IMG/VR virus record: IMGVR_UViG_3300045988_101743
Coordinates: 19,509 to 83,508 of that record
Reading direction: 5' to 3' (one strand)
Length of the DNA: 64,000 nucleotides
From: a virus
The translations under genes were made by a program, and so were the position numbers. Below, piece after piece: positions 1 to 64,000 of this stretch (within the stretch, counting starts at the first letter, position 1; every line of letters starts with the position of its first letter). The notes under the pieces were generated by a model. That model was not told where the DNA came from. It saw only the letters and a list, made by a program, of their open reading frames with translations, and did not search any database.

Positions 1-382
1 ATTGCTGAATATTGTTGGCTACATGATGGAATACTCTGCGATAAACCTCGAATACTGGGCGAACCTTGCGAGCAACAAAATACTCCAAGCAAGCGGAAGT
101 GATGTAGTAATCAACTTTGTTGTTACCACCCCAATCTTGCTCCGCATTTTGGGGGAGCGAGCTATTTTCGCTCTTTTGGATAGCAATGTAATCAACGTTC
201 TCCATAAAGTTAGCTTTTAATGCTCTAACCGCATTATCTTTACGAGAATAAGCTAACTGCCAAACATCATCAAGGTTTACGGAAAATACCTTGTCTTGTT
301 GGTCTAATGCCAACACACCGCGGAAGTAGCGTTCAATATCCGATGGAACACTATCCTTCGTTAAAATTAAATTTTCGTTCAT
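1..382 (-). CDS. Partial CDS (3' end off-window). N-terminal about 127 aa read MNENLILTKDSVPSDIERYFRGVL...DVWQLAYSRKDNAVRALKANF; possibly a Bro-N/antirepressor-like DNA-binding domain (tentative).
   Basis: Uninterrupted minus-strand frame from ATG (cat at 380-382) to the window edge. It overlaps and supersedes the listed + ORF 2..220. A degenerate ATCAACCCAAC upstream element is present. Confidence 0.35.
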   Translation of the reverse strand, partial: MNENLILTKDSVPSDIERYFRGVLALDQQDKVFSVNLDDVWQLAYSRKDNAVRALKANFMENVDYIAIQKSENSSLPQNAEQDWGGNNKVDYYITSACLEYFVARKVRPVFEVYRRVFHHVANNIQQ

Positions 383-774
383 TTCGATATATTTTTGAAC
401 GTTAAACAAATGTTGGGTTGATACACGAAAAGGGTGTACCGCTACCCTTTGTTCAATGCCTATATCGGAAAGCACGCACACACCATTACGATATGTGCAA
501 GGGGCGATACACCTATATCTTTGATATGGATATATCAGTCTCGTAAGATTAAGAGCATAAAAAATGCTCCACCGAATTGACGGAAGAGCTTCCTATTTCT
601 CTCCCGATATATTTATTGAACGCTGCAAAGATACGAAAAATATTCCAATCTTGCGTGTGCTAAGTAAACCTTTAACCAAACTTTAACATTTGGCTTATTG
701 ATTATTCTTTCTATTTGTTGAGAGGATATAATAAACCCACCTACCTTTGTGGGGTAGATGGGTAAAAAGTAATT

Positions 775-1329
775 TTAGTTGTCGCTTAAACTTCTACCGA
801 ATTTTTTAACTATACAATATGCTTGTACATATTCATCAGTCGCATCAAAAGTGTCTTTCTTGCAACATTTTTTCTTTACAAATGAATCCGTATCAGCATA
901 CTCCAGCGGTAATGAAAATGCGAGCATACCAGTTGCCTCTCCTAACCAATCACTATCGATACAATGTGCATTCTCGGATTTGTCGCTCATGAACGAAACG
1001 AACAGGTTATTTTCGTATCTTAATAGGATAAACTGGCCCTTTCCATTTACATGACCTCCATAGGCATTTTCGGCAACAAATCTAAAATTCATTACACACA
1101 GTGAGTCGCTGGATGCTACAATACTAAAATCACTTAATTTTGTCGCATCTGGGTTTCTGAAATTATCTTTTATATATTCGTGTAATTGCCGATTGCATTC
1201 TTCTTGAAATAAAACCTTTTTGGGTTTCTCTGTTGGCTTTGGAGCTTGCTTTGGCTTTTCTTTGCATGCTCCAAGCAACACTACCGCCAGCATTACCGCC
1301 AGCACGGATAAAATCTTCTTCATAAGCAT
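775..1329 (-). CDS. Secreted lipoprotein (signal peptide plus lipobox LLGAC), 184 aa.
   Basis: The N-terminus MLMKKILSVLAVMLAVVLLGACKEK is a classic lipoprotein signal. The gene lacks the TTGGTTAATA upstream element of its neighbours. A hairpin at 734-765 could serve as its terminator. Confidence 0.55.
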   Translation of the reverse strand: MLMKKILSVLAVMLAVVLLGACKEKPKQAPKPTEKPKKVLFQEECNRQLHEYIKDNFRNPDATKLSDFSIVASSDSLCVMNFRFVAENAYGGHVNGKGQFILLRYENNLFVSFMSDKSENAHCIDSDWLGEATGMLAFSLPLEYADTDSFVKKKCCKKDTFDATDEYVQAYCIVKKFGRSLSDN

Positions 1330-1873
1330 GATCTTTTAGTTATTGTTATTAGCTCTGCGAAATTACAAAATTCAGTTAACGCACGCAAGCCTTTTGCCGG
1401 ATTTAACACTTCCAAAACAGGCGCTTTCACGCACCCGAATTTATCGCGTTTCGCAAAATATTACACCGAAATTGCAGTTTCGCACGATTTCCGCACGAAA
1501 TGCGCACGATTTCGCACACCTTTACTCCTATGTATCAGTGAGTTACAAAACACTTGCGCACGATTTCCGCACGATTTCCGCACGGCTCGCACACTCGTAT
1601 TTCTTAACACGGAAAATCAAAACCGCTTATAGTCAGCGAGTTACGTTCGTCGTGGCCTCGGGGAAATTTACAAAATCGGCTAAAATCGGCAAAAATTCAT
1701 CCTCGCGCGCGTATTAGTACTATACCAGTATAGTATATTAAATATATATTATATATATTATTTATATTAAATTATTATTATGTCCGAAATCGAAAATTTT
1801 CGTGCGTGTTCTATGAGAGAGTAATTTTTTTTGAGCTTTCCGAACACCCCCAAAGCCCCCTCTTTTTCCTATG

Positions 1874-1910
1874 ACAAAAAACAATCCCCACCTACGCTTG
1901 GCAGGTGGGG
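1874..1910 (-). terminator. Intrinsic terminator for leftward gene 1961..2428.
   Basis: Hairpin ccccacctacgcttggcaggtgggg (1887-1910) is followed on the minus strand by a T-run (plus-strand aaaaaacaa at 1875-1884). Confidence 0.55.
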
Positions 1911-1960
1911 AGAGAAATGAGAAAACTTTTTGGAGTGTTTGAGTTTTCTGTAACGCTCGC

Positions 1961-2428
1961 TTACGAGTTCCTGACGAGGAACTTCACTCTATTGCTCTGA
2001 AGGAAATACTTGGCGGCGTTGACAACATTCTGATCATCATCAATCCACATAAGACAGTTGCCATCCTCGAACACACACTCCGCATCATTCAGTAGCATTG
2101 GTAGCTCCTTTTCTGCCTTCTGCCTGTTAAACTCTGACTGGAACTCGTCAAAGTCGATGATATCGCAAAGCACGATTCTACGCTTACCATCGCGAAAGTT
2201 GGGTAAATAATCGTAGTTCTCATTCAGGTAGGCCTTCAGCTCGTCAATCTGCTCCTGTGTCGGCTCACCTGTCTCGTCGAGCTCGTCGTCATCGAAAAAC
2301 TCCTCGTAGCCCGTTCCGTTTTCGGCCACGCTGATAATATAGTCAGCGATAGAGTCGTAGCCGTTGATGATGGAAGCCGCATTGTCGTGTGCAATACCCT
2401 GCACGTATGTGTCTATTGATTTTCTCAT
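1961..2428 (-). CDS. Hypothetical acidic protein, 155 aa.
   Basis: Long ORF with coherent codon usage and ATG start. A terminator follows directly downstream on the minus strand. Confidence 0.5.
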   Translation of the reverse strand: MRKSIDTYVQGIAHDNAASIINGYDSIADYIISVAENGTGYEEFFDDDELDETGEPTQEQIDELKAYLNENYDYLPNFRDGKRRIVLCDIIDFDEFQSEFNRQKAEKELPMLLNDAECVFEDGNCLMWIDDDQNVVNAAKYFLQSNRVKFLVRNS

Positions 2429-2491
2429 GTGTGTGACTTAACCGTGATGTCGAGGGCTGAATAGTTGTTGTTAAATCAGTTTGTTAGTTAG

Positions 2492-2833
2492 TTAGAACGT
2501 CTGCTCGGTCTCGAACTCCACTTTGTTTTCCCAATCGAAGGAGTCGGTATCACTCTCCTCTTCTGGCGAGAGATACCAGTATGCGGTCAACCTGCAACCG
2601 TCCATTGTGACGGGCGCACCTGCATACTCAGCCTTTCCGATATGTTCGGGGTTCTCGAATGATGGGTACATAACCCTGCTGGTTGGCTCTGCGTTTGAAG
2701 CCGTCGCCTTGCTGACGATATCCTCGCCAAACTTGCTAATCGCTTCCGCTTTGCTTAATTTCTTCATAATTTTGTTGTTGTTAATGGTTCGTTGTGAAAT
2801 GCCCGTCAAGCCGATAGCGCAGCTTTGGTCCAT
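2492..2833 (-). CDS. Hypothetical protein, 113 aa.
   Basis: ORF probably co-transcribed with 2834..3097; it has no upstream element of its own. Confidence 0.4.
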   Translation of the reverse strand: MDQSCAIGLTGISQRTINNNKIMKKLSKAEAISKFGEDIVSKATASNAEPTSRVMYPSFENPEHIGKAEYAGAPVTMDGCRLTAYWYLSPEEESDTDSFDWENKVEFETEQTF

Positions 2834-3097
2834 TTAATCAACGCAGAACCATGGTGACACGTACACTGGGTCGTTGAAATCGACAAACTCCCCCTTGTCG
2901 TCGAGAGACAAGATGTCGTCCTCGTACACCTCGTAACGGGCCACGTGCGCATCCGCACCGCACTCGCGCTTGTCGTCAACAATCTTCTTGTTTCCAATCA
3001 GGAAACGGATGCGCGACTCCGCATACTCGAGGCTGCTTTGGCAGTCTACGCGAGACGCATGTTTGGCCTCGTCGATGAAATAAATCACATACATCAT
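2834..3097 (-). CDS. Hypothetical protein, 87 aa.
   Basis: ORF with ATG start. A variant upstream element (ATAACCCTTTAATTTT) sits about 20 nt 5' on the minus strand. Confidence 0.45.
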   Translation of the reverse strand: MMYVIYFIDEAKHASRVDCQSSLEYAESRIRFLIGNKKIVDDKRECGADAHVARYEVYEDDILSLDDKGEFVDFNDPVYVSPWFCVD

Positions 3098-3127
3098 AAA
3101 TGATAAAAATTAAAGGGTTATGTAATG

Positions 3128-4063
3128 TTAGCTAAACAACGCCAGTACCTGTTTGCTGATTTTCTTTCGAGCACAGATATAGTTTGACGTCATTGTGATG
3201 TTCGGTACATTTCCGCTTATGTGGCCCATCATGATGGCAATCTGCTCCAATGGGCAACCCTTGAGCGACAGGAGCGTTGCGAAGGTCCTGCGCCCCGTGT
3301 GTGTCGCAATGAACTGGTACTTCTTCCCGACCTTTGTCTTGCCGTTCGAGAACACGGACACCTCGTCGGTTATGCCGCATTTCCTGCACATGTCCCTAAT
3401 CGGTTCGTTTAGGTGGTCGTTACGAATGTTTCTCTCATTGTCGGCCCAATCGTCCACAAGGTATTGAAGAAGCCATCTGTGTACGGGCACAGACACCTCT
3501 ACGGGGTGTTTTTGTGGAACGTACGTAAGGTACTCTGTGCCGTCGATGGTGTGCAGGTTGGCGATCGTGAACCTTCGGCAGTCAACACACCTCGCGCCAG
3601 TAAGGCACTCGCGCATGAACATGAACTTGGCGTAACGCTCACGCTCGTTCATCGGCTGGTAGTTGTGCAGCCTCTTGAGCTCGGCGGACGTAAGGTACAC
3701 GTTCTGCGACGGAACCTTCTTGGACTTGAGGATTGTTGAGAAAGTCTTTGACTTGATGGGTTTCGTGGCCGAGTTCCTGTTGAGGATGGCCTTTAGCTCC
3801 GCGCATATAGTACGAACGCTGTTTGGCGACATCTCGGACAGCATATCCTCCTTTAGGTCGGACAGGGTGTCGTCGGTCAGGTCCTCCCACTCGGGAGTCC
3901 TTCCTATGATGTCCCTAAGCCTTACAAGCGTAGTGATCCTGCCTGGATGCTTGCGACACCACGTTCCCGAGAACGAATGCCAACGAGGGTTCTCTACGGT
4001 CAGGAACCCATGCTTGATAGCGGAGGAGTATTTCTTCCTCTGCTCTTCAGTTAGTTGTTTCAT
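3128..4063 (-). CDS. int: Tyrosine site-specific recombinase (phage integrase), 311 aa.
   Basis: The C-terminal catalytic region shows the R..H..R..Y pattern: HTGRRTFATLL...MMGHISGNV...SNYICARK. A TTGGTTAATA element lies at 4079-4088, upstream of the ATG at 4061-4063. Confidence 0.8.
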   Translation of the reverse strand: MKQLTEEQRKKYSSAIKHGFLTVENPRWHSFSGTWCRKHPGRITTLVRLRDIIGRTPEWEDLTDDTLSDLKEDMLSEMSPNSVRTICAELKAILNRNSATKPIKSKTFSTILKSKKVPSQNVYLTSAELKRLHNYQPMNERERYAKFMFMRECLTGARCVDCRRFTIANLHTIDGTEYLTYVPQKHPVEVSVPVHRWLLQYLVDDWADNERNIRNDHLNEPIRDMCRKCGITDEVSVFSNGKTKVGKKYQFIATHTGRRTFATLLSLKGCPLEQIAIMMGHISGNVPNITMTSNYICARKKISKQVLALFS

Positions 4064-4078
4064 GACTCATAATGGATA

Positions 4079-4089
4079 TTGGTTAATAT
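4079..4089 (-). promoter_or_regulatory. Conserved TTATTAACCAA early-gene upstream element (integrase copy).
   Basis: This copy lies about 16 nt upstream of the integrase ATG. It is one of at least 17 copies of the same 11-12-mer upstream of leftward genes. Confidence 0.5.
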
Positions 4090-4140
4090 ATGGCTCCGCA
4101 CACCTGTTTCACAAAGCGTGCGGATGTTGGCCAAACGCCC

Positions 4141-4641
4141 TTAGATGAGAGATACGGCTGCCGTGCCGGACAGCTTTCCCCTCTTCTTCTCAACAACATA
4201 CCCTCCCATTATGCGCAACATAGAGAGACTGTTCTCATAGAAAGGGTTGTCAACGATGATATATGTTGACGAATACAGCGTACGTTTTTTAATCTCTGAC
4301 GCATAATCGCTGAACCCTTCCGCTCCATAGTTGCGAATGCTGTATTTAATCCACTCGTCGAGGTCTATGTTCATGGTCTTCCAACCGCGTTCCCTGTCTT
4401 CGTCTGACAAGTTCCAGTATTCGTGACGGTCCCATCCGTACTCTCCGTCCTTCTTCATTCTCTCAACCTCTTCGCCAGTCTTGATGTCGACAAAACGAGT
4501 ACGTAGCACGACGAGCCTACTGTTGACGTCTCGCTCGGAGAAGTATCCGGCCACGGCGTTCATGAAGCCTGTTGTGTCAAACTTGTTCGGAACGAAACCC
4601 TTCTCCTTCAGAAGGTCTTTCGCCGTGATGATTTTTCCCAT
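4141..4641 (-). CDS. Hypothetical protein, 166 aa.
   Basis: ORF with ATG at 4639-4641 and upstream element AATGGTTAATA at 4659-4669. Confidence 0.55.
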   Translation of the reverse strand: MGKIITAKDLLKEKGFVPNKFDTTGFMNAVAGYFSERDVNSRLVVLRTRFVDIKTGEEVERMKKDGEYGWDRHEYWNLSDEDRERGWKTMNIDLDEWIKYSIRNYGAEGFSDYASEIKKRTLYSSTYIIVDNPFYENSLSMLRIMGGYVVEKKRGKLSGTAAVSLI

Positions 4642-4699
4642 AAATGCTTAGTTGTTTTAATGGTTAATATACGTTCGCAAAGGTAGGTAAATTATCTTA

Positions 4700-6139
4700 T
4701 AACAACCAACCTTTTTATCTCTTTAACATAATAAATTCCGTCTGGCTCACAGGTGTGCGCACACGGCGAAAATATAGGCGCACTCTGAGGGTAGTGTAGC
4801 GTTCCTGTACGTGTGTGGTGTGGAGTGTGAGACGGCACGGTTTAATGAAAGCGACAGCTTATTAAACGGTACCATAGCTCAGAGTCCACCGAATTGAGCC
4901 CTCCTTGTGCGCCTTCGGCTGCTATGCCGAATCCATGTGTCAGACGGCGCGCCGCATGACTATACTTCAATGACTAATTATGCGTGAGTCACGATGAAGG
5001 ATCGACGTCTGAGGGATACGAAGACGTCGATCTTGATTCAAGAGACTCATGCTTAAGATAATGTCGTCCTTCACAATGGAAAACTGCGGTTTTTGAATTG
5101 GTGGGCACGCTCAGACGGCGTGTAGCCTATCTGTACGTCATTGATACGCACCCGTTGCGTAGTGAAATGGTCCGCGTTCGATTTGCACGCGGACCATGAT
5201 CCGTAACAAACGGGGGCATTGAATTGTCCGTCCTTGCGTGTCCGTAGGGCTATCTGCTTGCTCCCCTCATTGACCTTGGCGCAACGCTATACTCAGTTGA
5301 TGTAAGCTGAGGGATAGACCCGGGTGAAAGGATGTCCGTTGGCATCAAGGAACCCGGGTGATACCCAGCTTTCATAAATGTGGTCAAACTTGGGAAACTA
5401 CCCATGCGTTTGGGTTTTCGCGATTGCAGGCGGCTTGGTACAGTCGTCTACTTGATTGTTTTGTGCAATACTCGCCAGAAGACCGACATAGAGGTCGTCT
5501 GGTTAGAGACTTGCTTGATAAATGATGTCGCTCGCCATCGCGCTTTGGCGGTGTACTCCGCCTATGGATTGCGAAACAGACTGGCGCATCGCTTTATTAG
5601 CTTGATATAACCCGCCTTCTGAAAGAGATGGTTCCTGAAATCGGACGTTCGGTAGAACATGCGTTTCAGTGCTCCATCTCTCTCCTTGAGAGGCGGCGTT
5701 ATTGAATTTGCCCGTTCCTCATCCATCACCGTGCGCCCGGTGCTCATAAAGGATCCACTCATGGCACATCCCGCATCGCATTACGTGTGTGATACGAATC
5801 CTGTGGGAATGACCGGATAATCCAACCTAAAGCCTCGCCGATAAGGCAGGCTTTGGCTCGGATGAGCCGGTTCACTCACCAGGACGCTAAATGTTGTGCC
5901 CGTCGTGAAGCGACCCTGCGGTGGGTTTGTGTCTTCCGTCATGTCGCGTTCCACATTGCAATACTGCGTTGATGTTGTGCGGCGTTGACACTGGCATCGT
6001 TAAGCCCGGTGTGGGTTTCAAGGATGCCAGTGGGAGGCCGTCTTCTTCCAGCGCGTTAGAGCTGGACCGAAGACGGACGTACGCCGCATGCTGAATATGC
6101 GACCATTCGGAAGACGGGCCCTGCGGTGGGTCACAACCA
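4700..6139 (-). ncRNA. Candidate large structured non-coding RNA or RT-associated template, directly 3' of the RT gene. It is called here only as an ORF-free, hairpin- and repeat-rich region with no assigned family.
   Basis: About 1.44 kb with no plausible ORF in a genome whose intergenic gaps are otherwise under 100 bp. Perfect 10-11 bp hairpins sit at about 5001-5033 and 5169-5198, and a two-tier hairpin at 6049-6087. A 13-nt direct repeat ccctgcggtgggt (5913-5925 and 6119-6131) flanks inverted gtcttccg/cggaagac. No TTGGTTAATA element occurs inside. The only upstream element available is that of the RT gene. Confidence 0.35.
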
Positions 6140-7405
6140 TTAGAGGTTGGCGACAAGCGCGCCGTACGCGGCCTTGCTTGTGCGTAGGGCCTTCTGGGCG
6201 CATCCGATTGACAGGAAGCCGCAAAGCTCCTTGTCGACCTTCGCCCTGTTGGCCTTGACGTTTCGGCCACGGCCACGGTCTATGCAACCTACGGCCTGTG
6301 TCTTGACGTACCCGAGGCCACCAACCTTCGTCTTGCCTGTGCCTACCGCACGTATGCAGTCCATGGCAAAGGCGTTGAGCTTGTCGATGTCCTCCTTGAC
6401 ATTGAGGACGGGAAGAACCTGTGTGGCCCACGAGAACTCACCGTAGCCCTTGTAGAGGTATCGGTTGACAGCGTTGATGGCTTTCGCCATCGTATTGCCG
6501 CGCTTCTTGATGGTCCTTCTCTCAATCTCCTTCTGGAAGGTCTTGATCCTCTTTGCGGAGAGTGAGATGCTCCTTCCCTTGATGGAATACCCGAGGAACT
6601 TGAACCAGTGGTCCGAGTCAAGGTATTCGACCTTCTTGGGATTGAGCGTCATGCCCATCTTGGCCAGCTCCTCCGTCATGATCACCATGGCCTCCTTGTA
6701 GTCCTTTCCGATGAACAGCGTGTCGTCAGAGTAGCGGACGTAGTATCCGCCGAGACGGGACAGCCTGTCATCGATATGGTACAGGACCACGTCGGCGAGC
6801 CATGAGGCAACGCTGCAACCCTGCTTTAACGACTGGTACTTCTCTTGTAGAACGCCTTCTGTGTCAAAATAGTAGTTGCAATGGTAGTAATCCCTGATGA
6901 CATCAACGAGAGCCGACTTACCGAACTTGTCCTCGACCTTGTCAAAGGCCCAGTCAACGAACGCAAGCGGCACCGTGTCGAAATACTTCGACAGGTCGGA
7001 CTTGAAGCCTATGACCGTACCGTTGGCGGAGGCTATCCTTGTGGAAACCTCCTGTACGACACGGCCACAACCCAGGCCCTTTTGGTAGGACTTGCAATTG
7101 GGATGCACCATCTCGGGCATAATCTCAAACAACAGGTCGTTTGCGATGCTGAGAAGAATGCGGTCGGCAGGCTCATTGATATAGACGGTACGGAACTCTC
7201 CGTTGTCCTTTGGTATGAGCGCCGTGTGTGGCGGCATGATCTTGTACTTTCCGTCACGTATTCTCCTATACATCTCAGCGCGCGCCTGTGGCGTAGTGAG
7301 CCTGTACATCGTGGCCTTGTCCATGTCCTTGTCCATGCCCTTCGCTATGGCGTATTGCCAACGCTCGGGCTCAAAGAACATCTGTAAGATTTTGTCTTCT
7401 TTCAT
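6140..7405 (-). CDS. Reverse transcriptase of the group II intron / retron / DGR superfamily (RT domains 0-7 plus thumb, no endonuclease domain), 421 aa.
   Basis: RT motifs identified: motif 1-2 (LIPKDNGEFRTVYINEPADRILL); motif 4, B (QGCSVASWLADVVL); motif 5, C (VRYSDDTLFIG, YxDD box); motif 6 (MGMTLNPKKVEYL); motif 7 (FKFLGYSI); thumb / domain X-like (AINAVNRYLYKGYGEFSW). A TTGGTTAAT element at 7413-7421 is shared with the other early genes. Confidence 0.85.
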   Translation of the reverse strand: MKEDKILQMFFEPERWQYAIAKGMDKDMDKATMYRLTTPQARAEMYRRIRDGKYKIMPPHTALIPKDNGEFRTVYINEPADRILLSIANDLLFEIMPEMVHPNCKSYQKGLGCGRVVQEVSTRIASANGTVIGFKSDLSKYFDTVPLAFVDWAFDKVEDKFGKSALVDVIRDYYHCNYYFDTEGVLQEKYQSLKQGCSVASWLADVVLYHIDDRLSRLGGYYVRYSDDTLFIGKDYKEAMVIMTEELAKMGMTLNPKKVEYLDSDHWFKFLGYSIKGRSISLSAKRIKTFQKEIERRTIKKRGNTMAKAINAVNRYLYKGYGEFSWATQVLPVLNVKEDIDKLNAFAMDCIRAVGTGKTKVGGLGYVKTQAVGCIDRGRGRNVKANRAKVDKELCGFLSIGCAQKALRTSKAAYGALVANL

Positions 7406-7412
7406 AATTCTA

Positions 7413-7421
7413 TTGGTTAAT
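7413..7421 (-). promoter_or_regulatory. Conserved early-gene upstream element (RT copy).
   Basis: Reads cataattctattggttaat on the plus strand, i.e. ATTAACCAATAGAATTATG on the minus strand, immediately 5' of the RT start codon. Confidence 0.5.
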
Positions 7422-7478
7422 GTTAAACATGTGCCCTACTCTTTATGTAGGGCTTAGGGCTACGACACATTCAAGCGC

Positions 7479-7970
7479 TTAGGCCTTTTGGGTTCTTGCC
7501 GCAAAAAGGAGTGATTTCCATTCGTCATAGGAAACATACAACTCGAATAAGTCGTACTTCTCCATACCGCACTCCTTTCTCTTTGCCACAGCGGTACGCC
7601 TGTTGTCGCAAAAAACATACACGTCGTTGTTGTCCCTGAAATACCAGTAGCACACGCCAGGGCCATTCGTGAGGAATATCTCCTTGTCGCGCTCCCACAA
7701 CTGCTCTCTAAGGAGTAGTCTCTGATTCCGAATGCACGTTCTGTTGATGTCGTCGGCTTTAAGTGTAGTCACGAACTTGTGCTTACAACGCTTCTCAATC
7801 AGCTTGAGAAGGTTGGGGCGCCATGCCTCGTTGTCCACAAACGGGAAGTCTCTGTTCTGGAATGAATACTCCGTACCGCTGACGCTTACGTGTATCTCAC
7901 TTTTGTTCTCAATGGGCGCGTTCTTGACAGCGTCAAGGAGGCTTGAAATCTCTGCTTTTGTCATATTCAT
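7479..7970 (-). CDS. Hypothetical protein, 163 aa.
   Basis: ORF with ATG at 7968-7970 and upstream element at 7979-7990. Confidence 0.55.
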   Translation of the reverse strand: MNMTKAEISSLLDAVKNAPIENKSEIHVSVSGTEYSFQNRDFPFVDNEAWRPNLLKLIEKRCKHKFVTTLKADDINRTCIRNQRLLLREQLWERDKEIFLTNGPGVCYWYFRDNNDVYVFCDNRRTAVAKRKECGMEKYDLFELYVSYDEWKSLLFAARTQKA

Positions 7971-8211
7971 AAATTTTTAATGGTTAATAAGAGAGCCGGC
8001 CATGAGCTAACATGACCGACTGTTTTGGCCCAATGTCGCAGGCATGGCGCCTGTCTTTAGTCTTTCGATCTAATAAGCTGCCTTCTGTGAAGGCTGCTGG
8101 ATACTTCACACTAAAGGTGTTACCTTGTGTGAGTATCCACCGCCTTCGGTTTGAGAAGCTTATGTGAATTTTTGCCTGCCCACACTGGGGCGCTTGGCGT
8201 TTAGGTGAGCG

Positions 8212-9213
8212 TTACTTCTTTCTCCACTCGGCAATCTTCTTGTCCACGTCGATGCCAGAGTCCTCGATGAGTTTCTTCATGACGCCGATCATGCGCCAGC
8301 CTTCAACGACATACTCGCTGGCCTTCAACTCAACAAAGTCGAGCGACTTCTTCTCGTTGAGGCCGGTGAAGCGAGCGCCATGGAACATGATGAGGTTTCG
8401 CATGGTGAAATAGGCGCCAGAACCCTTGTACGCGTTGATGAACGAACCACTGATATTCGTGCTTCTCGCAAGGCGCTTGCGGTGCTTGTTGAAATCGCAC
8501 ACCAGCTCGTACAGCTTGCGCGGAGACTGCTCGTAGTTGAACTTCACGGCGTAACGGCGAATGTCGTCATACAACTTCTTGTTGAGGTCGCTCACGAAGA
8601 TGTTCCTGCCTCCAATGCGCACATAGGGAACACCCTTGCACGTGTGCTTGTAGACTTTCTTCCTCTCGGAGTTGAGGCGGTACATGAGTTTGCCCTCCAC
8701 GTAATCCTTGAGAGTGTTGAGATAATCTGACGCCATGACGGATATCGTTGGCCCGTTGAACCACTGGTTGCGACGCATAAAGTTGGCCATGTCGCCATGC
8801 TTGTGCATCTTCATCTGAGCGCGAAGCTCATCCTCGACCATGCGCCACTGGTACTCATAGCCTCGCTCCTGAAGGAGCTGGTTGAAATTCTTACCGGACT
8901 TCATGTTTCTGAGGATATGGAACATCTGTGCCATGACCCATCTGCGGAATAGCTTGTAGTGGTTGATGTAACCACCGCCAGCAATCTTCGTGTAGACAGG
9001 GTCGTCGTCGTCAACCATCACAGGAACTCCGTCGACGACCTTGACAACCATCTCCTCTCCCATTGGAAAGTAGTTTGATGTGTCAACGCCAGCCGCCTTG
9101 AGCGCCTCGATGCGAGCGGCTGCTCCCTTGGGCTTGTAAACCTTGGCGCTTGCGCCCTGACCGTTCATCTCTGACAATGTGAACTCACCTGAAATCATTA
9201 CGTTTCTTTTCAT
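8212..9213 (-). CDS. Hypothetical protein, 333 aa.
   Basis: Long ORF with ATG at 9211-9213 and upstream element at 9230-9240. Its 33-nt upstream sequence is identical to that of gene 15429..15965. Confidence 0.6.
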   Translation of the reverse strand: MKRNVMISGEFTLSEMNGQGASAKVYKPKGAAARIEALKAAGVDTSNYFPMGEEMVVKVVDGVPVMVDDDDPVYTKIAGGGYINHYKLFRRWVMAQMFHILRNMKSGKNFNQLLQERGYEYQWRMVEDELRAQMKMHKHGDMANFMRRNQWFNGPTISVMASDYLNTLKDYVEGKLMYRLNSERKKVYKHTCKGVPYVRIGGRNIFVSDLNKKLYDDIRRYAVKFNYEQSPRKLYELVCDFNKHRKRLARSTNISGSFINAYKGSGAYFTMRNLIMFHGARFTGLNEKKSLDFVELKASEYVVEGWRMIGVMKKLIEDSGIDVDKKIAEWRKK

Positions 9214-9229
9214 AATTGCTAAAATTTAG

Positions 9230-9240
9230 TTGGTTAATAA
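9230..9240 (-). promoter_or_regulatory. Conserved early-gene upstream element; 33-nt block identical to 15963-15995.
   Basis: cataattgctaaaatttagttggttaataatgt occurs identically at 9211-9243 and 15963-15995. Confidence 0.5.
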
Positions 9241-9284
9241 TGTTAAAAACATGAAGAGGAACGGGGTGTGAACCCCATGCCTCC

Positions 9285-9563
9285 TTAGGCTGTCCTGTAA
9301 ACTGCATCACATTCTATAATGGCCTTGTATTTCTTAGGGAACTTGGACCATCCATTGTACGCCTTGATAACTTGCCTCGACGACCACCATGTGACTGCCT
9401 CCTCGTCAATGTGGAAGCATTTTAGCTTATCCGTATCGTCATACAGAACCCACTCGCCTGATGCAAGCACGCCTTCCCTTAGATGAATGGCATGGCCGCC
9501 AGACTCCGAATACCGACGCACAAGGTCGTCAACATAGTGGTAGTCGCAATAAATCTTTCTCAT
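9285..9563 (-). CDS. Hypothetical protein, 92 aa.
   Basis: ORF with ATG at 9561-9563 and upstream element TTGGTTGGTTAATAAT at 9575-9589. Confidence 0.5.
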   Translation of the reverse strand: MRKIYCDYHYVDDLVRRYSESGGHAIHLREGVLASGEWVLYDDTDKLKCFHIDEEAVTWWSSRQVIKAYNGWSKFPKKYKAIIECDAVYRTA

Positions 9564-9632
9564 AATACGTTCTTTGGTTGGTTAATAATGCTGACAGGAA
9601 CGGCCACGCTAATGGCCGCACCCGGAAAAGGC

Positions 9633-10097
9633 TCAATCGTTTGAATCCACCCATTTGCGAAGGATGACGAAATCCCTGTCGTTCTTGGACTGCCAGAACC
9701 ACGTTCCGTACTCGTCCTTCCATTTCAGGGCACCGGTCATGACCGCTGCAAGCACCAATGATTCAAGCATGAACCTCGCAAACTCTCGCGGCTCGCCGTA
9801 AATCATGTCAGCGTCCGACAACTCCTTCTCGGGCAAAGCCTTGAAATAGGTCCTGCGGTGCGACTCCGAGCGCTCTGATGGCACGGACCGCTTGTACGCC
9901 TCGTAGCGAACCTCAAGGCACTTGATGATGTCGTGCCCCTCAAAATCCTCCTCGCTAACACCGAGGGGAAGGTCGTGCTTTCCATCCTTGATGAGATACT
10001 TACCGTCAATGATGAGGGATCGCCTCTCAAGGTTGACATAGAACTTTGCGCCATTGCTGACGAGCTCCTCTGTCTCCTTTCCGAAAATCTTATCCAT
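9633..10097 (-). CDS. Hypothetical protein, about 154 aa. The ATG at 10095-10097 is preferred over the GTG start at 10106 used by the ORF track.
   Basis: ORF with ATTATG start context and upstream element TTGGTTAAT at 10112-10120. Confidence 0.5.
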   Translation of the reverse strand: MDKIFGKETEELVSNGAKFYVNLERRSLIIDGKYLIKDGKHDLPLGVSEEDFEGHDIIKCLEVRYEAYKRSVPSERSESHRRTYFKALPEKELSDADMIYGEPREFARFMLESLVLAAVMTGALKWKDEYGTWFWQSKNDRDFVILRKWVDSND

Positions 10098-10161
10098 AAT
10101 AATCACGTTTGTTGGTTAATATGCGCCAGTCACGCCGTATTCCGGCATGGCTGGCTGTTGG

Positions 10162-10374
10162 CTAAATGTTGTCGGAGACAACACGCTTGTCTGTCGCCAT
10201 CGCCACGCGCTTATGACGCATGGCGCCGGCCTCATAGACCGTAACATAACGGTACTCCTTGGCGAGTTCAATCATCCTCTTTCTCGCCTCCTGTCTTGTC
10301 AGCAAGGCTGAAGTTTGCTCTACGCCAAGACCAAGTCTGAAAACATACACCCTCATAGCGTTCATTACCACCAC
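10162..10374 (-). CDS. Hypothetical small protein, 70 aa.
   Basis: ORF overlapping the upstream gene's stop by 10 nt. Likely co-transcribed; no element of its own. Confidence 0.35.
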   Translation of the reverse strand: MVVMNAMRVYVFRLGLGVEQTSALLTRQEARKRMIELAKEYRYVTVYEAGAMRHKRVAMATDKRVVSDNI

Positions 10375-10640
10375 GTTGGGATAAAATAGGATAGATTCTT
10401 AGATTCTCTACGAGCTTTTCTTCGTTCGTTTTCATAAACACTTCCGTTAATACACTCGTCAAATGTTCTTGCAAGCATTGCGCCAACTACCCAATAGGCT
10501 GGTCTGTAGTCTTGTGGGACTTTGTCGAGGTCGATGCACCCAGACGCAAGAATCTCCTCTATGCACTTGTTGAACGTGACTGGGTCGCTGTACTCTTGAA
10601 CGACGTGGTTGCATTTTCTGATAAACTCTTCTTTTGTCAT
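10365..10640 (-). CDS. Hypothetical protein, about 91 aa (start trimmed to MTKEEFIRK).
   Basis: An ATG at 10638-10640 follows the ATGGTTAAATA element at 10654-10664. The longer ORF-track start would read through the hairpin ccccacccgcaagagtgagga. Confidence 0.45.
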   Translation of the reverse strand: MTKEEFIRKCNHVVQEYSDPVTFNKCIEEILASGCIDLDKVPQDYRPAYWVVGAMLARTFDECINGSVYENERRKARRESKNLSYFIPTWW

Positions 10641-10701
10641 AATTATAATGCTATGGTTAAATAGGAAAATCCCCACCCGCAAGAGTGAGGATTTGTTTGG
10701 C

Positions 10702-10905
10702 TTAATAAAGAGTTGCTCTGTCACGAAGGTTGCCGCTTATATCGCCATCCTTCTGTAGTCCATCAATCCAGTCATTGAAATTCATGTTCAAGTCAAGATC
10801 GAACTTTGTCTTCTTCCCCGTGTAGTCTATGCCACACTCGTCACAAAGCTGCCAGAACGCCTTTCTTAGCTCCTTCTGGTTCGTGTAATAATACTTTTTT
10901 GCCAT
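10702..10905 (-). CDS. Hypothetical small protein, 67 aa.
   Basis: ORF with ATG at 10903-10905 and upstream element TTGGTTAATAA at 10920-10930. Confidence 0.45.
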   Translation of the reverse strand: MAKKYYYTNQKELRKAFWQLCDECGIDYTGKKTKFDLDLNMNFNDWIDGLQKDGDISGNLRDRATLY

Positions 10906-10946
10906 AATTCAAAATTTGATTGGTTAATAACAAGATCCGCATTAAG

Positions 10947-11111
10947 CTACACAGGATCTGGAAAAAAACAGTAACTTTGAAGCCACTCGCACGCCAAAGC
11001 ATCATCGAGGGCTTTCGCTGCTTGCTCTCCCCAAACTCGCGGTTTGTACGCATCTTCCTTCAGATACTTCTCTACAAGATGCTGTAGTTGTTTTTTTTCT
11101 TCTGATGTCAT
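10947..11111 (-). CDS. Hypothetical small protein, 54 aa (MTSEEKKQLQHLVEKYLKED...). It is below the ORF-track length cutoff.
   Basis: ATG at 11109-11111 is preceded by TTGGTTAATAT at 11123-11133 and a hairpin gggtggaaggccataggccaaccaccc. The overlapping track ORF 10841..11053 is in a different frame and lacks these signals. Confidence 0.35.
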   Translation of the reverse strand: MTSEEKKQLQHLVEKYLKEDAYKPRVWGEQAAKALDDALACEWLQSYCFFPDPV

Positions 11112-11193
11112 AATTTGTAGTTTTGGTTAATATTATGTGGGTGGAAGGCCATAGGCCAACCACCCGTAGGCTCAAAGTCGCGCAAATGCAGCC

Positions 11194-11730
11194 TTAGGCA
11201 GTGGCGCATTGGTGCTCAAGCTCGTAAGCAATCTCGGAGACAGTCTCCCCGAAATTGTACGTGATGCCAAACTTACCGAAGGTGTTGAAATACCACTCTG
11301 CGAGATACGCCCTGTCCTCGTCGGCACGCTTACTGTCCTCAGCTGCGTCCAAGCGAGCGACCATTTGGGGAAACAGATCAAAGTAGTCGTCGCCATCGTA
11401 CTCAAAGCTCCAACGGGTGCCGGTGATGTGCTCAGGATAGTCGTCCTTGATGTTGGCGAAATAGCCACACAAGCTATGGTCTTTCATGTGGAGGTACTCC
11501 TTCATCTCCCTGTTCACCTTGAAGGCGAAATCCATGGAGAGCCAGTGGATTGAACCGATGGAGTCAGATAGGCACTCCTCTATTTCCTCTGAGTTGTCGT
11601 AGCCTTCAAGGCACCAGCGATAGAGGTTCTCTACGGCTTTGGCAAAGTTTCTTACACCGATGTAATCGGCTACCATCTCAACGACATCACCTTTGCTGTC
11701 GGTTACTGTCTCAACAATGTTTTTTTCCAT
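11194..11730 (-). CDS. Hypothetical protein, 178 aa.
   Basis: ORF with ATG at 11728-11730 and a degenerate element TTGGTTGGTTT at 11740-11750. Confidence 0.55.
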   Translation of the reverse strand: MEKNIVETVTDSKGDVVEMVADYIGVRNFAKAVENLYRWCLEGYDNSEEIEECLSDSIGSIHWLSMDFAFKVNREMKEYLHMKDHSLCGYFANIKDDYPEHITGTRWSFEYDGDDYFDLFPQMVARLDAAEDSKRADEDRAYLAEWYFNTFGKFGITYNFGETVSEIAYELEHQCATA

Positions 11731-11793
11731 AATCTATAATTGGTTGGTTTGTATGGTGGGAAAGGGAGCTGCTACACTCCCCTCCCCGATGGC

Positions 11794-12621
11794 TTAGGAG
11801 GCCTTGTGACCGTCAAGATTGTGCTCGGAGATAACATCCTTGATCAACTCGTCGCTGTCACAGTAGAAACCCCAGCAGGAGTCCTCCTCCCAGTCGCAGC
11901 AATGCTCGCTGTCGCGCCCGTCGTCGTAGACCTTGGTGTACGGCACCTTGCTCTCAAGCGTGTAGCCGATAACGTCACCCCACATCCACTTGCCGATACA
12001 TTCACTCTCGGACTCCATGTTGGAGATGGCGCGCTCCTTCCAACCCTTCGTCGGCGCACCGCACATCTTGGCGTAGCGCTCCTTGTCGCAGTAGGCAATG
12101 CCACAAACGTAGTCGCCCTGGCTGTAGCCTCGGGACGACCACTCGCATATCGCCACATCCTTCGCGCAGTCGCGCATGATGGTGACAAGGTCGTCGTAGT
12201 CGATGTATCCAGTGAGGTCACTTGCGCATCCTGAACGGAGCTCGTCCACAGTAAACGTTTCCTCGTAGCGCTTGTTGTAGCGATCGTCGTAATACATGAC
12301 GTGCCAACAGCGCAGCGACCTGTCATACTGGAGCTTCACGCTACTCAGACAACCACCCTTCAGGTATGACAATAGCTTGTCGTACGGGACGTAGTGGTCG
12401 ATGAGGCATTCGAGCGCCTCTTCAAGCGTGTAGCTGTTGCCGTCGTACAGCACCTTGTTGTCAAACGACGAGTAGCTGGATAAGCGGCCACGGCTGTTTT
12501 CGCTAAACAGGAACACACCAGTCATGTCCCAGTCCAATGGACAGATGGGGGAATCGTCACGCCATACGCTGATCCTGTAGTTGCCAATCTCCTTTGTCTC
12601 AATTAAGTCTTCTTTGTTCAT
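11794..12621 (-). CDS. Hypothetical Cys-rich protein, 275 aa (more than 15 Cys; possible metal-binding).
   Basis: ORF with ATG at 12619-12621 and upstream element TTGGTTGATAAT at 12638-12649. Confidence 0.55.
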   Translation of the reverse strand: MNKEDLIETKEIGNYRISVWRDDSPICPLDWDMTGVFLFSENSRGRLSSYSSFDNKVLYDGNSYTLEEALECLIDHYVPYDKLLSYLKGGCLSSVKLQYDRSLRCWHVMYYDDRYNKRYEETFTVDELRSGCASDLTGYIDYDDLVTIMRDCAKDVAICEWSSRGYSQGDYVCGIAYCDKERYAKMCGAPTKGWKERAISNMESESECIGKWMWGDVIGYTLESKVPYTKVYDDGRDSEHCCDWEEDSCWGFYCDSDELIKDVISEHNLDGHKAS

Positions 12622-12689
12622 AATCGTATAATTTAAGTTGGTTGATAATGGAGGCCCGTGGCGCGTCGAGGCGCCATAGGCCGAAAGGC

Positions 12690-12872
12690 TCAGTCGTGGT
12701 ACGCTATTGACACAAGCTCAACGACGGCGCTGTCAAACAACGCCTCGGCCTTGTGGTCAACATAGTTCATCTTCCTGTTGTTGTGCATCTTCCTCGCGGC
12801 AATCTTGATCCTGTTGATCTCGGCGAGCAGGGAACGCTCAAAGTTCCTGTCGCAGTTCCTGTCCCTAAGCAT
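12690..12872 (-). CDS. Hypothetical small protein, 60 aa.
   Basis: Short ORF downstream of 12891..13280 with no element of its own; likely co-transcribed. Confidence 0.3.
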   Translation of the reverse strand: MLRDRNCDRNFERSLLAEINRIKIAARKMHNNRKMNYVDHKAEALFDSAVVELVSIAYHD

Positions 12873-12890
12873 GGCGCAATCGTGTGTGTG

Positions 12891-13280
12891 TTAGACAAAA
12901 GCGCGAACGCTACGCTCCGTAGAGAACTCAAGGGCGAGCTCCCTCACACCGTTGGCGAGGATGTCCCACCACTTATCCACGAAATCATCTTTTGACATCT
13001 TCTCTGGGACATATCCCCACTTGACGCCAATCAGGCCGATCTCGTAGTCCCTGAACTCCAGGTTGAAGCACGATGGCAGCCCTCTGAAATAGTCAGCGAG
13101 CTGGCTCACCTTCGTGCCTCTGTACGGCCTATAGTACTCAGACAGGAATGTCACGGCGAGAAAGTGTATTCTCTCGCGTATGGCAGCGCGTTCGTTGATT
13201 CTCATGTCGTAGACAAAGCGAGTGCCGTATCCGTCTCCGTCGATGCAGTCGACGATGTACTCTTTCAAATACTTATTCAT
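12891..13280 (-). CDS. Hypothetical protein, 129 aa.
   Basis: ORF with ATG at 13278-13280 and upstream element GGGTTAATAA at 13298-13307. Confidence 0.5.
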   Translation of the reverse strand: MNKYLKEYIVDCIDGDGYGTRFVYDMRINERAAIRERIHFLAVTFLSEYYRPYRGTKVSQLADYFRGLPSCFNLEFRDYEIGLIGVKWGYVPEKMSKDDFVDKWWDILANGVRELALEFSTERSVRAFV

Positions 13281-13358
13281 AATCGTAAAACTTTATGGGT
13301 TAATAACAAGAATGGCGCAGCGCACCTAAGCGCCACGCCACAGGACAGCTACTGCCGG

Positions 13359-13682
13359 TTAATCAAAGGAGTTGCTTGGGATGTCCCCAACAGAAAGGGG
13401 AGTCATGCGGATGAGATTCTTGAAGCATCTCACATCGTGCTCATGAAACCTTATCTCAGGATCCTCCACGTCTTCTATCGGAGAGATGAATTTTTTCAGG
13501 AACAGGGAAACCGTATCCTTGCTGATCCCTTGCGAGATGTTCACGTCAAAAGACATCTTGTCGTAGTCGGTGATTCTCGCAAATGCGGTGCAGTCGGCGA
13601 CTGTATAAAACGCAACGCTGCTTCCGTCAAAAAAGGCCTCGTGTTCCCAGTCGCCGAAATTGTGACAGTCATAATAAACCAT
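13359..13682 (-). CDS. Hypothetical protein, 107 aa.
   Basis: ORF with ATG at 13680-13682, upstream element GGGTTAATAAT at 13698-13708, and hairpin gcgcccatcgcaatgagggcgc upstream. Confidence 0.5.
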   Translation of the reverse strand: MVYYDCHNFGDWEHEAFFDGSSVAFYTVADCTAFARITDYDKMSFDVNISQGISKDTVSLFLKKFISPIEDVEDPEIRFHEHDVRCFKNLIRMTPLSVGDIPSNSFD

Positions 13683-13980
13683 ACGTCAATAATTTAAGGG
13701 TTAATAATATGGAGGAAGCGCCCATCGCAATGAGGGCGCAACCATTATGCTAAAAAACAAATATAGCTGTAGTTCTTTGACAAATGGCAATCGGGTAGGA
13801 GGTAAATGCTAATCATAAAAGGCATTTACCTCCTATTTTCACATTTACCGACGTTTCTCTTGCGTCGTCAGGGCACTGTATCATAGTTTTTGCATCATAA
13901 ACCTTGCCATTGTCTACGACAAACCATGCATTTAAGCGTTTGTTGTGTACTTGTAATTTCTTCATTTTTTACTTTGTTTT

Positions 13981-14085
13981 TGGTGAATAATTATCGTACT
14001 ACCCAAGTTGACTTGAGTAGTTTTTAGGCCGAATAATCCTAAGCACAATTATCGTACTGCTTGGCAATTATCGTACTGCCAGCCA
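13981..14085. repeat. Three direct copies of AATTATCGTACT within about 100 bp.
   Basis: Copies at 13981 (gaataattatcgtact), 14051 (cacaattatcgtactg) and 14069 (gcaattatcgtactg). The region has no credible ORF. A 13-bp-stem hairpin lies upstream at about 13795-13833. Confidence 0.6.
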
Positions 14086-14093
14086 GAGAAAAA

Positions 14094-14315
14094 TCACAGG
14101 CGTGGCATGAGCAGGTTTTCCAAGCGCAGAGTGGCGCGCCACCAGGCTCTCAGGAACGAACGCCCCAAGCGAGAGCCAAGCAGCACGCACGACAAGGCGA
14201 ACGTGTAGGCGACACCGCACAGCACGCACGCCACGCTCCCAGATAACAGAAGGGAGCAGGGAAGACACAACACCGTGGCAACAGCCACAGTGAACAGCGA
14301 TCTAAAAGTATTCAT
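14094..14315 (-). CDS. Hypothetical small membrane protein, about 73 aa (start trimmed to MNTFRSLF).
   Basis: ATG at 14313-14315 with weak upstream element ATGGTTTAATTGGTTTTGG at 14322-14340. The product is hydrophobic and Cys-rich. Confidence 0.35.
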   Translation of the reverse strand: MNTFRSLFTVAVATVLCLPCSLLLSGSVACVLCGVAYTFALSCVLLGSRLGRSFLRAWWRATLRLENLLMPRL

Positions 14316-14380
14316 AATCGTATGGTTTAATTGGTTTTGGTGGGCGAGAAGGATATGATAATCCTTGCGCCCTGTGGCAA

Positions 14381-14563
14381 TCAGTCTCTTAGGTGATGCT
14401 TCCACCGCAAAGCTTTGGCGTGCGAGTTCACAATCTTAAATGGAAGTGAATAAAACCACCTCCCCATTGCGTTGAGTTGGATGGCGTACAGCTTGTCAAT
14501 ACGCTGGAAACCACGCTCGCCATCATTGCTAATGGTGTAGCAAAAATACTTGTTGTCTTTCAT
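14381..14563 (-). CDS. Hypothetical small protein, 60 aa.
   Basis: ORF with ATG at 14561-14563 and upstream element TTGATTGATAAT at 14576-14587. Confidence 0.4.
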   Translation of the reverse strand: MKDNKYFCYTISNDGERGFQRIDKLYAIQLNAMGRWFYSLPFKIVNSHAKALRWKHHLRD

Positions 14564-15375
14564 AATTCCAATGTGTTGATTGATAATGGAAGGCAGGCGC
14601 AGCGCTATATGTAAACGCCCGCCTGCCCATAAGTTTTAGCCCGCTGCCGTGATATGTGTGTATGTTATTTTCTTGTTCTCGGATACCACGTGGATAACCC
14701 GTGCGACGACCATTCGCGCACGCTATGCAGCTGCTGAGCTTTTTGGGTGCCCAGCTATTCGTCCCCTTTTCTTTACACGCCACGCACGACACGTGGCAAG
14801 CTCTTCTTTCTCTACGCCAACGGCGTACACGCTACATGAAGTGAGTTAACAGCTCGCGTGTCCTTTTCCCGCTAACCACTGCGGGCGTACCCCAAGGAGA
14901 TAGGGAATTATGATTTATGAATTACTCATTTCTCTCACGCTGCTCACCGCTCAACACGATAACCGCTACACGCCAAAGGTCAATGTGTACTGTGCCTTCG
15001 CCACGCCTGTCCTGAACGCCTACTCTCAACCACAGCTCTTTTGCTACGGGATTCTCAGCTTTCAGCGGTGTGCGGTTACTGCCGTTTCTGCACATATCGC
15101 CGAACCCGCCCCTTCGCCACAACAGGACTAACGTTTCATGAGATCGACACCTACGCCTTGCTCGACGTCTACGGGGATCTCATTGCGTCCTATCTGTGTG
15201 ACCGTTGGCGGTCTGTGTGGTTCACAGCTCCACACCGCACACTCCGATTTATCTTCTCTTCGTGCGCTTTCGCTGTTTTCCTGTTTCGCTATTGTTGTAG
15301 CTCATCAGTCACAAATAACCCATGGGTATTGTGAGACAGGTGTAAAATTGTACCTAAATTTAGACAATAAACAAG

Positions 15376-15403
15376 TTACCCCACCTTTTTACGGGTGGGG
15401 TAA
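15376..15403 (-). terminator. Intrinsic terminator, possibly bidirectional, downstream of 15429..15965.
   Basis: Hairpin ttaccccacctttttacgggtggggtaa in a perfect GGGGTGG/CCACCCC-type stem, followed by a T-rich tract on the minus strand. Confidence 0.55.
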
Positions 15404-15428
15404 CTGAATTACTGCTAAGGTTAAAGCC

Positions 15429-15965
15429 TTATTTGGTGGGCTGCTCAGTGGTGGGCTGCTCAACTTTCACACCTGAAGACTTAAGCGAATTAAACATTAC
15501 CTCTACAGATACGCCGAAATATTCGGCCGTTTTTGAAAGCGAACCGCAAATTAAATATAGTTTCTTTGCGTCGCTTACCTTAAATGAGGATACGGTTTTC
15601 ACGGTCTCTTTCTCTATTGACCCGTTTACACTATCAATAAACAAACGTGCGAAACGATCAACGGTATCTACAACGGCGTTAATGCCATTTGATGAAATGG
15701 CTGCGTTGTTTGCGTGTTCGGCGCAAAAACCTTTGTGCATCTTGCAATAAGTGTTTATTGCTTTGCGCATGCATTCAGCAGCAAACTTGCCGGTTGCGTT
15801 TGTTCGATAGTCTTCTAACAAAGAAACGTTTAATTCTTTGCGTAAACGGATAGTCTTTTCAGACTCCGAAAAATTAGAACCCTTTGTAAGATTCTCCAAA
15901 TCTGTAGCGGTTAACGTCTCAAACAGAAACGCAAACGCTTTGTCTCTTGTCAGTTTATAAGCCAT
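15429..15965 (-). CDS. Hypothetical protein, 178 aa.
   Basis: ORF with ATG at 15963-15965 and upstream element at 15982-15993. It is the first (most upstream) gene of the leftward arm. Confidence 0.55.
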   Translation of the reverse strand: MAYKLTRDKAFAFLFETLTATDLENLTKGSNFSESEKTIRLRKELNVSLLEDYRTNATGKFAAECMRKAINTYCKMHKGFCAEHANNAAISSNGINAVVDTVDRFARLFIDSVNGSIEKETVKTVSSFKVSDAKKLYLICGSLSKTAEYFGVSVEVMFNSLKSSGVKVEQPTTEQPTK

Positions 15966-16010
15966 AATTGCTAAAATTTAGTTGGTTAATAATGTGCGAT
16001 ACCCCATCGC

Positions 16011-16099
16011 TATGGGGGGCGCGCGCTATGGGGGGCGCGCGCGTGGGGGGCGCGCGCGTGGGGGGCGCGCGCGTGGGGGGGGCGGTTAACCGCCCCCCC
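16011..16099. repeat. Tandem G6-tract / alternating-CG repeat (about 5 units of T/G-A/T-GGGGGGCGCGCGC) ending in the 24-bp perfect palindrome GGGGGGGCGGTTAACCGCCCCCCC.
   Basis: Read directly from the sequence. Six G-tracts of 6 or more nt fall within 90 nt. The block lies exactly between the leftward early arm and the AT-rich iteron region. Confidence 0.8.
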
Positions 16100-17030
16100 A
16101 CGTTGCAAAGATACAACTATTTATATATATATAGGGTAAACTATTGTTAAATGTTAGTGTATAATAACCGTGTAATATAGAATTGTGTTAAATCCGCAAA
16201 GAAAATACCGTTTAATTGTTAATTGTGTTAACAAGTGTAAACAGTCAGGATTATGTTATAACTACTTGTTATGCAAATAGTTACACAATCCGCGTGTAAT
16301 TATATTTGCCTTAATGGGTGTTAAATGTTAAATGTAGTATCTTTTTACTTCGATTAAACAGAATTTAACAATATATATGCACACAAAGTGGATCTATATT
16401 CAGTGTATAAACACACGTTCCCCATGGGAGTTAACACGCTAAATATGTTTGTTTGCTTTGTCCGCTTTTTTCTTATGAATAAATCCTACGTTTTTTGTGC
16501 ATTTGTGGTTATTACTCTATATAATAACCATACCCCCACCCCCCCGAGGCCAGCGGAAGCATGGGGTATAGTTACCTCATTCACAGGTTTTTACGATTTT
16601 TTTTGGATTTTTTATTTTTTCTCGAGTCTGCACAATTATTGGATTTATTTTATAACTTATTTACCCATTTACGATTTTTAACATTTTGCGAAATTATTGT
16701 TTTTTTGTGCTTTTTGAGCTTGTTTTAATCGATGGTGTAGATTATTCTACATCTTAGTGTAGGTTTAGTGCAGTATTATTTCTAATCTACATTAGTATTC
16801 TGCTGTATTTTGTTTGAAAAGTATTATTACCACATAAAATGTGCGGGAAAACCGAGGGTAGAAATTTATATGCCCCCTCCAAAACGGGCATTTTGAGCAT
16901 ATTGCGTACATATCCGCTGCATTTAGTCAACATTTGCGAAAATTATTGTTGTTTGATATTTTTATTTTTGGATTGGTGTGATATATTTATTATATTTGCA
17001 CCGTTAATGTATATAAATACGTATTGCTTA
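16100..17030. promoter_or_regulatory. AT-rich (about 30% GC) ORF-free iteron-like region; candidate replication origin / divergent promoter region.
   Basis: Repeated TGTTAAAT/GTGTTAA motifs at 16146, 16181, 16221, 16318 and 16327. The 21-nt repeat ACATTT(T)GCGAAA(A)TTATTGTT occurs at 16681-16701 and 16930-16950. The region sits immediately upstream of the primase-helicase gene. Confidence 0.45.
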
Positions 17031-17290
17031 TGCCTACCAAGAAAGACCCTAATTTGTGCGAGACCATAGACTCAGAGGTTTACTCATTGTGCAAGGACAT
17101 ACTGGAGAGGGTGTCACGCTTCAAGGACGCCACCGGTGTTAGCCGTGTCAGCATAGAGACGGAGGACGGCGAGCCTACGATGGAGTTCAACCGCTCCACC
17201 GGAAAGGTTGTCGAGTCCGGCAACCGCCTTCGTGTTAATGTGTTTGTCGACGTCCATGGTGACGGAGACGTAAAGATGGTTACGCTATGA
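17024..17290 (+). CDS. Hypothetical protein, 88 aa.
   Basis: ORF whose stop overlaps the primase start (ATGA). Confidence 0.4.
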   Translation: MLMPTKKDPNLCETIDSEVYSLCKDILERVSRFKDATGVSRVSIETEDGEPTMEFNRSTGKVVESGNRLRVNVFVDVHGDGDVKMVTL

Positions 17291-18840
17291 GTGGGCAGGG
17301 TGCGGTTATCGACCGTCTTGTGGAGCGATTCTACAAGCTGGCCCTCGGCGACGGCTACGGCTTCGCCCAGTTCGCCGTCCCCTGGGGCAGGAAGGAGAGC
17401 GAGTCGTGGCGCAGGAAGAAAATACTGTTCGACGGTGTCATCCGCCAGTTCGCCAAGGACTGCGGCGTCATGGCCATGGACAACAGGCTCTACACTTTCA
17501 ACGGAAAGATATACGAGCCGACGAGCTCCTTCGCCGTGTGCCAGGCGTACGACATCCTCATGTCGAAGCTTGGCATCGCCGACGTCATGAGCAACAAGAC
17601 GCTGCGCAAGGAGGCTTTCCTCGACACCATCGTGGCGTACAACCAGCTTGAGGTGCGTAACGACCTCGTGGCGTTCTCCAACAAGGTTGTGGACTTTAGT
17701 GGGACAAAACCCGTTGAGATGGGCAAGGGCATGTCGTTCGACCCGAAATGGCACGTCCTCGACTACCGCCCATACCGGTACGACCCGTCTGCCAAGGCCC
17801 CCAAGTTCATGGACTATCTGAAATATGTCCTTCCCGACAAGATGGACAGGGACGTACTTCAGATGTTCATGGGCCTCGGCCTTGTCAGGAGCTCGTCTGC
17901 GTTCAAGAACAACAACGGACCGAGGAGCACCGTCGAGCTGTGCCTCGTCATGCTCGGTTCTGGAGCCAACGGAAAGAGCGTCCTGTTCAACATCATGTGC
18001 GCCCTGTTTGGCCGCAACCACATCACGTCCATCGACTACGAGACCATCACGTCGGACGGCGACGAGGGGTTGAGGGGAAGGGCCGCCATCCGCAGCGCGG
18101 TGTTCAACTGGTCGTCGGACTCTGACCCCAAGAAGTTCGGCATGCGCAACACGGCGATGTTCAAGAGGATTGTAAGTGGTGAGCCGTACCCGTACAGGCT
18201 CCTTGGCGAGGACATCAGGGTGTCGAGCAACTGCCCGTACCTCATCTTCTCCCTCAACGAACTGCCGAACATCAACGAGGGCACGCACGGTTTCATAAGG
18301 CGGTTGCAGTTCGTCAATTTCCAAAAGACGGTGCCGAGGTGGAAGCAGAACCCGACGCTGGCCCAGGAGATCATCACGAGCGAGCTGCCCGGCGTGTTCA
18401 ACTGGGTGCTACGCGGAGCGAAGGAGATAAGGCGCCGCAAGTTCCATTTTCCGGCCACGGACGCCAACGTCAAGACGAAGATGCGCTCCCTCCTTCCGAC
18501 GAACCCCGTCTCGGCCTGGTCGCTCGCATACCATGTCAGGGGTACGGCACTCGCGCCCATGGAGCAGTATGTCGAGATGCGCGTCGAGGACCTGTACCAG
18601 AGCCTGGTGCGTTTCGTTGACGACAATGATGGTGGAACTGCCCCGTCCAAGATAGCGTTCAGCAAGTCGTTGCAGAGCCTTGGGTTCACGAAGAAGAGGA
18701 GCGCTGACGGGGTTAGGTACGTGTGCTACGGTGTCTCCGAGAAGGATTTCGGTCAATCGGTGCTGATAGACATGTTCCATGAGGACGACGCCACGCACAA
18801 CTACGCGGAGGACTATGACGCGTTCAACAAGGAGGACTGA
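17287..18840 (+). CDS. DNA primase/helicase, P4/D5-type C-terminal P-loop NTPase, 517 aa.
   Basis: Walker A LGSGANGKSV and downstream motifs typical of phage/plasmid primase-helicases. It is the first gene of the rightward replication module, next to the candidate origin. Confidence 0.7.
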   Translation: MSGQGAVIDRLVERFYKLALGDGYGFAQFAVPWGRKESESWRRKKILFDGVIRQFAKDCGVMAMDNRLYTFNGKIYEPTSSFAVCQAYDILMSKLGIADVMSNKTLRKEAFLDTIVAYNQLEVRNDLVAFSNKVVDFSGTKPVEMGKGMSFDPKWHVLDYRPYRYDPSAKAPKFMDYLKYVLPDKMDRDVLQMFMGLGLVRSSSAFKNNNGPRSTVELCLVMLGSGANGKSVLFNIMCALFGRNHITSIDYETITSDGDEGLRGRAAIRSAVFNWSSDSDPKKFGMRNTAMFKRIVSGEPYPYRLLGEDIRVSSNCPYLIFSLNELPNINEGTHGFIRRLQFVNFQKTVPRWKQNPTLAQEIITSELPGVFNWVLRGAKEIRRRKFHFPATDANVKTKMRSLLPTNPVSAWSLAYHVRGTALAPMEQYVEMRVEDLYQSLVRFVDDNDGGTAPSKIAFSKSLQSLGFTKKRSADGVRYVCYGVSEKDFGQSVLIDMFHEDDATHNYAEDYDAFNKED

Positions 18841-18870
18841 TATTATTTACCGTAATAAATTGATATTGTT

Positions 18871-19404
18871 ATGAAGTTACCGTTTGGAAAGAAAGTTATG
18901 CTTGGAAGCTTCTATGTCTTGAAGCATTCCAGGTCGTTGTCTGCCAAGGAGGCCAAGGCGCTTAGGAAGGCAGAGGGCCTGCCGTCCGAAATCATCAAGG
19001 CCCTCGACAGGCGCTCCCTTCCGTACATAAAGGTTTCCTCTGTGTCGGAGTCTTGGAGCGTTGAGTTTGTCGCCGGCATGTGCATGTACGATGCCATTGA
19101 CGAGATTGATGTCGCTATCGACGGCGAAGGCATCTACACGTACTATGGCGAGGCTTACAAGACCATGGGCAGCATCATCAATGGATGGATGGCCTACACG
19201 TCGACTGTTGGCGATGTCGAGTACCAGGCCGATGTGGTGAAGGCCATGCAGGCGTACCTGAAGCGCGCCGCAGAAAAGGGCAAGGAGCCTTTGCCAAGAG
19301 AGGAGAGCGAGAAGGCCGTCGAGGAGACCGCTTCCGTTGAGGAGCGTATCCGTACCCTCGGCGAGATGGGAAAATGTGCCGCCGCAAAAATCAACATACC
19401 ATGA
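18871..19404 (+). CDS. Hypothetical protein, 177 aa.
   Basis: ORF with coherent coding signal. Confidence 0.45.
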   Translation: MKLPFGKKVMLGSFYVLKHSRSLSAKEAKALRKAEGLPSEIIKALDRRSLPYIKVSSVSESWSVEFVAGMCMYDAIDEIDVAIDGEGIYTYYGEAYKTMGSIINGWMAYTSTVGDVEYQADVVKAMQAYLKRAAEKGKEPLPREESEKAVEETASVEERIRTLGEMGKCAAAKINIP

Positions 19405-19700
19405 TTAGTGCGGACAGGATACTCGATATGGCCGAGGACAAGGCGGCTGTCGAGACGTGGATGATGACCATCGCCCACGGGATAGAGACAGGTGTGATGC
19501 CGCGCCATTTCATCACATTTCATGATGATTGGTTGACGGACTTGGCGCAACAGGTTGAGGACGGCTTGAAAAGCTTGGTGTCAAGATGCCGAAAGACGAT
19601 TAGTTGTCATATATACAACAAGACGCCACGAGCATCACTGCCCACGGCGCCCATGAATATTAACCAATTAAATTTATACGTTTTATGGATACGTATGTGA
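19401..19700 (+). CDS. Hypothetical protein, about 99 aa (start MISADRIL; ATGA overlap with the upstream stop).
   Basis: ORF; the in-frame ATG at 19401 is preferred over 19374. Confidence 0.35.
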   Translation: MISADRILDMAEDKAAVETWMMTIAHGIETGVMPRHFITFHDDWLTDLAQQVEDGLKSLVSRCRKTISCHIYNKTPRASLPTAPMNINQLNLYVLWIRM

Positions 19701-19710
19701 TTATGTATTT

Positions 19711-19737
19711 GCAAAGGTATCGCTTTTTTGCCTTTGA
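19711..19737. terminator. Possible bidirectional terminator between convergent genes.
   Basis: Hairpin caaagg...cctttg with an internal T6 loop between 19700(+) and 19748(-). Confidence 0.3.
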
Positions 19738-19747
19738 AGCAAGCGTT

Positions 19748-20248
19748 TCACCGTTTTTTCTCCTTCTTGTTTTGGTAAATTAAGCATTCTTCACATCTTG
19801 TCGGGTAGTGGACTGGTACGAAGTACTGTATAGGCTTCTCGTCCACCTTGATGTCGTCCTGCTTGATTTTGGCGTATTCGGCGATGGCCTTTGTCATGTC
19901 CGTCCACTCCTTCGATCCGCTCTTGTACCTCTTTCGAGCCTTCACGAGGTCGCTGAGTATCTTTTCCTTGGACGTCTCCTTGTTGAGCTCTGCGAGGTCT
20001 ATCTCCTCGTCTTTCGAGCCTGTTATGCGAGCGACGATGGCCTCGCTGTTCTCGTAGCTTGTCATCAGCTTCTGTTGCTGCGGCCTTGAGTATGTGCTAT
20101 ACAGGCGCCCGAAAGACACATAGAACGCGTCCGACTTGTTCCAGCCAGCCCTTCTTAGGTCCGCATACATCAGCTCCTCTACGCTGTATATTCCAGTCTT
20201 ATCGAGCTCCTTTTGCAATGTCACAGAAATTTGGAATCGCTCTTCCAT
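19748..20248 (-). CDS. Hypothetical protein, 166 aa (function unknown; its position would allow a small terminase-like or head-module role).
   Basis: ORF at the distal end of the leftward terminase-portal block. Confidence 0.45.
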   Translation of the reverse strand: MEERFQISVTLQKELDKTGIYSVEELMYADLRRAGWNKSDAFYVSFGRLYSTYSRPQQQKLMTSYENSEAIVARITGSKDEEIDLAELNKETSKEKILSDLVKARKRYKSGSKEWTDMTKAIAEYAKIKQDDIKVDEKPIQYFVPVHYPTRCEECLIYQNKKEKKR

Positions 20249-20263
20249 AATGTATCCTTTCTT

Positions 20264-21052
20264 TTATTCCTTGTTTTTCAAAATATCTTTCTCATCGAAA
20301 ACGTACGTTACCCAGCAACAGCATCTTGAGTGGTACAATGGTGGCGGGTCGTTCTTGTCGTTCATCTTGTGGAAGCGCTCGGCGTGGCTGTCGCACAGCT
20401 CGCATGGGTAGGTGGAGCCCCTGTGCGGTATGAACCCAATGGCACCGTTTCGCCTTGCATAGTTGTACTCCTCCTTGCTCCACGCTATCGCCACTGTCCC
20501 TTGTGCGTTCCTTACGATATTCTGGTATGCAGAACGATATACGCCTCGTCCGTACGACGGGGTGTCAATGCGCTCTCCGGCTGCGGACGCTTTGGATATC
20601 ACGCCTCCGACATACGGGTCCTTGTACTCTGAAATGGCTGTTGATTTCGCGTCATCGTCTGACATCTTCATCCTCTTTGCCGCGAACAGTATCTTGACAA
20701 CATCGTTAAAGAAATACTCCATATAGCTCTCGCTTCTATCCCTGAACGTCCGACCGAAGATGTTTGAACGCAACAATCTACCAACAGCGCCAGTGTTCTT
20801 GTCTCCAACTATGGATATGCTGGCCTTTGAATACTCTACGATATACGCGTCAATATCCTCCTTCGCCTTGCTTATCGACGAGTTCGCCTTTGTCCTCACG
20901 GTTCGCGAGAAGACGGTCAGCGACGACGACACCCTGACACCATTTGCAGCGTCAGCGATGTCCTCCGCCAATGAAGAGAGAATTTCGTCTATATGGGCTT
21001 GGACGTTCCTTTCCGCCTGCTTCCTCTTTGAAGCTATAACCTTTCCGTCCAT
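20264..21052 (-). CDS. Putative minor head / head morphogenesis protein (Mu gpF / SPP1 gp7-like position), 262 aa, with a C-terminal Cys/His cluster.
   Basis: Lies immediately downstream of the portal on the same strand. C-terminus reads HRGSTYPCELCDSHAERFHK...HSRCCC. Confidence 0.35.
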   Translation of the reverse strand: MDGKVIASKRKQAERNVQAHIDEILSSLAEDIADAANGVRVSSSLTVFSRTVRTKANSSISKAKEDIDAYIVEYSKASISIVGDKNTGAVGRLLRSNIFGRTFRDRSESYMEYFFNDVVKILFAAKRMKMSDDDAKSTAISEYKDPYVGGVISKASAAGERIDTPSYGRGVYRSAYQNIVRNAQGTVAIAWSKEEYNYARRNGAIGFIPHRGSTYPCELCDSHAERFHKMNDKNDPPPLYHSRCCCWVTYVFDEKDILKNKE

Positions 21053-22764
21053 TACTTATGCTTGTCGTTCCAGTCTTTCCAGTTGTTTTTGTCGTCAACA
21101 GGATTATTGCCGTTCTCATCCCACTTCTTCCCCGACTTGTTTGGGCGGCCAGGCTTTCTTCCGCTTCCTGTATTGATGTCGTTTCCTGACTGTCCGCGGT
21201 TGAGCCTTGCCTGCGCTTCCTGCTCCTCGATAGCGTTCTCCGTCTCTGCGTCTCCGCGCTGGATGTCGAGAAGAAGGTCTTGCTCCTGCTCTTCTTTCTT
21301 TTCCTTGACTATGCGTCCGTACTCGTCGTTCTTCGGGTATTGCGGGCAACGCTCTGACGCTGTCTGGTGCGACAGGAAGCCGTTCTGAACAGCGGTGGCG
21401 ATGTTCGTAATCTCCTCCGTGTAGTTCTCGTGTACGTAAGCCTGTATGTACGCATAGATAGGGAGAGCCATCATTGTAGCGATGTTGTTGTTCTTGTATC
21501 CAGTCTGATACTTGGCCACGCGAACAAGCGACACGAGGAACGGTTGGAGATGCTGGGCGTCATTCATGGCGCACTCGATGGCCGGCGAGTACAGTAGCTT
21601 TAGGGCCACACCGGGAAGGTCTCCAGATTTCAGCTCGGGAGGCTTTACGGTAAACGAAAGCTCGTATATGAGGTTGTAAGCCTTGTCGAGCTGTGTCGCG
21701 AACGCCTGCGACGCGTCCGTTCCGTTCAGGAAGCCCGCCTTTGCGTCAGGGTCGGTTATCGCGAGTGCCTTGACGGCCCCGTTCATATTCCCCTCGACCT
21801 GCAAGTCCTCTCCTTCTCCTTGGTAGTAGAAGATTGGGAACGCGTACGCCTCGTTGTTCTCGCAAAGATGCGAGAAAGCCTCCTCGTAGTCCTCAATAAG
21901 CTTCTGAACCGGCGACCAGCATGGCCCGTCGTCCCTTCTTGCGTACGCAACGGGAATAAACGGGAATCCGTGTTCCTTCTTTGACACGAAATGAAATCCG
22001 CTTACAACATAGTCGTCTCCGATTTCGTAAATAAGATTGTCATCACTCTTCCCGTCAATCTTCTTGTTGAACCGGTATAGGTACTTGTCATCCCACACCT
22101 CCAACCATTCAGTCTTGCTCCTTCCGTCGATTTCGTAGTCGCGGTACGAGCGCCCAAAGACCATCAGGTCTCCCGTGACAGAATCAAACTGCGGATAAAG
22201 AGTGTCTCCGTTGAGGAACGACAGTGTTTTCACTCCAGGCCGTTTGTCCTTTGTTATAAAACCGACGATAGCGCAGTCAGCGGTGACGTTCCAGGAGTGT
22301 ATGGCCTCGAAGAAACGTGTTTCCACGTCCATGTCGGACCACATCCGTTTGAATGACGACAGATGCTCCTGGTTCATCTCCTCTTGCGAATCACCGTCTC
22401 GTCCTTGAGAAATCTCAAACTGCACATCGTTTCCTGTCAGATGCACGTCATGCTTTCCAGATATTAGCTTTTGGAAAGCGAACGCGGAGCGCTTGATCGG
22501 CTGCCTGTACACTTTCCCAGACACTGGGTCTTTCTTCCATATATCTGGATATTCCATAGGGTCGTTAATCCTATGGCCGCTTGGGAAAAACTCCCTAAGG
22601 AAATCCTGTTGCGTCTTGATGCACACCCTTAGGCTGTCTTCCGGCATAGCGACATCTGAATTTACTATCTCTATCTCTTCCCTGCCCTTTGCGAGATAAC
22701 CCGTGGGCGTGACGATGTACCATGGTTTTTTGGTACACACTTCCCTTCTCATTGAAACATCCAT
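21052..22764 (-). CDS. Putative portal protein, about 570 aa (start trimmed to M30 to avoid a 100-nt overlap with terL).
   Basis: Large ORF immediately downstream of the terminase large subunit; its size and position are typical of a portal. No sequence motif confirms the call. Confidence 0.45.
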   Translation of the reverse strand: MDVSMRREVCTKKPWYIVTPTGYLAKGREEIEIVNSDVAMPEDSLRVCIKTQQDFLREFFPSGHRINDPMEYPDIWKKDPVSGKVYRQPIKRSAFAFQKLISGKHDVHLTGNDVQFEISQGRDGDSQEEMNQEHLSSFKRMWSDMDVETRFFEAIHSWNVTADCAIVGFITKDKRPGVKTLSFLNGDTLYPQFDSVTGDLMVFGRSYRDYEIDGRSKTEWLEVWDDKYLYRFNKKIDGKSDDNLIYEIGDDYVVSGFHFVSKKEHGFPFIPVAYARRDDGPCWSPVQKLIEDYEEAFSHLCENNEAYAFPIFYYQGEGEDLQVEGNMNGAVKALAITDPDAKAGFLNGTDASQAFATQLDKAYNLIYELSFTVKPPELKSGDLPGVALKLLYSPAIECAMNDAQHLQPFLVSLVRVAKYQTGYKNNNIATMMALPIYAYIQAYVHENYTEEITNIATAVQNGFLSHQTASERCPQYPKNDEYGRIVKEKKEEQEQDLLLDIQRGDAETENAIEEQEAQARLNRGQSGNDINTGSGRKPGRPNKSGKKWDENGNNPVDDKNNWKDWNDKHK

Positions 22765-24416
22765 AGATTCTTTACTTTTTTGTGTTTTTTTCTTGATAGC
22801 TTCGCTGGGTATTCCCAATAGTAGCAAGACTCGATGAAGTCCGGGGACCATCCGACATACCTCTTGGCGATTTTCTTCTGCAACACCCTGAAACCACGGT
22901 CGTCTCCTCCCTCGTCGCGCCTGATGGCCTTTCTCTCCTTTTGCAGTATCCTCTCAAGAGTCCAGTTCTTGAATCCGTTTCCGGAGAATTTTCGTTCGAG
23001 GATTGAGCGTTCGATAGATATTCTGCCGTTCTTTATGTCCTCATAGAACATGAAGGCGCATTGGCTCTTTAGGTCCTTGTATAGGAATTTAATTCCATCA
23101 CGCTCCTCGCGTGTCAGCGCGATTGGCGCGAGCTGGTTGTTGAACGGCATCGCGTCTGGGAAAAATCCCTTGAAATACTGTCCGATACCCTGCATATCGT
23201 ATGTAAAATTCTTTTCCTCAACCCCCCATTCTCTCAACTTGGCTTGCACAACGGACACGACGGTCTTTGAGTCAAGGCGCATTACGACGATGTCCTGGAT
23301 ATGATTTCCGACCCACAGCCACATCACGAAATTATCACCTCCTGTGAAAGCAATGTCAGCAGAAGCCCTTCGTATGCCATCTCCTGTCTGCACGGAGTTA
23401 CGGAAGAACGCCTCCATGTCCTCGTACTTAATCATGTCGTCTCCTGCCGCCTTCCAGTTCCAGTTGGCCTGCAAGTCGCGCATTCTCTGCTCCTCATCCT
23501 GCTGTGCGAGGTTTCCAAGATAAGATGGGTCAGACGACAATAGCTTGATGTTTTCTGAAAGGTCTGCGCGTATGAACGTGACCGACTTGATTGTAACGTC
23601 AAGCTTCGTCATCCCAAGCCTTGAGTACACCTCATCGTATTGCTCGTTCCAAATCGAGTCGATGATCGGCGCACATTGGTCGTACACCTCCTCGCGTGTG
23701 CTTCCCCAGTATATTGAGTCTGGAGAATCGCCATCCATGTAGCAGTATCGGATCACGCCGCATCGCTCTGGAATGGCGTAACCGTCATCGTCAATCCACC
23801 AGTCGATGAATTTTCTAACCCAAGAGTCCGGATCAGGGTTGCATGTTCCCCAAAATCGAGACCGAAGACCAGATGCGTTACGGTTAACCGTTGTCAGGTA
23901 TTTGAACTTCTTGTATTCGCACTGCGTTATCTCGTCTATGCCGACATAGGAGTACTGGCGCCCTTGAAACCTGTCCTTGAACGATTGGTAGTTTCCTCCG
24001 TAGTATGAGAATTTCAGCCACCCTCCATTGTTGAAGTTCCAGGTCATGTCGTTGATGGACTTGTTGTATATGCCAAAGTCCGAGTATAGCTTGTATGAGT
24101 CGTTGATGAGAGAGTCGAGGTCTTTCGTTTCCTTACGGAGCAACAAGGCTGTAAATCCAGACGCGGTTATGTCGTATAGCGACTGCATAAGCATAGAGAA
24201 AGATTTTGAGCCTCCACGAGAGCCTCCGCCAATCAATATGTCAACATTTGTGGCAAGCATTTTCTCTTGCGCTCCCTTCTGGGCAATGAACACCCTGAGC
24301 GTCCCAGGATGCTTCATATCCTCATCCCTGAGCGCCTGTATATATTCCTGCGTAAATACCGGAGAACCGTCCGGCATGAAATATCCTGAGTATTTGTTAT
24401 CCTCAAATATCTGCAT
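22749..24416 (-). CDS. terL: Terminase large subunit, about 555 aa (alternative start at 24476).
   Basis: ATPase Walker A ILIGGGSRGGSKS and Walker B YSYVGIDEITQ, followed by a long nuclease-type C-terminal domain. An AT-rich promoter-like stretch at 24417-24476 favours the ATG at 24414-24416. Confidence 0.8.
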   Translation of the reverse strand: MQIFEDNKYSGYFMPDGSPVFTQEYIQALRDEDMKHPGTLRVFIAQKGAQEKMLATNVDILIGGGSRGGSKSFSMLMQSLYDITASGFTALLLRKETKDLDSLINDSYKLYSDFGIYNKSINDMTWNFNNGGWLKFSYYGGNYQSFKDRFQGRQYSYVGIDEITQCEYKKFKYLTTVNRNASGLRSRFWGTCNPDPDSWVRKFIDWWIDDDGYAIPERCGVIRYCYMDGDSPDSIYWGSTREEVYDQCAPIIDSIWNEQYDEVYSRLGMTKLDVTIKSVTFIRADLSENIKLLSSDPSYLGNLAQQDEEQRMRDLQANWNWKAAGDDMIKYEDMEAFFRNSVQTGDGIRRASADIAFTGGDNFVMWLWVGNHIQDIVVMRLDSKTVVSVVQAKLREWGVEEKNFTYDMQGIGQYFKGFFPDAMPFNNQLAPIALTREERDGIKFLYKDLKSQCAFMFYEDIKNGRISIERSILERKFSGNGFKNWTLERILQKERKAIRRDEGGDDRGFRVLQKKIAKRYVGWSPDFIESCYYWEYPAKLSRKKHKKVKNLWMFQ

Positions 24417-24543
24417 ATTTGTACTATAATGTTGCAAATATATTAAAAATAATTTGGATATTGTGTTTTTATGCACTATATTTGCAGATGTAATATATTT
24501 TTACGTCCATATATAGCAATCGCGCAATCAGAGGATTGAGCAT

Positions 24544-24617
24544 AGCGGAGTGGCAGCAGTGGTAGCTCGCTTGCCTCATGAGCAAGAGGTCGTTGGTTCG
24601 ATTCCATCCTCCGCAAC
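24544..24617 (+). tRNA. tRNA-like gene with anticodon CAU (Met / initiator / Ile2-type); non-canonical D-arm.
   Basis: T-arm GTTGG-TTCGATT-CCATC. Anticodon stem-loop CTTGC-CTCATGA-GCAAG is perfect, with anticodon CAT at 24577-24579. The acceptor stem GCGGAG/CTCCGC has 6 bp and an A1:A72 mismatch. The D-stem shows only 3 bp and position 8 is G. No encoded CCA. Confidence 0.5.
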
Positions 24618-24676
24618 AAGAGTAAAAAGATAAAACCTGGAAACACCAGGTTCAGGATAACAAACTTTTTAACACA

Positions 24677-25363
24677 ATGGAATTTGAAAAAATCGTTTCC
24701 ACAATTTTAGAGAAGTCTGGAAAAACCGACGTATCGAAAGCAACCGTGACCATGTTGGCAAAGCTTCTCCCCGTCGCAGACGGCGCTGAGCCTGACGAGG
24801 AGTATTTCGACAAGATGGTCAACGCTGTCAAGAGTGTGCAGGGTAACGTAAACAACGTTATGAGCGCAAAAGTCACCGAGCAGGTCAACGCCAAGGTGTC
24901 CGAGGAGCTGTCCAAGCGACGCAAGAAACCTAAGGACGACGAGAGCGAGAAGCTTGAAAGCGATGACGATATGCCAAAGTGGGCCAAGGAGATGCGTGAG
25001 ACACTCCGGAGCTTCACCGAGGAGAGGCAGCGTGAGAAGGCCGAAAGAAGCAAGAAAGAGTTGCTTGAATCGGTCAAAAAGCGCTTGGAGGAGAAGTTCG
25101 ACGAGGGTGGCCTCAAGCTGAACGGATTCTTTGCGAAATCAGCGCTCTCTAAACTTGATATTCCTGAAAAGGATGCAGATGTAAAGGCTCTCGCCGATGA
25201 GGCGGAGAGAATCTACAACAGGGACCTCAAGGAAGCCGGTATTTCCATCGACTCGCCTCATGCTGGCGGGAATAGTGGAGGAAGTGGTGGTAAAGGAGAC
25301 GATGAGCACGCATTCGACGACGTGGCCAAGGTTGTCAGTCGCTTCAGGCCCAAGCAAGATTGA
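24677..25363 (+). CDS. Putative scaffolding protein (charged, K/E-rich, predicted coiled-coil), 228 aa.
   Basis: Composition and position just upstream of the capsid genes. Confidence 0.45.
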   Translation: MEFEKIVSTILEKSGKTDVSKATVTMLAKLLPVADGAEPDEEYFDKMVNAVKSVQGNVNNVMSAKVTEQVNAKVSEELSKRRKKPKDDESEKLESDDDMPKWAKEMRETLRSFTEERQREKAERSKKELLESVKKRLEEKFDEGGLKLNGFFAKSALSKLDIPEKDADVKALADEAERIYNRDLKEAGISIDSPHAGGNSGGSGGKGDDEHAFDDVAKVVSRFRPKQD

Positions 25364-25390
25364 TTATTTACAATTTAACAAAATTTTGCT

Positions 25391-26143
25391 ATGACAGAAC
25401 TTGACTTTTATCAGCAGAGGATTTTGAACAGTGGCGTTTTTCACGGCACGGTTCTCGTCCAGGCTCATGGCGAGATTGGCGGAACACGCAACGTATTCGT
25501 GAAGTTGCAGTCAAGCGCCAAGAACGGCCTTGTGTATCCCACCATCGGCGGCGTGCTCAAGAATTCGTTCAAGGGCAACGCCAAGATCTTCGCAGGAGAC
25601 CTTATCGAGTATGACCCTGGCATTGAGACTGACTCGGGTGCCACAGTAAAGGTTATGAAGACGTACCAGGTGGCCGCAGCCGTGACATCTGCGCAGACTG
25701 TGCAGATCGTACGCGACGGCTTCAAGCACATTCCGTTTGTAGGCGATTTCCTTATGGTGGCGCCCACAAAGATTGACGGGACAGGGACCGCAGTGACAGT
25801 CACTGGCGTGGAGGCAAAGACCGACAGTGCAAACGGCGACGTATGGGAGCTGTCGTTATCAGCCGCAATCACCGCAAAAAAGGGTGATGTCCTTGTGGAA
25901 GCATCCGCTGGCACAGGTACTGTAAAGGCCGTCGTGACCAATCCCAACGCATACGCCCCGAGTGACGCAGATTTCGTTTACAACCCAGCAGCGTCAAATG
26001 ACGACTTCGAGGGCGCCCGCTATCTCTTCACACCTTGCTTGGCAGACCCTGGCACCATCCTCTACAAGTGCAAGATGTCTCCCACCCCAGCAAGCGTATT
26101 GGCAATGAACAAGAGCAACGTGCCTGGCTGGTTCGCTATTTAA
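25391..26143 (+). CDS. Head structural protein (decoration/capsid-associated?), 250 aa.
   Basis: ORF in the head module. Confidence 0.4.
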   Translation: MTELDFYQQRILNSGVFHGTVLVQAHGEIGGTRNVFVKLQSSAKNGLVYPTIGGVLKNSFKGNAKIFAGDLIEYDPGIETDSGATVKVMKTYQVAAAVTSAQTVQIVRDGFKHIPFVGDFLMVAPTKIDGTGTAVTVTGVEAKTDSANGDVWELSLSAAITAKKGDVLVEASAGTGTVKAVVTNPNAYAPSDADFVYNPAASNDDFEGARYLFTPCLADPGTILYKCKMSPTPASVLAMNKSNVPGWFAI

Positions 26144-26166
26144 CCACAACCTAAAAAGTAAGCACT

Positions 26167-27339
26167 ATGGCAAAGTATAATTTCAACTACTCAAGATACG
26201 CCAAGTTCTTCTCTTCACCAGAGAACTCAAGGTTCTTGCAGTCATACCTTGACAACAAGGATTTGTTCTGCACCAACTACGGTTGGTATAAGACACAGGG
26301 CCGACTTGCTCCAGCAGAGACACCCGTCAGTCATGACGGAACCGCAGTGTTCATGTGCAAGTCGCGCAAGTTGAAGGCCGCTCATCTTATGGACCTCCGC
26401 GCTCCTCTTGGAGACAGCAATCTCGGTGACACTTCAAACATGAAGTTTTATACGGCTTCCATCCCAGACTTCATCGCTGACGGAATGAAGGAGACCGCTA
26501 CAGAGAGAGACTACAAGGTTCAGCTCTACGAGACCTTCGGAAACGACGCAGACATCGTTGCCGCCTATACCGAGAACCTTCAGGAGCGTTTCAACCAGGT
26601 TGACGCGACTATGTCTTGGATGACGGCCAAGCTCATGACTACCGCCAAGTTGGATTACACCAACATTGGCCGTGGCATCCAGCTTCCCTTGCATAAGGCT
26701 GAGGTTCCTCCTGAGAACTTCCTGAAGGCTGGCGCAAAGGCGTGGGCAGACGAGAGCTGCCAGCTTCTGACACAGCTTCGCAAGATGGAACAGGATATCC
26801 GTCACAGAATGGGCGACTATGGAGGCCCCATGGTTATCCAGATGACACAAAACGACTTCCTTAACGTGTTCTTGAAGAACAAAGAGGTTCGCGCGTTCGT
26901 TTCCGACTATCGCAAGCTCAACTACCTCGCAAGCACACAGAACATACCTGTTCTCAGCTCAGAGTGGAACAAGGCTCGTGTAGACCTTGAGGGCGTGTCT
27001 CCCATCGAGCTTGTTGTCGAGAAGGAAGTCAACAAGACGCACACTAAGGAAGAGTCTGTAAACGGCTGGGCAGACGGCACAGTGGTGTTCCGTCCGGCAG
27101 GAGACGCCGTTGAGTTCGAGCGCAAGCAAATTCTCGACGAGCGTATGATACGCATGTATGGAGCCAAGGGTATCACTGCCGTCATCGGTCATGCGAACGA
27201 TGGGTTGTCTACCGTCATAAACACGACCATGGACAACGGTCGCTTTAGAGAGTGGCAGACGGATGTCATGATGTCGGCTTGCCCGGCATTGGTGAACTTC
27301 CCCAACCACTACATCATCGACATTACAAAGGCTGGTTAA
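26167..27339 (+). CDS. Putative major capsid protein, 390 aa.
   Basis: Size and position after the scaffold. No motif-level confirmation is possible by eye. Confidence 0.5.
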   Translation: MAKYNFNYSRYAKFFSSPENSRFLQSYLDNKDLFCTNYGWYKTQGRLAPAETPVSHDGTAVFMCKSRKLKAAHLMDLRAPLGDSNLGDTSNMKFYTASIPDFIADGMKETATERDYKVQLYETFGNDADIVAAYTENLQERFNQVDATMSWMTAKLMTTAKLDYTNIGRGIQLPLHKAEVPPENFLKAGAKAWADESCQLLTQLRKMEQDIRHRMGDYGGPMVIQMTQNDFLNVFLKNKEVRAFVSDYRKLNYLASTQNIPVLSSEWNKARVDLEGVSPIELVVEKEVNKTHTKEESVNGWADGTVVFRPAGDAVEFERKQILDERMIRMYGAKGITAVIGHANDGLSTVINTTMDNGRFREWQTDVMMSACPALVNFPNHYIIDITKAG

Positions 27340-27358
27340 CTAATAAGAATCGCTACGT

Positions 27359-27793
27359 ATGGGAACAGAGGTGAATGGAAACTTTTACAGCATCATCGAC
27401 TACCTTCTTGACAAGGTGCGTTTCGATGTTCCGGAGTCCGCAATCAAGCCGATACTCATTGAGAGAGGTTTGGATGGAGGCATGCTTGCCACAGATTGCG
27501 ACAGGGACTCGCTGCGCCTGTGCTATGCAGACTTGTTGAAGTGGTATGTCATTGGTGCGAGCAAGGTGAACAGCACCTCTGACTCAGACAACGGATGGTC
27601 ACATTCTGGAGGAGGCTTCTCGCTTGATGCTGACGACAGGAAGCTTATCATCAAGGAGGCGAACGCCATCTACGGTGAGCTCGAGCCATCGTCGTCGATC
27701 AAGACGAAAGGTTCCTTCAGAATGATGTCCTTCGGTGTCAGGCACGCAGACTATGATATTTCCGGCAATCCGTTACCGCATGTTATAAAGTAG
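27359..27793 (+). CDS. Head-tail joining / head completion candidate, 144 aa.
   Basis: ORF in the connector region. Confidence 0.35.
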   Translation: MGTEVNGNFYSIIDYLLDKVRFDVPESAIKPILIERGLDGGMLATDCDRDSLRLCYADLLKWYVIGASKVNSTSDSDNGWSHSGGGFSLDADDRKLIIKEANAIYGELEPSSSIKTKGSFRMMSFGVRHADYDISGNPLPHVIK

Positions 27794-27796
27794 TAT

Positions 27797-28180
27797 ATGA
27801 GAAAGGATAGGATTGACAACCCACGATACCCGCATCACATAAGGATTGTGCGCGTAAATCCGTCGGCTGGCCAAGGCGCTGACCCTAACGACCCGTTTGC
27901 GGAGCCTGTCAAACCAGGCGAAGATGCTGATGTGGTTGTGTATGACGGTGTTGGACGTTCGTTCACTGATACTACTACGACAGGAAATGACGACGTTGAC
28001 ACAAACAAGAGAAAGGCGTCAATACCTGTCAGGTTTGACATGTGGAAAGTTGGCGTAAGGCCGCTTGATGGAGACACAATCTATGCGACAGTAGGTAATT
28101 ACACCGAAATAGGCCAGGTGAGGGACTTTGAGCCTGACAACAACAGGTCTTTGGTGTACTGGGATTTTGTAAGAGTTTAG
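27797..28180 (+). CDS. Head-tail connector region protein, 127 aa.
   Basis: ORF. Confidence 0.35.
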   Translation: MRKDRIDNPRYPHHIRIVRVNPSAGQGADPNDPFAEPVKPGEDADVVVYDGVGRSFTDTTTTGNDDVDTNKRKASIPVRFDMWKVGVRPLDGDTIYATVGNYTEIGQVRDFEPDNNRSLVYWDFVRV

Positions 28181-28184
28181 GAGT

Positions 28185-28724
28185 ATGGCGGGAGGATTGG
28201 TAGGGCTAAACCGCATCATGAAGGCTGTTCAGCAAAGGTCTGTTGCAGCGACAACAATGACCATGAACGCTGCGGCGGACAGGGCTATTGAGGAGATTCT
28301 CAACGATGTTGATTTCTTTTCGGTAACAGGTAACGCATATACATCAATATCCGCAGGTGTGTACTACAAGGGTGCTCTCATACATATTGCAACTATAGCG
28401 AGACACGCCAAGGAGCCATTGAGACCGAGTATCCGGGCCGGCGAGACATGGATAACGAAGGAGTTCTACGACAAGTCACCGACGCCTTTGAAAAAATACC
28501 GATACAAGGGTAAATATGGACGCGGAGGGCAGTGGGGTCCGACGCTTGGAACATGGTGGCTGAAGAGATTGCATCCTGCGAAGAGAAAAACGTGGGAAAT
28601 CGTCATAGTCATCCCAGTGTCATACGCCAAGTACAACCCAAGGATTGTCGGAACTCTGCAAAAGATGATGGACGCCCTTCCTGCGCAGCTTGACTCTTCT
28701 CTTGTCCGTGTTGAAACCGTTTAA
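28185..28724 (+). CDS. Head-tail connector region protein, 179 aa.
   Basis: ORF. Confidence 0.35.
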   Translation: MAGGLVGLNRIMKAVQQRSVAATTMTMNAAADRAIEEILNDVDFFSVTGNAYTSISAGVYYKGALIHIATIARHAKEPLRPSIRAGETWITKEFYDKSPTPLKKYRYKGKYGRGGQWGPTLGTWWLKRLHPAKRKTWEIVIVIPVSYAKYNPRIVGTLQKMMDALPAQLDSSLVRVETV

Positions 28725-28735
28725 CACAAACCGCA

Positions 28736-29143
28736 ATGATTAGTCTAAGGAGCTTATATAACAACGTTGGAGAACGGATGAAAGGTATTGGCGACAGGTT
28801 GTACTGTCAGGATCGCCCTACGGCTGTCGATACCAGGATCAACAGTTATGTTGTCATATCTTTTCCGTCCGTAATCGCAAACAACGAAATGGATCCGTCT
28901 GGAGCGTACAACGACTACTCGACCACTGTGCTCATTGAGGTGTATGTGCGCGACAAGATGTCTGCAAAAAACCCTGTTGGTATTGATCTGAACGCTATGG
29001 ACGAAAAGGTGTCGATGGTAATGGAGCTCCTTCCATACGAAAGCAAAGGCGTTCAGGTGACAAGGCCAGAGGTGATTATGCAGTCAAACGACGGTAGTGG
29101 ATTTCATGTCACACTCATACGAGCGATGTTGAGAACAAAATAA
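28736..29143 (+). CDS. Tail completion candidate, 135 aa.
   Basis: ORF. Confidence 0.35.
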   Translation: MISLRSLYNNVGERMKGIGDRLYCQDRPTAVDTRINSYVVISFPSVIANNEMDPSGAYNDYSTTVLIEVYVRDKMSAKNPVGIDLNAMDEKVSMVMELLPYESKGVQVTRPEVIMQSNDGSGFHVTLIRAMLRTK

Positions 29144-29174
29144 GAAACTTTTTAACAATTAAAACTTTTACGAT

Positions 29175-29753
29175 ATGGCAATTTCAGCAACAAAAGACCT
29201 CGTTGGCGCATTGAAGAAGATCTTCAACGACCCCGCCACCATCCTGTATTCAACGACGGCCTATGACCTTACAAAGGACAAGACCCTGACGTTCGACTAC
29301 AAGTTGCCCGTCACCGTCGACACCCTTCAGGTCACTCAGGACGACCCGACCATCAACCACTACAAGATCATTGGTCTTAGTGGTGACTGGGCAAGTTCCG
29401 CCACACTCGGCGATGTGTCAATCCAGATGACCATCCCCAACGTTTCTGACGACGCGTTGAAGATGTGCTTCGGCGAGGAGAACGTCAAGACCCTATCCGC
29501 TATCAAGATTGGCTCAGGCACATACGCCGGCAGTGGCGTAATCGCCAAGAAGCACAAGCTTGAGGGCACTGTGGCCGTTGTCGCGTCCAACGAGAACGAT
29601 CTTATGCTCATCAGCGGAACTGCGCTCTTCGCCAAGTTCCTCTACGAGAACCCTGGTACTGACCCGTTCGCCATTCAGTTGAACGGCGGCATCGAGGTAG
29701 ACGAGGCACGTCCTTCTATCTCATGGCTCACAAAGACAACTGAGAGCGTATAA
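29175..29753 (+). CDS. Putative major tail (tube) protein, 192 aa.
   Basis: Lies upstream of the chaperone pair and tape measure. A strong terminator follows. Confidence 0.45.
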   Translation: MAISATKDLVGALKKIFNDPATILYSTTAYDLTKDKTLTFDYKLPVTVDTLQVTQDDPTINHYKIIGLSGDWASSATLGDVSIQMTIPNVSDDALKMCFGEENVKTLSAIKIGSGTYAGSGVIAKKHKLEGTVAVVASNENDLMLISGTALFAKFLYENPGTDPFAIQLNGGIEVDEARPSISWLTKTTESV

Positions 29754-29790
29754 TTCGTCACAAGCAGGATTACAATCATTGACTTTCATT

Positions 29791-29833
29791 GGGCGGCAGG
29801 CTATTGTTAAGAAGCCGCCGCCCTTAATTTTTT
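29791..29833 (+). terminator. Intrinsic terminator after the major tail gene.
   Basis: Hairpin gggcggcaggctattgttaagaagccgccgccc followed by ttaatttttt. Confidence 0.6.
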
Positions 29834-29846
29834 CTAAAAGCCCAAT

Positions 29847-30308
29847 ATGGATAACAAAGAGATAATGCCGCCTGAGAGGAAATTCGAGAAGCTTCTCGAC
29901 GAGCTCATGGAAGCTACACCTGAGGAGTACACCTTTCGCGGAAAGACGCACAAGATGGGATGGCTTCGCAACAAGACAGTCCGCATGATGACACACGCCA
30001 TGCTTCACGAGGAAAACGACCACAAGCGCAACATGAAACTGTGCGCAATCCTTCGTGTGAACAATGTTTTTGCATGGTTCAGGCACCTTGTGTACGCTGT
30101 GAAGTGGAGGTGGTACATGTACGTACTGGACCTTAGTGACATTGAAGCCCTTAGGGTAATCAACGCAGCTAAAAAAAAAGTTCCGTCGGAAGCATCCTTA
30201 GTCATTACCATATTAGCGACCGCGATGATGGACACGTCGATGGCGACGACGAGGAAAGAAGCATCAGCTATCCAAGCCGCACAAGGTGGGGGGCAGCCTT
30301 CTCGTTAA
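29847..30308 (+). CDS. Tail assembly chaperone candidate, 153 aa.
   Basis: First of two small ORFs preceding the tape measure. Confidence 0.4.
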   Translation: MDNKEIMPPERKFEKLLDELMEATPEEYTFRGKTHKMGWLRNKTVRMMTHAMLHEENDHKRNMKLCAILRVNNVFAWFRHLVYAVKWRWYMYVLDLSDIEALRVINAAKKKVPSEASLVITILATAMMDTSMATTRKEASAIQAAQGGGQPSR

Positions 30309-30325
30309 GCGACAAATTTCCATGG

Positions 30326-30574
30326 TTGTTTGAGCGTAAGTTCTTCATCAAGGCTTACGACTACTGGTATGGGTATTCCAAGGCACAGATTGAGCTCATG
30401 ATGATCGACCAGCCAATTACCGTATATCCGAAAGACGAGAAGAACTCCGTAAACGGAGGCCACACAAGGGAGGAGATGCGAAAGATTGCCGAGGAATGGG
30501 AGAAAAAGCACGGAAAGGCTGGCAAGGTTTCCGGCAAGGTGAACCTGTCTGAGTTTCTCGCAGGAGGTAAGTAA
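30326..30574 (+). CDS. Tail assembly chaperone candidate (second ORF), 82 aa.
   Basis: Small ORF directly upstream of the tape measure. Confidence 0.35.
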   Translation: MFERKFFIKAYDYWYGYSKAQIELMMIDQPITVYPKDEKNSVNGGHTREEMRKIAEEWEKKHGKAGKVSGKVNLSEFLAGGK

Positions 30575-30611
30575 GGATAACTTTTACAATCTATTAAACC
30601 AGCGAATATAG

Positions 30612-33600
30612 ATGGCATCAGGAAACATGGGTGACTTGAGTATGACACTCACTCTCAAGTCAAGGATGGAGGACGAGGTAAAGAAGATTGTTGACCAGCT
30701 CAACAAACTCGACGAGTCAGGCAAGAAAGCGCAAGGGGCCCTTGAAAAAATACGAGACTCTGTAAGTGGTGTCAAGGGAGCTGACGGTCTGAAACAGATT
30801 GAAAAGGATTTGAATAGTATCCAACGAAAAATAGATAGTATTCAAAAAGACGATTCAAAGAAAAAAGCTGCCAAAGACCTTGAAACTCTCAGAGTCGCTT
30901 ATGAAAGAGTTTTGGGCATCATGAAAGAGATGCGCAGCCAGGGAATAGAAGGCTTGAACATCTTTCCCAACAGCGTATCCAAGTCCGCAAACGAAGCAGA
31001 GATAGCTTACCGAAAACTTTACAACACCATACAGGATATATCAAAGCTGCATGGTGAGGGATTGTCTATGCTTGGTGTTGGCGCGACAAACAATATTAGG
31101 CAAGTGTTGTCTGACCTTGAAAAATACAAGACAACGCTCGACCAGATACGTTCCAACGGAGGGTTTCATCCCGTCGCTGGATATACAGCATCCGACATAA
31201 CGAAATCCTCTGGATACGTCCAGGCTCTCGACGATGCAAAGCGCTATTACAAGGAGCTAAAGGAGGCTATGCGCTTGGCAGAGGAGGAGGAGAAGCGCAA
31301 TGTCGGCATTGTCGAGAGCCTTATCCAGCAGAGGGTAAAGGCAAGGGAACTTGCTGCCCAAAAGGAAGCGGAGGCCGAGAAGCAAAGACAAGAGCAGGCC
31401 AAGGTTTCTGCACAGATTGCACAGGAGAATGCAATGAGCGAAATCAAGTGGAACGAGCAGAAATCGAAGGCTTTCTCTGAAGCACTACGTAGGCAGATGC
31501 AGGCCTCCGTTGAGGCCGAGAAGAAAGGGCAAGTATCTCTGTTTGCCAATGGGTTTGATACGAGCGTGCTCGAAAAACGCCTTGCGATATTGAACCGAAT
31601 GAAGGAAATACAGGAGAAGCTTGAGTTCTATCGCCCAAAGCTACAATACTCTTGGCTTGACTATCAGACGAGCGCAAAGTTCGGAAACGCCAACGATCCT
31701 TCTATAAGGCACAAGGAAGACGATCTTCAGCGTTTGAGGAATATTGTTGCTGACTTGGAGTCGGAGTTCAATAAGATCGGCGGAAACGACGTATTTAGGA
31801 ACATCGACAATCAAATCAAAAGCATTGAACAAACGATAGCTCGTTTGAAGGATTCTACCGGTTCTGTGAATCTTGGAAAACTACTTGGCTTGGAAAACAA
31901 GTCAACAGACGAATTTAGGGTTGCCAAAGAAGCAGCCATGGCTACAGAGGCACATGTAAAGAGGCAGAATGAGCTAACTGCCGCTTTTGAGAAATATTTC
32001 CGTGTCCAAGAGCAGGTTGAGGCAGCGGAGAAAAGGCTTGCAGAAGCTACCGCAAGAACAAATCAGGCTCGGCGAGAGGCCATAGCCGCATCAAGGCAAC
32101 AGGCGGAATCTCTTGTTCGTAACAGAGTTAAGGAACTTGAAGCTCAAAGGAAGCAACTACAGGAATTGTTCGGTAGTGGAAAGAGTGTGCTTAACACGCA
32201 AGAACTATCACAGGTACAACGAGCCTTCTCTCAAATTACGCAAGAAATAAACACACTGCGTAGTGCGATGAATAACCTTGGTGGCTATTCCATAAAGGAC
32301 TTATTCTCCATTGGAAGGGGAACGAGTGACTATACACCGATGATAGGAAACATGAGAACTGTCATCGACCAGAAGCAAAAGGCTATTGAACTTGAAAGGC
32401 AGCATCGCAATGAACTCGCAGCAACCATAGCAAGCGCAAACAAGGAGGCCGAGCGCATGAGAGGAATTATTGGTGACATCAAGTCGTTGTTTTTACAAGG
32501 AGGGCTTGTCTTTGGCGCGCAGCAATTCTTCAATTCCATCGTACAGACTGGCGGCGAGATTGTACAACAGCACATCGCATTGCGTTCTATCATTGGCGAC
32601 GTACAGAAAGCTGACGAATTATTTGCACAAACCCAGCAGCTCGCCTTGCAGTCACCTTTTAAGTTTGGTGAATTGAACAGAGATGTCAAGCAACTTGCTG
32701 CGTTTGGAGTGGAGGCGAGCGAGTTGTACGACACCACAAAACGTCTCGCTGACATTTCCTCTGGACTTGGCGTTTCGTTCGAGCGACTTGGTCTTGCGTA
32801 TGGTCAGGTAAAGGCTCGTTCATGGCTCGACGGAAAGGAACTTAGGCAGTTCGCTTACGCCGGTCTTCCTCTGTTGCAGAAAATTACAGACCTCTACAAC
32901 GCAGAGGGCAAGAATGGGCGGAGGAACTATACAAACTCTGATGTCAAGAAGATGATCACCAACAGACAGGTCAGCTTTGAGGACGTCCAGAAGGTTCTTT
33001 GGCAAATGACGGACAAAGGCGGACAATTCTACAACATGCAGTTCGTCTTGTCTGAGACACTCCTTGGAAAATGGAACAAGCTCATCGACGCATGGGACAT
33101 CATGCTTGGCAAGTTCGCAGAAGGCAGGAGCGTTATTGGGGGAACATTCAAATACGCCATTGACGGAACGACGGCATTGGTGCAGACTCTCGATAAGATT
33201 TCCCCAGCATTGCTGTCTCTTGGAGCCGTATCTGTCTCGCGTATGATTGGACGAGCAGCGATGTCTGGAATAGGAGTCAACTCTTTGCAGAGGAGATTTA
33301 TGTCTGGCGTCAACGAGCAGTTGAAGATATATGCCGTCAAGCAACAGGAGGCTGTTGTAGAGGGCAAGATAACACAGCAGCTTGCCCAGCAGAATGTCTT
33401 CAAGCGTGCGTCGCTTCTTTCAGACCGACAGAGTCAACAGGCAGCTTACAACAGGATGGCAATTGAAGGAAAGTTGTCGGTCCTCCAGATGCAGACTCTT
33501 GTCGGGAAGAAACAACTTTCTGCGGAAATCATTAAGCAACTCACCTTGATGGGGCAGATAACCGCAAGGCAGGAACAAATAATCCTTGGAGGAAGCCGAA

Positions 33601-36600
33601 TGGCCGCAGTGTGGAACGGAGCTACGACGAAGCTCGGGGGAATGATGAGCTTCTTCGGCGGATGGTGGGGACTTGCGATTACTGGTATAACGTCATTGTT
33701 CCTTGGTTATTCTCAATGGTCAGACAAGGTAAAGGAGGACGAGAAGAGCCTTATGGATGGAGCAAGGCAACGCTCAAAGAACTATGGAGAGTTTTTGAAT
33801 GGGCTTGGAAACAAGGGTGATGTCGACTTGTCTACACAGGTGGAGTCCATGAAGGATATTCTTCAGAACTCAAACGACTATACAGATTCCATCAAGGAGC
33901 AAGTCGAGAACGCCTACGACCTATCAGAGCAATACGACATCCTTAAAGAGAAGATTAAGGAATCCAAGGATGTTAACGACGCACTTGTTAACAAATACGG
34001 TCCGTCGGTAAGCAATGCCACCGCCTCTACCGGTCTTGAGAACGACTCGCTGTTCGATTTGTTTGGCCTCGATACTCCAGGATGGCTCAAGTGGCTTAAT
34101 GGTCTTGGCAACGACTCCATTGAGAAGAATGCCGAGGACGCGCAAACGTCATTGCAGAAGTACCAGGTGATGTTTGACGAGCTTGACACGAATACGAAGT
34201 CTAAGATGCAGGACTTTATCAATACGCTCATCAGTGGCAATGCGGAGCTGTCAAGACAGATAAAGGGTCTTCCTATCGCTGAACAAGTGAGGATGCTCGC
34301 GGCTATTGGAGGCGATGATTGGGAAAGGTTTGTTGATCGTTTCGTTTCCGGCAGCGAGATGACGCAGGAGCAGTTCAAGGAACTGTCCAACAGGGCCAAG
34401 GAGTCAAGCGGAGACATCTCCGAAATAATGTATGACGACATTCCAAAGGCGCTTGATTCATTGAGGAAAGACCTTGGAATGTCACAGGAGCAGTTCAAGG
34501 AATGGGCCAAGAAGAATCCCGTCATCTTTGCTTCGATGATGGATAAGATTGCGCAGAAGGCGAACATAACGAGCAAGACAATCCTTTTCTACTTCCACTC
34601 TGCGATAAGCGAGTTGATGAACATGGATTTCTGGCCTGGCAGCAAGAGCGGAGGAGGAAGAAAGAAATACAGAACGGGCCTTGAGGGGTTCTCGAAGATG
34701 ATATTCGAGAACGCTATACTTGACGGCACTCTTACAGGAAAGAAGAAAAAGGGTGAGTTCTGGGTCTCGGAATACGTAAATGCCCTGAAGAAGGTTCAGG
34801 CAGGAACGTATGAGGAGACAGGAAAGAACATACAGAGCAAGCTCAAGGATGCGAGAAACGAGCTTGATATGCAGGATACTGCCGCCAAGAAGCTAAACTC
34901 CAAGAGAAGGGAGGCTTTTTACAAGAGTAGCGATTATTTGAAGGCCAAGAGGGAATACGAGCTATGGAGCGACATAGCCAAGCATGGGGGTGTATCGGAC
35001 GATCTTGGCAAGAATAAGGTTACTGGTAACTATGCCAAAGAAAAGGGAAAGAACTTGGATGCGGAGGCCAGTAAGGCTGACAGGGAGCATCTTAGAGCCT
35101 TGCAGGCACGTCTGAAGCTCATCAAGGACGCTTATAGTATGTATAAGCAATACTACGAGATGCTACATGACGAGAAGGAGGCGAGCCGCATTGTCGCCGA
35201 CAGGTTTAAGGACCAAGGCTTGTCGAATGATGACGTAGCGAAGATACGTTCAGAGAAGGACTTGCTGTCTCTTGTGCAGAACTATATCAGTAGAGTGCGC
35301 GCATGGACGCCGAAGCGGCCACTGGAGATGAAGGATAGCAAAGATGCCGCCATATCAGAAGGCGTGAAGGAGACTGACGACATCAGGTATCGTGCGGCCA
35401 AAGAGGCTCTTGACGACTATACGAACGCCACAGCGCTCGACCTTGACATGATGACAAAGCAGTGGGATGCCTTCCAAAAGGTTCTCGCTTCAACTGGAAG
35501 CTACGACCTTGCTGCGGAGATTTCCGGAATATCCAAAGACAAGAATGCAATAGACAGGAATATTTATCCTACTGGAACAATGAGTAGCGAGTACGTGTCT
35601 CGGTTCTCAGACTTCCTCAGGAATTATCTTGATTCCGTATTGTCATCATCCGGGAAAATTGGTGGGGAAACCATTCTTGGTGACAATTACGACAAGGTCG
35701 CAGGAATGACAGATCAGCAAATAGAAAAGTATGCTGGGTCTTTGTTAAGCAAGAACGCTCCACAGAAAATCGGAGGATTCATCAGCGCTCTGAAGAAGCT
35801 CCGTGATTTAATGACAAACACCGAGTATAAGGATGGCATCGAGGCTTACACAAACCTTATCGAAAAGGTTATTACACAGACGGCTAAGATTGCGAGAAAC
35901 AAGGCGGATTTTGAGAATGCGAAGAGCAAGATTATGGCCGCATACTCAAATGGAACTATCGACAAAGGCCAGAAGGACGATGCGCTGTCAATCGCCAGAG
36001 CCGTCATGAACGACAAGGATTTGAAGGCTTCTGACTCGTACAGCCAATTCATGGACCAGATAACATCCATGACCGAGAAGGCTGCCAACGGTATGCGAGA
36101 CAAGATTTTGGCCAACCTTGACGAACAATACTCAAAGGGGCTTATCTCCGCGAGTGATTACGCTAACGGCATCCAAAAGGTAAACGACCAAATGGAGGCG
36201 TTCATAAGTAGTAAGAGCCCTGCGCAGGCTTTGCTGACAGGAGGGCTTGAGGGCTTTTTGAATGACCGAAAGCAGAAGGTGAAAGACAAGATTCGCGCTG
36301 ATATGGAGAATGGAGGCGGTGAATATTGGGGTCTTGATCCCGAAACGGGGAAGCTCGGTCTCACAAAGAAGGGAAAGAAAGCCTCTGAAGGAACCGCAAA
36401 GATTGCGTCCAAGCTCAACTTTGTCGGTTCGATCATTGGAAGCGTAAACGAGAACATTCAGTCATACAAGAAACTTGAGGAAACCTGGACGAACGCCTTT
36501 GGAGAAGGTTTGAAGAACAGCGGATTCTCTCGGTTCATGGATGGACTCATGGATGTTTCTGGAGGTGTTCAGGAGGCGTGGTCCTCTCTATTGAAGGGAG

Positions 36601-37826
36601 ATTTCGTTGGAACTCTCGATGGAGTTCTAAACACCTTCACAGGATGGTTTTCGTGGGGAAACGCAGCAAAGAACCGCAGCTACGAGAAGCAGGCTGAGTA
36701 TCTAAAGAACATCCAAGCGACCGTTTCCGACATCAACAACAATGTCAAGAAAAGGATGTCGTCAGAGGGCGGAAGCAAGATACAGTCTCTTGGAGAGGCA
36801 TACAAGGGGAACTTGCGAAACGAAGCAGCCGAGGTTCGTGAGACTTACTATCGTTGGTCACAGGCACATACGCTCCACAAGAACCACAGGAATCGTATGT
36901 ACACGAACCTTGACTACAATCAGATAAATGATTATCTGAGAAGTATCGGTTACGACGGAGAGGACGTGCGAAGCGACACCATACAGAATCTGTCTGGAGA
37001 ATGGCTTAGCAAGATACGTGAGCGGTTTGCTGGAATGTGGGCAAAGATACCACAGGAGGCGAAGGATTACCTCAATAGGCTCATCGAGATTGAGGGTAAG
37101 ACTGGAGAGATAACCGATATGACGAGCGAGATCATCCAGGCGCTGACAGGCTTGAATAAGGACGAGCTTCGCACAGAGTACAAAGACTTGCTCAATGACC
37201 TTAATTCCGACAATGAGGATTTTGCTGATTCGTTCGAGAAACATCTTCGCGACGCTATTCTTGGCGGTATGATTTCCAACTTATACAAATCAGCGATCGA
37301 CGACCTCGTGAAGAAAGCAGCCGAGAGCGCAAGCACTACATCAGGATATTATGTTGACAAGAATGGAAACGTAAAGAAGCATACGGGCGGAGATGACTCC
37401 GCAGACACGGCGTCCGAGTACACGCAGGACGAGTACGAGGCGTTGAACAAGCAAAACACCGAGCTTTCCGAGAAGATGCGGGATACGCGTGATATGCTCA
37501 AGGAGCTGTATGGTTGGTCGGATTCGGGAAGCTCGTCCATGAGAAGCTCCGCTGTGGGCATAACTGAGCAGGCTGCTGACTATCTCGCAAGCTACATCAA
37601 TGCAACACGTGCCGATGTAAGTGTGATAAGGCAGCTTGAAGGTGTTTATTTCGCAAAGTTTGACGTGACGGCACTTGCCCAACTTGAGCAGTTGACGATG
37701 ATCTCCGAGAATACGCTAAGAAACGCAGATGCCGCGGTTGCCATACAGACAGCTGTGTACGAGATTAAGGACATGATAAACAAGTCGCAGAGCGGAATTA
37801 AGCCAATCTATGTGAATGTCAAGTAA
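30612..37826 (+). CDS. Tail tape measure protein, 2404 aa.
   Basis: Giant ORF dominated by coiled-coil, low-complexity sequence with an internal hydrophobic segment (GGMMSFFGGWWGLAITGITSLFLGY), in the canonical position. Confidence 0.75.
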   Translation: MASGNMGDLSMTLTLKSRMEDEVKKIVDQLNKLDESGKKAQGALEKIRDSVSGVKGADGLKQIEKDLNSIQRKIDSIQKDDSKKKAAKDLETLRVAYERVLGIMKEMRSQGIEGLNIFPNSVSKSANEAEIAYRKLYNTIQDISKLHGEGLSMLGVGATNNIRQVLSDLEKYKTTLDQIRSNGGFHPVAGYTASDITKSSGYVQALDDAKRYYKELKEAMRLAEEEEKRNVGIVESLIQQRVKARELAAQKEAEAEKQRQEQAKVSAQIAQENAMSEIKWNEQKSKAFSEALRRQMQASVEAEKKGQVSLFANGFDTSVLEKRLAILNRMKEIQEKLEFYRPKLQYSWLDYQTSAKFGNANDPSIRHKEDDLQRLRNIVADLESEFNKIGGNDVFRNIDNQIKSIEQTIARLKDSTGSVNLGKLLGLENKSTDEFRVAKEAAMATEAHVKRQNELTAAFEKYFRVQEQVEAAEKRLAEATARTNQARREAIAASRQQAESLVRNRVKELEAQRKQLQELFGSGKSVLNTQELSQVQRAFSQITQEINTLRSAMNNLGGYSIKDLFSIGRGTSDYTPMIGNMRTVIDQKQKAIELERQHRNELAATIASANKEAERMRGIIGDIKSLFLQGGLVFGAQQFFNSIVQTGGEIVQQHIALRSIIGDVQKADELFAQTQQLALQSPFKFGELNRDVKQLAAFGVEASELYDTTKRLADISSGLGVSFERLGLAYGQVKARSWLDGKELRQFAYAGLPLLQKITDLYNAEGKNGRRNYTNSDVKKMITNRQVSFEDVQKVLWQMTDKGGQFYNMQFVLSETLLGKWNKLIDAWDIMLGKFAEGRSVIGGTFKYAIDGTTALVQTLDKISPALLSLGAVSVSRMIGRAAMSGIGVNSLQRRFMSGVNEQLKIYAVKQQEAVVEGKITQQLAQQNVFKRASLLSDRQSQQAAYNRMAIEGKLSVLQMQTLVGKKQLSAEIIKQLTLMGQITARQEQIILGGSRMAAVWNGATTKLGGMMSFFGGWWGLAITGITSLFLGYSQWSDKVKEDEKSLMDGARQRSKNYGEFLNGLGNKGDVDLSTQVESMKDILQNSNDYTDSIKEQVENAYDLSEQYDILKEKIKESKDVNDALVNKYGPSVSNATASTGLENDSLFDLFGLDTPGWLKWLNGLGNDSIEKNAEDAQTSLQKYQVMFDELDTNTKSKMQDFINTLISGNAELSRQIKGLPIAEQVRMLAAIGGDDWERFVDRFVSGSEMTQEQFKELSNRAKESSGDISEIMYDDIPKALDSLRKDLGMSQEQFKEWAKKNPVIFASMMDKIAQKANITSKTILFYFHSAISELMNMDFWPGSKSGGGRKKYRTGLEGFSKMIFENAILDGTLTGKKKKGEFWVSEYVNALKKVQAGTYEETGKNIQSKLKDARNELDMQDTAAKKLNSKRREAFYKSSDYLKAKREYELWSDIAKHGGVSDDLGKNKVTGNYAKEKGKNLDAEASKADREHLRALQARLKLIKDAYSMYKQYYEMLHDEKEASRIVADRFKDQGLSNDDVAKIRSEKDLLSLVQNYISRVRAWTPKRPLEMKDSKDAAISEGVKETDDIRYRAAKEALDDYTNATALDLDMMTKQWDAFQKVLASTGSYDLAAEISGISKDKNAIDRNIYPTGTMSSEYVSRFSDFLRNYLDSVLSSSGKIGGETILGDNYDKVAGMTDQQIEKYAGSLLSKNAPQKIGGFISALKKLRDLMTNTEYKDGIEAYTNLIEKVITQTAKIARNKADFENAKSKIMAAYSNGTIDKGQKDDALSIARAVMNDKDLKASDSYSQFMDQITSMTEKAANGMRDKILANLDEQYSKGLISASDYANGIQKVNDQMEAFISSKSPAQALLTGGLEGFLNDRKQKVKDKIRADMENGGGEYWGLDPETGKLGLTKKGKKASEGTAKIASKLNFVGSIIGSVNENIQSYKKLEETWTNAFGEGLKNSGFSRFMDGLMDVSGGVQEAWSSLLKGDFVGTLDGVLNTFTGWFSWGNAAKNRSYEKQAEYLKNIQATVSDINNNVKKRMSSEGGSKIQSLGEAYKGNLRNEAAEVRETYYRWSQAHTLHKNHRNRMYTNLDYNQINDYLRSIGYDGEDVRSDTIQNLSGEWLSKIRERFAGMWAKIPQEAKDYLNRLIEIEGKTGEITDMTSEIIQALTGLNKDELRTEYKDLLNDLNSDNEDFADSFEKHLRDAILGGMISNLYKSAIDDLVKKAAESASTTSGYYVDKNGNVKKHTGGDDSADTASEYTQDEYEALNKQNTELSEKMRDTRDMLKELYGWSDSGSSSMRSSAVGITEQAADYLASYINATRADVSVIRQLEGVYFAKFDVTALAQLEQLTMISENTLRNADAAVAIQTAVYEIKDMINKSQSGIKPIYVNVK

Positions 37827-37870
37827 AGACAGGGACACTGTAAGCCAATCTTTATAAAAAATATGAAGAT

Positions 37871-38401
37871 TTGTTTACAGTGCTTCTTGCAAGTTTATAC
37901 ATTTATTCGTATATTTGTGAAACATTTATACAATCTCCATACATCATGAAGTATTATAGGTATTTTATACAAAAAGAGTCGAATGGTTCGCCTGTCAAGG
38001 AGACTGGTGAGGATTTTGATATTTTTGAAATGGAGAGCAGTTTTTACGGAGGTAATGAGGCTAAGGATGTCCCTAAGCGCACATGGTATGACGAGCATGG
38101 AGATGATGAGTTTGTACCAGACACGCTCATGATGCAAGCCAAGGAACACTCCGTGAAGTTTGGCTACAAGGGAGACAAGTTCTCTGCAAACGCAGCCATC
38201 AAGTCATTCATCAACTATCTGTCAACTGGCGGAAAGATGAAAATATATGACGAGTACAACCAAATCGGACGTCAACACGTAAGGTTCAAGTCGCTCAATG
38301 ACAGCGCAGAGCTGTTCCGTGACGACGATGGAGATATTCTCGTATTTACTGTCAACTTTAAGGTGAACGACCCAGTCACCGACATAACGCTAAAGAAATG
38401 A
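37871..38401 (+). CDS. Distal tail / baseplate candidate, 176 aa.
   Basis: ORF between the tape measure and the fibre gene. Confidence 0.35.
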   Translation: MFTVLLASLYIYSYICETFIQSPYIMKYYRYFIQKESNGSPVKETGEDFDIFEMESSFYGGNEAKDVPKRTWYDEHGDDEFVPDTLMMQAKEHSVKFGYKGDKFSANAAIKSFINYLSTGGKMKIYDEYNQIGRQHVRFKSLNDSAELFRDDDGDILVFTVNFKVNDPVTDITLKK

Positions 38402-41400
38402 CAAAGTGGTCCATATATAACAGAAAAGGAGATGTTCTGCATGAGAGCGTAACCGAGTTCGACGGAAACGGAGAGGTTGTCCGCCAGGATACGCTTGAAT
38501 ATAGCGGGAAATGGATGGGAGAGTGCTTTGTCACCGTCTCTTTCAAATCCGCATATCCCATCGACTTTCAGATTGGCGACTACATAGAGTACAGAGGAGA
38601 GCGGTTCTGCCTCAATTATGACCCATCGGTTGTCAAGAAAGCGCGCCGCGGCTCTTATGGAGAGGGGTTTGTTTACGACAGTGTGAAGTTCAACTCCTTG
38701 TCGAATGAGCTTACCGAGATGCGGTTCCGTGACTGGGTTCTGTCCGACAACCAAGTTCATTACACGTCGCTTCCTTCGTTCTCGTTCTACTGCAAGGATG
38801 TTGACGATCTTGTTGACAGGTTGCAGGCGAACAGCAACAGATGGTGCAAGTCAAATGGGTACGCCAATGAAGACTATTGGATGTTCTACACTCTTAGGAA
38901 TAAGACTGTAGGAGGAACCGACGACAAGGAGCAAACGCAGACTACAAGCGAACGCACATTGGAACGTGCAAGAAGCGTGTATGACAATGATGACTTTGTT
39001 TCCTCTGTGAAGGAAAAGTGGATTAAGGCTTACGGTCTTGGAAGCGACTATAAGGACAGTCGTGACGACGAGCGCTATGACAGGAATGTGTCTGTAAGCG
39101 GCCAGACTGTATGGGACGCCCTGTCGCTGATCAAGAAGGAATTTGGCCTGAACTTTATCATCCGTGGAAGAAATGTGTTTGTTGGAACAGTAGGAATACC
39201 AACAAGCCATGTGTTTAGATATGGAAAGGGGAATGGGCTGTACGAGGTTGACAAGACAGCGGACCAAGACCAGGCGGTTGTAACAAAATTGCACGCATAC
39301 GGAAGCAACGAAAATCTTCCTACAAGATACTATGCTGAAGTTGGCACAACACCTTATGGAAGAGTCTCTTATATAAATCACAAGGACGATGTTACGTCAA
39401 CAAGCACTCCGCTCGTGAATGTCACGCTTGACCTCGCATGGTCGTCGTCGTATTTCAGCACAAAGCTCGAAAACTCGCAGTCAGATTCCGACATCAGGAT
39501 TGTTGGCGTCAAGGTTAGCGACATGACTGCAAAGGGAAGGGTGTATGAGCTGAACGGAAAGGTATGCCTTGTTGTTGGCTACAATGAGAAAAGCAGCGAC
39601 CCTGACAGCAACATCGGAAACAAGGACAATGTTTTCAATATTATAAGGTCAATTGCTATAAATGAGGTGTTTGAGTTTGTTGAGGGCGTAAACAAGGATT
39701 CATTCCCATCAGACCACAAGAACTACGCTTATGTTAACGGGATGCCGAACAATATGGCCGTCAATAGCTTGATGCTGCCAGGCTTTCCCGTATTTGCACT
39801 TTCCGAACTTTGCAAGTGTGAATACGATTCGCAAAAAGGTGAAACACGATACTATATAAGAAAGGACAAAAGTGGTTCTGGTTGGATATTGTTCCATACG
39901 GAAATCGGCGAGCACATCGTTACTTTCTCAAACGACTGCCATGACCCGTTTATCGTGTCGCAAAATGCGGATATTCTCGGAATAAGAGAGGGCGACATAT
40001 CTTGCACAGAGGAGAATGATGACAACGGACTTGAGAAGGTCTATCCAACCATAGAAGACATGGTTGGGTCTGACGCAGGGTTGGCTAACGATAAGAGACT
40101 GGATGAGGTTCTTTCTGCCGACACCATTGATGACAACGGAGTTTATCCAAAGACGCAAGAAGAAGATAAGATACAAGGTTTCAATATCTATCTCCCAGAA
40201 CTTGGTTTCGACCTAAAAAAGGCCGCAGAGGATGCTGGTGGTACAAACATGAAGATTAGCATGAAGGACGGCTTTTGCGGAGGTCGCACCTTCGATGTAA
40301 CTAACGCCGTATTCAAAAATGACCGCTGGGAGCTTAGGTGTAAGCGTTCGCATGATGCCGACCTTGACCTTTGGTTCCCGTACTCATACGCTAAATCGGT
40401 TAGCTCGCCGGAGGCTTCCATGAGCGGCGCTTATCAGGTTCAGAAAGGAGACCGGTATATCCTGACAGGTATATATGTCGACGATGTGAATTACGTATGG
40501 GCGGCGAGCGTAAGGCTTCTTAGAAAGGCTATTCATTGGCTATGCAAGAACGACTATACTACATACGTGTATTCTCCAAAGATTGACGAGATTTACATGG
40601 CCGAGGAGGCTCTTGCCGCAGACGCTATGGGCTTGACAAGCATACATGACAGCATCAAAGAAGGCGATGTTCTCATTTTTGGCGACAATGATCTAAAAAT
40701 TGACGGAAGCGTCTATATCGACCAACTTAATATAAAGGAGAACGGCAACAACGGAATTGCGACATACGATGTCACTTTGCGAAACGAGGTTAATGTTGGC
40801 ACAATCCAACGAATACAGAACAAAGTTGACTCACTTGTTACAGATGTCAAGTCAGGAAAGTATTCAAGTGGGTTTACGAGCGTTTCACAGATAGAGGCGA
40901 TTATTAGGGCGTATGGACCAGAACTATTCTTGTCGCGCATTGCGTCGGACGTTGCGAAAGGATACATAACGTTTGAAAGAGGACTAAAGAGCAATGGCGA
41001 CGTTTCTATTGAACAGGACGCCACCATCGGCGGCGACCTCGACGTGACCGGAAACACCACGCTGACCGACGTGGTGGTTGACCGTGTGCATGACGCGAAG
41101 TCAACGCCTGCCGAGCGTGTCATCATGGGGGCGCAGGGCTTCGACCTCTATATGGGCGAGGATGGCAAGAGCCATCTTTACATCGACTACCTCACGGCCC
41201 GCACCAAGTTCTTTGCGGCCTCTGCCGAGGTGCGCAAGGTGAGCTATTCGGGCGGCACAACGCTCTTCTCCAACGCGGGCAGCACCATCATGAAGGTGGT
41301 GGATGTGCTCAACGAGAGCAAGGCTGTGATAGCCTACAAGTGTTACGCCTTGGCAGACGACGGCACGACCAAGACGATGAATTGGTGGCATCCTGGCATG

Positions 41401-44400
41401 ATGGCCTTGTGCCAGACTTTCAACGTCAAGGCTGGCGACACGGCCAACCTTGCCAACCGCTATTACTGGCGTTTGGTTGTTGGAGTAGGCCAAGAAACGC
41501 TCAACGATGGCAAGCTATACGATTACGTCATTCTCTCGAACAAAAAGACCTTCGTCGGCAACGAGGCCGTGGTGCCCGTGGGCTCTACGCAGGTCATAGG
41601 ATGGAACGGCCACCCCTTGGTGTTCGGCAATGTGGCCATCGAGGTTGGCTCTAAAGGCGGCATGGAGAGCTTCGCTACCGTGGTGGCCGACTATGAGGGT
41701 CTGACCAACGACGAGTCGGGAACGGCCATCGTCTCCCGCGTGTTCTACGGCTATGAGCCTGCCGCCGATGGTGGAGAGCCCGACGCTCCCCAGCCCTACG
41801 ATGTCATTGTGCAGGCTGGCGATCAGGTGCAATGGGGCAAGTATGGCAACCTCATTAAGCTCACAACCTCTGTGGAGGATGGTGTTGATGCTGCCAACGC
41901 GTCCTCCATAGCCATGTTCCACAACATGGGAGCGCCCTACAAGGTGGGCGGTGGGGTCAATCCATATCAGTGGAAGACGCTAACGTCGCTCGACTCGCCT
42001 GAGCTTGTCTTAAAGAACGCCAATAACTTCAAGTTCTTCACCGACGATGATCCCAACAACATCATCGACCCCATCACGGTTTCGTATGAGATAAATGCGA
42101 GCGCCGATTTCATCATTCGCAAGCCTACCACGCAAACGGCCACGCCCACCGACATGACCTTTACCGTCACAAAACGGATGGGCAACAAGACGGAGGATGT
42201 CACGGCCACCGTCAATCTCTTTGCCGACTACACTACAACCGACGGAGCAACTAAGGCTGATGTGCCCATCAAGCGCCTGTCCGACATTGGCGTGAGTTTT
42301 TATGCGCTCGCCTCTGTTTCCGTCAAGGCAAAGGATAAGAGCGGTGGCGATACGCTTGCCACTCTCAGCATCCCTGTCTTGTCGGATGGCGCACAGGGTA
42401 GCGCAGGAGCGCAAGGAAAGCCCGGTCAGGATGGCAAGAACGGTGTTGACGGAAAGCCGGGGGTTGACGGTAAGGATGGCAAGACCCCATCGGTTATGTC
42501 AACCACCTACAAGTATGCGGTTACGGCTACTGCCGTAAAGCCTGCCGATAACGCTTGGCAAACCACCATGCCCGACCCTTCTAAGAACGAGGGCAAGTTT
42601 ATGTGGACCAAGACCACAACTACTTGGAGCACAGGCGATGCGACCGACACCTTCACTTGCACCTATGTCGGCAAGGATGGCGAGAATGGAACGAGCGTCA
42701 CCATTAAGGGTACGTTTGATAGCGTTGACCAACTGCCCACCACGGGAAAGGAGAATGAGAGCTACATCATCGCTGGCGACCTGTGGGCTTATACAGGCAC
42801 GGATAAAGAGGATGCCGAGAACCATAACGGATTTACCAACATGGGCCGCATCAAGGGTGAGGATGGCAAATCAGCTACCCAATACTATATTCATACAGCA
42901 TGGATGAAAGATGCGGATGGCACAGGATTTACCATCGCTAATCCGCAGGGCACGGCCTATCCCTATATCGGCACACTCATCGACACCAACGACAAGGACT
43001 CGTCTAATTGGCGTGACTATAAGTGGACCTACGTCAAGGGTGACACAGGTTCAAAAGGCGACAAGGGCGACCAAGGTGAGAAAGGTGAGAAAGGTGAGAA
43101 AGGTGAGCAGGGTGAAAAAGGCGAGCAGGGCTTGCAAGGAGTGAAAGGTGATAAGGGTGAGAAAGGCGACAAGGGTGACCAAGGCTTGAAAGGAGACAAA
43201 GGAGAGCCGGGCGAGCAGGGTATCAAGGGTGACCCAGGTAACGATGGCCAGCCCGGCAAGGACGGCACCAATGGCACCGACGGCAAGGATGCCGTGGAGT
43301 TTGTCATTAAGGATGCGCCCATGGTGTTCGACACGGCAACCGATGGCGTTGTGCCCACCGGCACGAGCAAGACCGCAAAGATTTACGTCTACCGTGGTGG
43401 CGCGAACGTCAGCACCCAGCCTATCGCAGGCATCGTTGACCAACAGGGATGCTCTGACGCAAGGGTGACGAAGTTTTCCGACCATTTCGAGGTGACACTT
43501 GAAGGCCGCCACATCAAGAAGGATGGCGGTGTGAGCGTGACGAGCGGATATGTCGCCGTGCAACTCACCTATGATGGCAAGGCTTATGTGCAGCAGGTGC
43601 CGTTTCTCGTTAATGTGGCCAAGTTTACAGGCATGGTCAGCTCCAACAACGCGGAGCTGAGCAGCAAGTACACCGAGCTCACGAATAAGCAGGCGCAAAC
43701 CGCCAAGGATGTGACGAACTTGCAGACTACGCTTAATGGCGTGCCTATCAAGAGCAACGACGACCTCACCAAGTACACCTCGGAGATTAAGCAGACCGCA
43801 CGTGAGATTTCTGTCGAGGTAAGCTCGGAGGCCGTGCGCACAGGCCGTAACATGCTATTGGGTTCCGATTTCCACCGTCAGGGCTACGGCTATGCGCCCA
43901 ACGGCACGGCCTTCACGGAGAGCAACCTAAAGATACGCACCTACGATGGCTTTGCCGGTTGCAACTCCCTGTTCATCGAGCAAACGGCCATCGGCAACAG
44001 CTACGCAGGCGTAAGGTGGTCCGATGTGCCCGTTACGGGAGGCAAGACCTATGTGATAAGCGCTTGGCTCAAACGCATGAGCGACACCTTCGGCGAACGA
44101 TGCTCCATCATCGTGCATGAGTATGCTGGCAACGGCACGACAATAGCGAAGAACAACTCCTTCACGGCGCTTGATGCCGATGCCGACCCGAAGGGCACGT
44201 GGCGCAAGAAGGCGGTTACTGTCACCTTGCAGGCCACCACAACAAGGGTGAACGTCATTTTCTGCCTTGGCTCAACAGGCGCTTTCTCGCTCTGTCAGCC
44301 TATGATGGAGGAGGGCACGGAGAGCAACGGGTGGACGCTCGCTCCTGCCGACTACGGTTACATCATGGGCAACCGTATCGTGGGCAGCTTGGCGCTCACG

Positions 44401-45963
44401 AAGAACGCCACCTCACTTGCGCAGGATGGCTCTACGGCAAGCATCGCTGGCCTTTATGGTTCTGTGGTCACGGGAACGGATGGAGTGGCTATGGTGGAGC
44501 GTGACGCGCAGGCCACCAAGACGCAGCTCGCCATTGTGGTGCAGGGCTACCTGAAGGCCAACACCGACTATGTGCTCTCGTTCGATGTTCGCCGCATCGA
44601 CGGAAAGGACGATGGTTGCGCGTTTGTGTCGTTCGTGCGCAAGGTGCTCTATTCGGAGCTTTACTCGGGTAAGGTCTCCATCTACTCGAAGGAGAACGGC
44701 AACGCCACCGAGAGCGGCTACTTGGAGATCAAGCCCTCGGGCGACTGGCAGCGTGTGTGGGTGCATTTCCGCTTGGCAGCTGATTGGACGGACGCAACGG
44801 GAAAGAATTTCAACATCGGCGTGTTTGGCGGCAATGGCACGGGCAACAGCATCCGTGCGCAGTTCCGCCGCCCGAAGTTGGAGGCGTGTGCGGCCATGAC
44901 CGAGTACACCGACGCGCAGGCCGACTACATCGAGGACGAGAATATCTCGAAGAAGTTGCGCCGTACTGGTATCGACATCACCAATGAGCGCATCACGCTC
45001 GATGCCAAGAAGACCACCGTCACGGGCGACCTGACTGTTCAGGGCATCATTACCGACTCCACGAGTTATGTGGATATGGACGGCACGTTATGGTCGCCCA
45101 ACGACGTGGGCGAGCTGGTGAACACAAAGAAGAACCTCAGAACTGTCGATGGTGGCGTGTTCGCTCCCATTGATATGACGGCCATCAAGAGCCTTCAAAT
45201 ACAGACCGCCGACCCGTCGGCCTTGGGTGCAACAGGCATCAATCCATCGCCTGCCTTGGTGACGCTTCCTATGTATGATGCGGTGAACCTCGGTTGTGGC
45301 GTTACTATTCCTGCCTACCGTCGTTCGGGCACGCATGTGCTCATCCGTAACGGTTTCTCGCTCGCTTATGGTATGTGGGCGAAGAGTGCAAGCTGGGGCA
45401 ACGCCAACAATAACTACACGGCCTTGCGGCAGAACATAGCCAATGCGGCTGTCTACATCTGCACAGACCCCCGATTGCTCGCCCTCGACAACTACAAGTA
45501 TGCCACTCCCACCATCACGCCCGATGGTCAGGATGACAACGGGGCTTCGGCCACCGCCGAGTGGTTCAAGGGTGGATGCTTCCTCAACGGTCGCCGTGGC
45601 CGATGGATTGCGCTCCTGCCCGGTCAGGAGATAGAGTTGGTGTCGGTCATTACCATGTGGCAGACGGGCACAAATACTGCCGTGCCCTACCTCGCTTGGT
45701 ATGTGGTGGGCGGCAGCAATATCGACTGGCTCGATAAGCTTATATCTATCCGTCCGGCTGACAGCGCCTACAATGGCTATGATGGCTATTTCGAGCAGGA
45801 GATAACAGGTGGGCAGAATTTCGGAGTGGGTTCTATCGACAAGTACCGTGACGCTTTCTTCGGTCCTCGCCAACTGAGCGACGGTTACGTAGACGGTCTC
45901 GCCGCCCAGACGGTGGTCGTCACGCTGTCGGCAAACGAAGCGCCCTATCTCTGGGTTCAATGA
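38398..45963 (+). CDS. Giant tail fibre / tail spike protein with two collagen-like Gly-X-Y repeat blocks, 2521 aa.
   Basis: Single uninterrupted ORF. G-X-Y runs: GAQGKPGQDGKNGVDGKPGVDGKDGK (about 42405-42490) and roughly 75 residues of GDKGDQGEKGEKGEKGEQG...GKDGTNGTDGKD (about 43050-43290). GC content jumps from about 43% to about 58% near 41020. Confidence 0.75.
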   Translation: MTKWSIYNRKGDVLHESVTEFDGNGEVVRQDTLEYSGKWMGECFVTVSFKSAYPIDFQIGDYIEYRGERFCLNYDPSVVKKARRGSYGEGFVYDSVKFNSLSNELTEMRFRDWVLSDNQVHYTSLPSFSFYCKDVDDLVDRLQANSNRWCKSNGYANEDYWMFYTLRNKTVGGTDDKEQTQTTSERTLERARSVYDNDDFVSSVKEKWIKAYGLGSDYKDSRDDERYDRNVSVSGQTVWDALSLIKKEFGLNFIIRGRNVFVGTVGIPTSHVFRYGKGNGLYEVDKTADQDQAVVTKLHAYGSNENLPTRYYAEVGTTPYGRVSYINHKDDVTSTSTPLVNVTLDLAWSSSYFSTKLENSQSDSDIRIVGVKVSDMTAKGRVYELNGKVCLVVGYNEKSSDPDSNIGNKDNVFNIIRSIAINEVFEFVEGVNKDSFPSDHKNYAYVNGMPNNMAVNSLMLPGFPVFALSELCKCEYDSQKGETRYYIRKDKSGSGWILFHTEIGEHIVTFSNDCHDPFIVSQNADILGIREGDISCTEENDDNGLEKVYPTIEDMVGSDAGLANDKRLDEVLSADTIDDNGVYPKTQEEDKIQGFNIYLPELGFDLKKAAEDAGGTNMKISMKDGFCGGRTFDVTNAVFKNDRWELRCKRSHDADLDLWFPYSYAKSVSSPEASMSGAYQVQKGDRYILTGIYVDDVNYVWAASVRLLRKAIHWLCKNDYTTYVYSPKIDEIYMAEEALAADAMGLTSIHDSIKEGDVLIFGDNDLKIDGSVYIDQLNIKENGNNGIATYDVTLRNEVNVGTIQRIQNKVDSLVTDVKSGKYSSGFTSVSQIEAIIRAYGPELFLSRIASDVAKGYITFERGLKSNGDVSIEQDATIGGDLDVTGNTTLTDVVVDRVHDAKSTPAERVIMGAQGFDLYMGEDGKSHLYIDYLTARTKFFAASAEVRKVSYSGGTTLFSNAGSTIMKVVDVLNESKAVIAYKCYALADDGTTKTMNWWHPGMMALCQTFNVKAGDTANLANRYYWRLVVGVGQETLNDGKLYDYVILSNKKTFVGNEAVVPVGSTQVIGWNGHPLVFGNVAIEVGSKGGMESFATVVADYEGLTNDESGTAIVSRVFYGYEPAADGGEPDAPQPYDVIVQAGDQVQWGKYGNLIKLTTSVEDGVDAANASSIAMFHNMGAPYKVGGGVNPYQWKTLTSLDSPELVLKNANNFKFFTDDDPNNIIDPITVSYEINASADFIIRKPTTQTATPTDMTFTVTKRMGNKTEDVTATVNLFADYTTTDGATKADVPIKRLSDIGVSFYALASVSVKAKDKSGGDTLATLSIPVLSDGAQGSAGAQGKPGQDGKNGVDGKPGVDGKDGKTPSVMSTTYKYAVTATAVKPADNAWQTTMPDPSKNEGKFMWTKTTTTWSTGDATDTFTCTYVGKDGENGTSVTIKGTFDSVDQLPTTGKENESYIIAGDLWAYTGTDKEDAENHNGFTNMGRIKGEDGKSATQYYIHTAWMKDADGTGFTIANPQGTAYPYIGTLIDTNDKDSSNWRDYKWTYVKGDTGSKGDKGDQGEKGEKGEKGEQGEKGEQGLQGVKGDKGEKGDKGDQGLKGDKGEPGEQGIKGDPGNDGQPGKDGTNGTDGKDAVEFVIKDAPMVFDTATDGVVPTGTSKTAKIYVYRGGANVSTQPIAGIVDQQGCSDARVTKFSDHFEVTLEGRHIKKDGGVSVTSGYVAVQLTYDGKAYVQQVPFLVNVAKFTGMVSSNNAELSSKYTELTNKQAQTAKDVTNLQTTLNGVPIKSNDDLTKYTSEIKQTAREISVEVSSEAVRTGRNMLLGSDFHRQGYGYAPNGTAFTESNLKIRTYDGFAGCNSLFIEQTAIGNSYAGVRWSDVPVTGGKTYVISAWLKRMSDTFGERCSIIVHEYAGNGTTIAKNNSFTALDADADPKGTWRKKAVTVTLQATTTRVNVIFCLGSTGAFSLCQPMMEEGTESNGWTLAPADYGYIMGNRIVGSLALTKNATSLAQDGSTASIAGLYGSVVTGTDGVAMVERDAQATKTQLAIVVQGYLKANTDYVLSFDVRRIDGKDDGCAFVSFVRKVLYSELYSGKVSIYSKENGNATESGYLEIKPSGDWQRVWVHFRLAADWTDATGKNFNIGVFGGNGTGNSIRAQFRRPKLEACAAMTEYTDAQADYIEDENISKKLRRTGIDITNERITLDAKKTTVTGDLTVQGIITDSTSYVDMDGTLWSPNDVGELVNTKKNLRTVDGGVFAPIDMTAIKSLQIQTADPSALGATGINPSPALVTLPMYDAVNLGCGVTIPAYRRSGTHVLIRNGFSLAYGMWAKSASWGNANNNYTALRQNIANAAVYICTDPRLLALDNYKYATPTITPDGQDDNGASATAEWFKGGCFLNGRRGRWIALLPGQEIELVSVITMWQTGTNTAVPYLAWYVVGGSNIDWLDKLISIRPADSAYNGYDGYFEQEITGGQNFGVGSIDKYRDAFFGPRQLSDGYVDGLAAQTVVVTLSANEAPYLWVQ

Positions 45964-45985
45964 CAAGCATAAAATCCTATAAAGT

Positions 45986-47038
45986 ATGAAGAAAATAGTA
46001 AAAGGCAACGATTTCACGCTTCGCATCCCCGTGAGCCGCATGTTCAATGGGGTGGCCGAGCCGTTTCCCTTGCCGGGTTGCACCGACATCGTGGTGAACG
46101 TGGTTAGCAGCTACCGCCGTATCTCCCTGCCTTTCTCCATCGACGTTTCCGACGACCACATCATCAATGCGCGTGTGGAGGGCGACGCTATTCCCCGTGG
46201 CATTTACGCCTTGGAGGTGAAGGGCAAGTTCTTGGGCAACGACTGGCGAAGCAACGAGTATGAGCAGTTTAGCATCGTGGACAATAACGCTTCGGGCGAC
46301 ACGGCCTTCACACCGCAGGAGGGCGAGGACAGCGTGCTCATGAACACGGCGCTTATCATCCTCGCTCCCGATGTGGCGCTTGGTGGTCTGATTTCCGATG
46401 CCGAGAAGGCCATCGCCAAGGTGGACGAGAAGCTGACCGAGGTTGACTCCACGGTTGGCGAGGCCGTGCGCAAGGCCGACACCGCCACCGAGCAAGCCAC
46501 CACGGCGGCAGCCAACGCCAACACGCAGGCCGACCATGCAAAGGCCGTGGCCGAGGCTGGGATGCGCCTGAACCAATCCGTGCAGACGGCTGAGAACATG
46601 CGCATCCAAGCGGAGAAGGAACGTGTGCTGGCCGAAGAAGGGCGCAGCACGGCAGAGTCAAAGCGCCAGGTCGCTGAGAGTGGGCGCAACGATGCCGAGG
46701 TGTCGCGTGTGTCGGCAGAGAGCATGCGCAAGACCGACGAGGCAACACGCATCCGTCAGGAGAAAGAACGCAAGACATCGGAGGAGGAGCGCATAGCCAA
46801 CGAAACCGCCCGTCTTAGAGCAGAGGAGACGAGAGCTGCCTCTGAGCAACAGCGCGTCTTAGACGAGCAGGCTCGAAACGATGCCGAAGCCGAGCGTATC
46901 AAGGCGGCCAAGGAAAACAAGGCGGCCACCGACCAAGCGGTGAAGGACTGCCAGCAGGCTGTGGCCGACGCTAAGGTGGCCGTGGATTACGACCCTGACA
47001 CTTTTTCCATCGTAATAACAACAGGAAAGGAGGAGTGA
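45986..47038 (+). CDS. Tail fibre-associated coiled-coil protein, 350 aa.
   Basis: N-terminal beta-rich region, then about 200 aa of A/E/R-rich heptad-like sequence. Confidence 0.5.
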   Translation: MKKIVKGNDFTLRIPVSRMFNGVAEPFPLPGCTDIVVNVVSSYRRISLPFSIDVSDDHIINARVEGDAIPRGIYALEVKGKFLGNDWRSNEYEQFSIVDNNASGDTAFTPQEGEDSVLMNTALIILAPDVALGGLISDAEKAIAKVDEKLTEVDSTVGEAVRKADTATEQATTAAANANTQADHAKAVAEAGMRLNQSVQTAENMRIQAEKERVLAEEGRSTAESKRQVAESGRNDAEVSRVSAESMRKTDEATRIRQEKERKTSEEERIANETARLRAEETRAASEQQRVLDEQARNDAEAERIKAAKENKAATDQAVKDCQQAVADAKVAVDYDPDTFSIVITTGKEE

Positions 47039-47042
47039 GCAC

Positions 47043-47321
47043 ATGACAGATTCTTTGAACACCGTTAACGTCGTGGCCCTCACCGAGGCAGCCGACCTCA
47101 AGGATGGCGACACCCTGTTGCTTATTCGCGACGATGGGCAGGGCAACAAGACCTGTTACCGCATAGAAGGCCGTTCCTTCCGTGGAAAGAGCGCCTATGA
47201 GGTGGCGAAGGAGAATGGCTATACGGGTACGGAAAGCGACTGGGCGGAACAGGCCGCCAAGGTCGCCAATTTCGACGTTGATTTTGACCCTTCTGATGGG
47301 AGTTTAGTATTCACTAAGTAA
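47043..47321 (+). CDS. Hypothetical protein, 92 aa.
   Basis: ORF. Confidence 0.4.
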   Translation: MTDSLNTVNVVALTEAADLKDGDTLLLIRDDGQGNKTCYRIEGRSFRGKSAYEVAKENGYTGTESDWAEQAAKVANFDVDFDPSDGSLVFTK

Positions 47322-47349
47322 AAACAAAAACAATCAAAACAGATAAGAT

Positions 47350-49680
47350 ATGGCAAAGACACAGACAAGGGTGAAGGTTATCTTCACAAAGGTTGGCACG
47401 GCCTACGATGCCACGAAAGCCTATCGGCTGCACGATTATATCGTGTTGAACGGTGTTACGGTCTACGCATGCAAGAAGGTGGATAAGACCACCATGACTT
47501 GCGTTGGACACCCGTTGACCGATACGGACTACTGGGATAAGTTCATCGACATGGAGGAGTTCAAGGCCGCAGCGGAGAAGGCCACCACGGCGGCCACTAC
47601 GGCGGCCAAGAGCGCAACCGATGCGGCCACGGCGGCCAACATCGCCAAGACCAACGCTGATGCCGCCACGAAGAAGGCCACCGATGCGGTAGGTGCGGCC
47701 ATCACGGCAACCACCAACGCCAACACGGCAACGCAAAAGGCCAACGACGCGGCAACGGCTTCCGAGAAGGTGAACGCCACCATCACCGCCGAGAACGTGT
47801 TGGAGGTGACTGACCGTGAAGGAGTAAAGAAAACACTGGAGCTCCAGTCGCAGGCCGACGCTACGGCAACAGCGCAGCAGGTAACACAGAACGCTTCCGA
47901 TATTGTGAGTCTTCGCAAGCGCATGGACCTCTTTGGCGACGCAATGGTTGGTTTCGCTCGCGTGAGCAGTGACGCTGACCCGAAGCCTATTCCAGAATTT
48001 GTGTATGGAGACCGCAATCTCATCCGTGAGATTGGTAGCCATTTTAAGATGGGAACCGTGAAGCGTGTCGGCAACGAGGCCGTGCTTCAGCACGAGTGCG
48101 CCCCTGGCCGCATAACGCTTGCCTCTAATGGAGATACAGTTGCTGTTGACGGCACAGAGGGCGACTTGCTCATGTACGTCGATACGGATGTTTATCTCCA
48201 AAAGTACAACGCTACGGTGAACGGGAAGGAAATGAGCTGCATGGGTATCGGAGTTGTCCCAAGCTATTGGATGGGCCATGCAGCAAAGAAGTTCGAGCCT
48301 TTCGCTATGTCTCCTTTTTACACAGTCAACGCAAAGCTCGCTGGTGACGAGCGTGAGTGCGCCCACAACGTTATCAGCGACAGTGTTATGGGGTCATATA
48401 AAACTCCAAATGGACTGTTAAAGGAGAATTTTAAGGTAAACGGCGGCGGTTTCGCTTCACAAGGAATTAGTGGAGCCCGATCCATATCTTTAGCCCAAAA
48501 CAAGAATGCGGATAGTAGCACCAACTACCCTTACATGGGTTGCTACTACGAGTTTTACGAGTTGTGGCTTACTATGATGTATGCAGAGTGTGGAACACTC
48601 AATACTAATAACATCTATTGCATGGGTACTGGTTGTACTCGGAGCATGCCTGTTACAGATGCCACATGGAACGATGAGAAGATTGCGGCTAACTCAGGAA
48701 TAAAGATCATTAAAGGCGACGGAAGTGTAGTCGCATACACTCATTTGATGGATAATAAATTTGCGAAGGGTTCTTCCACAAATATGCACTTTTTAGATGG
48801 CCTCGTGGGTTCAGACCACTACTCATTCACCAAGAACGGAGAGGCCATAATGGTTCTTGACGCTATTTCAAAGGGTGACTTGCAAGAAAAGGTTGGAGAT
48901 GCGTCAAACGTATTTTATTTTGACACGAATGGTTCGTTAGTGTGCTCTTCTGACGGTAGCATCAATTTGACAACAGGCGCAGGAATGTCTACAAACACTC
49001 GCTACTACATTGTGCGTGACGTACCAAACTGTCAAGGTATTGCTGAAGGAGTGCTAACAGCCGTCGTGAACTGCTATATAAAGATGAGCTTCGCTGATGG
49101 AGTTACTTTCAAAGGAAATAGCTTGACTGGAGCTTCTGCTATTTGCAAGTTCTCTCATTCTGTTTATCGTGGCAAAAGCTCTCCTCTGGATGGTATGTAC
49201 CAACAGTTGAGTGGTGCTCTATTCGTCTCGAGAAAATCGGGCAACAAGTCATACACCAAGTTTTACTGCGCAAAAAGCTGGAAGGATTTACCTGCGTTGA
49301 CAGATGGCTCTTCCTATACGGATATTTCTAACATAGAGAGCCTTGATGCGCTTAGAGGATTAACCACTTCGGTAGAAATCTCGCCAGGCCAAGGCTGGTC
49401 GAAAAAGGCGAACTATCAGTTTTCGCTTTTCTGTAGCGTTAACTCAGGAGGGGCACAGAATACTAACGAATGTTTTTCTTGCACAAACAATGGTTACGCA
49501 TGGGGTGCAGGAGCGAATGGGGAAGTTGGCGAAGGGAAAGCTTGCGCAAACGCTTTCAATGTCGGATGTTTCGCTAACGGAATTTCAGCATCCGTTCGCT
49601 CTATTGAGAGCAACGATGCGTTCTCTTTCAATTCATATAGCTCTGGCGCATTCTCTGTTCCTCGGCTCGTGTTAAAGTAG
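47350..49680 (+). CDS. Tail fibre protein with Ala/Thr-rich low-complexity repeat segment, 776 aa.
   Basis: AAEKATTAATTAAKSATDAATAANIAKTNADAATKKATDAVGAAITATTNANTATQKANDAATASEKVNA spans 47560-47800, followed by a long beta-rich C-terminal domain. Confidence 0.55.
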   Translation: MAKTQTRVKVIFTKVGTAYDATKAYRLHDYIVLNGVTVYACKKVDKTTMTCVGHPLTDTDYWDKFIDMEEFKAAAEKATTAATTAAKSATDAATAANIAKTNADAATKKATDAVGAAITATTNANTATQKANDAATASEKVNATITAENVLEVTDREGVKKTLELQSQADATATAQQVTQNASDIVSLRKRMDLFGDAMVGFARVSSDADPKPIPEFVYGDRNLIREIGSHFKMGTVKRVGNEAVLQHECAPGRITLASNGDTVAVDGTEGDLLMYVDTDVYLQKYNATVNGKEMSCMGIGVVPSYWMGHAAKKFEPFAMSPFYTVNAKLAGDERECAHNVISDSVMGSYKTPNGLLKENFKVNGGGFASQGISGARSISLAQNKNADSSTNYPYMGCYYEFYELWLTMMYAECGTLNTNNIYCMGTGCTRSMPVTDATWNDEKIAANSGIKIIKGDGSVVAYTHLMDNKFAKGSSTNMHFLDGLVGSDHYSFTKNGEAIMVLDAISKGDLQEKVGDASNVFYFDTNGSLVCSSDGSINLTTGAGMSTNTRYYIVRDVPNCQGIAEGVLTAVVNCYIKMSFADGVTFKGNSLTGASAICKFSHSVYRGKSSPLDGMYQQLSGALFVSRKSGNKSYTKFYCAKSWKDLPALTDGSSYTDISNIESLDALRGLTTSVEISPGQGWSKKANYQFSLFCSVNSGGAQNTNECFSCTNNGYAWGAGANGEVGEGKACANAFNVGCFANGISASVRSIESNDAFSFNSYSSGAFSVPRLVLK

Positions 49681-49700
49681 TTTCAAAAAGATAATAAGTC

Positions 49701-50294
49701 ATGGATAATTCAAGACAGATTTTTACAGAGCGCCAGCCAAAGGTAAGCGTGTGCGCAAGTGGAAGGGCTATGGTTGCCCTCAACGAGGCAGAGGTCAAAA
49801 CCTCCGAGCAAATCGCCGTTGGTATGACAGATGATGGCGAAATGCTTACAGAGGAACGTACCTCGAAACAGTATTCTTATGACGTGTATTGGCTTGATGA
49901 TGTTGGCGTTTCAGGCAACGCATTAAAGGCAGCTAAGAAAGCCGTTGTCGCCGAGATAGAGGCTTACGACACGTCGTCCGCCGTGAACGGATTTGTGCTC
50001 AACGGTGCGGTGGTGTGGCTCGACAAGGCGACAAGAGTCGGACTGATGAACTCCACCAACATCGCCAAGGCTTCGGGTAGCGCAACCACGACGCTGTGGC
50101 TGGGCGGCGAGCGCATGGTGGTGCCGTGCGACAAGGCAATTCAGCTCCTCTCGGCGCTTGAAATGTACGCCCTCGGTTGCTTCAACGTCACGGCATCGCA
50201 CAAGGCTGCCGTGGAGGCGATGACAACCATCGACGAGGTGTTGGCCTACGACTACAAGCAGGGCTACCCCGAGCAGTTAAAGATGGAGGTGTAG
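49701..50294 (+). CDS. Hypothetical protein, 197 aa.
   Basis: ORF. Confidence 0.45.
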   Translation: MDNSRQIFTERQPKVSVCASGRAMVALNEAEVKTSEQIAVGMTDDGEMLTEERTSKQYSYDVYWLDDVGVSGNALKAAKKAVVAEIEAYDTSSAVNGFVLNGAVVWLDKATRVGLMNSTNIAKASGSATTTLWLGGERMVVPCDKAIQLLSALEMYALGCFNVTASHKAAVEAMTTIDEVLAYDYKQGYPEQLKMEV

Positions 50295-50297
50295 GCT

Positions 50298-50771
50298 ATG
50301 ATGGTCGTCTGTCCTATCTTCCTATACGCCGTGACGCTCCTGAACATAGCGCTCTACTCGCGCAACATGGGGCGGCCCACGATGATCAGCGAGATGTATT
50401 ACGGCATGGGGCGTTCGTTGCTGCTGCCCTGCTTGCTGGTGGCGCTCGCCCTGTCGTTCCTGCCTACGATGCTCGCCCTCGGAGGCCAGCAATGGCTCGC
50501 CTTCCTAACTTGCATGGGCTTGGCCTTCGTGGGCGCAGCCCCGGCCTACCTGAGCGAGGGCGAACGGTCTGTGCATAAGGGGGCCGCCATCGTGTCGGCC
50601 TTTGCGGGCACGCTGTGGTGCCTGACGATGGAGCCGTGTGTGGTTGGCGTGGCCGCCCTCATGGCCATCATCGCCACGCTGACCGACCGACGGTGTTGGC
50701 TCTTCTGGTGCGAGATATGTACCATGACCGCCGTGCTCGCTACGGTGGTGATAAAGACCCTCGCCTCATGA
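50298..50771 (+). CDS. Multi-pass membrane protein, 157 aa (holin-family candidate).
   Basis: Four or five hydrophobic helices; upstream of the lysozyme. Confidence 0.4.
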   Translation: MMVVCPIFLYAVTLLNIALYSRNMGRPTMISEMYYGMGRSLLLPCLLVALALSFLPTMLALGGQQWLAFLTCMGLAFVGAAPAYLSEGERSVHKGAAIVSAFAGTLWCLTMEPCVVGVAALMAIIATLTDRRCWLFWCEICTMTAVLATVVIKTLAS

Positions 50772-50989
50772 TGCGCCTCTTCCAACTCAACAGGCGAGAC
50801 TGCATTGGTCTCGCCTGTTGGTTCCTCGCCTCCCTCGCCATCGGTCTATGGTCGCTCCCGCTGATGGTAGGCCGTGAGCTCTACCAATGGCGGCGTTACC
50901 ACCTACCGCGCTTCGAGTGGGAGGACGTGGCGAGATACGCCGTGGTGATCATCGTAGGGTGTGGGGTGCGATTTTTATTGACAAGATAG
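50768..50989 (+). CDS. Small two-TM membrane protein, 73 aa (holin/antiholin candidate).
   Basis: ATGA overlap with the preceding gene. Sequence MMRLFQLNRRDCIGLACWFLASLAIGLWSLPLMVG...AVVIIVGCGV. Confidence 0.35.
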   Translation: MMRLFQLNRRDCIGLACWFLASLAIGLWSLPLMVGRELYQWRRYHLPRFEWEDVARYAVVIIVGCGVRFLLTR

Positions 50990-51049
50990 CGCAATTATGA
51001 AAAATATGTAGTAATTTTACAAAAATGAAACAAAACTAAAAAGCAGGAT

Positions 51050-51433
51050 ATGGAGAATATAGTACAGATACTCACCTTGCTTGTGTCAAGCGGCATTGTC
51101 GGCCAATTGCTTTATTACAACTCACGCAAGCGAAAGGAGGCCGCATCGGCCCAGAAAGACGAGGACGCTAACGCAATGGCCTATGCGGTGGAGTGGAAGA
51201 ACCTCTACACGCATGAGCATGACGAGCACATGGCCGAGCGCACGAAGCTCAACGACAAGATCGACTCCCTGTTTGAGGAACTGAATAAGCAACGTGCCCA
51301 GATCCGTCAGCTCAAGGACGACAAGAGTGCGCTTATGCTCAAAAACCACGAACTGGGATGGTACGAGTGCCGCGTGAATGGCTGCCCCAAGCGCCAGCCT
51401 CCGCGTGACTACGGCAAGGAAGAAACAGACTAA
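51050..51433 (+). CDS. N-terminal TM + coiled-coil protein, 127 aa (i-spanin-like or holin class III-like topology).
   Basis: N-terminal hydrophobic helix ILTLLVSSGIVGQLLYY, then a charged helical region. Confidence 0.4.
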   Translation: MENIVQILTLLVSSGIVGQLLYYNSRKRKEAASAQKDEDANAMAYAVEWKNLYTHEHDEHMAERTKLNDKIDSLFEELNKQRAQIRQLKDDKSALMLKNHELGWYECRVNGCPKRQPPRDYGKEETD

Positions 51434-51444
51434 CATAATTAGGT

Positions 51445-51870
51445 ATGAAAGCAAGTGACATATTGATAGCGAAGATCAAGGAGTTTGAGGGTTACATGTC
51501 TCGGGCCTACCGTGATGCGGTAGGCGTGTGGACTTGTGGCTATGGCCACACAAGAGGAGTGAACGCAAGGACCTCATGCACACAGGCACAGGCCGACGCA
51601 TGGTTGCGCGTAGACCTTGATCCCCTCGAAAAGAGGCTGAACGGCATCAAGGAGATTGACTCACAAGGAAAGTTCGACGCTTGCCTTGATTTTTGCTTCA
51701 ACCTCGGCTTGGGAAACTTCTTGCGCTCGACCCTCCTAAAGACAATCAAGGAAGGCAAAGATGACAAGCGCATCAAGGCCGAGTTCATGCGGTGGGTCTA
51801 CGCAGGAGGCAGAAAGCTCGATGGCCTTGTTAAGAGAAGAGAATGGGAGGCCGAACGGTTCTTTCAGTAA
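51445..51870 (+). CDS. Endolysin, GH24 phage lysozyme family, 141 aa.
   Basis: EGYMSRAYRDAVGVWTCGYGHT matches the T4-lysozyme-type catalytic region (E...D...T, GYGHT). Confidence 0.8.
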   Translation: MKASDILIAKIKEFEGYMSRAYRDAVGVWTCGYGHTRGVNARTSCTQAQADAWLRVDLDPLEKRLNGIKEIDSQGKFDACLDFCFNLGLGNFLRSTLLKTIKEGKDDKRIKAEFMRWVYAGGRKLDGLVKRREWEAERFFQ

Positions 51871-51888
51871 CGTTAAAAGACAATAGCA

Positions 51889-52311
51889 ATGAAAAGATAT
51901 TGGTTACAATGGCTCACGCTCGCTATGCTGGCCGTGATGCTCATGACGCTGACAGGATGCAGGAGCGTGAAATATATCCCTGTCACGGAGTACAGGGACA
52001 GGTACGTAAGCAAGACGGACAGCTTCGTTAAGACGGACAGCGTCTATCTGCACGATAGCGTTACAGTCTTTGCGAAAGGCGACACCGTCTACATTGCCAA
52101 GATACGCTTCAAGGATAGGTTCAAAATCGTCTACCACACCAAGACCGACACCGTAGCCGTGCATGACTCCATACCCTATCCTGTCAAGGTGGAGGTAGAG
52201 AAAAGGCAGTCGGCCATCGACAAGGTGTTCGTATGGCTTGGCAAGATGGCAGGCATTTTGTTTGTCGTGTTCACCGTGCTCATCGTGTATAACCTCGTCA
52301 GAAAGCATTAG
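51889..52311 (+). CDS. Lipoprotein with C-terminal TM helix (unimolecular-spanin-like topology), 140 aa.
   Basis: Signal peptide and lipobox LMTLTGC at the N-terminus; C-terminal hydrophobic helix MAGILFVVFTVLIVYNLV. Lies directly after the endolysin. Confidence 0.5.
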   Translation: MKRYWLQWLTLAMLAVMLMTLTGCRSVKYIPVTEYRDRYVSKTDSFVKTDSVYLHDSVTVFAKGDTVYIAKIRFKDRFKIVYHTKTDTVAVHDSIPYPVKVEVEKRQSAIDKVFVWLGKMAGILFVVFTVLIVYNLVRKH

Positions 52312-52428
52312 ATGAAAGTTCTTTTAGTTTTGATTTAGATAGGTTCAAGTTAGTTATTAGTTAGGTAGTACTTCTTTGGAGAAAGAAGATTGTTGATTCA
52401 GGATTTATCTCAGCCTTGCTTGCCCGTG

Positions 52429-52460
52429 ACGGGTGGGCAAGTTTTTTTTGTTATGCACGA
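52429..52460 (+). terminator. Intrinsic terminator ending the rightward morphogenesis/lysis transcription unit.
   Basis: Hairpin cttgcccgtgacgggtgggcaag followed by T8. Confidence 0.65.
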
Positions 52461-52469
52461 AAAAAGGCG

Positions 52470-52497
52470 ACGCAAGAAGCACCGCCTTTATCAATTG
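52470..52497 (-). terminator. Intrinsic terminator for the leftward RelA/SpoT-domain gene.
   Basis: Hairpin ggcgacgcaagaagcaccgcc, with a minus-strand U-run (plus-strand aaaaaa at 52471-52476). Confidence 0.5.
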
Positions 52498-52510
52498 TCA
52501 GAAACGTATC

Positions 52511-53536
52511 TTACAGCAAAGCACATTTCTCGTCAAACTCATACAGATACTCCAAGAAAGACTTTGTGTCGAGGAAGTAACTTGGGTAAGCCTCCTTTAT
52601 CTCGCGTATCTTGTCAATGGCAACCATGAGTGCCGCTTCATCCTCATTGATGGTTGTTTCTATCTCGCTAAACATCTCGGTTGCTTTCTTGTAGTCAGCA
52701 GAAGGATATACCTTCGCGTGTACTATGTGCCTAACGAAATCAATAGTAAGCACGCAGTAGCCACGTTCATCTTCATCAAGGTCACTATTCACGGTGACGC
52801 GCAAGGCCTTGAACTGCTCTACAAGTTTCAGTTCCTTGTATCTGAAATACGCATCGCACAACTCTTTTGTCGTACAACCATCATACATCGCCAACACAGG
52901 CTTGTTCTCCTCGCGAGAGAATAACGCGCTTACGAGCTTGAAGAACCCTCTCCATTCCTGCGCATTGTCCATATCAGCCTTTAATGTCGTGTTTGATATG
53001 AGGCTTGCTGTCTCTACTGCCATTGCCCAAGAGTGTTGCAGCCGGGTACGGATTTGCAACTCCACGGAAAGGCCGTTGTAAGTTTCGTTCTCAGAACGAT
53101 ACTGGTAAACGTAATGGATGCTTCTGTAACCGCTATCTTTCGGGTGAACTACATAATCATACGACCTCTTTAAGGAGAATTTAGATGGAGTAAACTTGTC
53201 AAGGACTTCCTTCACCGCATCAAGTTCCTCTATGCTTGAAAAGACAAACCTCAATCCGCCAATATCTTGCAAGCCCCCGAGTTTAGTCCGTTTCGCTGCA
53301 TTGTTGCGCAATTTCTCTTCTATTGAAGTCATTCGCTTGATGCGCATTGAGGAAAAGGCATAATGCGTGTTGGTGTCTGAGAAAAGCTGAACGATTTGCT
53401 TATCCAACTCTTGCATGACAAACAGGTGCGTGTCACGCCATTGCTGAACAATCGCCACAGCTTCCTTTCTCAAAAAAGGGTCAGAGCCTATTAGAGCATC
53501 TCCAGCCCTGTCAAGTTTGTGTCTCGTGTAAAGCAT
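52511..53536 (-). CDS. RelA/SpoT-homologue synthetase-domain protein (small alarmone synthetase / toxSAS / CapRel-like), 341 aa.
   Basis: All core RSH synthetase motifs are present in order: SMRIKRMTSIEEKL, DIGGLRFVF, GYRSIHYVY, ELQIRTRLQHSWAMAVE. An extra C-terminal domain of about 140 aa follows. The gene is monocistronic, bracketed by convergent terminators. Confidence 0.8.
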   Translation of the reverse strand: MLYTRHKLDRAGDALIGSDPFLRKEAVAIVQQWRDTHLFVMQELDKQIVQLFSDTNTHYAFSSMRIKRMTSIEEKLRNNAAKRTKLGGLQDIGGLRFVFSSIEELDAVKEVLDKFTPSKFSLKRSYDYVVHPKDSGYRSIHYVYQYRSENETYNGLSVELQIRTRLQHSWAMAVETASLISNTTLKADMDNAQEWRGFFKLVSALFSREENKPVLAMYDGCTTKELCDAYFRYKELKLVEQFKALRVTVNSDLDEDERGYCVLTIDFVRHIVHAKVYPSADYKKATEMFSEIETTINEDEAALMVAIDKIREIKEAYPSYFLDTKSFLEYLYEFDEKCALL

Positions 53537-53718
53537 TGCGTGATTGATTATTTAAGTTGACTTCGATTTCGCTTGCAAAGTTACATTATTATATGCAAGT
53601 TTACAAGTCTTGTGATTATTATTACCGCAATACCAAGTGTTAAACTTCTCAAACGGCCTTTTCAACCAAAAGAAAATTATTACCTTTGCAAATGTCAATC
53701 TGACCAAAGGAGGAACTT

Positions 53719-54225
53719 ATGACAAAGGAAGAGGAAGGCGTTATCCTTTCATTCATGCAAGGAAAGGATGTGAGCGAGGTATTGTCGTTGTTGATGAAGA
53801 ACGGCAACAGGTATTCAAGGCGCATATTGAAGTTTTTTATGTGGTTCTGCAAGTGGGTACCCATAGTCATCATGTGTTTTCACGCTTATGGCATGGTGGA
53901 TTTCAGCACTCATCCGAGAGAAATGTTCCTCCCATACAAGGAGAATACGGCCTGTTACCTGTTCATCTACTTTATGGTGTATGTGCTACCGATAGTCATT
54001 ATCTTGGCCTCCCGTTTCTTTTTCCTATGTTGGAAGTATCGTGTGCCGTTCTTTTATTATTTTGGAGTGAACGCCATCCACATTTGTTTCGGTAGCATCT
54101 TTACGACAAATGAAATGATCATGCCTCACTTTTGCTTGATGGCAATGATAGCGAGCATGTACCTGTATGGCATGGCCGACTGGTTCTTGAAGAACACTGC
54201 GATCGGAAGAAAGTTTTTCTCATAA
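53719..54225 (+). CDS. Polytopic membrane protein, 168 aa.
   Basis: Four hydrophobic helices. Confidence 0.45.
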   Translation: MTKEEEGVILSFMQGKDVSEVLSLLMKNGNRYSRRILKFFMWFCKWVPIVIMCFHAYGMVDFSTHPREMFLPYKENTACYLFIYFMVYVLPIVIILASRFFFLCWKYRVPFFYYFGVNAIHICFGSIFTTNEMIMPHFCLMAMIASMYLYGMADWFLKNTAIGRKFFS

Positions 54226-54232
54226 AAAATGC

Positions 54233-54583
54233 TTGCTGGGTATGAAAAAGATGTTCAACTATTACACCTTGGCCTTGATACTGAAATCGCTCTATGAGAG
54301 CTGCATGAAAGCATGGGAGCAACAACAGAAGGGTGAGAAGGTAACGGCCTGTGGCATGAGCGACGAGGATATTGACGAGTTGTGCCAAGACATCCTCCCC
54401 AACATGCTTAACCCTATGATGAGCACCGAGGAGGTGAAGGAGAAGCTACGTGTGAGCGACGCCACGCTTAACAGGCTTGTGGCCAAGGGCGACCTACCGA
54501 ATGGCGAGTGCAAGAGGCGTGGGCATACGAGGTATTGGAAGAAATGGGACATTCTTCATTTTCTACGAAACAGAAAGAAATGA
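54233..54583 (+). CDS. Helix-turn-helix DNA-binding protein, excisionase/MerR-like, 116 aa.
   Basis: LRVSDATLNRLVAKGDLP...HTRYWKKWDI resembles Xis/AlpA-type HTH. Confidence 0.5.
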   Translation: MLGMKKMFNYYTLALILKSLYESCMKAWEQQQKGEKVTACGMSDEDIDELCQDILPNMLNPMMSTEEVKEKLRVSDATLNRLVAKGDLPNGECKRRGHTRYWKKWDILHFLRNRKK

Positions 54584-54956
54584 CAGAAAGCTAATAGAGT
54601 TTTATCAATGCACCATAACTCGTTGATGATCAAGCGATAACATGATGATAGAAAATTGATAGAACTATGATAGAAAAGAAACAAAGCAAAATAAAGCATT
54701 TGCCTGCCTCGTTTTGAGGTGGGCTTTTTGTTTCAGTAGTAAAGGATTACTTTACAACTGAAATGGCGAACATGTTAACGTAATAGGCTTTTCTTAACAT
54801 GAGCAATACAACGTGTTAGCAAATTCCAGTTTTGTTAACATGATAGAACCGCCTATCACCTTATCTTTCTTATTATCAGCGTGTTACAAAAAGTGTGAGC
54901 GAGTTATACACTTATCCATTATGAAGGACTAACTTTGCCTACGTAACGTTACAATA

Positions 54957-55706
54957 GTGTTAGTTCAAATAAGGTATAACAAGAAAGATTGTATTATCAT
55001 GGATATGACAGATGCAAAAGTAGTAGAGAAGAAAATCTACGAAGATGGAAAGAAAGAGTATGCCAGCAAGGGCTTGGCAGGAACAGCCCTTGGCATTGGT
55101 ATAGGTGGCCTTGCGCTCGCGCTTCTCAACGGAGGTGGTCGAGGCGTATTCGGCTCCCTCGGTGGTGGCAATATGCCCGAGAACGTGAACATCAACGCTT
55201 ATGGAGCTAACGCAAGCTCCAATCAGCCAACCGCCTTACAGGTAATGGAGAAGGAATGCGCTGACGAGGTGAAGCTGCTTACCGATATGTTCGGTTTGAA
55301 GCTCGACACCGCCAACAAGTTCTACGCTATGCGTGAGACAGACATCGCCGAGAAATTCTCTATGTACAAGGGTGGCGTAGAGGCTATCAATGCCGAGAAC
55401 CGCCGTGCTATGCAAGCAGAGTTCGGCCTGTATAAATCTCAGATTGATGCGGACTTCGGCCTCTACAAGAACCAGCGAGACAACTACGACAACTTGCAGG
55501 CCAAGTATTGCGAGCTCGACAAGAAGGTGGCCGTGATGGAAGCCCTCACTCCCTACAAGGAGAAGCTGATGATGGCTTACGTTAACGAGAAGACTTGCGA
55601 CTGTATTCATGGACAGTTGGTGCTCCCCTCTACGCCAGTTGTTTCTGGTTACGGGAGTTACGGTTGTAACTGCAAGGTCGCATCAGCGCCCTCCACAGGA
55701 GCGTAG
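54957..55706 (+). CDS. Hypothetical Gly-rich protein, 249 aa (start may be MDMTDAK at about 54999).
   Basis: ORF. Contains a GIGIGGLALALLNGGGRGVFGSLGGG segment. Confidence 0.45.
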   Translation: MLVQIRYNKKDCIIMDMTDAKVVEKKIYEDGKKEYASKGLAGTALGIGIGGLALALLNGGGRGVFGSLGGGNMPENVNINAYGANASSNQPTALQVMEKECADEVKLLTDMFGLKLDTANKFYAMRETDIAEKFSMYKGGVEAINAENRRAMQAEFGLYKSQIDADFGLYKNQRDNYDNLQAKYCELDKKVAVMEALTPYKEKLMMAYVNEKTCDCIHGQLVLPSTPVVSGYGSYGCNCKVASAPSTGA

Positions 55707-55831
55707 CAGGTCAGCGAAGAAGTCCGTAAGACGGGCCAAGAAGAAATGAGTTGGTGAGGGGCGTTTGCCCTCGTTGGTGGACGCCCTCTCACCTCTCCAT
55801 AAAACATATCACCAACTTAAAGATATTGATC

Positions 55832-56317
55832 ATGATGAATTTCGCAAACAGTCCATTGTTGGATATGGGCACAGGCCAGCAGCCGCAGATGATGGATGCT
55901 GAGTTGCAGAAGATATACGAAGCGCTACAACAAAAGCGTGCGTCCATCAACATGCAAGCGCAGCAATCGCCAACCCCTTTATGGGACGAGATAGACAAGA
56001 TAGAGGACTCGCTCACAGGCGCCCAAAGGAAATACCTATCCCAAAACAAGGAGTATGTCGATAGCTTGCAGTACGTTACAAAGCTCGTGCAGGACGAGGA
56101 GCTACGCATCATACGCCCACGAATAGAGGCGACGCAACAAGGACAGGAGGCATTGAGAAAGCACCTGTCTCTCATGCAGAAATTGCGCAAGGAGGTAGCT
56201 CAGGCAGAGGAGCAGAAAACCGCCTTGCTCAACGACTACATGGAAAACCATAGCGATAAGACATGGCAAGAATATCTCACCATGATACAAGGCAAGAAAG
56301 GAGGAGCTAAGAAATGA
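55832..56317 (+). CDS. Hypothetical protein, about 161 aa (start trimmed to MMNFANS to clear the upstream hairpin).
   Basis: ORF. An imperfect 10-bp hairpin at 55755-55795 precedes it. Confidence 0.45.
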   Translation: MMNFANSPLLDMGTGQQPQMMDAELQKIYEALQQKRASINMQAQQSPTPLWDEIDKIEDSLTGAQRKYLSQNKEYVDSLQYVTKLVQDEELRIIRPRIEATQQGQEALRKHLSLMQKLRKEVAQAEEQKTALLNDYMENHSDKTWQEYLTMIQGKKGGAKK

Positions 56318-56745
56318 AGATAGAGGCATTGAAAGAAAAGCTCATGTCGTCCGTTGACCTTTGGGCAGACGCACAGATTGACGATATGGTAAAAGGGAAC
56401 CCCATGCTCGCCATCCCATCTGTGTATATAAAGAGGGCGGCCCACAACATCATAGCCAAGAACAAGGGCAAATGGAGCGAGCAAATAGACAATGCCGCCC
56501 TGTTCATAGCTGACGAGAACGGAATTGTTGATGCCGGGACAGTGTTCGATGACATGATGCAGATGTTAAAGGCCATCGACGACTACCAGTTTGATATCGG
56601 TATTATCCATGGGCATATCGGAGGTGGCATGATAAGCATCGACCTTCCTGACAACATCGCTATGACGTTATTGTTCGGGAGCAAGAGAAGCATCAATATC
56701 ACGACGGAAGACTTTGCCGAGCTTAGATCGTTGCTTACGGATTGA
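56314..56745 (+). CDS. Hypothetical protein, 143 aa.
   Basis: ORF with ATGA overlap to the previous gene. Confidence 0.45.
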   Translation: MKIEALKEKLMSSVDLWADAQIDDMVKGNPMLAIPSVYIKRAAHNIIAKNKGKWSEQIDNAALFIADENGIVDAGTVFDDMMQMLKAIDDYQFDIGIIHGHIGGGMISIDLPDNIAMTLLFGSKRSINITTEDFAELRSLLTD

Positions 56746-56787
56746 TCGACAAGAAACCATAAACCTAACAACAAATAACCAAAAACC

Positions 56788-57216
56788 ATGAACGAGACGT
56801 TAAACAAAGTAATGGCCTGTGACGACATCAATGCCATCAAGAATGTTGTCGCCATCATGGCCGAGAGCGCAGAGGAAGGCATGGACGGAAAGTCGCGCCT
56901 CTTGATGTTGAAACAGATTCAATCCGAGATTTCCGGTTGCCACTACGACGAGCCGCTTTCAGGACTTCACCTGTCCCTTATCGGAAGGATGTGCTCGAAC
57001 GATGTACCTATGCACTACTGGGTACTTAAAAAGGAGCAGGGCGTGACCGTTTACGACTGGCTTGTGCTTTGGGGAGAAATGGAACGCCGGCACGGAAAGA
57101 AGATACGCCAGTGGTTTCCCCGTATCACGGACGACGAGTATGGCGATAAGCTGTTTGACGAGTGCAAGGCTTTTCTTGAGAGCGGAGGCGATCCGTTCAG
57201 GGACTTAAACCCGTAA
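56788..57216 (+). CDS. Hypothetical protein, 142 aa.
   Basis: ORF. Confidence 0.45.
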   Translation: MNETLNKVMACDDINAIKNVVAIMAESAEEGMDGKSRLLMLKQIQSEISGCHYDEPLSGLHLSLIGRMCSNDVPMHYWVLKKEQGVTVYDWLVLWGEMERRHGKKIRQWFPRITDDEYGDKLFDECKAFLESGGDPFRDLNP

Positions 57217-57221
57217 ACGCA

Positions 57222-57258
57222 AAAGGGGTGGCCGCCTGTTACAGACAACCACCCCTTT
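57222..57258. terminator. Bidirectional terminator between convergent genes.
   Basis: Hairpin aaaggggtgg...ccacccctttg flanked by T/A runs. Confidence 0.5.
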
Positions 57259-57283
57259 GTGTGTTATTTACCAATGTTGCAAA

Positions 57284-57619
57284 CTATCTGTTATCTCCAC
57301 TACCATGTAGCTTTCCTCGCAACTGACGCGAGTGTAGCTTGTCGTAGTTCATCTTGGCGATGTCTCCGAGCTTATATCCGATGTCGTGCGAGAGGGTTGC
57401 GATATACCAAAGAACGTCGCCAACCTCCTTGGCTATCTCTTCTTTGCGCTCTTCCGTAAACACGGAGTTGTTGTCGCGAAGAACCTTCTTCACCTTGTCA
57501 GAAACTTCTCCAGCCTCACCTGTCAGGCCGAGCGTAGGATAGATGATTGGCTGAGGATAGATAGCCGTTTCCATGGCCATTTCCTGATACTCATTGAGAG
57601 TTAATTCTTTCTTTTCCAT
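57284..57619 (-). CDS. MazG-family nucleoside triphosphate pyrophosphohydrolase, 111 aa.
   Basis: LTLNEYQEMAMETAIYP...LGLTGEAGEVSDKVKK...EEIAKEVGDVLWY is the MazG/NTP-PPase EExxE/D helix pattern. Confidence 0.6.
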   Translation of the reverse strand: MEKKELTLNEYQEMAMETAIYPQPIIYPTLGLTGEAGEVSDKVKKVLRDNNSVFTEERKEEIAKEVGDVLWYIATLSHDIGYKLGDIAKMNYDKLHSRQLRGKLHGSGDNR

Positions 57620-57621
57620 TC

Positions 57622-57822
57622 TTATTCTGTTAAAAGTTTGCTTAGCTCATCAAACGTAGGGCTTCCGACGTTGAGAACGAGCCCGTAACTTAGCCTCATG
57701 GCGCTTGTGCCATCTTGCTGCTTAGCGACGCTAATAACGGAACTCGTACTCACAATGTAGTCTATATAACTGACATTCGACTTAAATTCAGGCGTTGCCT
57801 GTATCTTTATAAAGTCACTCAT
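57622..57822 (-). CDS. Hypothetical small protein, about 67 aa (start trimmed to MSDFIKIQ).
   Basis: The C-terminal part of track ORF 57622..58026 is coding-like. The N-terminal part overlaps the 260-aa gene and is rejected. Confidence 0.35.
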   Translation of the reverse strand: MSDFIKIQATPEFKSNVSYIDYIVSTSSVISVAKQQDGTSAMRLSYGLVLNVGSPTFDELSKLLTE

Positions 57823-58597
57823 TGTTCGCCTTCTTATCTTTCTGCATTGAGTGGCGTGCGCATTTGAGCCACGATTGGAGGTTAATCTTACACTCGCTCG
57901 CAAGGTTAGCCTCTCGCCATTCTGCATACTGCTCATAGGTAACTTTGTCCTGGATGATGAGCGCCATTTCCTCGGGGGTAAGAAAATCCGTATCGCCGAA
58001 GTCGCACAATCCTCTACATACGCCACCTATCCAATATGGATCTCGAGAGTCATCAAACAGTTGCTCGTTGATGACATTAGCGAGTCTTTCGCATGCGTCC
58101 CAATAATTCACCACCGCAGCGATACCATTGCCAGGACGGAACTTTTCGTCCGAGTCGTTGACTTGTTGCAAACCGATTTGCATTCCAGGATTCTCCACTT
58201 CGACCTTATACATGGCGAATGACTTAAAGCAAGGTCGGCTATAAAACATGGAGCAAAGCTCATCGAACATAGTTGTTGGGATTTGCTCTTGCGAACAATG
58301 TTCTGTTGAAATGAGCTTGTCGTACAACTCCCAGTCAATGTATTTGCCCTTGCATCGAACGAAATGCTCGTCGGGTTTCAGCACACCAACCAATAAGTAT
58401 TCCGCCGCGACGATACCTTTCAGTCTGCGCCAGTCTTTCGTTGCCTGCGCCTCGTCTCCGATTCCAAAGCAGAACCCTTGGGCGTTTGACTTGTTGCCTT
58501 TGTCCGCTTGAACATCTGCGTTGATCAAGCCTCTGTAACTAAGGAATCTCATTGCTTCTTCCTTAGACATGAAACGGTATATCTTCTTTGTTTTCAT
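57815..58597 (-). CDS. Hypothetical protein, 260 aa.
   Basis: Long coherent ORF. Confidence 0.55.
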   Translation of the reverse strand: MKTKKIYRFMSKEEAMRFLSYRGLINADVQADKGNKSNAQGFCFGIGDEAQATKDWRRLKGIVAAEYLLVGVLKPDEHFVRCKGKYIDWELYDKLISTEHCSQEQIPTTMFDELCSMFYSRPCFKSFAMYKVEVENPGMQIGLQQVNDSDEKFRPGNGIAAVVNYWDACERLANVINEQLFDDSRDPYWIGGVCRGLCDFGDTDFLTPEEMALIIQDKVTYEQYAEWREANLASECKINLQSWLKCARHSMQKDKKANNE

Positions 58598-58747
58598 ACT
58601 ATTTATATCTTTGTTCTCTCATCATGTGTCTGACAACGATGCGGAAAGCACGTAACATACGTGGATTTCCTTGTGTGAGCAATCTTGCAAAATTATCTCC
58701 ATCAGGATTGTTATAAGCATTCAAGAGCTTCTTGGCTTGTCTTAATT

Positions 58748-58945
58748 TCATTTGCGTTCCTCCTTCTCCTCGTACTCTTTCAGCCTGTTTAGCAGGCTTT
58801 TGATTATAATTTGGTCACACTCGTTGAGTCTGCACATTTTCTCGTATCTCTCAAACAAGTCTTCAAACATGCTCTGTCGGCCTAATCTATAATAAGACAC
58901 TCCGACTATAAGCACGTTAATCACAGTAAGTATAATAGCTATCAT
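58748..58945 (-). CDS. Small membrane protein, 65 aa.
   Basis: N-terminal hydrophobic helix MIAIILTVINVLIVGVSYY. Confidence 0.4.
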   Translation of the reverse strand: MIAIILTVINVLIVGVSYYRLGRQSMFEDLFERYEKMCRLNECDQIIIKSLLNRLKEYEEKEERK

Positions 58946-59619
58946 ATTTCTTCTAACGTACTCCTTTTGAAGTTAAACGCATCTACGTCGCTTGTCGAGA
59001 AACCGCACGGCTTAATCTCGGGGCAGAAACCTCGGTAGAGGCAGTTGGGGACACAAGCATTCGCAAGGAATGGTTCAATCTTTACCAACTCTCTAATTGC
59101 CTTCATCCATAGCATACGAGTAGTTCCCTCCGCTTTGCTGCACAAGCGCACACGGGAGATATTGATAATCTCCTGGGCGTTGACGAGCAAGCGCATATTC
59201 ACTGGATCACTCTTCTTCTGCTCGTCACGAGGCTTCATCTGCCCGTTGATGTCGGGACGTGAGGTTGACACGAACGGCTGGGCGTGTACGTGGCGACACA
59301 GGTGTACGCTTGCATAATATGGGATGTCGTAGAAATCGATGGTGAACTGGAGGCAGCGCAATGGTGAGTGCTCGGCCTTGATCATCTTCTGCTTGAACTC
59401 ATTGGATGGCTCATGGTCAACCTCTGGCTTGCGTTGCGTGAAGCGTGCTGCGTTGAGCACATCCTTCCATGAGGTGACACGCCTGACGACAACCCTTGGC
59501 GTTGCAGGCTGCACCTCTTTTACCTTCGACTCACCATCTTGTACGATGATGTTCTGCTGCTTGATGTTCGCTCCTGTGTTGTGGAAATCTCCACCGAAAA
59601 TATAAAATTCGTTTGACAT
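58942..59619 (-). CDS. Possible flavin-dependent thymidylate synthase (ThyX-like), 225 aa.
   Basis: EHSPLRCLQFTIDFYDIPYYASVHLCRHVHAQPFVSTSR loosely aligns with the ThyX HETPFEH...FRHR...S.R region. The RHR motif is degenerate (RHV). Confidence 0.35.
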   Translation of the reverse strand: MSNEFYIFGGDFHNTGANIKQQNIIVQDGESKVKEVQPATPRVVVRRVTSWKDVLNAARFTQRKPEVDHEPSNEFKQKMIKAEHSPLRCLQFTIDFYDIPYYASVHLCRHVHAQPFVSTSRPDINGQMKPRDEQKKSDPVNMRLLVNAQEIINISRVRLCSKAEGTTRMLWMKAIRELVKIEPFLANACVPNCLYRGFCPEIKPCGFSTSDVDAFNFKRSTLEEI

Positions 59620-59646
59620 AATTGAATGTTATGATGTTTTTTGTTG

Positions 59647-59880
59647 TTAGTCGCTGTATCTGTCTGACATGGCACGGAGCCAGCTTTCGACATTATTAAA
59701 GTCCGTCGAGCGGAAACGGAAACGCTTGCCGTGATATGATATTTCGGCCACCCATCTACGGCGTGTCTGGCTTACCCATCCCACGCCTTTCATAAGTCGG
59801 CCTTGCGTTCCACGTCCGCTCTGCACACGCCCCTTGTAGTTGCGCTGCTCCTCTTCGTATATGCACCCTTTTCTTCTCAT
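59647..59880 (-). CDS. Hypothetical small basic protein, 77 aa.
   Basis: ORF. Confidence 0.4.
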   Translation of the reverse strand: MRRKGCIYEEEQRNYKGRVQSGRGTQGRLMKGVGWVSQTRRRWVAEISYHGKRFRFRSTDFNNVESWLRAMSDRYSD

Positions 59881-60236
59881 CTTACTTCTTCGGTTATTGT
59901 TATTGCTCTTGCGAAATAGGCTTCACATTCTATACACTTGCCTCTGCGGTCGTTCTTGTGGTTGCGAAATCGGATTTCGTATTCGCCGGTAAGAAACAAA
60001 TCCATATTTCGCTTTGACGAAAGGGCAAGCTCGATGATTGCCTTGTTGTAAGGAGCGTCTTTTCCTTTTGTGATTTGCGGGAAGCACTTTACGAAAGCCT
60101 CCGTAGCCGCCCTCGCACCTTGGAGGTAAGCGGAATACTGTTGCACTCTCCGAAGGTCAATTGGTGTGTTTGAGTCAGTCGCAACTTGTCTTATGACTTC
60201 AAAATCATGCGCAGCCTTGTTGTTTTGCTTATTCAT
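59877..60236 (-). CDS. Hypothetical protein, 119 aa.
   Basis: ORF. Confidence 0.45.
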   Translation of the reverse strand: MNKQNNKAAHDFEVIRQVATDSNTPIDLRRVQQYSAYLQGARAATEAFVKCFPQITKGKDAPYNKAIIELALSSKRNMDLFLTGEYEIRFRNHKNDRRGKCIECEAYFARAITITEEVR

Positions 60237-60429
60237 GCTTCATCTTTTTTATAAGATATTTGTGTGGTTAGCCTATTCGGCCAACTGCTTGCGCACCTCC
60301 TCATAAAGGCGCTCCAACTGCCATCGGCTGAGCCACACATCGGCAGTACCGACGAACACATGATACTGGCCACCCTCGCGGATTATCCGCACGTCATTTT
60401 TCTTCTCTACCATTTTTTCTGTCTAAAAA

Positions 60430-60726
60430 TTACTTGTACTCTACGGGCTCATCGTCCCAAGTGAGGTCTCGGCCTATCAGCTTCTTGATTGTGCCTTGGG
60501 GCACTGTTATGGAGAATCCTTCACGGTCCTCTTTTGGGACCCAAAGATTGAAGAACCTTCCCCTTTTGGGCTTGCTCTGGAAGATAATCTCTGTTCCTTC
60601 ATTATCAACTGCAAGCCAAACTGTTGTCTTGGTAGTTGATTTTCTTTGGATTTTGTCCAACCATTGAATAGTCTCCATCACAGCGGAGGATGCAGTTGCA
60701 TCATCTAATGGCTTTTTATTACTCAT
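60430..60726 (-). CDS. Hypothetical protein, about 98 aa (start trimmed to MSNKKPLDD).
   Basis: ORF. The upstream part of the track ORF is replaced by a separate small gene in another frame. Confidence 0.4.
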   Translation of the reverse strand: MSNKKPLDDATASSAVMETIQWLDKIQRKSTTKTTVWLAVDNEGTEIIFQSKPKRGRFFNLWVPKEDREGFSITVPQGTIKKLIGRDLTWDDEPVEYK

Positions 60727-60877
60727 TGTCCTGTTTCTTATTAACGTTCCCAAACCGCGCCATTGCAGCCATAAGCTCTTGCGACAAGACGTTCTGTGAT
60801 TGGCCATTCTGCTTCTCTCCTTGCTGCCTTGCCGAGGCAACCTGAAGGAGTATCTGTTCTAATTGCTCTTGTGTCAT
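60719..60877 (-). CDS. Hypothetical small Q-rich protein, 52 aa (MTQEQLEQILLQVASARQQGEKQNGQSQ...).
   Basis: ATG at 60875-60877. The reading is helical and low-complexity. It is below the track cutoff. Confidence 0.3.
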   Translation of the reverse strand: MTQEQLEQILLQVASARQQGEKQNGQSQNVLSQELMAAMARFGNVNKKQDNE

Positions 60878-60881
60878 CGCT

Positions 60882-61142
60882 CTACATAATAGGTGAGGAC
60901 ATTACTTCCTCGTATGTCTTAGCAAAAATATAAGGCTTGCAAGGATAGAACTCTCCGTTTACGCCCTTGATGATGTAATCATTAAGAGAAGCATACATAT
61001 CGCCTTCAAGTGTTGGGATTATAAGAACTGATTCATGATTCTTTACTTTACCTTCAGTAAACTCATCAATTTCGAATAAGTTTCCACCATTCCACTGAAT
61101 AGCCTCAATGGTGACTGGTTTCTTTCTGTACTTCTTAATCAT
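60882..61142 (-). CDS. Hypothetical protein, 86 aa.
   Basis: ORF. Confidence 0.45.
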
Positions 61143-61193
61143 GTTACTATCTATTTATTTCCTCTCCACCTGTCACATGGAGAGAAAAGTTAA

Positions 61194-61523
61194 TCACTCA
61201 TCCGCATCATCGTGTGTTAAATCAACGATGTTAAGGTTACACGCCTCGATGATGTCCTGATATAATTCCTGTTCCTCCTCACGTGCCTTAGCCTTCATTT
61301 CGGTAGCCATAGCCTTAATGACCTTAAACTGTTCGAGTGTAAACTCATCAGCGGCAACAACTCCTTGCTTGCGAGCGATAATCTCTACCTCGTAACCGTC
61401 ATAGTAGGTTCTCTTACAAATTGCAACCGAATGGGTGTCCTTGCACATGCCAAGTACGAACTCAATCGTCTTGCAATCAGCCTCGGCCTGTGCAATTTCT
61501 TTTTTGCTTTTGTTCTGTTCCAT
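61194..61523 (-). CDS. Hypothetical protein, 109 aa.
   Basis: ORF. Confidence 0.45.
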   Translation of the reverse strand: MEQNKSKKEIAQAEADCKTIEFVLGMCKDTHSVAICKRTYYDGYEVEIIARKQGVVAADEFTLEQFKVIKAMATEMKAKAREEEQELYQDIIEACNLNIVDLTHDDADE

Positions 61524-61526
61524 AAT

Positions 61527-61886
61527 CTATATGTTCATTTCCGAATTAAGTCCTAAACCGAAGAGAAGATGCTGAAGTTGATGAACATATTTTAATTTTT
61601 TGTTCCAAAAGCCATCTAAAACAAAATAGTTCTCTACAGGAAACAAATCTAATGTTCCAAGCCTAAAGTCCTGATCATCCCATTCCCATCCATTCTTCTC
61701 TAAGATTTCAGGAGTGAGGGGTATAGGCTCTATCTCGCCAATAACAATTCTTGAAGAATTGCCATTAGGATATACAAGGGTGTACTCATACTCCTTGGTG
61801 AGCTTGTTCACAAACACCTCTTCCACTCTGCACAACTGGCCACTGGCCTTTACCCAATCACCAGGAATATATTCTAACTTATCCAT
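61527..61886 (-). CDS. Hypothetical protein, 119 aa.
   Basis: ORF. Confidence 0.45.
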   Translation of the reverse strand: MDKLEYIPGDWVKASGQLCRVEEVFVNKLTKEYEYTLVYPNGNSSRIVIGEIEPIPLTPEILEKNGWEWDDQDFRLGTLDLFPVENYFVLDGFWNKKLKYVHQLQHLLFGLGLNSEMNI

Positions 61887-62073
61887 ACGTTTTACTTAAA
61901 AAATTAAAACAAGAAGTTTTTGGGTTCACGATAATTTTTATGTTCCGCTATCAATAGAAACTGCTGTTGTAGGTTTTGCCTATTGGCTGTTAGTGGGGTC
62001 TGGTTTTTTGCCACACGTGCCAAGATATTATCTTGCTCAGCTACACCCAAACAACCTCTTGTTGTTGTTTTAT

Positions 62074-62307
62074 TTACTTTTTACGATGATTATACTTCTT
62101 TATAGCATCTTTCTTAGAAGCTGCCATAATCTTAACACCCTTGATAGTGAACTCATGCTGCACTTTTGGCTGACACTTCTGTTTATCAGAGGGGATGTTG
62201 CCTTTCGGTGTATCAAGTTTAGGACTTGGACTTTCAAAGATACTATCTTGTGCATAAGCTGCCGTAGCAGCCATTATTAATGCCATTCTCAGTAAATTAC
62301 TACTCAT
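62074..62307 (-). CDS. Small secreted protein, 77 aa.
   Basis: Signal peptide MSSNLLRMALIMAATAAYAQ. Confidence 0.4.
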   Translation of the reverse strand: MSSNLLRMALIMAATAAYAQDSIFESPSPKLDTPKGNIPSDKQKCQPKVQHEFTIKGVKIMAASKKDAIKKYNHRKK

Positions 62308-62311
62308 ATTC

Positions 62312-62509
62312 TTACTCCTTAACTTCTTGAAAGATTATACTCTTGCCATCAGAACGGTTCTCTGGTTCGCAATCAAAACCATCAGCCCAGCCATTTACAG
62401 TCGGGTTATGGCATGTTCCATCATGACCAAAGAAACAACCATCACAATTATTCTGCTCAACAATTTCAAGAGTAACAGAAAACCTTTCTCCAACTTTAAG
62501 CTCTTTCAT
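62312..62509 (-). CDS. Hypothetical small Cys-containing protein, 65 aa.
   Basis: ORF. Confidence 0.35.
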   Translation of the reverse strand: MKELKVGERFSVTLEIVEQNNCDGCFFGHDGTCHNPTVNGWADGFDCEPENRSDGKSIIFQEVKE

Positions 62510-62516
62510 ATATCAC

Positions 62517-62993
62517 TTATTTTAATTCTTTTATTGCGGTATCTAATTGCCACTGCTTAGAGATATAACGAGTACAAAAACCTTCCAATATCTTTGTGGA
62601 ATCTGTGTAGGCGAGACAATCTGAATATGCTTTACTATTTCCATTTACCATTACAATATATGGAAATCGTTTATCTGTTGTCTCACCCTTGAAGTAACCA
62701 ATTCTCCATATATGAGTAATATCAAATTCACAATTTCTGCATAAAACTTTAGCTCCTTTTACAAGATGATTGCCTAAAACATCGTTTCGATAAATCATTT
62801 TAGGCACATATTTATCTAACTCTTCGTCAAACTCATAGCAGTCTTGGCAGTAGTGTTTGTCACCTATCTCTTTCCATTTAGAATTTAACGCATAAGATAT
62901 TGCAGTACTTTTGTCTTCCCAAACGGCACCATCCTCCAAAATTCTCCCACATCTGTCACATACAACAGAGTACATTTCAATTGGCTTAATCAT
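62517..62993 (-). CDS. Zn-ribbon-containing hypothetical protein, about 158 aa (start trimmed to MIKPIEMY).
   Basis: CDRCGRILEDG...CQDCYEF and CRNCEF Cys pairs. The trimmed start gives an ATGA junction with the upstream gene. Confidence 0.4.
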   Translation of the reverse strand: MIKPIEMYSVVCDRCGRILEDGAVWEDKSTAISYALNSKWKEIGDKHYCQDCYEFDEELDKYVPKMIYRNDVLGNHLVKGAKVLCRNCEFDITHIWRIGYFKGETTDKRFPYIVMVNGNSKAYSDCLAYTDSTKILEGFCTRYISKQWQLDTAIKELK

Positions 62994-63309
62994 GATTACC
63001 TCCTTCCTTTGGCAGTAAATCATCAATATTGAGCCAACGAATAATTCTATTGTTACTCCAAACATCTTTATTTTTATCGAAATAACTTACGTAGTATTTC
63101 CCTTTTTCATATTCCGATAGAATCGGAAAGGAACCATGGGGCTTATCACTAAAAGGATGCCACAAGTCCTTCAAGAACTCGTCGATAGCCCACTTAGCAC
63201 CTTTTTCAAATCCGAACTCAACAAGGAATCCTTGTGTTACATCATCATTGAAATCTTTTCTCAATGACTTTGCAGCATCTTCTATTTTCTTATCGTCTAT
63301 CATGATCAC
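62986..63309 (-). CDS. Hypothetical protein, 107 aa.
   Basis: ORF. Confidence 0.4.
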   Translation of the reverse strand: MIMIDDKKIEDAAKSLRKDFNDDVTQGFLVEFGFEKGAKWAIDEFLKDLWHPFSDKPHGSFPILSEYEKGKYYVSYFDKNKDVWSNNRIIRWLNIDDLLPKEGGNHD

Positions 63310-63707
63310 TCCTCCTTCATGCCGAACGGTGTTCCGTCCAAAAACGTTAATACATCAAAGGCTTGCTTGTAGTCAAGAGGTTCTTCCGAGCGAGAGCCTG
63401 ACAAGAACACGTTGCACTCGTTGACCTCGGCAATTCCGACGCTCGTATTCATCGGGTTGCCCTTGATTTTAACCCATTCGAATCCATGATGCTGAACGAT
63501 CTCCCAACACTCCGCACCGTCCTTAAATGGGCGAAATGTCGGCTCGGGCTTGATGCGGTAATCCTTAGGGTGTTCGAGAAAATAATCAACCGTAATTTCG
63601 TCGATGTCCTCCCAGCATCCCTCATCAACATCTAATGTTTGGATCTGTCTACCCTCAGCAAGTGCTGTCACAAAGGGTAAAATTATTTTCGCTTCATCTC
63701 TATTCAT
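63306..63707 (-). CDS. Hypothetical protein, 133 aa.
   Basis: ORF. Confidence 0.45.
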   Translation of the reverse strand: MNRDEAKIILPFVTALAEGRQIQTLDVDEGCWEDIDEITVDYFLEHPKDYRIKPEPTFRPFKDGAECWEIVQHHGFEWVKIKGNPMNTSVGIAEVNECNVFLSGSRSEEPLDYKQAFDVLTFLDGTPFGMKEE

Positions 63708-63748
63708 AGTTGTTGTTAATAGTTAATGTTATGTCAGCAAAATTGTTG

Positions 63749-64000
63749 TTACTCAACCTCAACAGGCTTCCAGTCAACGAGACGATAAAAAGTGTTCTCC
63801 TTAATGTTTACTCCATCTACCTTAAAAGCCTTAACCTCCTTGATAGGGCAAGTTACTCCATCAAAATCACCTCTCTCAGTTAAAACGATCCAACAACCAA
63901 GCGCACCACGAGCTATGCTATCTTTTCCTGTTACGAGAGCTACACTTTCCTTTCCTTCAACGGTGGCCGCTGAACAGTCGCCTGTGTTGGTGGCCGCTGA
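63749..64000 (-). CDS. Partial CDS (5' end off-window), C-terminal about 84 aa.
   Basis: Open minus-strand frame from the window edge to the TAA at 63749-63751. Confidence 0.35.
   Translation of the reverse strand, partial: SAATNTGDCSAATVEGKESVALVTGKDSIARGALGCWIVLTERGDFDGVTCPIKEVKAFKVDGVNIKENTFYRLVDWKPVEVE

What the first reader, a model, noticed from the sequence alone, without database searches (positions are those of the whole stretch)
4700..7430. Early-promoter-driven reverse transcriptase followed by a 1.44 kb ORF-free, highly structured region: candidate RT-ncRNA system of unassigned type
The 421-aa protein has RT motifs 1-7, a YSDD box and a group II/retron-like thumb, but no endonuclease domain. 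It carries the same TTGGTTAAT upstream element as every other early gene, so it is expressed as ordinary early phage cargo. Directly 3' of its stop lie 1440 bp with no credible ORF, in a genome whose other gaps are tens of bp. This region is packed with perfect hairpins (GATCGACGTCT...AGACGTCGATC at about 5001-5033; ATGGTCCGCG...CGCGGACCAT at about 5169-5198; a two-tier hairpin at 6049-6087), the direct repeat acccgggtga (5308, 5352) and the 13-nt direct repeat ccctgcggtgggt. A canonical group II intron is excluded: only 55 bp lie upstream of the ORF, leaving no room for domains I-III. A canonical retron is excluded because msr-msd normally lies upstream of the RT and is under 300 nt. A canonical DGR is excluded because no TR/VR partner is visible and the fibre genes are more than 30 kb away. 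This leaves a DRT-like RT+ncRNA defence/anti-defence module, a circularly permuted or degenerate group II-like ribozyme, or a new RT-templating RNA. All three are inference.
Basis: partly seen in the sequence, partly recalled or inferred. Interest (0 to 1): 0.85.

Follow-up and report, generated by a model that had tools for sequence, protein, structure and literature searches.

The report
Phage UG27 reverse transcriptase with RNA array

Summary
A 421-aa YSDD reverse transcriptase (6140-7405, minus strand) is followed by about 1.5 kb with no credible ORF and many hairpins.

It is not of unassigned type. The RT matches the PADLOC RT_UG27 model end to end (E 3.4e-217). The ORF-free stretch is not one long RNA. 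It is a tandem array of eight 145-200-nt units on the RT strand, and a ninth solitary unit lies at about 8023-8202. Each unit has:
- a small hairpin whose loop forms a pseudoknot;
- a two-part basal stem;
- an internal loop carrying UUYA and AUC-N7-UANAG;
- a variable central hairpin.

In about 40 related loci the structure covaries: 82.9% of cells are paired against 53% in shuffles, and the unmodelled pseudoknot is 98% paired.

This architecture, and the production of 50-100-nt cDNA hairpins, was reported for UG27 systems by Mestre et al. 2022 and Li et al. 2026 (bioRxiv). The tested systems include an Alistipes putredinis locus whose RT is 66% identical to this one.

Verdict: a new member of a known kind. 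Its function is still unknown. Interest is low to moderate.

The parts
9633..10097 (-). sORF, the small accessory protein of the UG27 system (154 aa from the ATG at 10097)
8212..9213 (-). bORF, the large accessory protein of the UG27 system (333 aa)
8023..8202 (-). Solitary ncRNA unit just downstream of bORF. Motif AUCGAAAGACUAAAG lies at 8069-8055 and UUCA at 8168-8165. The predicted cDNA template is 8067-8168.
   Evidence: The motif matches exactly. Covariance model R1 gives E 2.7e-6, and this unit was not in the seed. A single unit after bORF recurs in related loci. As DNA the central segment folds with z -8.1.
6140..7405 (-). UG27 reverse transcriptase, 421 aa, with a YSDD active site
   Evidence: PADLOC RT_UG27 matches at E 3.4e-217 over positions 2-420 of 420. 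The next best models are RT_UG26 at 1.2e-34 and Drt9 at 1.7e-26. Pfam finds RVT_1 only. The RT is 66% identical to that of the Alistipes putredinis DSM 17216 locus.
5931..6132 (-). Array unit 1.
- Small hairpin CCC/GGG with loop ACCGCA, 6127-6122.
- P1: 6115-6099 with 5947-5931.
- UUCA: 6095-6092.
- Central region forked into two hairpins.
- Motif AUCAACGCAGUAUUG: 5973-5959.
- Pseudoknot: CCGCA with UGUGG, 5955-5951.
Evidence: Annotated by eye from the sequence and a constrained fold. The motif has one mismatch. Model R1 did not detect this unit, probably because its central part is 125 nt long and forked.
5754..5926 (-). Array unit 2.
- Small hairpin ACCC/GGGU with loop ACCGCA (the second copy of the 13-nt repeat).
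- UUUA: 5891-5888.
- Motif: 5793-5779.
- Pseudoknot: CCGCA with UGCGG, 5775-5771.
   Evidence: R1 hit 5746-5937, E 7e-5, not in the seed. Sequence reading.
5564..5742 (-). Array unit 3.
- Small hairpin CACCG/CGGUG with loop GGCGCA.
- UUCA: 5706-5703.
- Motif AUCAAGCUAAUAAAG: 5606-5592.
- Pseudoknot: GGCGCA with UGCGCC, 5588-5583.
   Evidence: The motif matches exactly. R1 gives a partial hit at 5579-5646, E 9.5e-4.
5419..5562 (-). Array unit 4, the shortest.
- Small hairpin GGCGG/CCGCC with loop AGUACA.
- UUUA: 5522-5519.
- AUC at 5456, followed by a motif 4 nt shorter than the consensus.
- Pseudoknot: GUACA with UGUAC, 5442-5438.
- P1: CGCGAU/AUCGCG.
   Evidence: R1 hit 5416-5562 is weak, E 0.04. 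The annotation is by eye. An earlier assignment of the motif to 5483 (reasoning) was wrong.
5261..5415 (-). Array unit 5.
- Small hairpin ACCCA/UGGGU with loop AACGCA.
- UUUA: 5378-5375.
- Motif AUCAACUGAGUAUAG: 5301-5287.
- Pseudoknot: CGCA with UGCG, 5283-5280.
   Evidence: The motif matches exactly. R1 hit 5262-5415, E 7e-13, but this unit was in the seed.
5098..5260 (-). Array unit 6.
- Weak or absent small hairpin.
- UUCA: 5223-5220.
- Motif AUCAAUGACGUACAG: 5145-5131.
- Pseudoknot: UAGCC (5252-5248) with GGCUA (5127-5123).
   Evidence: The motif matches exactly. R1 gives E 3e-21, but this unit was in the seed.
4933..5093 (-). Array unit 7.
- Small hairpin AAAA/UUUU with loop CCGCAG.
- Motif variant GUCAUUGAAGUAUAG: 4974-4960.
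- Pseudoknot: CCGCA with UGCGG, 4956-4952.
- No exact UUYA; the nearest is UUAA at 5056-5053.
   Evidence: R1 hit 4942-5068, E 2.7e-7, but this unit was in the seed. Sequence reading.
4777..4931 (-). Array unit 8, the last.
- Small hairpin UUCGGC/GCCGAA with loop AUAGCA.
- Motif variant ACCACACACGUACAG: 4819-4805.
- Pseudoknot: UAGC with GCUA, 4800-4797.
- UUCG instead of UUCA: 4893-4890.
   Evidence: R1 hit 4771-4941, E 3.8e-21, but this unit was in the seed. Sequence reading.
7413..7421 (-). Upstream element ATTAACCAA (TTGGTTAAT on the + strand), ending 7 nt before the RT start codon. Further copies lie before bORF (9230-9238) and sORF (10112-10120).
   Evidence: There are 9 copies in the window against 0.45 expected, and 0 of 100 shuffles reach 9. 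Its function as a promoter or a translation signal was not tested.

Best explanation
The locus is a complete UG27 reverse-transcriptase system (class 2 of the UG/Abi, DRT-related RTs). It is carried by a temperate tailed phage whose relatives are prophages of Segatella/Prevotella and other Bacteroidales.

**Gene order (minus strand).** sORF, then bORF, then one ncRNA unit, then the RT, then an array of eight ncRNA units. Two non-conserved small ORFs are inserted among these.

**Anatomy of a unit.** Each unit folds into:
- a small hairpin whose loop base-pairs with the 4-6 nt that lie 3 nt after the AUC-N7-UANAG motif, forming a pseudoknot;
- a two-part basal stem interrupted by a conserved AAG/UGA internal loop;
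- an asymmetric internal loop with UUYA on the 5' side and AUC-N7-UANAG on the 3' side;
- a central hairpin that varies in both sequence and length.

**Mechanism, taken by homology from Li et al. 2026.** The RT, together with sORF and bORF, starts cDNA synthesis at the AUC of each unit. It copies the central hairpin and stops just past UUYA. Here that would give nine different ssDNA hairpins of about 69-125 nt, most of them beginning 5'-GAT.

**Shown here.** RT family membership, presence of both accessory genes, the unit anatomy, covariation of the structure in relatives, and the hypervariability of the central hairpins.

**Inferred.** Transcription of the array, cDNA synthesis in this phage, and the cDNA ends.

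**Unknown.** What the cDNA hairpins do.
For: **RT family.** RT_UG27 matches at E 3.4e-217 over its full length.

**Motif.**
- In the window, the AUC-N7-UANAG motif (0-1 mismatch) occurs on the RT strand at 5973, 5793, 5606, 5301, 5145, 4974 and 4819, spaced 155-187 nt apart (305 nt across unit 4, whose motif is 4 nt shorter), and again at 8069.
- In 80 related loci it occurs 573 times on the RT strand and 33 times on the other strand. Spacing peaks at 150-189 nt and at multiples of that.

**Covariance model R1** (built without the pseudoknot).
- In the window it finds 8 of the 9 units, one of them only weakly (E 0.04). Four of the eight were not in its seed.
- It gives 191 hits in 42 IMG/VR loci and 89 hits in 24 bacterial-genome loci. 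All lie on the RT strand. They start at the RT stop or just after bORF.

**Covariation on 127 distinct units.**
- 82.9% of cells are paired, against 53.2% in shuffles and 34-44% when the partners are slid.
- All 33 pairs change on both sides.
- The pseudoknot helix, which was not modelled, is 98.1% paired. It switches between UA/GC, UA/CG, GC/AU and similar pair types.

**Accessory genes.** sORF and bORF co-occur with the RT in 102 of 110 loci.

**Link to experiment.** The same model finds an array directly after the RT of Alistipes putredinis DSM 17216. The preprint shows RT-dependent cDNAs for a system from that species.

**Predicted products.** All nine predicted cDNAs fold as stable DNA hairpins.

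**Literature.**
Against: - No expression or cDNA data exist for this phage.
- Unit 1 was not detected by the model, and unit 4 only weakly (E 0.04). Both were annotated by eye.
- Only 4 of 9 units carry the exact published motif. Four differ at one position (AUC becomes GUC or ACC; AG becomes UG), and one has a motif 4 nt shorter.
- Units 7 and 8 lack an exact UUYA.
- The small hairpin is weak in unit 6 and unclear in the solitary unit.
- The base of the central hairpin pairs at only 62.9% in the alignment, because of register problems caused by variable length.
- The alignment used for pair counts was fitted to the model's structure, except for the pseudoknot.
- The model's E-values are rough.
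- The mechanism rests on one preprint, and on systems whose RT is only 56-66% identical where I could check.
Confidence: 0.9

Rival explanations
1. The 1.5 kb is one large structured RNA, for example a degenerate or circularly permuted group II-like ribozyme or another giant ncRNA, that works with the RT as a retroelement.
For: The region is long, ORF-free, rich in hairpins and next to an RT.
Against: - Rfam finds no group II, GOLLD, ROOL, HEARO or other family here. This holds at gathering thresholds and at E<=10.
- The region resolves into eight repeats of one 145-200-nt structure carrying the same motifs.
- Related arrays differ in unit number and share no sequence.
- The RT scores far better as UG27 than as any intron-type RT, and it has no maturase or endonuclease domain.
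Confidence: 0.02
2. It is a retron: the RT copies part of an msr-msd RNA into a branched msDNA that guards a toxin or effector.
For: An RT plus an adjacent structured RNA yields a short ssDNA hairpin. Retron RT models give weak hits (RT_Ec107-like, E 2.2e-10). The preprint notes a match to cd01646, a retron-type RT domain.
Against: - The best retron model scores about 200 orders of magnitude worse than UG27.
- The template is a multi-unit array downstream of the RT. It is not a single upstream msr-msd flanked by a1/a2 inverted repeats.
- Rfam retron msr families give no hit.
- The partner proteins are sORF and bORF, which have no recognisable effector domain.
Confidence: 0.02
3. It is a diversity-generating retroelement: part of the ORF-free region is a template repeat, and its mutagenised cDNA rewrites a variable repeat in a target gene.
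For: The RT lies in a phage. The adjacent non-coding template is hypervariable between close relatives.
Against: - None of the predicted cDNA segments matches anything else in the 64-kb window or in 110 related loci beyond chance 11-12-mers.
- No DGR-type RT model appears among the top-ranked PADLOC hits.
- The 13 single substitutions between near-identical arrays show no adenine bias; 4 of the 13 are at A.
Confidence: 0.01
4. Same molecular system, but its role is defence. Expressed from the prophage, the cDNA hairpins or the RT complex protect the lysogen against other phages, as the DRT relatives do.
For: - The RT belongs to the UG/Abi family, many of whose groups are defence systems.
- The locus sits two genes from the integrase, at the accessory end of a temperate phage.
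- Relatives are integrated prophages in Segatella, Alistipes and Bacteroides genomes.
Against: - Mestre et al. found no defence-island enrichment for UG27 and predicted a non-defence role.
- No effector or toxin domain is recognisable.
- No phenotype has been reported.
Confidence: 0.25
5. Same molecular system, but its role is counter-defence or host takeover. The diverse ssDNA hairpins act as decoys or sponges for host nucleic-acid-sensing immunity or DNA-binding proteins during infection.
For: - The system is phage-borne and widespread in gut phages.
- CRISPR spacers target the intergenic region.
- The hairpin parts evolve much faster than the proteins. Between near-identical phages the array differs at 3.4% of columns and the RT at 0.32%, and 44 of 51 differing columns lie in the templated parts. 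This fits an arms race.
- The cDNAs are not complementary to phage or host sequences, which argues against guide-like targeting.
Against: - This is purely circumstantial.
- The one specific version I could test, restriction-site decoys, is not supported. The cDNA regions hold 9 six-bp palindromes against 12.3 +/- 3.5 in shuffles.
- Fast change in the hairpins could simply reflect weak constraint.
Confidence: 0.3

Closest known systems
UG27 reverse-transcriptase systems of gut phages (Mestre et al. 2022, NAR / bioRxiv 10.1101/2021.12.02.470933; Li et al. 2026, bioRxiv 10.64898/2026.09.22.753630)
   Same: - The RT family.
- The YSDD active site.
- The two domain-less accessory proteins.
- A long intergenic array of roughly 150-nt units on the RT strand.
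- The UUYA and AUC-N7-UANAG motifs bracketing a variable central hairpin.
- A small basal hairpin with a pseudoknot.
- An extra unit in a neighbouring intergenic region.
- A Bacteroidota phage or prophage setting.
- No complementarity of the templated parts to other sequences.
   Different: Only details differ.
- Gene order is sORF-bORF-unit-RT-array, a minority arrangement also seen in L001, L007, L081 and L086, rather than RT-array-sORF-bORF.
- Two non-conserved ORFs are inserted: p92 at 9285-9563 and p163 at 7479-7970.
- Several units carry motif variants (GUC or ACC for AUC, a motif 4 nt shorter, UUCG or UUAA for UUYA).
- Unit 1 has a forked 125-nt central part, longer than the 50-100-nt products reported.
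DRT2 (UG2) and DRT9 (UG28), class 2 UG/Abi defence RTs with ncRNA templates
   Same: They belong to the same RT class, have no fused domains, and have an adjacent structured ncRNA that is reverse transcribed.
   Different: - Their ncRNA is single and lies upstream of the RT.
- According to the preprint's summary, their products are long or concatemeric cDNAs, not short hairpins.
- They need no sORF or bORF.
- The HMM scores are far weaker: Drt9 at 1.7e-26 and Drt2 at 1.4e-11, against 3.4e-217 for UG27.
Retrons
   Same: An RT plus a structured RNA produces an abundant short ssDNA with a hairpin. The template stem is variable while the recognition elements are conserved.
   Different: - A retron has one msr-msd unit, not an array.
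- Branched 2'-5' priming from msr is not known for UG27.
- The accessory proteins are different.
- The RT clade is different.
CRISPR arrays (analogy of form only)
   Same: Tandem units combine a conserved scaffold with variable inserts. Close relatives gain and lose units.
   Different: The variable part is a self-complementary hairpin with no detectable match to foreign DNA. The output is cDNA, not guide RNA. No Cas genes are present.

Membership tests
UG27 RT system | The RT falls in the UG27 group of class 2 UG/Abi RTs | tested here: met
   PADLOC RT_UG27 matches at E 3.4e-217, 719 bits, positions 2-420 of 420. The runner-up, RT_UG26, scores 1.2e-34. No phylogeny was built.
UG27 RT system | Catalytic YSDD motif | tested here: met
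   The translation of 6140..7405 contains ...YYVRYSDDTLFIG....
UG27 RT system | A co-located small accessory protein (sORF; cluster 346/337 of Mestre et al.) | tested here: met
   Window 9633-10097 is 50-51% identical (E about 1e-42 to 4e-45) to the small ORF found next to bORF in 76 of 80 loci. It has homologues in 102 of 110 loci. It was not compared directly with the authors' HMMs.
UG27 RT system | A co-located large accessory protein (bORF) | tested here: met
   Window 8212-9213 has homologues in 102 of 110 loci on the RT strand. It is 40% identical to the A. putredinis copy.
UG27 RT system | A tandem array of roughly 135-170-nt ncRNA units on the RT strand in the long intergenic region | tested here: met
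   Eight units lie at 4777-6132, with motif spacing of 150-187 nt, plus one unit at 8023-8202. Units 1-3 are somewhat longer (173-202 nt) than the published modes.
UG27 RT system | Conserved AUCNNNNNNNUANAG on the 3' side and UUYA on the 5' side of the central hairpin | tested here: met
   The motif is exact in 4 units, has one mismatch in 4 and is a shortened variant in 1. UUYA is present in 7 of 9 units. In 127 related units A, U and C are 99-100% conserved and U, A, A and G are 93-100% conserved.
UG27 RT system | A basal small hairpin and a pseudoknot | tested here: met
   In the relatives the pseudoknot is 98.1% paired and all 5 pairs covary, although it was not in the model. The small hairpin is 84.8% paired. 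In the window the pseudoknot pairing is visible in all 9 units. The small hairpin is clear in 7 units, weak in unit 6 and unclear in the solitary unit.
UG27 RT system | RT-, sORF- and bORF-dependent synthesis of 50-100-nt cDNA hairpins | not testable with these tools
   This is known only from the preprint, for five other systems. Here the predicted templates are 69-125 nt and fold as DNA hairpins.
Group II intron | Ribozyme domains I-VI flanking or containing the RT ORF, and an RT with maturase (X) and often En domains | tested here: not met
   Rfam gives no intron hit even at E<=10. Pfam finds RVT_1 only.
Retron | A single msr-msd with flanking inverted repeats and a retron-clade RT | tested here: not met
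   The best retron RT model scores 2.2e-10 against 3.4e-217 for UG27. There is no Rfam msr hit. The architecture is an array.
DGR | A template repeat / variable repeat pair with adenine-specific differences, and a DGR-clade RT | tested here: not met
   No second copy of any unit exists in the window or in related loci. There is no adenine bias in the variation. No DGR-type model appears among the top-ranked RT hits. The rest of the phage and host genome could not be searched.

The most novel reading that the evidence does not exclude
The array may diversify itself. The cDNA hairpins, being near-palindromic single strands, could occasionally anneal back to the locus and be incorporated, as in retron-style recombineering. 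That would rewrite or flip the central hairpins and generate an evolving library of ssDNA hairpins.

**Observations that leave this open.**
- In a contig with an identical RT protein, the 28-nt apical hairpin of unit 4 (5475-5502) is replaced by its exact reverse complement.
- A second, independent 34-nt hairpin inversion lies in another array (L019 against L020).
- Between near-identical phages, 44 of 51 differing array columns fall in the templated parts, as indels, clustered changes and an inversion that all preserve the hairpin.

**The more ordinary explanation.** Template switching at quasi-palindromes during DNA replication, combined with weak constraint on the hairpin sequence, would produce the same pattern.
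Probability: 0.05. Interest if true: 0.8.

Novelty: new member of a known kind. Interest (0 to 1): 0.3.

Why it matters
As a discovery it adds little. The RT group, its accessory genes, the RNA array and its cDNA products are already described, and this locus fits that description feature by feature.

It has three smaller uses.
- It independently confirms the published unit architecture, including the pseudoknot, using a model built from scratch in a Segatella/Prevotella phage clade.
- It gives exact, testable predictions for nine cDNA products in this phage.
- It shows that, between phages with identical RT proteins, change is concentrated in the templated hairpins, including whole-hairpin inversions. 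This bears on the open question of what the cDNA hairpins are for and how the arrays diversify.

The function of UG27 systems, which are common in human-gut phages, remains an open and interesting problem. This window does not resolve it.

Tried and rejected
1. **Rfam.** I scanned the whole window at gathering thresholds and 4500-7500 at E<=10. Only a tRNA at 24544-24616 and a chance snoRNA-like hit came up.

2. **INPHARED phages.** Megablast of 4000-9300 found no match.

3. **Paralogous units with MAFFT.** Direct alignment placed the 3' halves correctly but scrambled the 5' halves and the central hairpins. I therefore set the structure by hand. The base of the central stem remained poorly registered (62.9% paired).

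4. **Unit 4 motif.** I first placed it at 5483 with two mismatches. That was wrong. The pseudoknot partner shows that the AUC is at 5456, followed by a motif 4 nt shorter.

5. **Orthologous units across phages.** Alignment was impossible: the array has no blastn similarity to 80 loci whose RT genes are 72-75% identical.

6. **Guide-like targeting.** The predicted cDNAs match nothing else in the window or in 110 loci.

7. **Restriction-site decoys.** Palindromes are not enriched in the cDNA regions.

8. **Shared hairpin cassettes.** The stem pattern of the unit-7 hairpin is absent from IMG/VR. It matches one unrelated metagenome contig by chance.

9. **DGR-like adenine mutagenesis.** There is no adenine bias among 13 substitutions.

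11. **p166 and p163 as system parts.** I rejected both. p166 (4141-4641) is found in 4 of 110 related loci and p163 (7479-7970) in 1 of 110.

Full report
**1. What is there**

The minus strand of 4000-10200 carries, in order of transcription:
- a 154-aa ORF at 9633-10097;
- a 92-aa ORF at 9285-9563;
- a 333-aa ORF at 8212-9213;
- a 241-nt gap;
- a 163-aa ORF at 7479-7970;
- the 421-aa reverse transcriptase at 6140-7405;
- 1498 nt with no credible ORF, at 4642-6139;
- a 166-aa ORF at 4141-4641;
- a tyrosine integrase at 3128-4063.

The RT contains YSDD and only an RVT_1 domain. One repeat coordinate is 10 nt off.

The window is a tailed phage. It encodes a terminase, a portal, a major head protein, a tape measure, a tail fibre and a primase.

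**2. The RT is UG27**

Against PADLOC models the RT matches RT_UG27 end to end, at E 3.4e-217 over 420 of 420 positions. The next models are RT_UG26 (1.2e-34), UG17, Drt9 (1.7e-26) and, far below, retron, CRISPR-associated and other RT models. Rfam finds no known RNA family in or near the region, even at E<=10.

**3. What the literature says**

Mestre et al. 2022 defined UG27 as a class 2 UG/Abi RT. They found it common in human-gut phages of Bacteroidetes and Firmicutes, with two associated proteins of unknown function and a predicted ncRNA in the long intergenic region. They found no defence-island enrichment.

Li et al. (bioRxiv, 24 Sep 2026) showed the following:
- The intergenic region is a variable array of units of about 150 nt, with modes at 149 and 167 nt and a 135-nt class that lacks the pseudoknot.
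- Each unit has a main hairpin interrupted by an asymmetric internal loop, a small hairpin at its base and a pseudoknot.
- Five systems expressed in E. coli make 50-100-nt ssDNAs.
- These cDNAs start at the AUC of AUCNNNNNNNUANAG and end after UUYA.
- Production requires the YSDD site, and both accessory ORFs in the two systems where they were deleted.
- The role of the cDNAs is unknown, and they have no obvious complementarity to phage or host sequences.

**4. Testing that description on this window**

*Motif and spacing.* The motif, with at most one mismatch, occurs on the minus strand at 5973, 5793, 5606, 5301, 5145, 4974 and 4819, and again at 8069 in the gap after the 333-aa ORF. A further unit lies between 5606 and 5301. 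Its AUC is at 5456 and its motif is 4 nt shorter. I recognised it through its pseudoknot partner.

*Fold.* Constrained folding and reading of the sequence give the same plan for every unit:
- a small hairpin with a 6-nt loop;
- an outer P1 stem, an AAG/UGA internal loop and an inner P1 stem;
- a 5' loop carrying UUYA;
- a variable central hairpin (P2);
- the AUC motif;
- 3 nt later, 4-6 nt complementary to the small-hairpin loop;
- the 3' strands of P1.

*Pseudoknot.* The loop and its partner differ from unit to unit but stay complementary: GGCGCA/UGCGCC, CCGCA/UGCGG, CCGCA/UGUGG, CGCA/UGCG, UAGC/GCUA, GUACA/UGUAC and UAGCC/GGCUA.

- The 13-nt repeat is the identical small hairpin of units 1 and 2.
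- The perfect hairpins at 5000-5032 and 5167-5197 are the P2 tips of units 7 and 6.
- The two-tier hairpin is one branch of the forked P2 of unit 1.
- The ACCCGGGTGA copies are the two arms of the P2 of unit 5.

**5. Related loci and covariation**

*Relatives.* Eighty IMG/VR loci encode RTs 76-80% identical to this one. Thirty loci in bacterial genomes encode RTs 56-78% identical. These come mostly from Segatella copri, Prevotella, Leyella, Alistipes, Bacteroides and Muribaculaceae, with a few from bins labelled Firmicutes or Faecalimonas.

*Sequence divergence.* blastn aligns the RT gene at 72-75% and the 333-aa ORF at 66-70%. Nothing in the array aligns.

*Motif in relatives.* In those 80 loci the motif occurs 573 times on the RT strand and 33 times on the other strand. 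Spacing peaks at 150-189 nt and at multiples of that.

*Covariance model.* I built R1 from 20 locus units and 4 window units, with a hand-set structure that left out the pseudoknot.
- In the window with filters off it finds, all on the minus strand, 4771-4941, 4942-5068, 5098-5261, 5262-5415, 5416-5562 (weak, E 0.04), 5579-5646, 5746-5937 and 8023-8202. It finds nothing convincing elsewhere.
- Unit 1 is missed, probably because its central part is long and forked.
- In 42 IMG/VR loci it gives 191 hits and in 24 genome loci 89 hits. All lie on the RT strand. They start at the RT stop codon or just after the large accessory gene.

*Pair counts.* On 127 distinct aligned units:
- 82.9% of cells are standard pairs, against 53.2 +/- 0.6% in shuffles and 34-44% when the partners are slid by 1-3 columns.
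- All 33 pairs change on both sides.
- The pseudoknot helix could not have been favoured by the model. It is 98.1% paired and uses two to three pair types at each position.
- Outer P1 is 96.4% paired, inner P1 89.0% and the small hairpin 84.8%.
- The base of P2 is only 62.9% paired. I attribute this to register errors in a stem of variable length.

*Conserved single-stranded positions.* A, U and C of the motif are 99-100% conserved, and UA.AG 93-100%. The AAG/UGA loop inside P1 is 72-95% conserved.

**6. The accessory genes**

The 333-aa ORF has homologues on the RT strand in 102 of 110 loci, so it is bORF. The small ORF directly upstream of bORF in those loci matches window 9633-10097 at about 50% identity (E about 1e-42 to 4e-45), so that is sORF.

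The usual order is RT, array, sORF, bORF, one unit. The window has the rotated order sORF, bORF, unit, RT, array, as do L001, L007, L081 and L086.

p92 (9285-9563) is found in 5 of 110 related loci, p163 (7479-7970) in 1 and p166 (4141-4641) in 4, so none is part of the system.

**7. Link to experiment**

The genome scan recovered the Alistipes putredinis DSM 17216 locus (L106). Its RT is 66% identical to the window's, its sORF 49% and its bORF 40%. R1 finds five units directly after its RT. The preprint shows RT-dependent cDNAs for an A. putredinis system.

By homology, the window should yield nine cDNAs. They correspond to the + strand of 5971-6095, 5791-5891, 5604-5706, 5454-5522, 5299-5378, 5143-5223, about 4972-5056, 4817-4893 and 8067-8168. 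All fold as DNA hairpins far better than shuffles, with z from -3.9 to -8.1. cDNA synthesis in this phage is inferred, not shown.

**8. Attempts to get at function**

- The predicted cDNAs match nothing else in the window or in the 110 loci.
- Six-bp palindromes are not enriched.
- The unit-7 hairpin is not shared with other phages in IMG/VR or in the metagenome set.
- Variation shows no adenine bias.

So I can add nothing firm to 'function unknown'. I rate a counter-defence or decoy role and a prophage-defence role as about equally likely. Both rest on context alone.

**9. Microevolution (new here, small numbers)**

Two public contigs encode the identical RT protein and are 98-99% identical to the window over about 8 kb. 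The fraction of differing alignment columns varies by region:

| Region | Differing columns |
|---|---|
| RT | 0.32% |
| sORF | 1.1% |
| bORF | 2.2% |
| Array | 3.4% |
| Solitary unit | 6.2% |

Of the 51 differing array columns, 44 lie in the templated central hairpins. The changes are:
- a 16-nt tip deletion in unit 8;
- a 3-nt insertion in unit 5;
- a clustered change in unit 3;
- replacement of the 28-nt apical hairpin of unit 4 (5475-5502) by its exact reverse complement.

All variants still fold as hairpins.

A scan of 2674 locus pairs found one more such inversion, 34 nt long, in the array of L019 against L020. Template switching at quasi-palindromes during replication is the ordinary explanation. 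An RT- or cDNA-mediated process is not excluded, but nothing here requires it.

**10. Verdict**

However, it is a canonical member of the UG27 system, which is already described in structure and biochemistry. It extends well beyond the coordinates given. The '1.44-kb structured region' is an array of eight small RNAs. I rate novelty as a new member of a known kind and interest as 0.3.

Noticed in passing
window 4079-4087, 7413-7421, 9230-9238, 9578-9586, 10112-10120, 10920-10928, 11123-11131, 15982-15990 (+ strand); 19659-19667 (- strand): TTGGTTAAT occurs 9 times against 0.45 expected. Eight copies read ATTAACCAA on the minus (coding) strand. For the five genes checked (integrase, RT, bORF, p92, sORF) they end 7-16 nt before the start codon. 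Variants ATTAACCAT precede p166 and p163. The element sits too close to the ATG to be an obvious -10 box. Whether it is a promoter or a translation signal is unknown.
   Followed up: partly
window 5475-5502 (unit 4 apical hairpin) against L112 5904-5931; also L019:6161 against L020: Between contigs that encode the identical RT protein, a whole 28-nt hairpin is replaced by its exact reverse complement. A second, 34-nt, hairpin inversion was found in another array. These were the only 2 cases in 2674 locus pairs.
   Followed up: partly
window 4642-6139 and 7971-8211 against L112 and L113: Among near-identical phages the array and the solitary unit differ at 3.4% and 6.2% of columns, against 0.32% in the RT gene. 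Of the 51 differing array columns, 44 lie in the parts predicted to be copied into cDNA. Three scaffold changes keep a pair or improve it: G6124A and G5711A each turn G.U into A-U, and C5408U keeps a pair as U.G.
   Followed up: partly
window 7479-7970 (p163) and 9285-9563 (p92), minus strand: Two small ORFs of unknown function are inserted inside the UG27 locus, between the solitary unit and the RT and between sORF and bORF. p163 is found in 1 of 110 related loci and p92 in 5. p163 differs at 4.9% of columns between near-identical contigs and is split into 37 + 119 aa in L113.
   Followed up: partly
alignment A2 columns 40-42 and 291-293; e.g. window 5235-5233 / 5113-5111 and 5071-5069 / 4942-4940: The internal loop that splits the basal stem is conserved as AAG opposite UGA (72-95% per position in 127 units). 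This looks like tandem sheared G-A pairs and could be a protein-binding site. I did not see it mentioned in the sections of the preprint that I read.
   Followed up: no
window 3128-4063 (-): A tyrosine integrase (Phage_integrase, E 4.5e-7; PHROG integrase, 1.5e-14) lies two genes downstream of the array, so the phage is probably temperate. The closest RT relatives in bacterial genomes are in Segatella copri, Prevotella and Barnesiella assemblies.
   Followed up: partly
window 24544-24616 (+): A tRNA gene with anticodon CAU (Rfam tRNA, 47 bits) lies in the divergent region between the terminase gene on the minus strand and the structural genes on the plus strand.
   Followed up: no
window 30612-37826 and 38398-45963 (+): Two very large ORFs of 2404 and 2521 aa. 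The first has a tape-measure match. The second has collagen-like and tail-fibre matches.
   Followed up: no
window 7994-8021 (-) and 4700-4735 (-): A terminator-like hairpin (11 pairs, then a U-rich tail) follows the solitary unit. An A/U-rich hairpin, AAAGGUUGG...CCUACCUUU, follows the last array unit. These may mark the 3' ends of the two ncRNA-containing transcripts.
   Followed up: no

Follow-up and report, generated by a model that had tools for sequence, protein, structure and literature searches.

A probable CapRel-type fused toxin–antitoxin in the accessory cargo of a temperate gut Prevotellaceae phage

We analysed a stretch of viral DNA of 64,000 nucleotides (IMGVR_UViG_3300045988_101743:19509-83508, hereafter the window) and found a gene for a 341-aa protein that is probably a single-polypeptide CapRel-type toxin–antitoxin and belongs to the accessory cargo of a temperate phage whose host is a gut Prevotellaceae bacterium. 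Our data support the view of this protein as a clean and unsurprising addition to the already known CapRel anti-phage family, and the locus leaves present views on the working of these systems unchanged. The initial annotation had described the product as a toxSAS/CapRel-like fused toxin–antitoxin. This description holds, since CapRel-SJ46 is its closest characterised relative in both sequence and fold, over the full length, and the key residues are kept. The coordinates of the gene, its parts and its surroundings are collected in Table 1.

Table 1. Features of the CapRel-type locus, with positions counted from the first letter of the window.
Feature	Position	Strand	Basis or remark
Probable fused CapRel-type toxSAS toxin–antitoxin gene	52511..53536	-	Complete ORF, ATG start, 341 aa plus stop
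N-terminal helical pair, residues 1-58, before the catalytic core	53363..53536	-	AF2 helices 5-16 and 20-54, pLDDT >90
toxSYNTH (nucleotide pyrophosphokinase) core, residues 59-200	52937..53362	-	Pfam match 65-172; residue mapping onto CapRel
Three linker helices, residues 201-250, corresponding to CapRel anchor-1 (alpha7-9)	52787..52936	-	AF2 helices 192-209, 223-235 and 238-244
Pseudo-zinc-finger-like putative sensor/antitoxin domain, residues 251-308, beta-beta-alpha-beta	52613..52786	-	AF2 model
C-terminal helical anchor with putative switch, residues 309-341	52514..52612	-	AF2 helices 310-316, 318-321 and 325-340
Codons of the YXXY autoinhibition motif, Y317-P-S-Y320	52577..52588	-	Reverse complement TAC CCA AGT TAC
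Exchangeable cassette, outer limits	52392..53676		Occupied sites (window, L010) aligned with empty ones (L011-L014)
Intrinsic-terminator-like hairpin of the CapRel gene	52460..52489	-	11-bp stem AAAGGCGGUGC/GCGUCGCCUUU, then U run
Terminator-like hairpin and T8 run, end of the upstream lysis operon	52415..52450	+	Terminator scan; 12-bp stem, 7 GC pairs
Promoter-like Bacteroidetes -7 box TAACTTTGC	53575..53583	-	Pattern search; 38 nt ahead of the ATG start codon
Promoter-like box TACCTTTGC of the divergent 168-aa membrane protein	53681..53689	+	Marks the right cassette boundary
Endolysin, left neighbour	51445-51870	+	PHROG 7 endolysin 2.2e-47; Pfam Phage_lysozyme
140-aa protein with N-terminal lipobox (LTGC) and C-terminal TM helix, left neighbour	51889-52311	+	
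168-aa multi-TM protein, right neighbour	53719-54225	+	Also in phages without the cassette
116-aa HTH/excisionase-like protein (HTH_17), right neighbour	within 53719..54583	+	Also in phages without the cassette

The four synthetase motifs attributed to the protein at the outset can all be read directly in its sequence: R65-I-K67-R-M-T-S71 with E73-E-K75 (motif 1), D91-I-G-G-L-R96 (motif 2), G136-Y137-R-S-I-H141 (motif 3) and E159-L-Q-I-R-T-R-L-Q-H168-S-W-A171 (motif 4). The profile search that had been suggested as a check placed RelA_SpoT (Pfam PF04607) on residues 65-172 with an E-value of 2.4e-19 and 70 bits, the cut-off being 27, which is far above chance level. RelA_SpoT was the sole Pfam match of the protein, with no second domain. 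The toxSYNTH core, five-stranded in the AF2 model, is where the protein is conserved best, homologues being on average 65% identical to the query there, and R65 and R96 (which stack the ATP adenine), D91, the G-loop tyrosine Y137, E159/Q161/R163 and H168/W170 are invariant in 82 sequences, a set that includes 80 species-level homologues and SJ46.

An identical protein exists in RefSeq (WP_337569306.1, Hallella sp.) under the sole name of "RelA/SpoT domain-containing protein", and we found it unchanged in assemblies of metagenomes and genomes, in 171 index blocks, with 910 homologues at E < 1e-5. The PADLOC PDC-S33 HMM (PADLOC-DB v2.0.0) aligned residues 3-334 with positions 8-341 of its 349-position profile (E 1.1e-89), and PHROG 4773, listed as of "unknown function", was matched over its full length at 3.4e-71. 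PADLOC files PDC-S33 as a single-gene phage defence candidate, independently of our analysis, and a literature search for "PDC-S33" returned no papers. Both are unnamed bins that contain the 341-aa protein, and their tie to CapRel is the one we draw here from PDB homology. Searches of NCBIfam yielded no specific model, but only GTP diphosphokinase models far under threshold. Among them, the housekeeping model NF053588 (GTPPhKinYjbM) scored 53.8 bits against a cut-off of 320, and the protein carries an extra C-terminal domain of 140 aa; the model for long RSH enzymes (RelA/SpoT/Rel), TIGR00691, scored 29.8 against a cut-off of 499, with the synthetase region alone matching.

CapRel-SJ46 is the best relative of the 341-aa protein in the PDB (159 bits against 67 for SAS1 with the family profile). 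A single-sequence phmmer search aligned residues 3-331 with residues 15-366 of CapRel (7ZTB) at 1e-29, and the family profile aligned residues 1-335 with 12-367 at 1.6e-45, whereas the runners-up SAS1, RelQ and RelP reached 1.6e-17 at best and over the synthetase domain only. Likewise, SJ46 was the top match in a tblastn search against phages. The similarity begins upstream of the catalytic core, with residues 1-58 aligning to residues 13-76 of CapRel-SJ46, and reaches into the C-terminal anchor, which aligns to CapRel 345-373.

The fold gave the same answer. When the full-length AF2 model (pLDDT 88.9, pTM 0.88) was compared with the PDB by Foldseek, 7ZTB and 9ERV came out on top (E 3e-19, 358 columns), followed by SAS enzymes at about 1e-9 over roughly 190 columns. 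The additional C-terminal domain of about 140 aa reported in the initial annotation corresponds to residues 201-341, which fold as a domain after the synthetase in the model. Modelled alone, these 141 residues matched 7ZTB (1.8e-4, TM 0.62, rmsd 4.4 A) as well as 9ERV, while every other PDB entry had E > 0.1; the structure prediction proposed for this region is therefore matched significantly by CapRel only. Furthermore, the order of secondary structure elements, namely three linker helices, a beta-beta-alpha-beta unit and two C-terminal helices flanking the YXXY motif, agrees with that published for CapRel.

Prior mutagenesis of CapRel-SJ46 has defined experimentally the residues needed for catalysis and autoinhibition (Zhang et al. 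2022, PMC9712102), and we could map these onto the 341-aa protein. The catalytic residues R79, R116 and Y155 correspond to R65, R96 and Y137, each of the three being invariant in 82/82 sequences; the YXXY tyrosines Y352 and Y355 correspond to Y317 and Y320; of the scaffold residues, A351 corresponds to A316, A341 to A306, and V338 and L339 to L303 and M304. The Y317-P-S-Y320 segment sits between helices 310-316 and 325-340 of the model, within an invariant A-Y-P-S/N-Y-F stretch, and AYPxYF with both tyrosines is kept in 82/82 sequences. In the full-length model its pLDDT is near 88, but it falls under 50 in the model of the C-terminal region by itself, so that the YXXY motif is predicted with confidence only in the presence of toxSYNTH, as a docking switch would show. 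Superposition of the full-length model on the open crystal form of CapRel by Foldseek gave a global rmsd of 10.7 A and a TM of 0.63, and this large deviation, together with the confidence pattern of the YXXY segment, hints indirectly that the model may represent a closed form.

The pseudo-zinc-finger domain (pseudo-ZFD) comprises, in the model, three strands (259-266, 271-278 and 300-307), the last two of which are separated by helix 279-295. It is the least conserved region of the protein (44% mean identity, entropy of 1.88 versus 1.08 for the core), and anchor-1 is also variable, with a mean identity to the query of 50%. Among the closest relatives this variability is weak (86% in P0002 versus 85% for the rest of the protein). 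Residues 251-308 contain one cysteine (C261) and no CxxC or HxxH pairs, the zinc-binding cysteines being absent. We also considered a real metal site made of C227, C261 and C338, which are near-invariant or invariant in the close clade; we dropped this idea because, across the 82 wider homologues, the three are kept in 24, 17 and 62 sequences, respectively.

The C-terminal domain of the 341-aa protein is acidic (pI 4.7, and 4.3 for the pseudo-ZFD), whereas that of CapRel-SJ46 is basic (pI 9.2-9.6). Judging from this difference in sequence composition, the surface that would meet the trigger, and hence the trigger itself, probably differs between the Prevotellaceae-phage CapRel and CapRel-SJ46.

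Considering the above results, we propose the following working model. The CapRel gene, which runs opposite to the late genes, would be expressed under a promoter of its own, presumably in the lysogen. [quoted passage not shown] Upon infection by a second phage, a protein of the latter would bind the variable surface of the pseudo-ZFD and the anchor and keep the 341-aa protein open. The opened, and then presumably toxic, enzyme would move pyrophosphate from ATP onto the 3' CCA ends of tRNAs, an activity to which both the homology and the reported coupling between donor-site neutralisation and tRNA targeting (PMC11782079) point. Translation would halt and the infection would abort, which could ultimately protect the lysogen population and the resident prophage.

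The gene is a moron, as proposed initially: it is present or absent at a defined site, has its own promoter-like box and terminator-like hairpin, and shows a low G+C content and a higher DNA identity. The site is occupied in the window phage and in the phages L001-L008 and L010, and empty, with the site intact, in four sister phages (L011-L014), so that the p140-p168 gap measures 1409-1410 bp when occupied versus 222-229 bp when empty. Compared with the empty-site phages, divergence starts at about 52392, within a variant terminator, and between about 52450 and 53676 the DNA is entirely new. Phages that bear the cassette are 99.6-100% identical in its DNA, versus 72-98% in the flanking genes, and the cassette has a G+C content of 43.8% versus 51.3% for the lysis genes. 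It contains one ORF, with no co-transcribed small ORF and no partner or regulator travelling along. The span given in the initial annotation (52429-53700) is thus wider than the gene, as it comprises the ORF and two intergenic flanks, and it nearly coincides with the cassette.

The same annotation had the gene bracketed by convergent terminators, which is the case at its 3' end only. There, the hairpins of the lysis operon and of the CapRel gene stand back to back in convergent orientation. The former (52415-52441) folds at -17.9 kcal/mol and has a homologous hairpin at the empty site of the sister phages. The latter (52463-52489) lies 22 nt after the stop codon, folds at -16.8 kcal/mol and was found only in cassette-bearing phages. 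The z-scores of both folds are modest, only -1.7 and -1.8, respectively.

The 5' side is instead a divergent promoter-like region with two TAnnTTTGC boxes, one on each strand. The TAACTTTGC box lies inside the cassette and is missing from the empty sites, while the TACCTTTGC box is kept at occupied and empty sites alike. The CapRel transcript would be predicted to start about 7 nt downstream of TAACTTTG (53576). The Bacteroides promoter consensus has been published as TAnnTTTG, and it is on this basis that we presume a promoter role for the CapRel box. A search for the TAnnTTTGC-type pattern returned 17 sites versus 9.3 expected, and both the promoter and the terminator of the CapRel gene are to be read as consensus-level predictions.

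The endolysin and the 140-aa protein, which by eye only appears spanin-like, form the end of the lysis cassette. As initially stated, the CapRel gene runs on the strand opposite to both of its immediate neighbours, the genes for the 140-aa and the 168-aa proteins. The presence of the 168-aa and 116-aa proteins in phages without the cassette indicates that they are not CapRel partners, and we rejected the divergent 168-aa membrane protein in particular, as it occurs at empty sites as well. We also rejected MazG (57284-57619), about 4 kb away, as a nucleotide-hydrolase partner or antidote, given that it is found in the cassette-less L012 and has no PADLOC match.

An integrase, a portal, a terminase and an endolysin were all found; the phage is temperate and siphovirus-like, and its host is a gut bacterium of the Prevotellaceae (Hallella sp.). 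A megablast search of positions 45000-64000 against GenBank phages returned only a 172-bp match to an unannotated faecal phage contig, and no named relative. None of the 80 homologue loci in species-representative genomes carries the neighbouring genes of the window phage. In cellular genomes the homologues adjoin integrase/RteC, RhuM with an AAA_15/AAA_21 ATPase, or KilA-N, and these neighbourhoods are mobile-element or defence-island-like. The family moves between contexts, with no diversification in place.

Other readings of the same gene have to be weighed. A CapRel fold might be gated otherwise, by a non-capsid phage protein, by host stress or by induction of the prophage itself, and serve prophage maintenance, lysis timing or competition between phages. 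The acidic sensor domain, unlike that of CapRel-SJ46, would fit such a role, as would the two unrelated proteins already sensed by CapRel-SJ46, the position of the cassette directly after the lysis genes and the near-identical DNA across a swarm of related phages, which could reflect selection in phage–phage competition. However, the cassette brings neither a partner nor a regulator along, and homologues occur in many unrelated mobile or defence contexts away from lysis genes. Moreover, toxin and antitoxin are one polypeptide, so the protein would not act as a classical post-segregational addiction module. On balance, we regard this reading as unlikely.

The initial annotation had stated that the gene could equally be an alarmone synthetase used in host takeover, that is, an enzyme making (p)ppGpp or (pp)pApp to reprogram or shut down the host in infection or lysogeny, with no sensor-gated tRNA toxin. 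The catalytic fold and motifs are indeed common to real alarmone synthetases, and FaRel, Tas1 and the GRel/Pag1B effector of PANGU are alarmone-making toxSAS. Nevertheless, the 341-aa protein is homologous to the tRNA-modifying CapRel over its full length, beyond the core, and the GTP-diphosphokinase models of NCBIfam fall far under their cut-off (54 bits versus 320). Donor-site neutralisation by YXXY is reported to accompany tRNA targeting by toxSAS, while for toxSAS that make alarmones neutralisation occurs at the acceptor site (PMC11782079), and it is because of this association that the invariant YXXY plug disfavours an alarmone product. In addition, the existence of four sister phages without the cassette indicates that the gene is dispensable for the phage, and transcription against the late operon is ill-suited to takeover. 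We consider an alarmone synthetase quite improbable, and far from an equal alternative.

Finally, a decaying and functionless RelA/SpoT-like remnant, for which one might cite the generic name in public records and the "unknown function" of PHROG 4773, is effectively refuted by conservation, given the intact reading frame, the confidently predicted fold, the invariance of catalytic and autoinhibitory residues in 82 sequences, and the recurrence of the exact protein and its homologues in the numbers given above.

Functionally characterised CapRels come from enterobacteria and their phages, and with the probable CapRel described here, the design of sensor and effector in a single protein extends to a prophage of Prevotellaceae, which are dominant and poorly tractable human gut bacteria. 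More broadly, the Bacteroidota clade gathered in PADLOC PDC-S33 (about 35-60% identity within the clade and about 26% to CapRel-SJ46) may keep the CapRel engine and the YXXY lock, have an acidic sensor that recognises a class of trigger other than capsid or Gp54, and spread as a cassette by recombination; taken as a whole, we offer this as a tentative and rather doubtful extension. A new trigger, as the acidic sensor suggests, could widen the known range of targets of pseudo-zinc-finger sensors. The 1.2-kb cassette is apparently spreading through a gut Prevotellaceae prophage swarm, and if this is true, it would provide a natural isogenic plus/minus system for prophage immunity. Sister phages with and without it differ by a clean 1.2-kb swap, a ready comparison for prophage-conferred immunity in the gut.

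Among known systems, the housekeeping enzymes RelQ/SAS1/YjbM and RelP/SAS2/YwaC have the core fold and motifs in common with the 341-aa protein (E 1e-13 to 1e-17, residues ~52-173). They are, however, enzymes of about 200 aa that act on GDP/GTP and are devoid of a C-terminal antitoxin/sensor domain, which the 341-aa protein has.

PANGU type I (Pag1B GRel with Pag1A; bioRxiv 10.64898/2026.04.06.716658) is similar in that its anti-phage effector combines an N-terminal toxSYNTH with a C-terminal domain that is acidic. PANGU is instead bicistronic, with the nucleoid-associated protein (NAP) Pag1A as obligatory activator, makes pppGpp, and its C-terminal domain is no internal antitoxin (bioRxiv 10.64898/2026.04.06.716658). 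The 341-aa protein, in contrast, has no partner gene, its cassette having a single ORF and its neighbours lying on the other strand and occurring in cassette-less phages, and its C-terminal domain, which carries the YXXY motif, is a homologue of the CapRel antitoxin.

The bicistronic pairs PhRel-ATphRel (mycobacteriophage Phrann gp29/gp30), split CapRel-ATcapRel and FaRel2-ATfaRel2 are built, like the 341-aa protein, on a toxSYNTH toxin, a pZFD-type antitoxin and a donor-site YXXY plug (Jimmy et al. 2020, PMC7229694; PMC11782079). They have also been described in prophages, as here, and with a role in superinfection exclusion (PMC7229694; PMC11782079). In these pairs, and in PhRel2 and FaRel, the antitoxin is a separate gene, whereas here both are fused in one polypeptide and the cassette includes no adjacent small ORF. 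The FaRel2 and Tas1 structures were absent from the sequence matches (E<=1) and from the 50 Foldseek matches listed.

The closest counterpart is CapRel-SJ46 (Salmonella phage SJ46; 7ZTB, 9ERV). The two proteins share only about 26% identity. The one studied here is smaller by 32 residues, and its loops in the pseudo-ZFD and before beta2 are shorter. The hosts belong to Bacteroidota in our case and to Proteobacteria for CapRel-SJ46, and a siphovirus-like prophage with the gene after the lysis genes stands against a P1-like plasmid prophage. CapRel has already been recorded in Bacteroidetes and in prophages (PMC9712102). CapRel-SJ46 senses two unrelated proteins, the major capsid protein and Gp54, the latter of which touches anchor-1 (Zhang et al. 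2024, PMC11578894). Both are single ORFs of temperate phages encoding about 340-370 aa, and they have in common a toxSYNTH with equivalent ATP-stacking arginines and G-loop tyrosine, the linker helices, the beta-beta-alpha-beta pseudo-ZFD and the AYPxYF helical anchor. Likewise, in CapRel (PMC11578894) as in the family of the 341-aa protein, variability is highest in the sensor region.

We found that the sole long ORF within the span flagged by the initial annotation runs on the minus strand from an ATG at 53536 to 52511 and encodes a 341-aa protein, hereafter the CapRel-like protein. All four synthetase motifs claimed for it can be read directly in the translation (R65-x-K67-x-x-x-S71 ... E-K75, D91-I-G-G-L-R96, G136-Y137-R-S-I-H141 and E159-L-Q-I-R-T-x-x-x-H168-x-W-A171), and residues 65-172 match Pfam RelA_SpoT well beyond chance (E 2.4e-19, 70 bits versus a gathering score of 27). 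The proposed extra C-terminal domain was recovered as about 140 residues following the catalytic core, and the gene does lie opposite to its neighbours, which are on the plus strand on both sides. The annotation had also bracketed the gene with its own convergent terminators. This holds at the 3' end, where two convergent terminator-like hairpins stand back to back (fold z-scores of -1.7 and -1.8), but not at the 5' end, which is instead a 182-bp divergent intergenic region with two TAnnTTTGC boxes. The Bacteroides -7 promoter consensus is TAnnTTTG, and the whole window holds 17 TAnnTTTGC boxes versus 9.3 expected.

Features of the window (nucleotide positions) and of the CapRel-like protein model (residues)
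Feature	Position	Strand	Basis or remark
Tyrosine integrase	3128-4063
SPP1-type portal	21052-22851
Large terminase	22749-24476
Endolysin	51445-51870
Left neighbour	51889-52311	+	140-aa protein
Terminator-like hairpin with T8 run	52415-52441	+	terminator scan; modest fold z-score
Terminator-like hairpin, 11-bp stem then U's	52463-52489	-	RNA fold; modest z-score
TAnnTTTGC box	53575-53583	-	pattern search; 30-40 nt upstream of start codon
TAnnTTTGC box	53681-53689	+	pattern search; 30-40 nt upstream of start codon
Right neighbour	53719-54225	+	168-aa protein, divergent from CapRel-like gene
Linker helices	residues 192-209, 223-235, 238-244		AlphaFold2 model
Pseudo-ZFD strands	residues 259-266, 271-278		AlphaFold2 model
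Pseudo-ZFD helix	residues 279-295		AlphaFold2 model
Pseudo-ZFD strand	residues 300-307		AlphaFold2 model
C-terminal helices	residues 310-316, 325-340		AlphaFold2 model
Short helix between the two C-terminal helices	residues 318-321		AlphaFold2 model

Sequence and fold both supported the toxSAS/CapRel-like reading over the full length. In PADLOC the protein matched the single-gene candidate PDC-S33 over its full length (1.1e-89) and in PHROGs it matched family 4773, whose function is not assigned (3.4e-71), while NCBIfam gave only GTP diphosphokinase models, far below threshold (54 bits versus a cut-off of 320). By sequence, the closest PDB relative is the CapRel protein that Salmonella phage SJ46 encodes (7ZTB, 9ERV; residues 3-331 versus 15-366, E 1e-29), and SJ46 also ranks first in tblastn against GenBank phages (26% identity, 96% coverage). 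A profile of 55 homologues reached CapRel-SJ46 at 1.6e-45 (1-335 versus 12-367), and the small alarmone synthetases (SAS) SAS1, RelP and RelQ at about 1e-17 only and over the catalytic core only. The alignment-based AlphaFold2 model was confident (pLDDT 88.9, pTM 0.88); its best Foldseek matches in the PDB were 7ZTB and 9ERV (E 3e-19, 358 aligned columns, TM 0.63), with SAS enzymes next (about 1e-9, some 190 columns). Modelled alone (pLDDT 77), the C-terminal 141 residues significantly matched just two PDB entries, 7ZTB (1.8e-4, TM 0.62, rmsd 4.4 A) and 9ERV, which are both CapRel; all others lay above E 0.1. The structure prediction that the annotation had proposed for the C-terminal domain thus gives a CapRel antitoxin/sensor fold.

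CapRel consists of toxSYNTH, three linker helices (alpha7-9), a pseudo-zinc-finger domain (pseudo-ZFD) and a C-terminal helical extension. The pseudo-ZFD is an antiparallel sheet of three strands, the second and third separated by a helix, and lacks zinc-binding cysteines. The YXXY motif sits in the hinge between two C-terminal helices and, when the protein is closed, plugs the ATP site flanked by R79 and R116 (PMC9712102). In our model the predicted elements follow the identical order, with a single cysteine in residues 251-308. R79, R116 and Y155 of CapRel-SJ46 map to R65, R96 and Y137, A341 to A306, V338 and L339 to L303 and M304, and A351-Y352-P-N-Y355-F to A316-Y317-P-S-Y320-F. Every residue known to matter is conserved: across 82 aligned sequences (the query, SJ46 and 80 homologues drawn from species-representative genomes), R65, K67, D91, G94, R96, G136, Y137, H141, E159, Q161, R163, H168, W170 and the entire A-Y-P-x-Y-F are invariant. 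The YXXY stretch (block 311-320) has a pLDDT of about 88 in the full-length model and below 50 with the C-terminal region alone, as would be expected for a segment that becomes ordered when it docks onto the toxin domain. Mean identity is lowest in the pseudo-ZFD (44%), followed by the three-helix anchor-1 (50%) and toxSYNTH (65%), a pattern also described for CapRel (PMC11578894). On the other hand, the C-terminal region is basic in CapRel-SJ46 (pI 9.2-9.6) and acidic here (pI 4.7; pseudo-ZFD 4.3), and the acidity of residues 201-341 (52514-52936, minus strand) may mean that the trigger surface differs in kind.

Searching IMG/VR with the 140-aa left neighbour yielded seven related phages, among which the gene is present in L010 and absent from the sister phages L011-L014. 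The gap between the two neighbours measures 1409-1410 bp with the gene and 222-229 bp without it; where the gene is missing, about 45 bp separate the lysis-operon terminator from the TACCTTTGC promoter-like box that precedes the 168-aa gene. This comparison sets the cassette at ~52450-53676, with a variant terminator from ~52392. The cassette is mobile and holds one ORF with its own promoter-like box and terminator. No direct repeats flank it, so its acquisition looks like replacement through flanking homology rather than transposition. All carriers, L010 among them, share the cassette DNA at 99.6-100% identity, versus 72-98% for neighbouring genes, and the G+C of the cassette is 43.8% versus 51.3% for the lysis genes. 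Together with the empty sites, these values bear out the proposed moron, which has the look of a recent exchange.

The membrane protein, the HTH protein and MazG were rejected as partners, since all three occur in phages both with and without the cassette. The MazG-like nucleotide pyrophosphohydrolase gene (57284-57619, minus strand), about 4 kb from the CapRel-like gene, is identified by Pfam in the identical locus L004; it also occurs in the cassette-less L012 and is therefore probably unrelated, although its proximity to a RelA/SpoT-fold gene is noteworthy. The 168-aa neighbour has several membrane-spanning stretches predicted by eye, matches nothing in PHROGs or PADLOC, and occurs as two alleles (~62% identical) whose distribution is independent of the cassette.

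We consider it quite probable that the protein is a fused toxSAS of CapRel type and functions in essentially the published manner, and the CapRel-SJ46 mechanism is the most likely one by homology. Expressed in the lysogen, the resting protein would be autoinhibited by its YXXY turn, which would occupy the donor site for ATP. When another phage infects, one of its proteins would bind the variable pseudo-ZFD/anchor surface as trigger, and the opened enzyme would pyrophosphorylate tRNA 3' ends, halting translation and aborting infection. That the protein is instead an alarmone synthetase is disfavoured, because donor-site YXXY neutralisation is reported to accompany tRNA-targeting toxSAS (PMC11782079) and the gene is dispensable for the phage.

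Homologues number 910 at E < 1e-5. In species-representative genomes, most members come from Bacteroidota (Prevotellaceae, Bacteroidaceae, Paludibacteraceae, Flavobacterium, Pedobacter and others), with distant members (~31-34% identical) in Proteobacteria, Planctomycetota and others; the neighbouring genes of the window phage were found at 0 of 80 of these loci. Sampled neighbourhoods are of mobile-element or defence-island type: a CTn-type integrase with RteC in Phocaeicola sartorii, RhuM with an AAA_15/AAA_21 ATPase in Segatella copri, and KilA-N with DUF1016. The C-terminal domain alone retrieved 271 cluster representatives, mostly fused proteins of 330-390 aa with the domain at ~200-340; some of the retrieved proteins are short and could represent fragments or split antitoxins.

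The window, a phage genome, also encodes tail-fibre-like proteins. The phage is temperate, and the gene is carried by a prophage. An identical protein is encoded by many human-gut metagenome contigs of 70-140 kb (171 index blocks) and is listed as RefSeq WP_337569306.1 of Hallella sp. (family Prevotellaceae). A second defence-like locus is apparent near the integrase (6140-9213, minus strand): a 421-aa reverse transcriptase (PADLOC RT_UG27, DRT class, full length, E 3.5e-217), a 333-aa protein two genes away (RT-associated model RTas337, E 4.9e-105) and, between them, a 163-aa ORF (7479-7970) without family assignment. A tRNA-Met (CAT) gene (24544-24617, plus strand) lies between the terminase and head genes, in the same prophage as the presumed tRNA-targeting toxin. 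There are two giant tail-region ORFs on the plus strand (30612-37826, 2404 aa; 38398-45963, 2521 aa); G+C rises from ~0.46 to 0.56-0.61 at ~41 kb, partway through the latter, which suggests that its C-terminal part is mosaic or was exchanged. Among related contigs, L003 carries at 14161-15546 a 461-aa reverse transcriptase (RVT_1) inserted beside the DUF4376 tail-fibre gene, a position that is empty in other relatives; a diversity-generating retroelement that targets the tail fibre is one possibility. L005, with the same cassette, encodes at 3643-4377 an Anti-Pycsar Apyc1-family metallo-beta-lactamase-fold protein (PF23023) adjoining an AAA_23 ATPase, thus combining defence and counter-defence cargo. 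In L006 (1-9000), Bacteroidota-type chromosomal genes (CarbopepD_reg_2, DUF3575, patatin and 5-FTHF cyclo-ligase domains) start ~1-2 kb past the 168-aa neighbour, which would place the cassette close to a prophage-host junction, unless the contig is a chimeric assembly.

PANGU-type GRel effectors likewise have an acidic C-terminal domain, but they depend on a NAP partner gene and lack internal neutralisation, whereas the CapRel-like gene has no partner. The literature already describes CapRel as a mostly fused subfamily, found in prophages, represented in Bacteroidetes and commoner in phages than in bacteria; the locus is therefore a divergent new CapRel member. Modestly new are the explicit link of the unnamed PADLOC candidate PDC-S33 and PHROG 4773 to CapRel, the acidic sensor domain, and the natural presence or absence of the cassette among gut Prevotellaceae phages.
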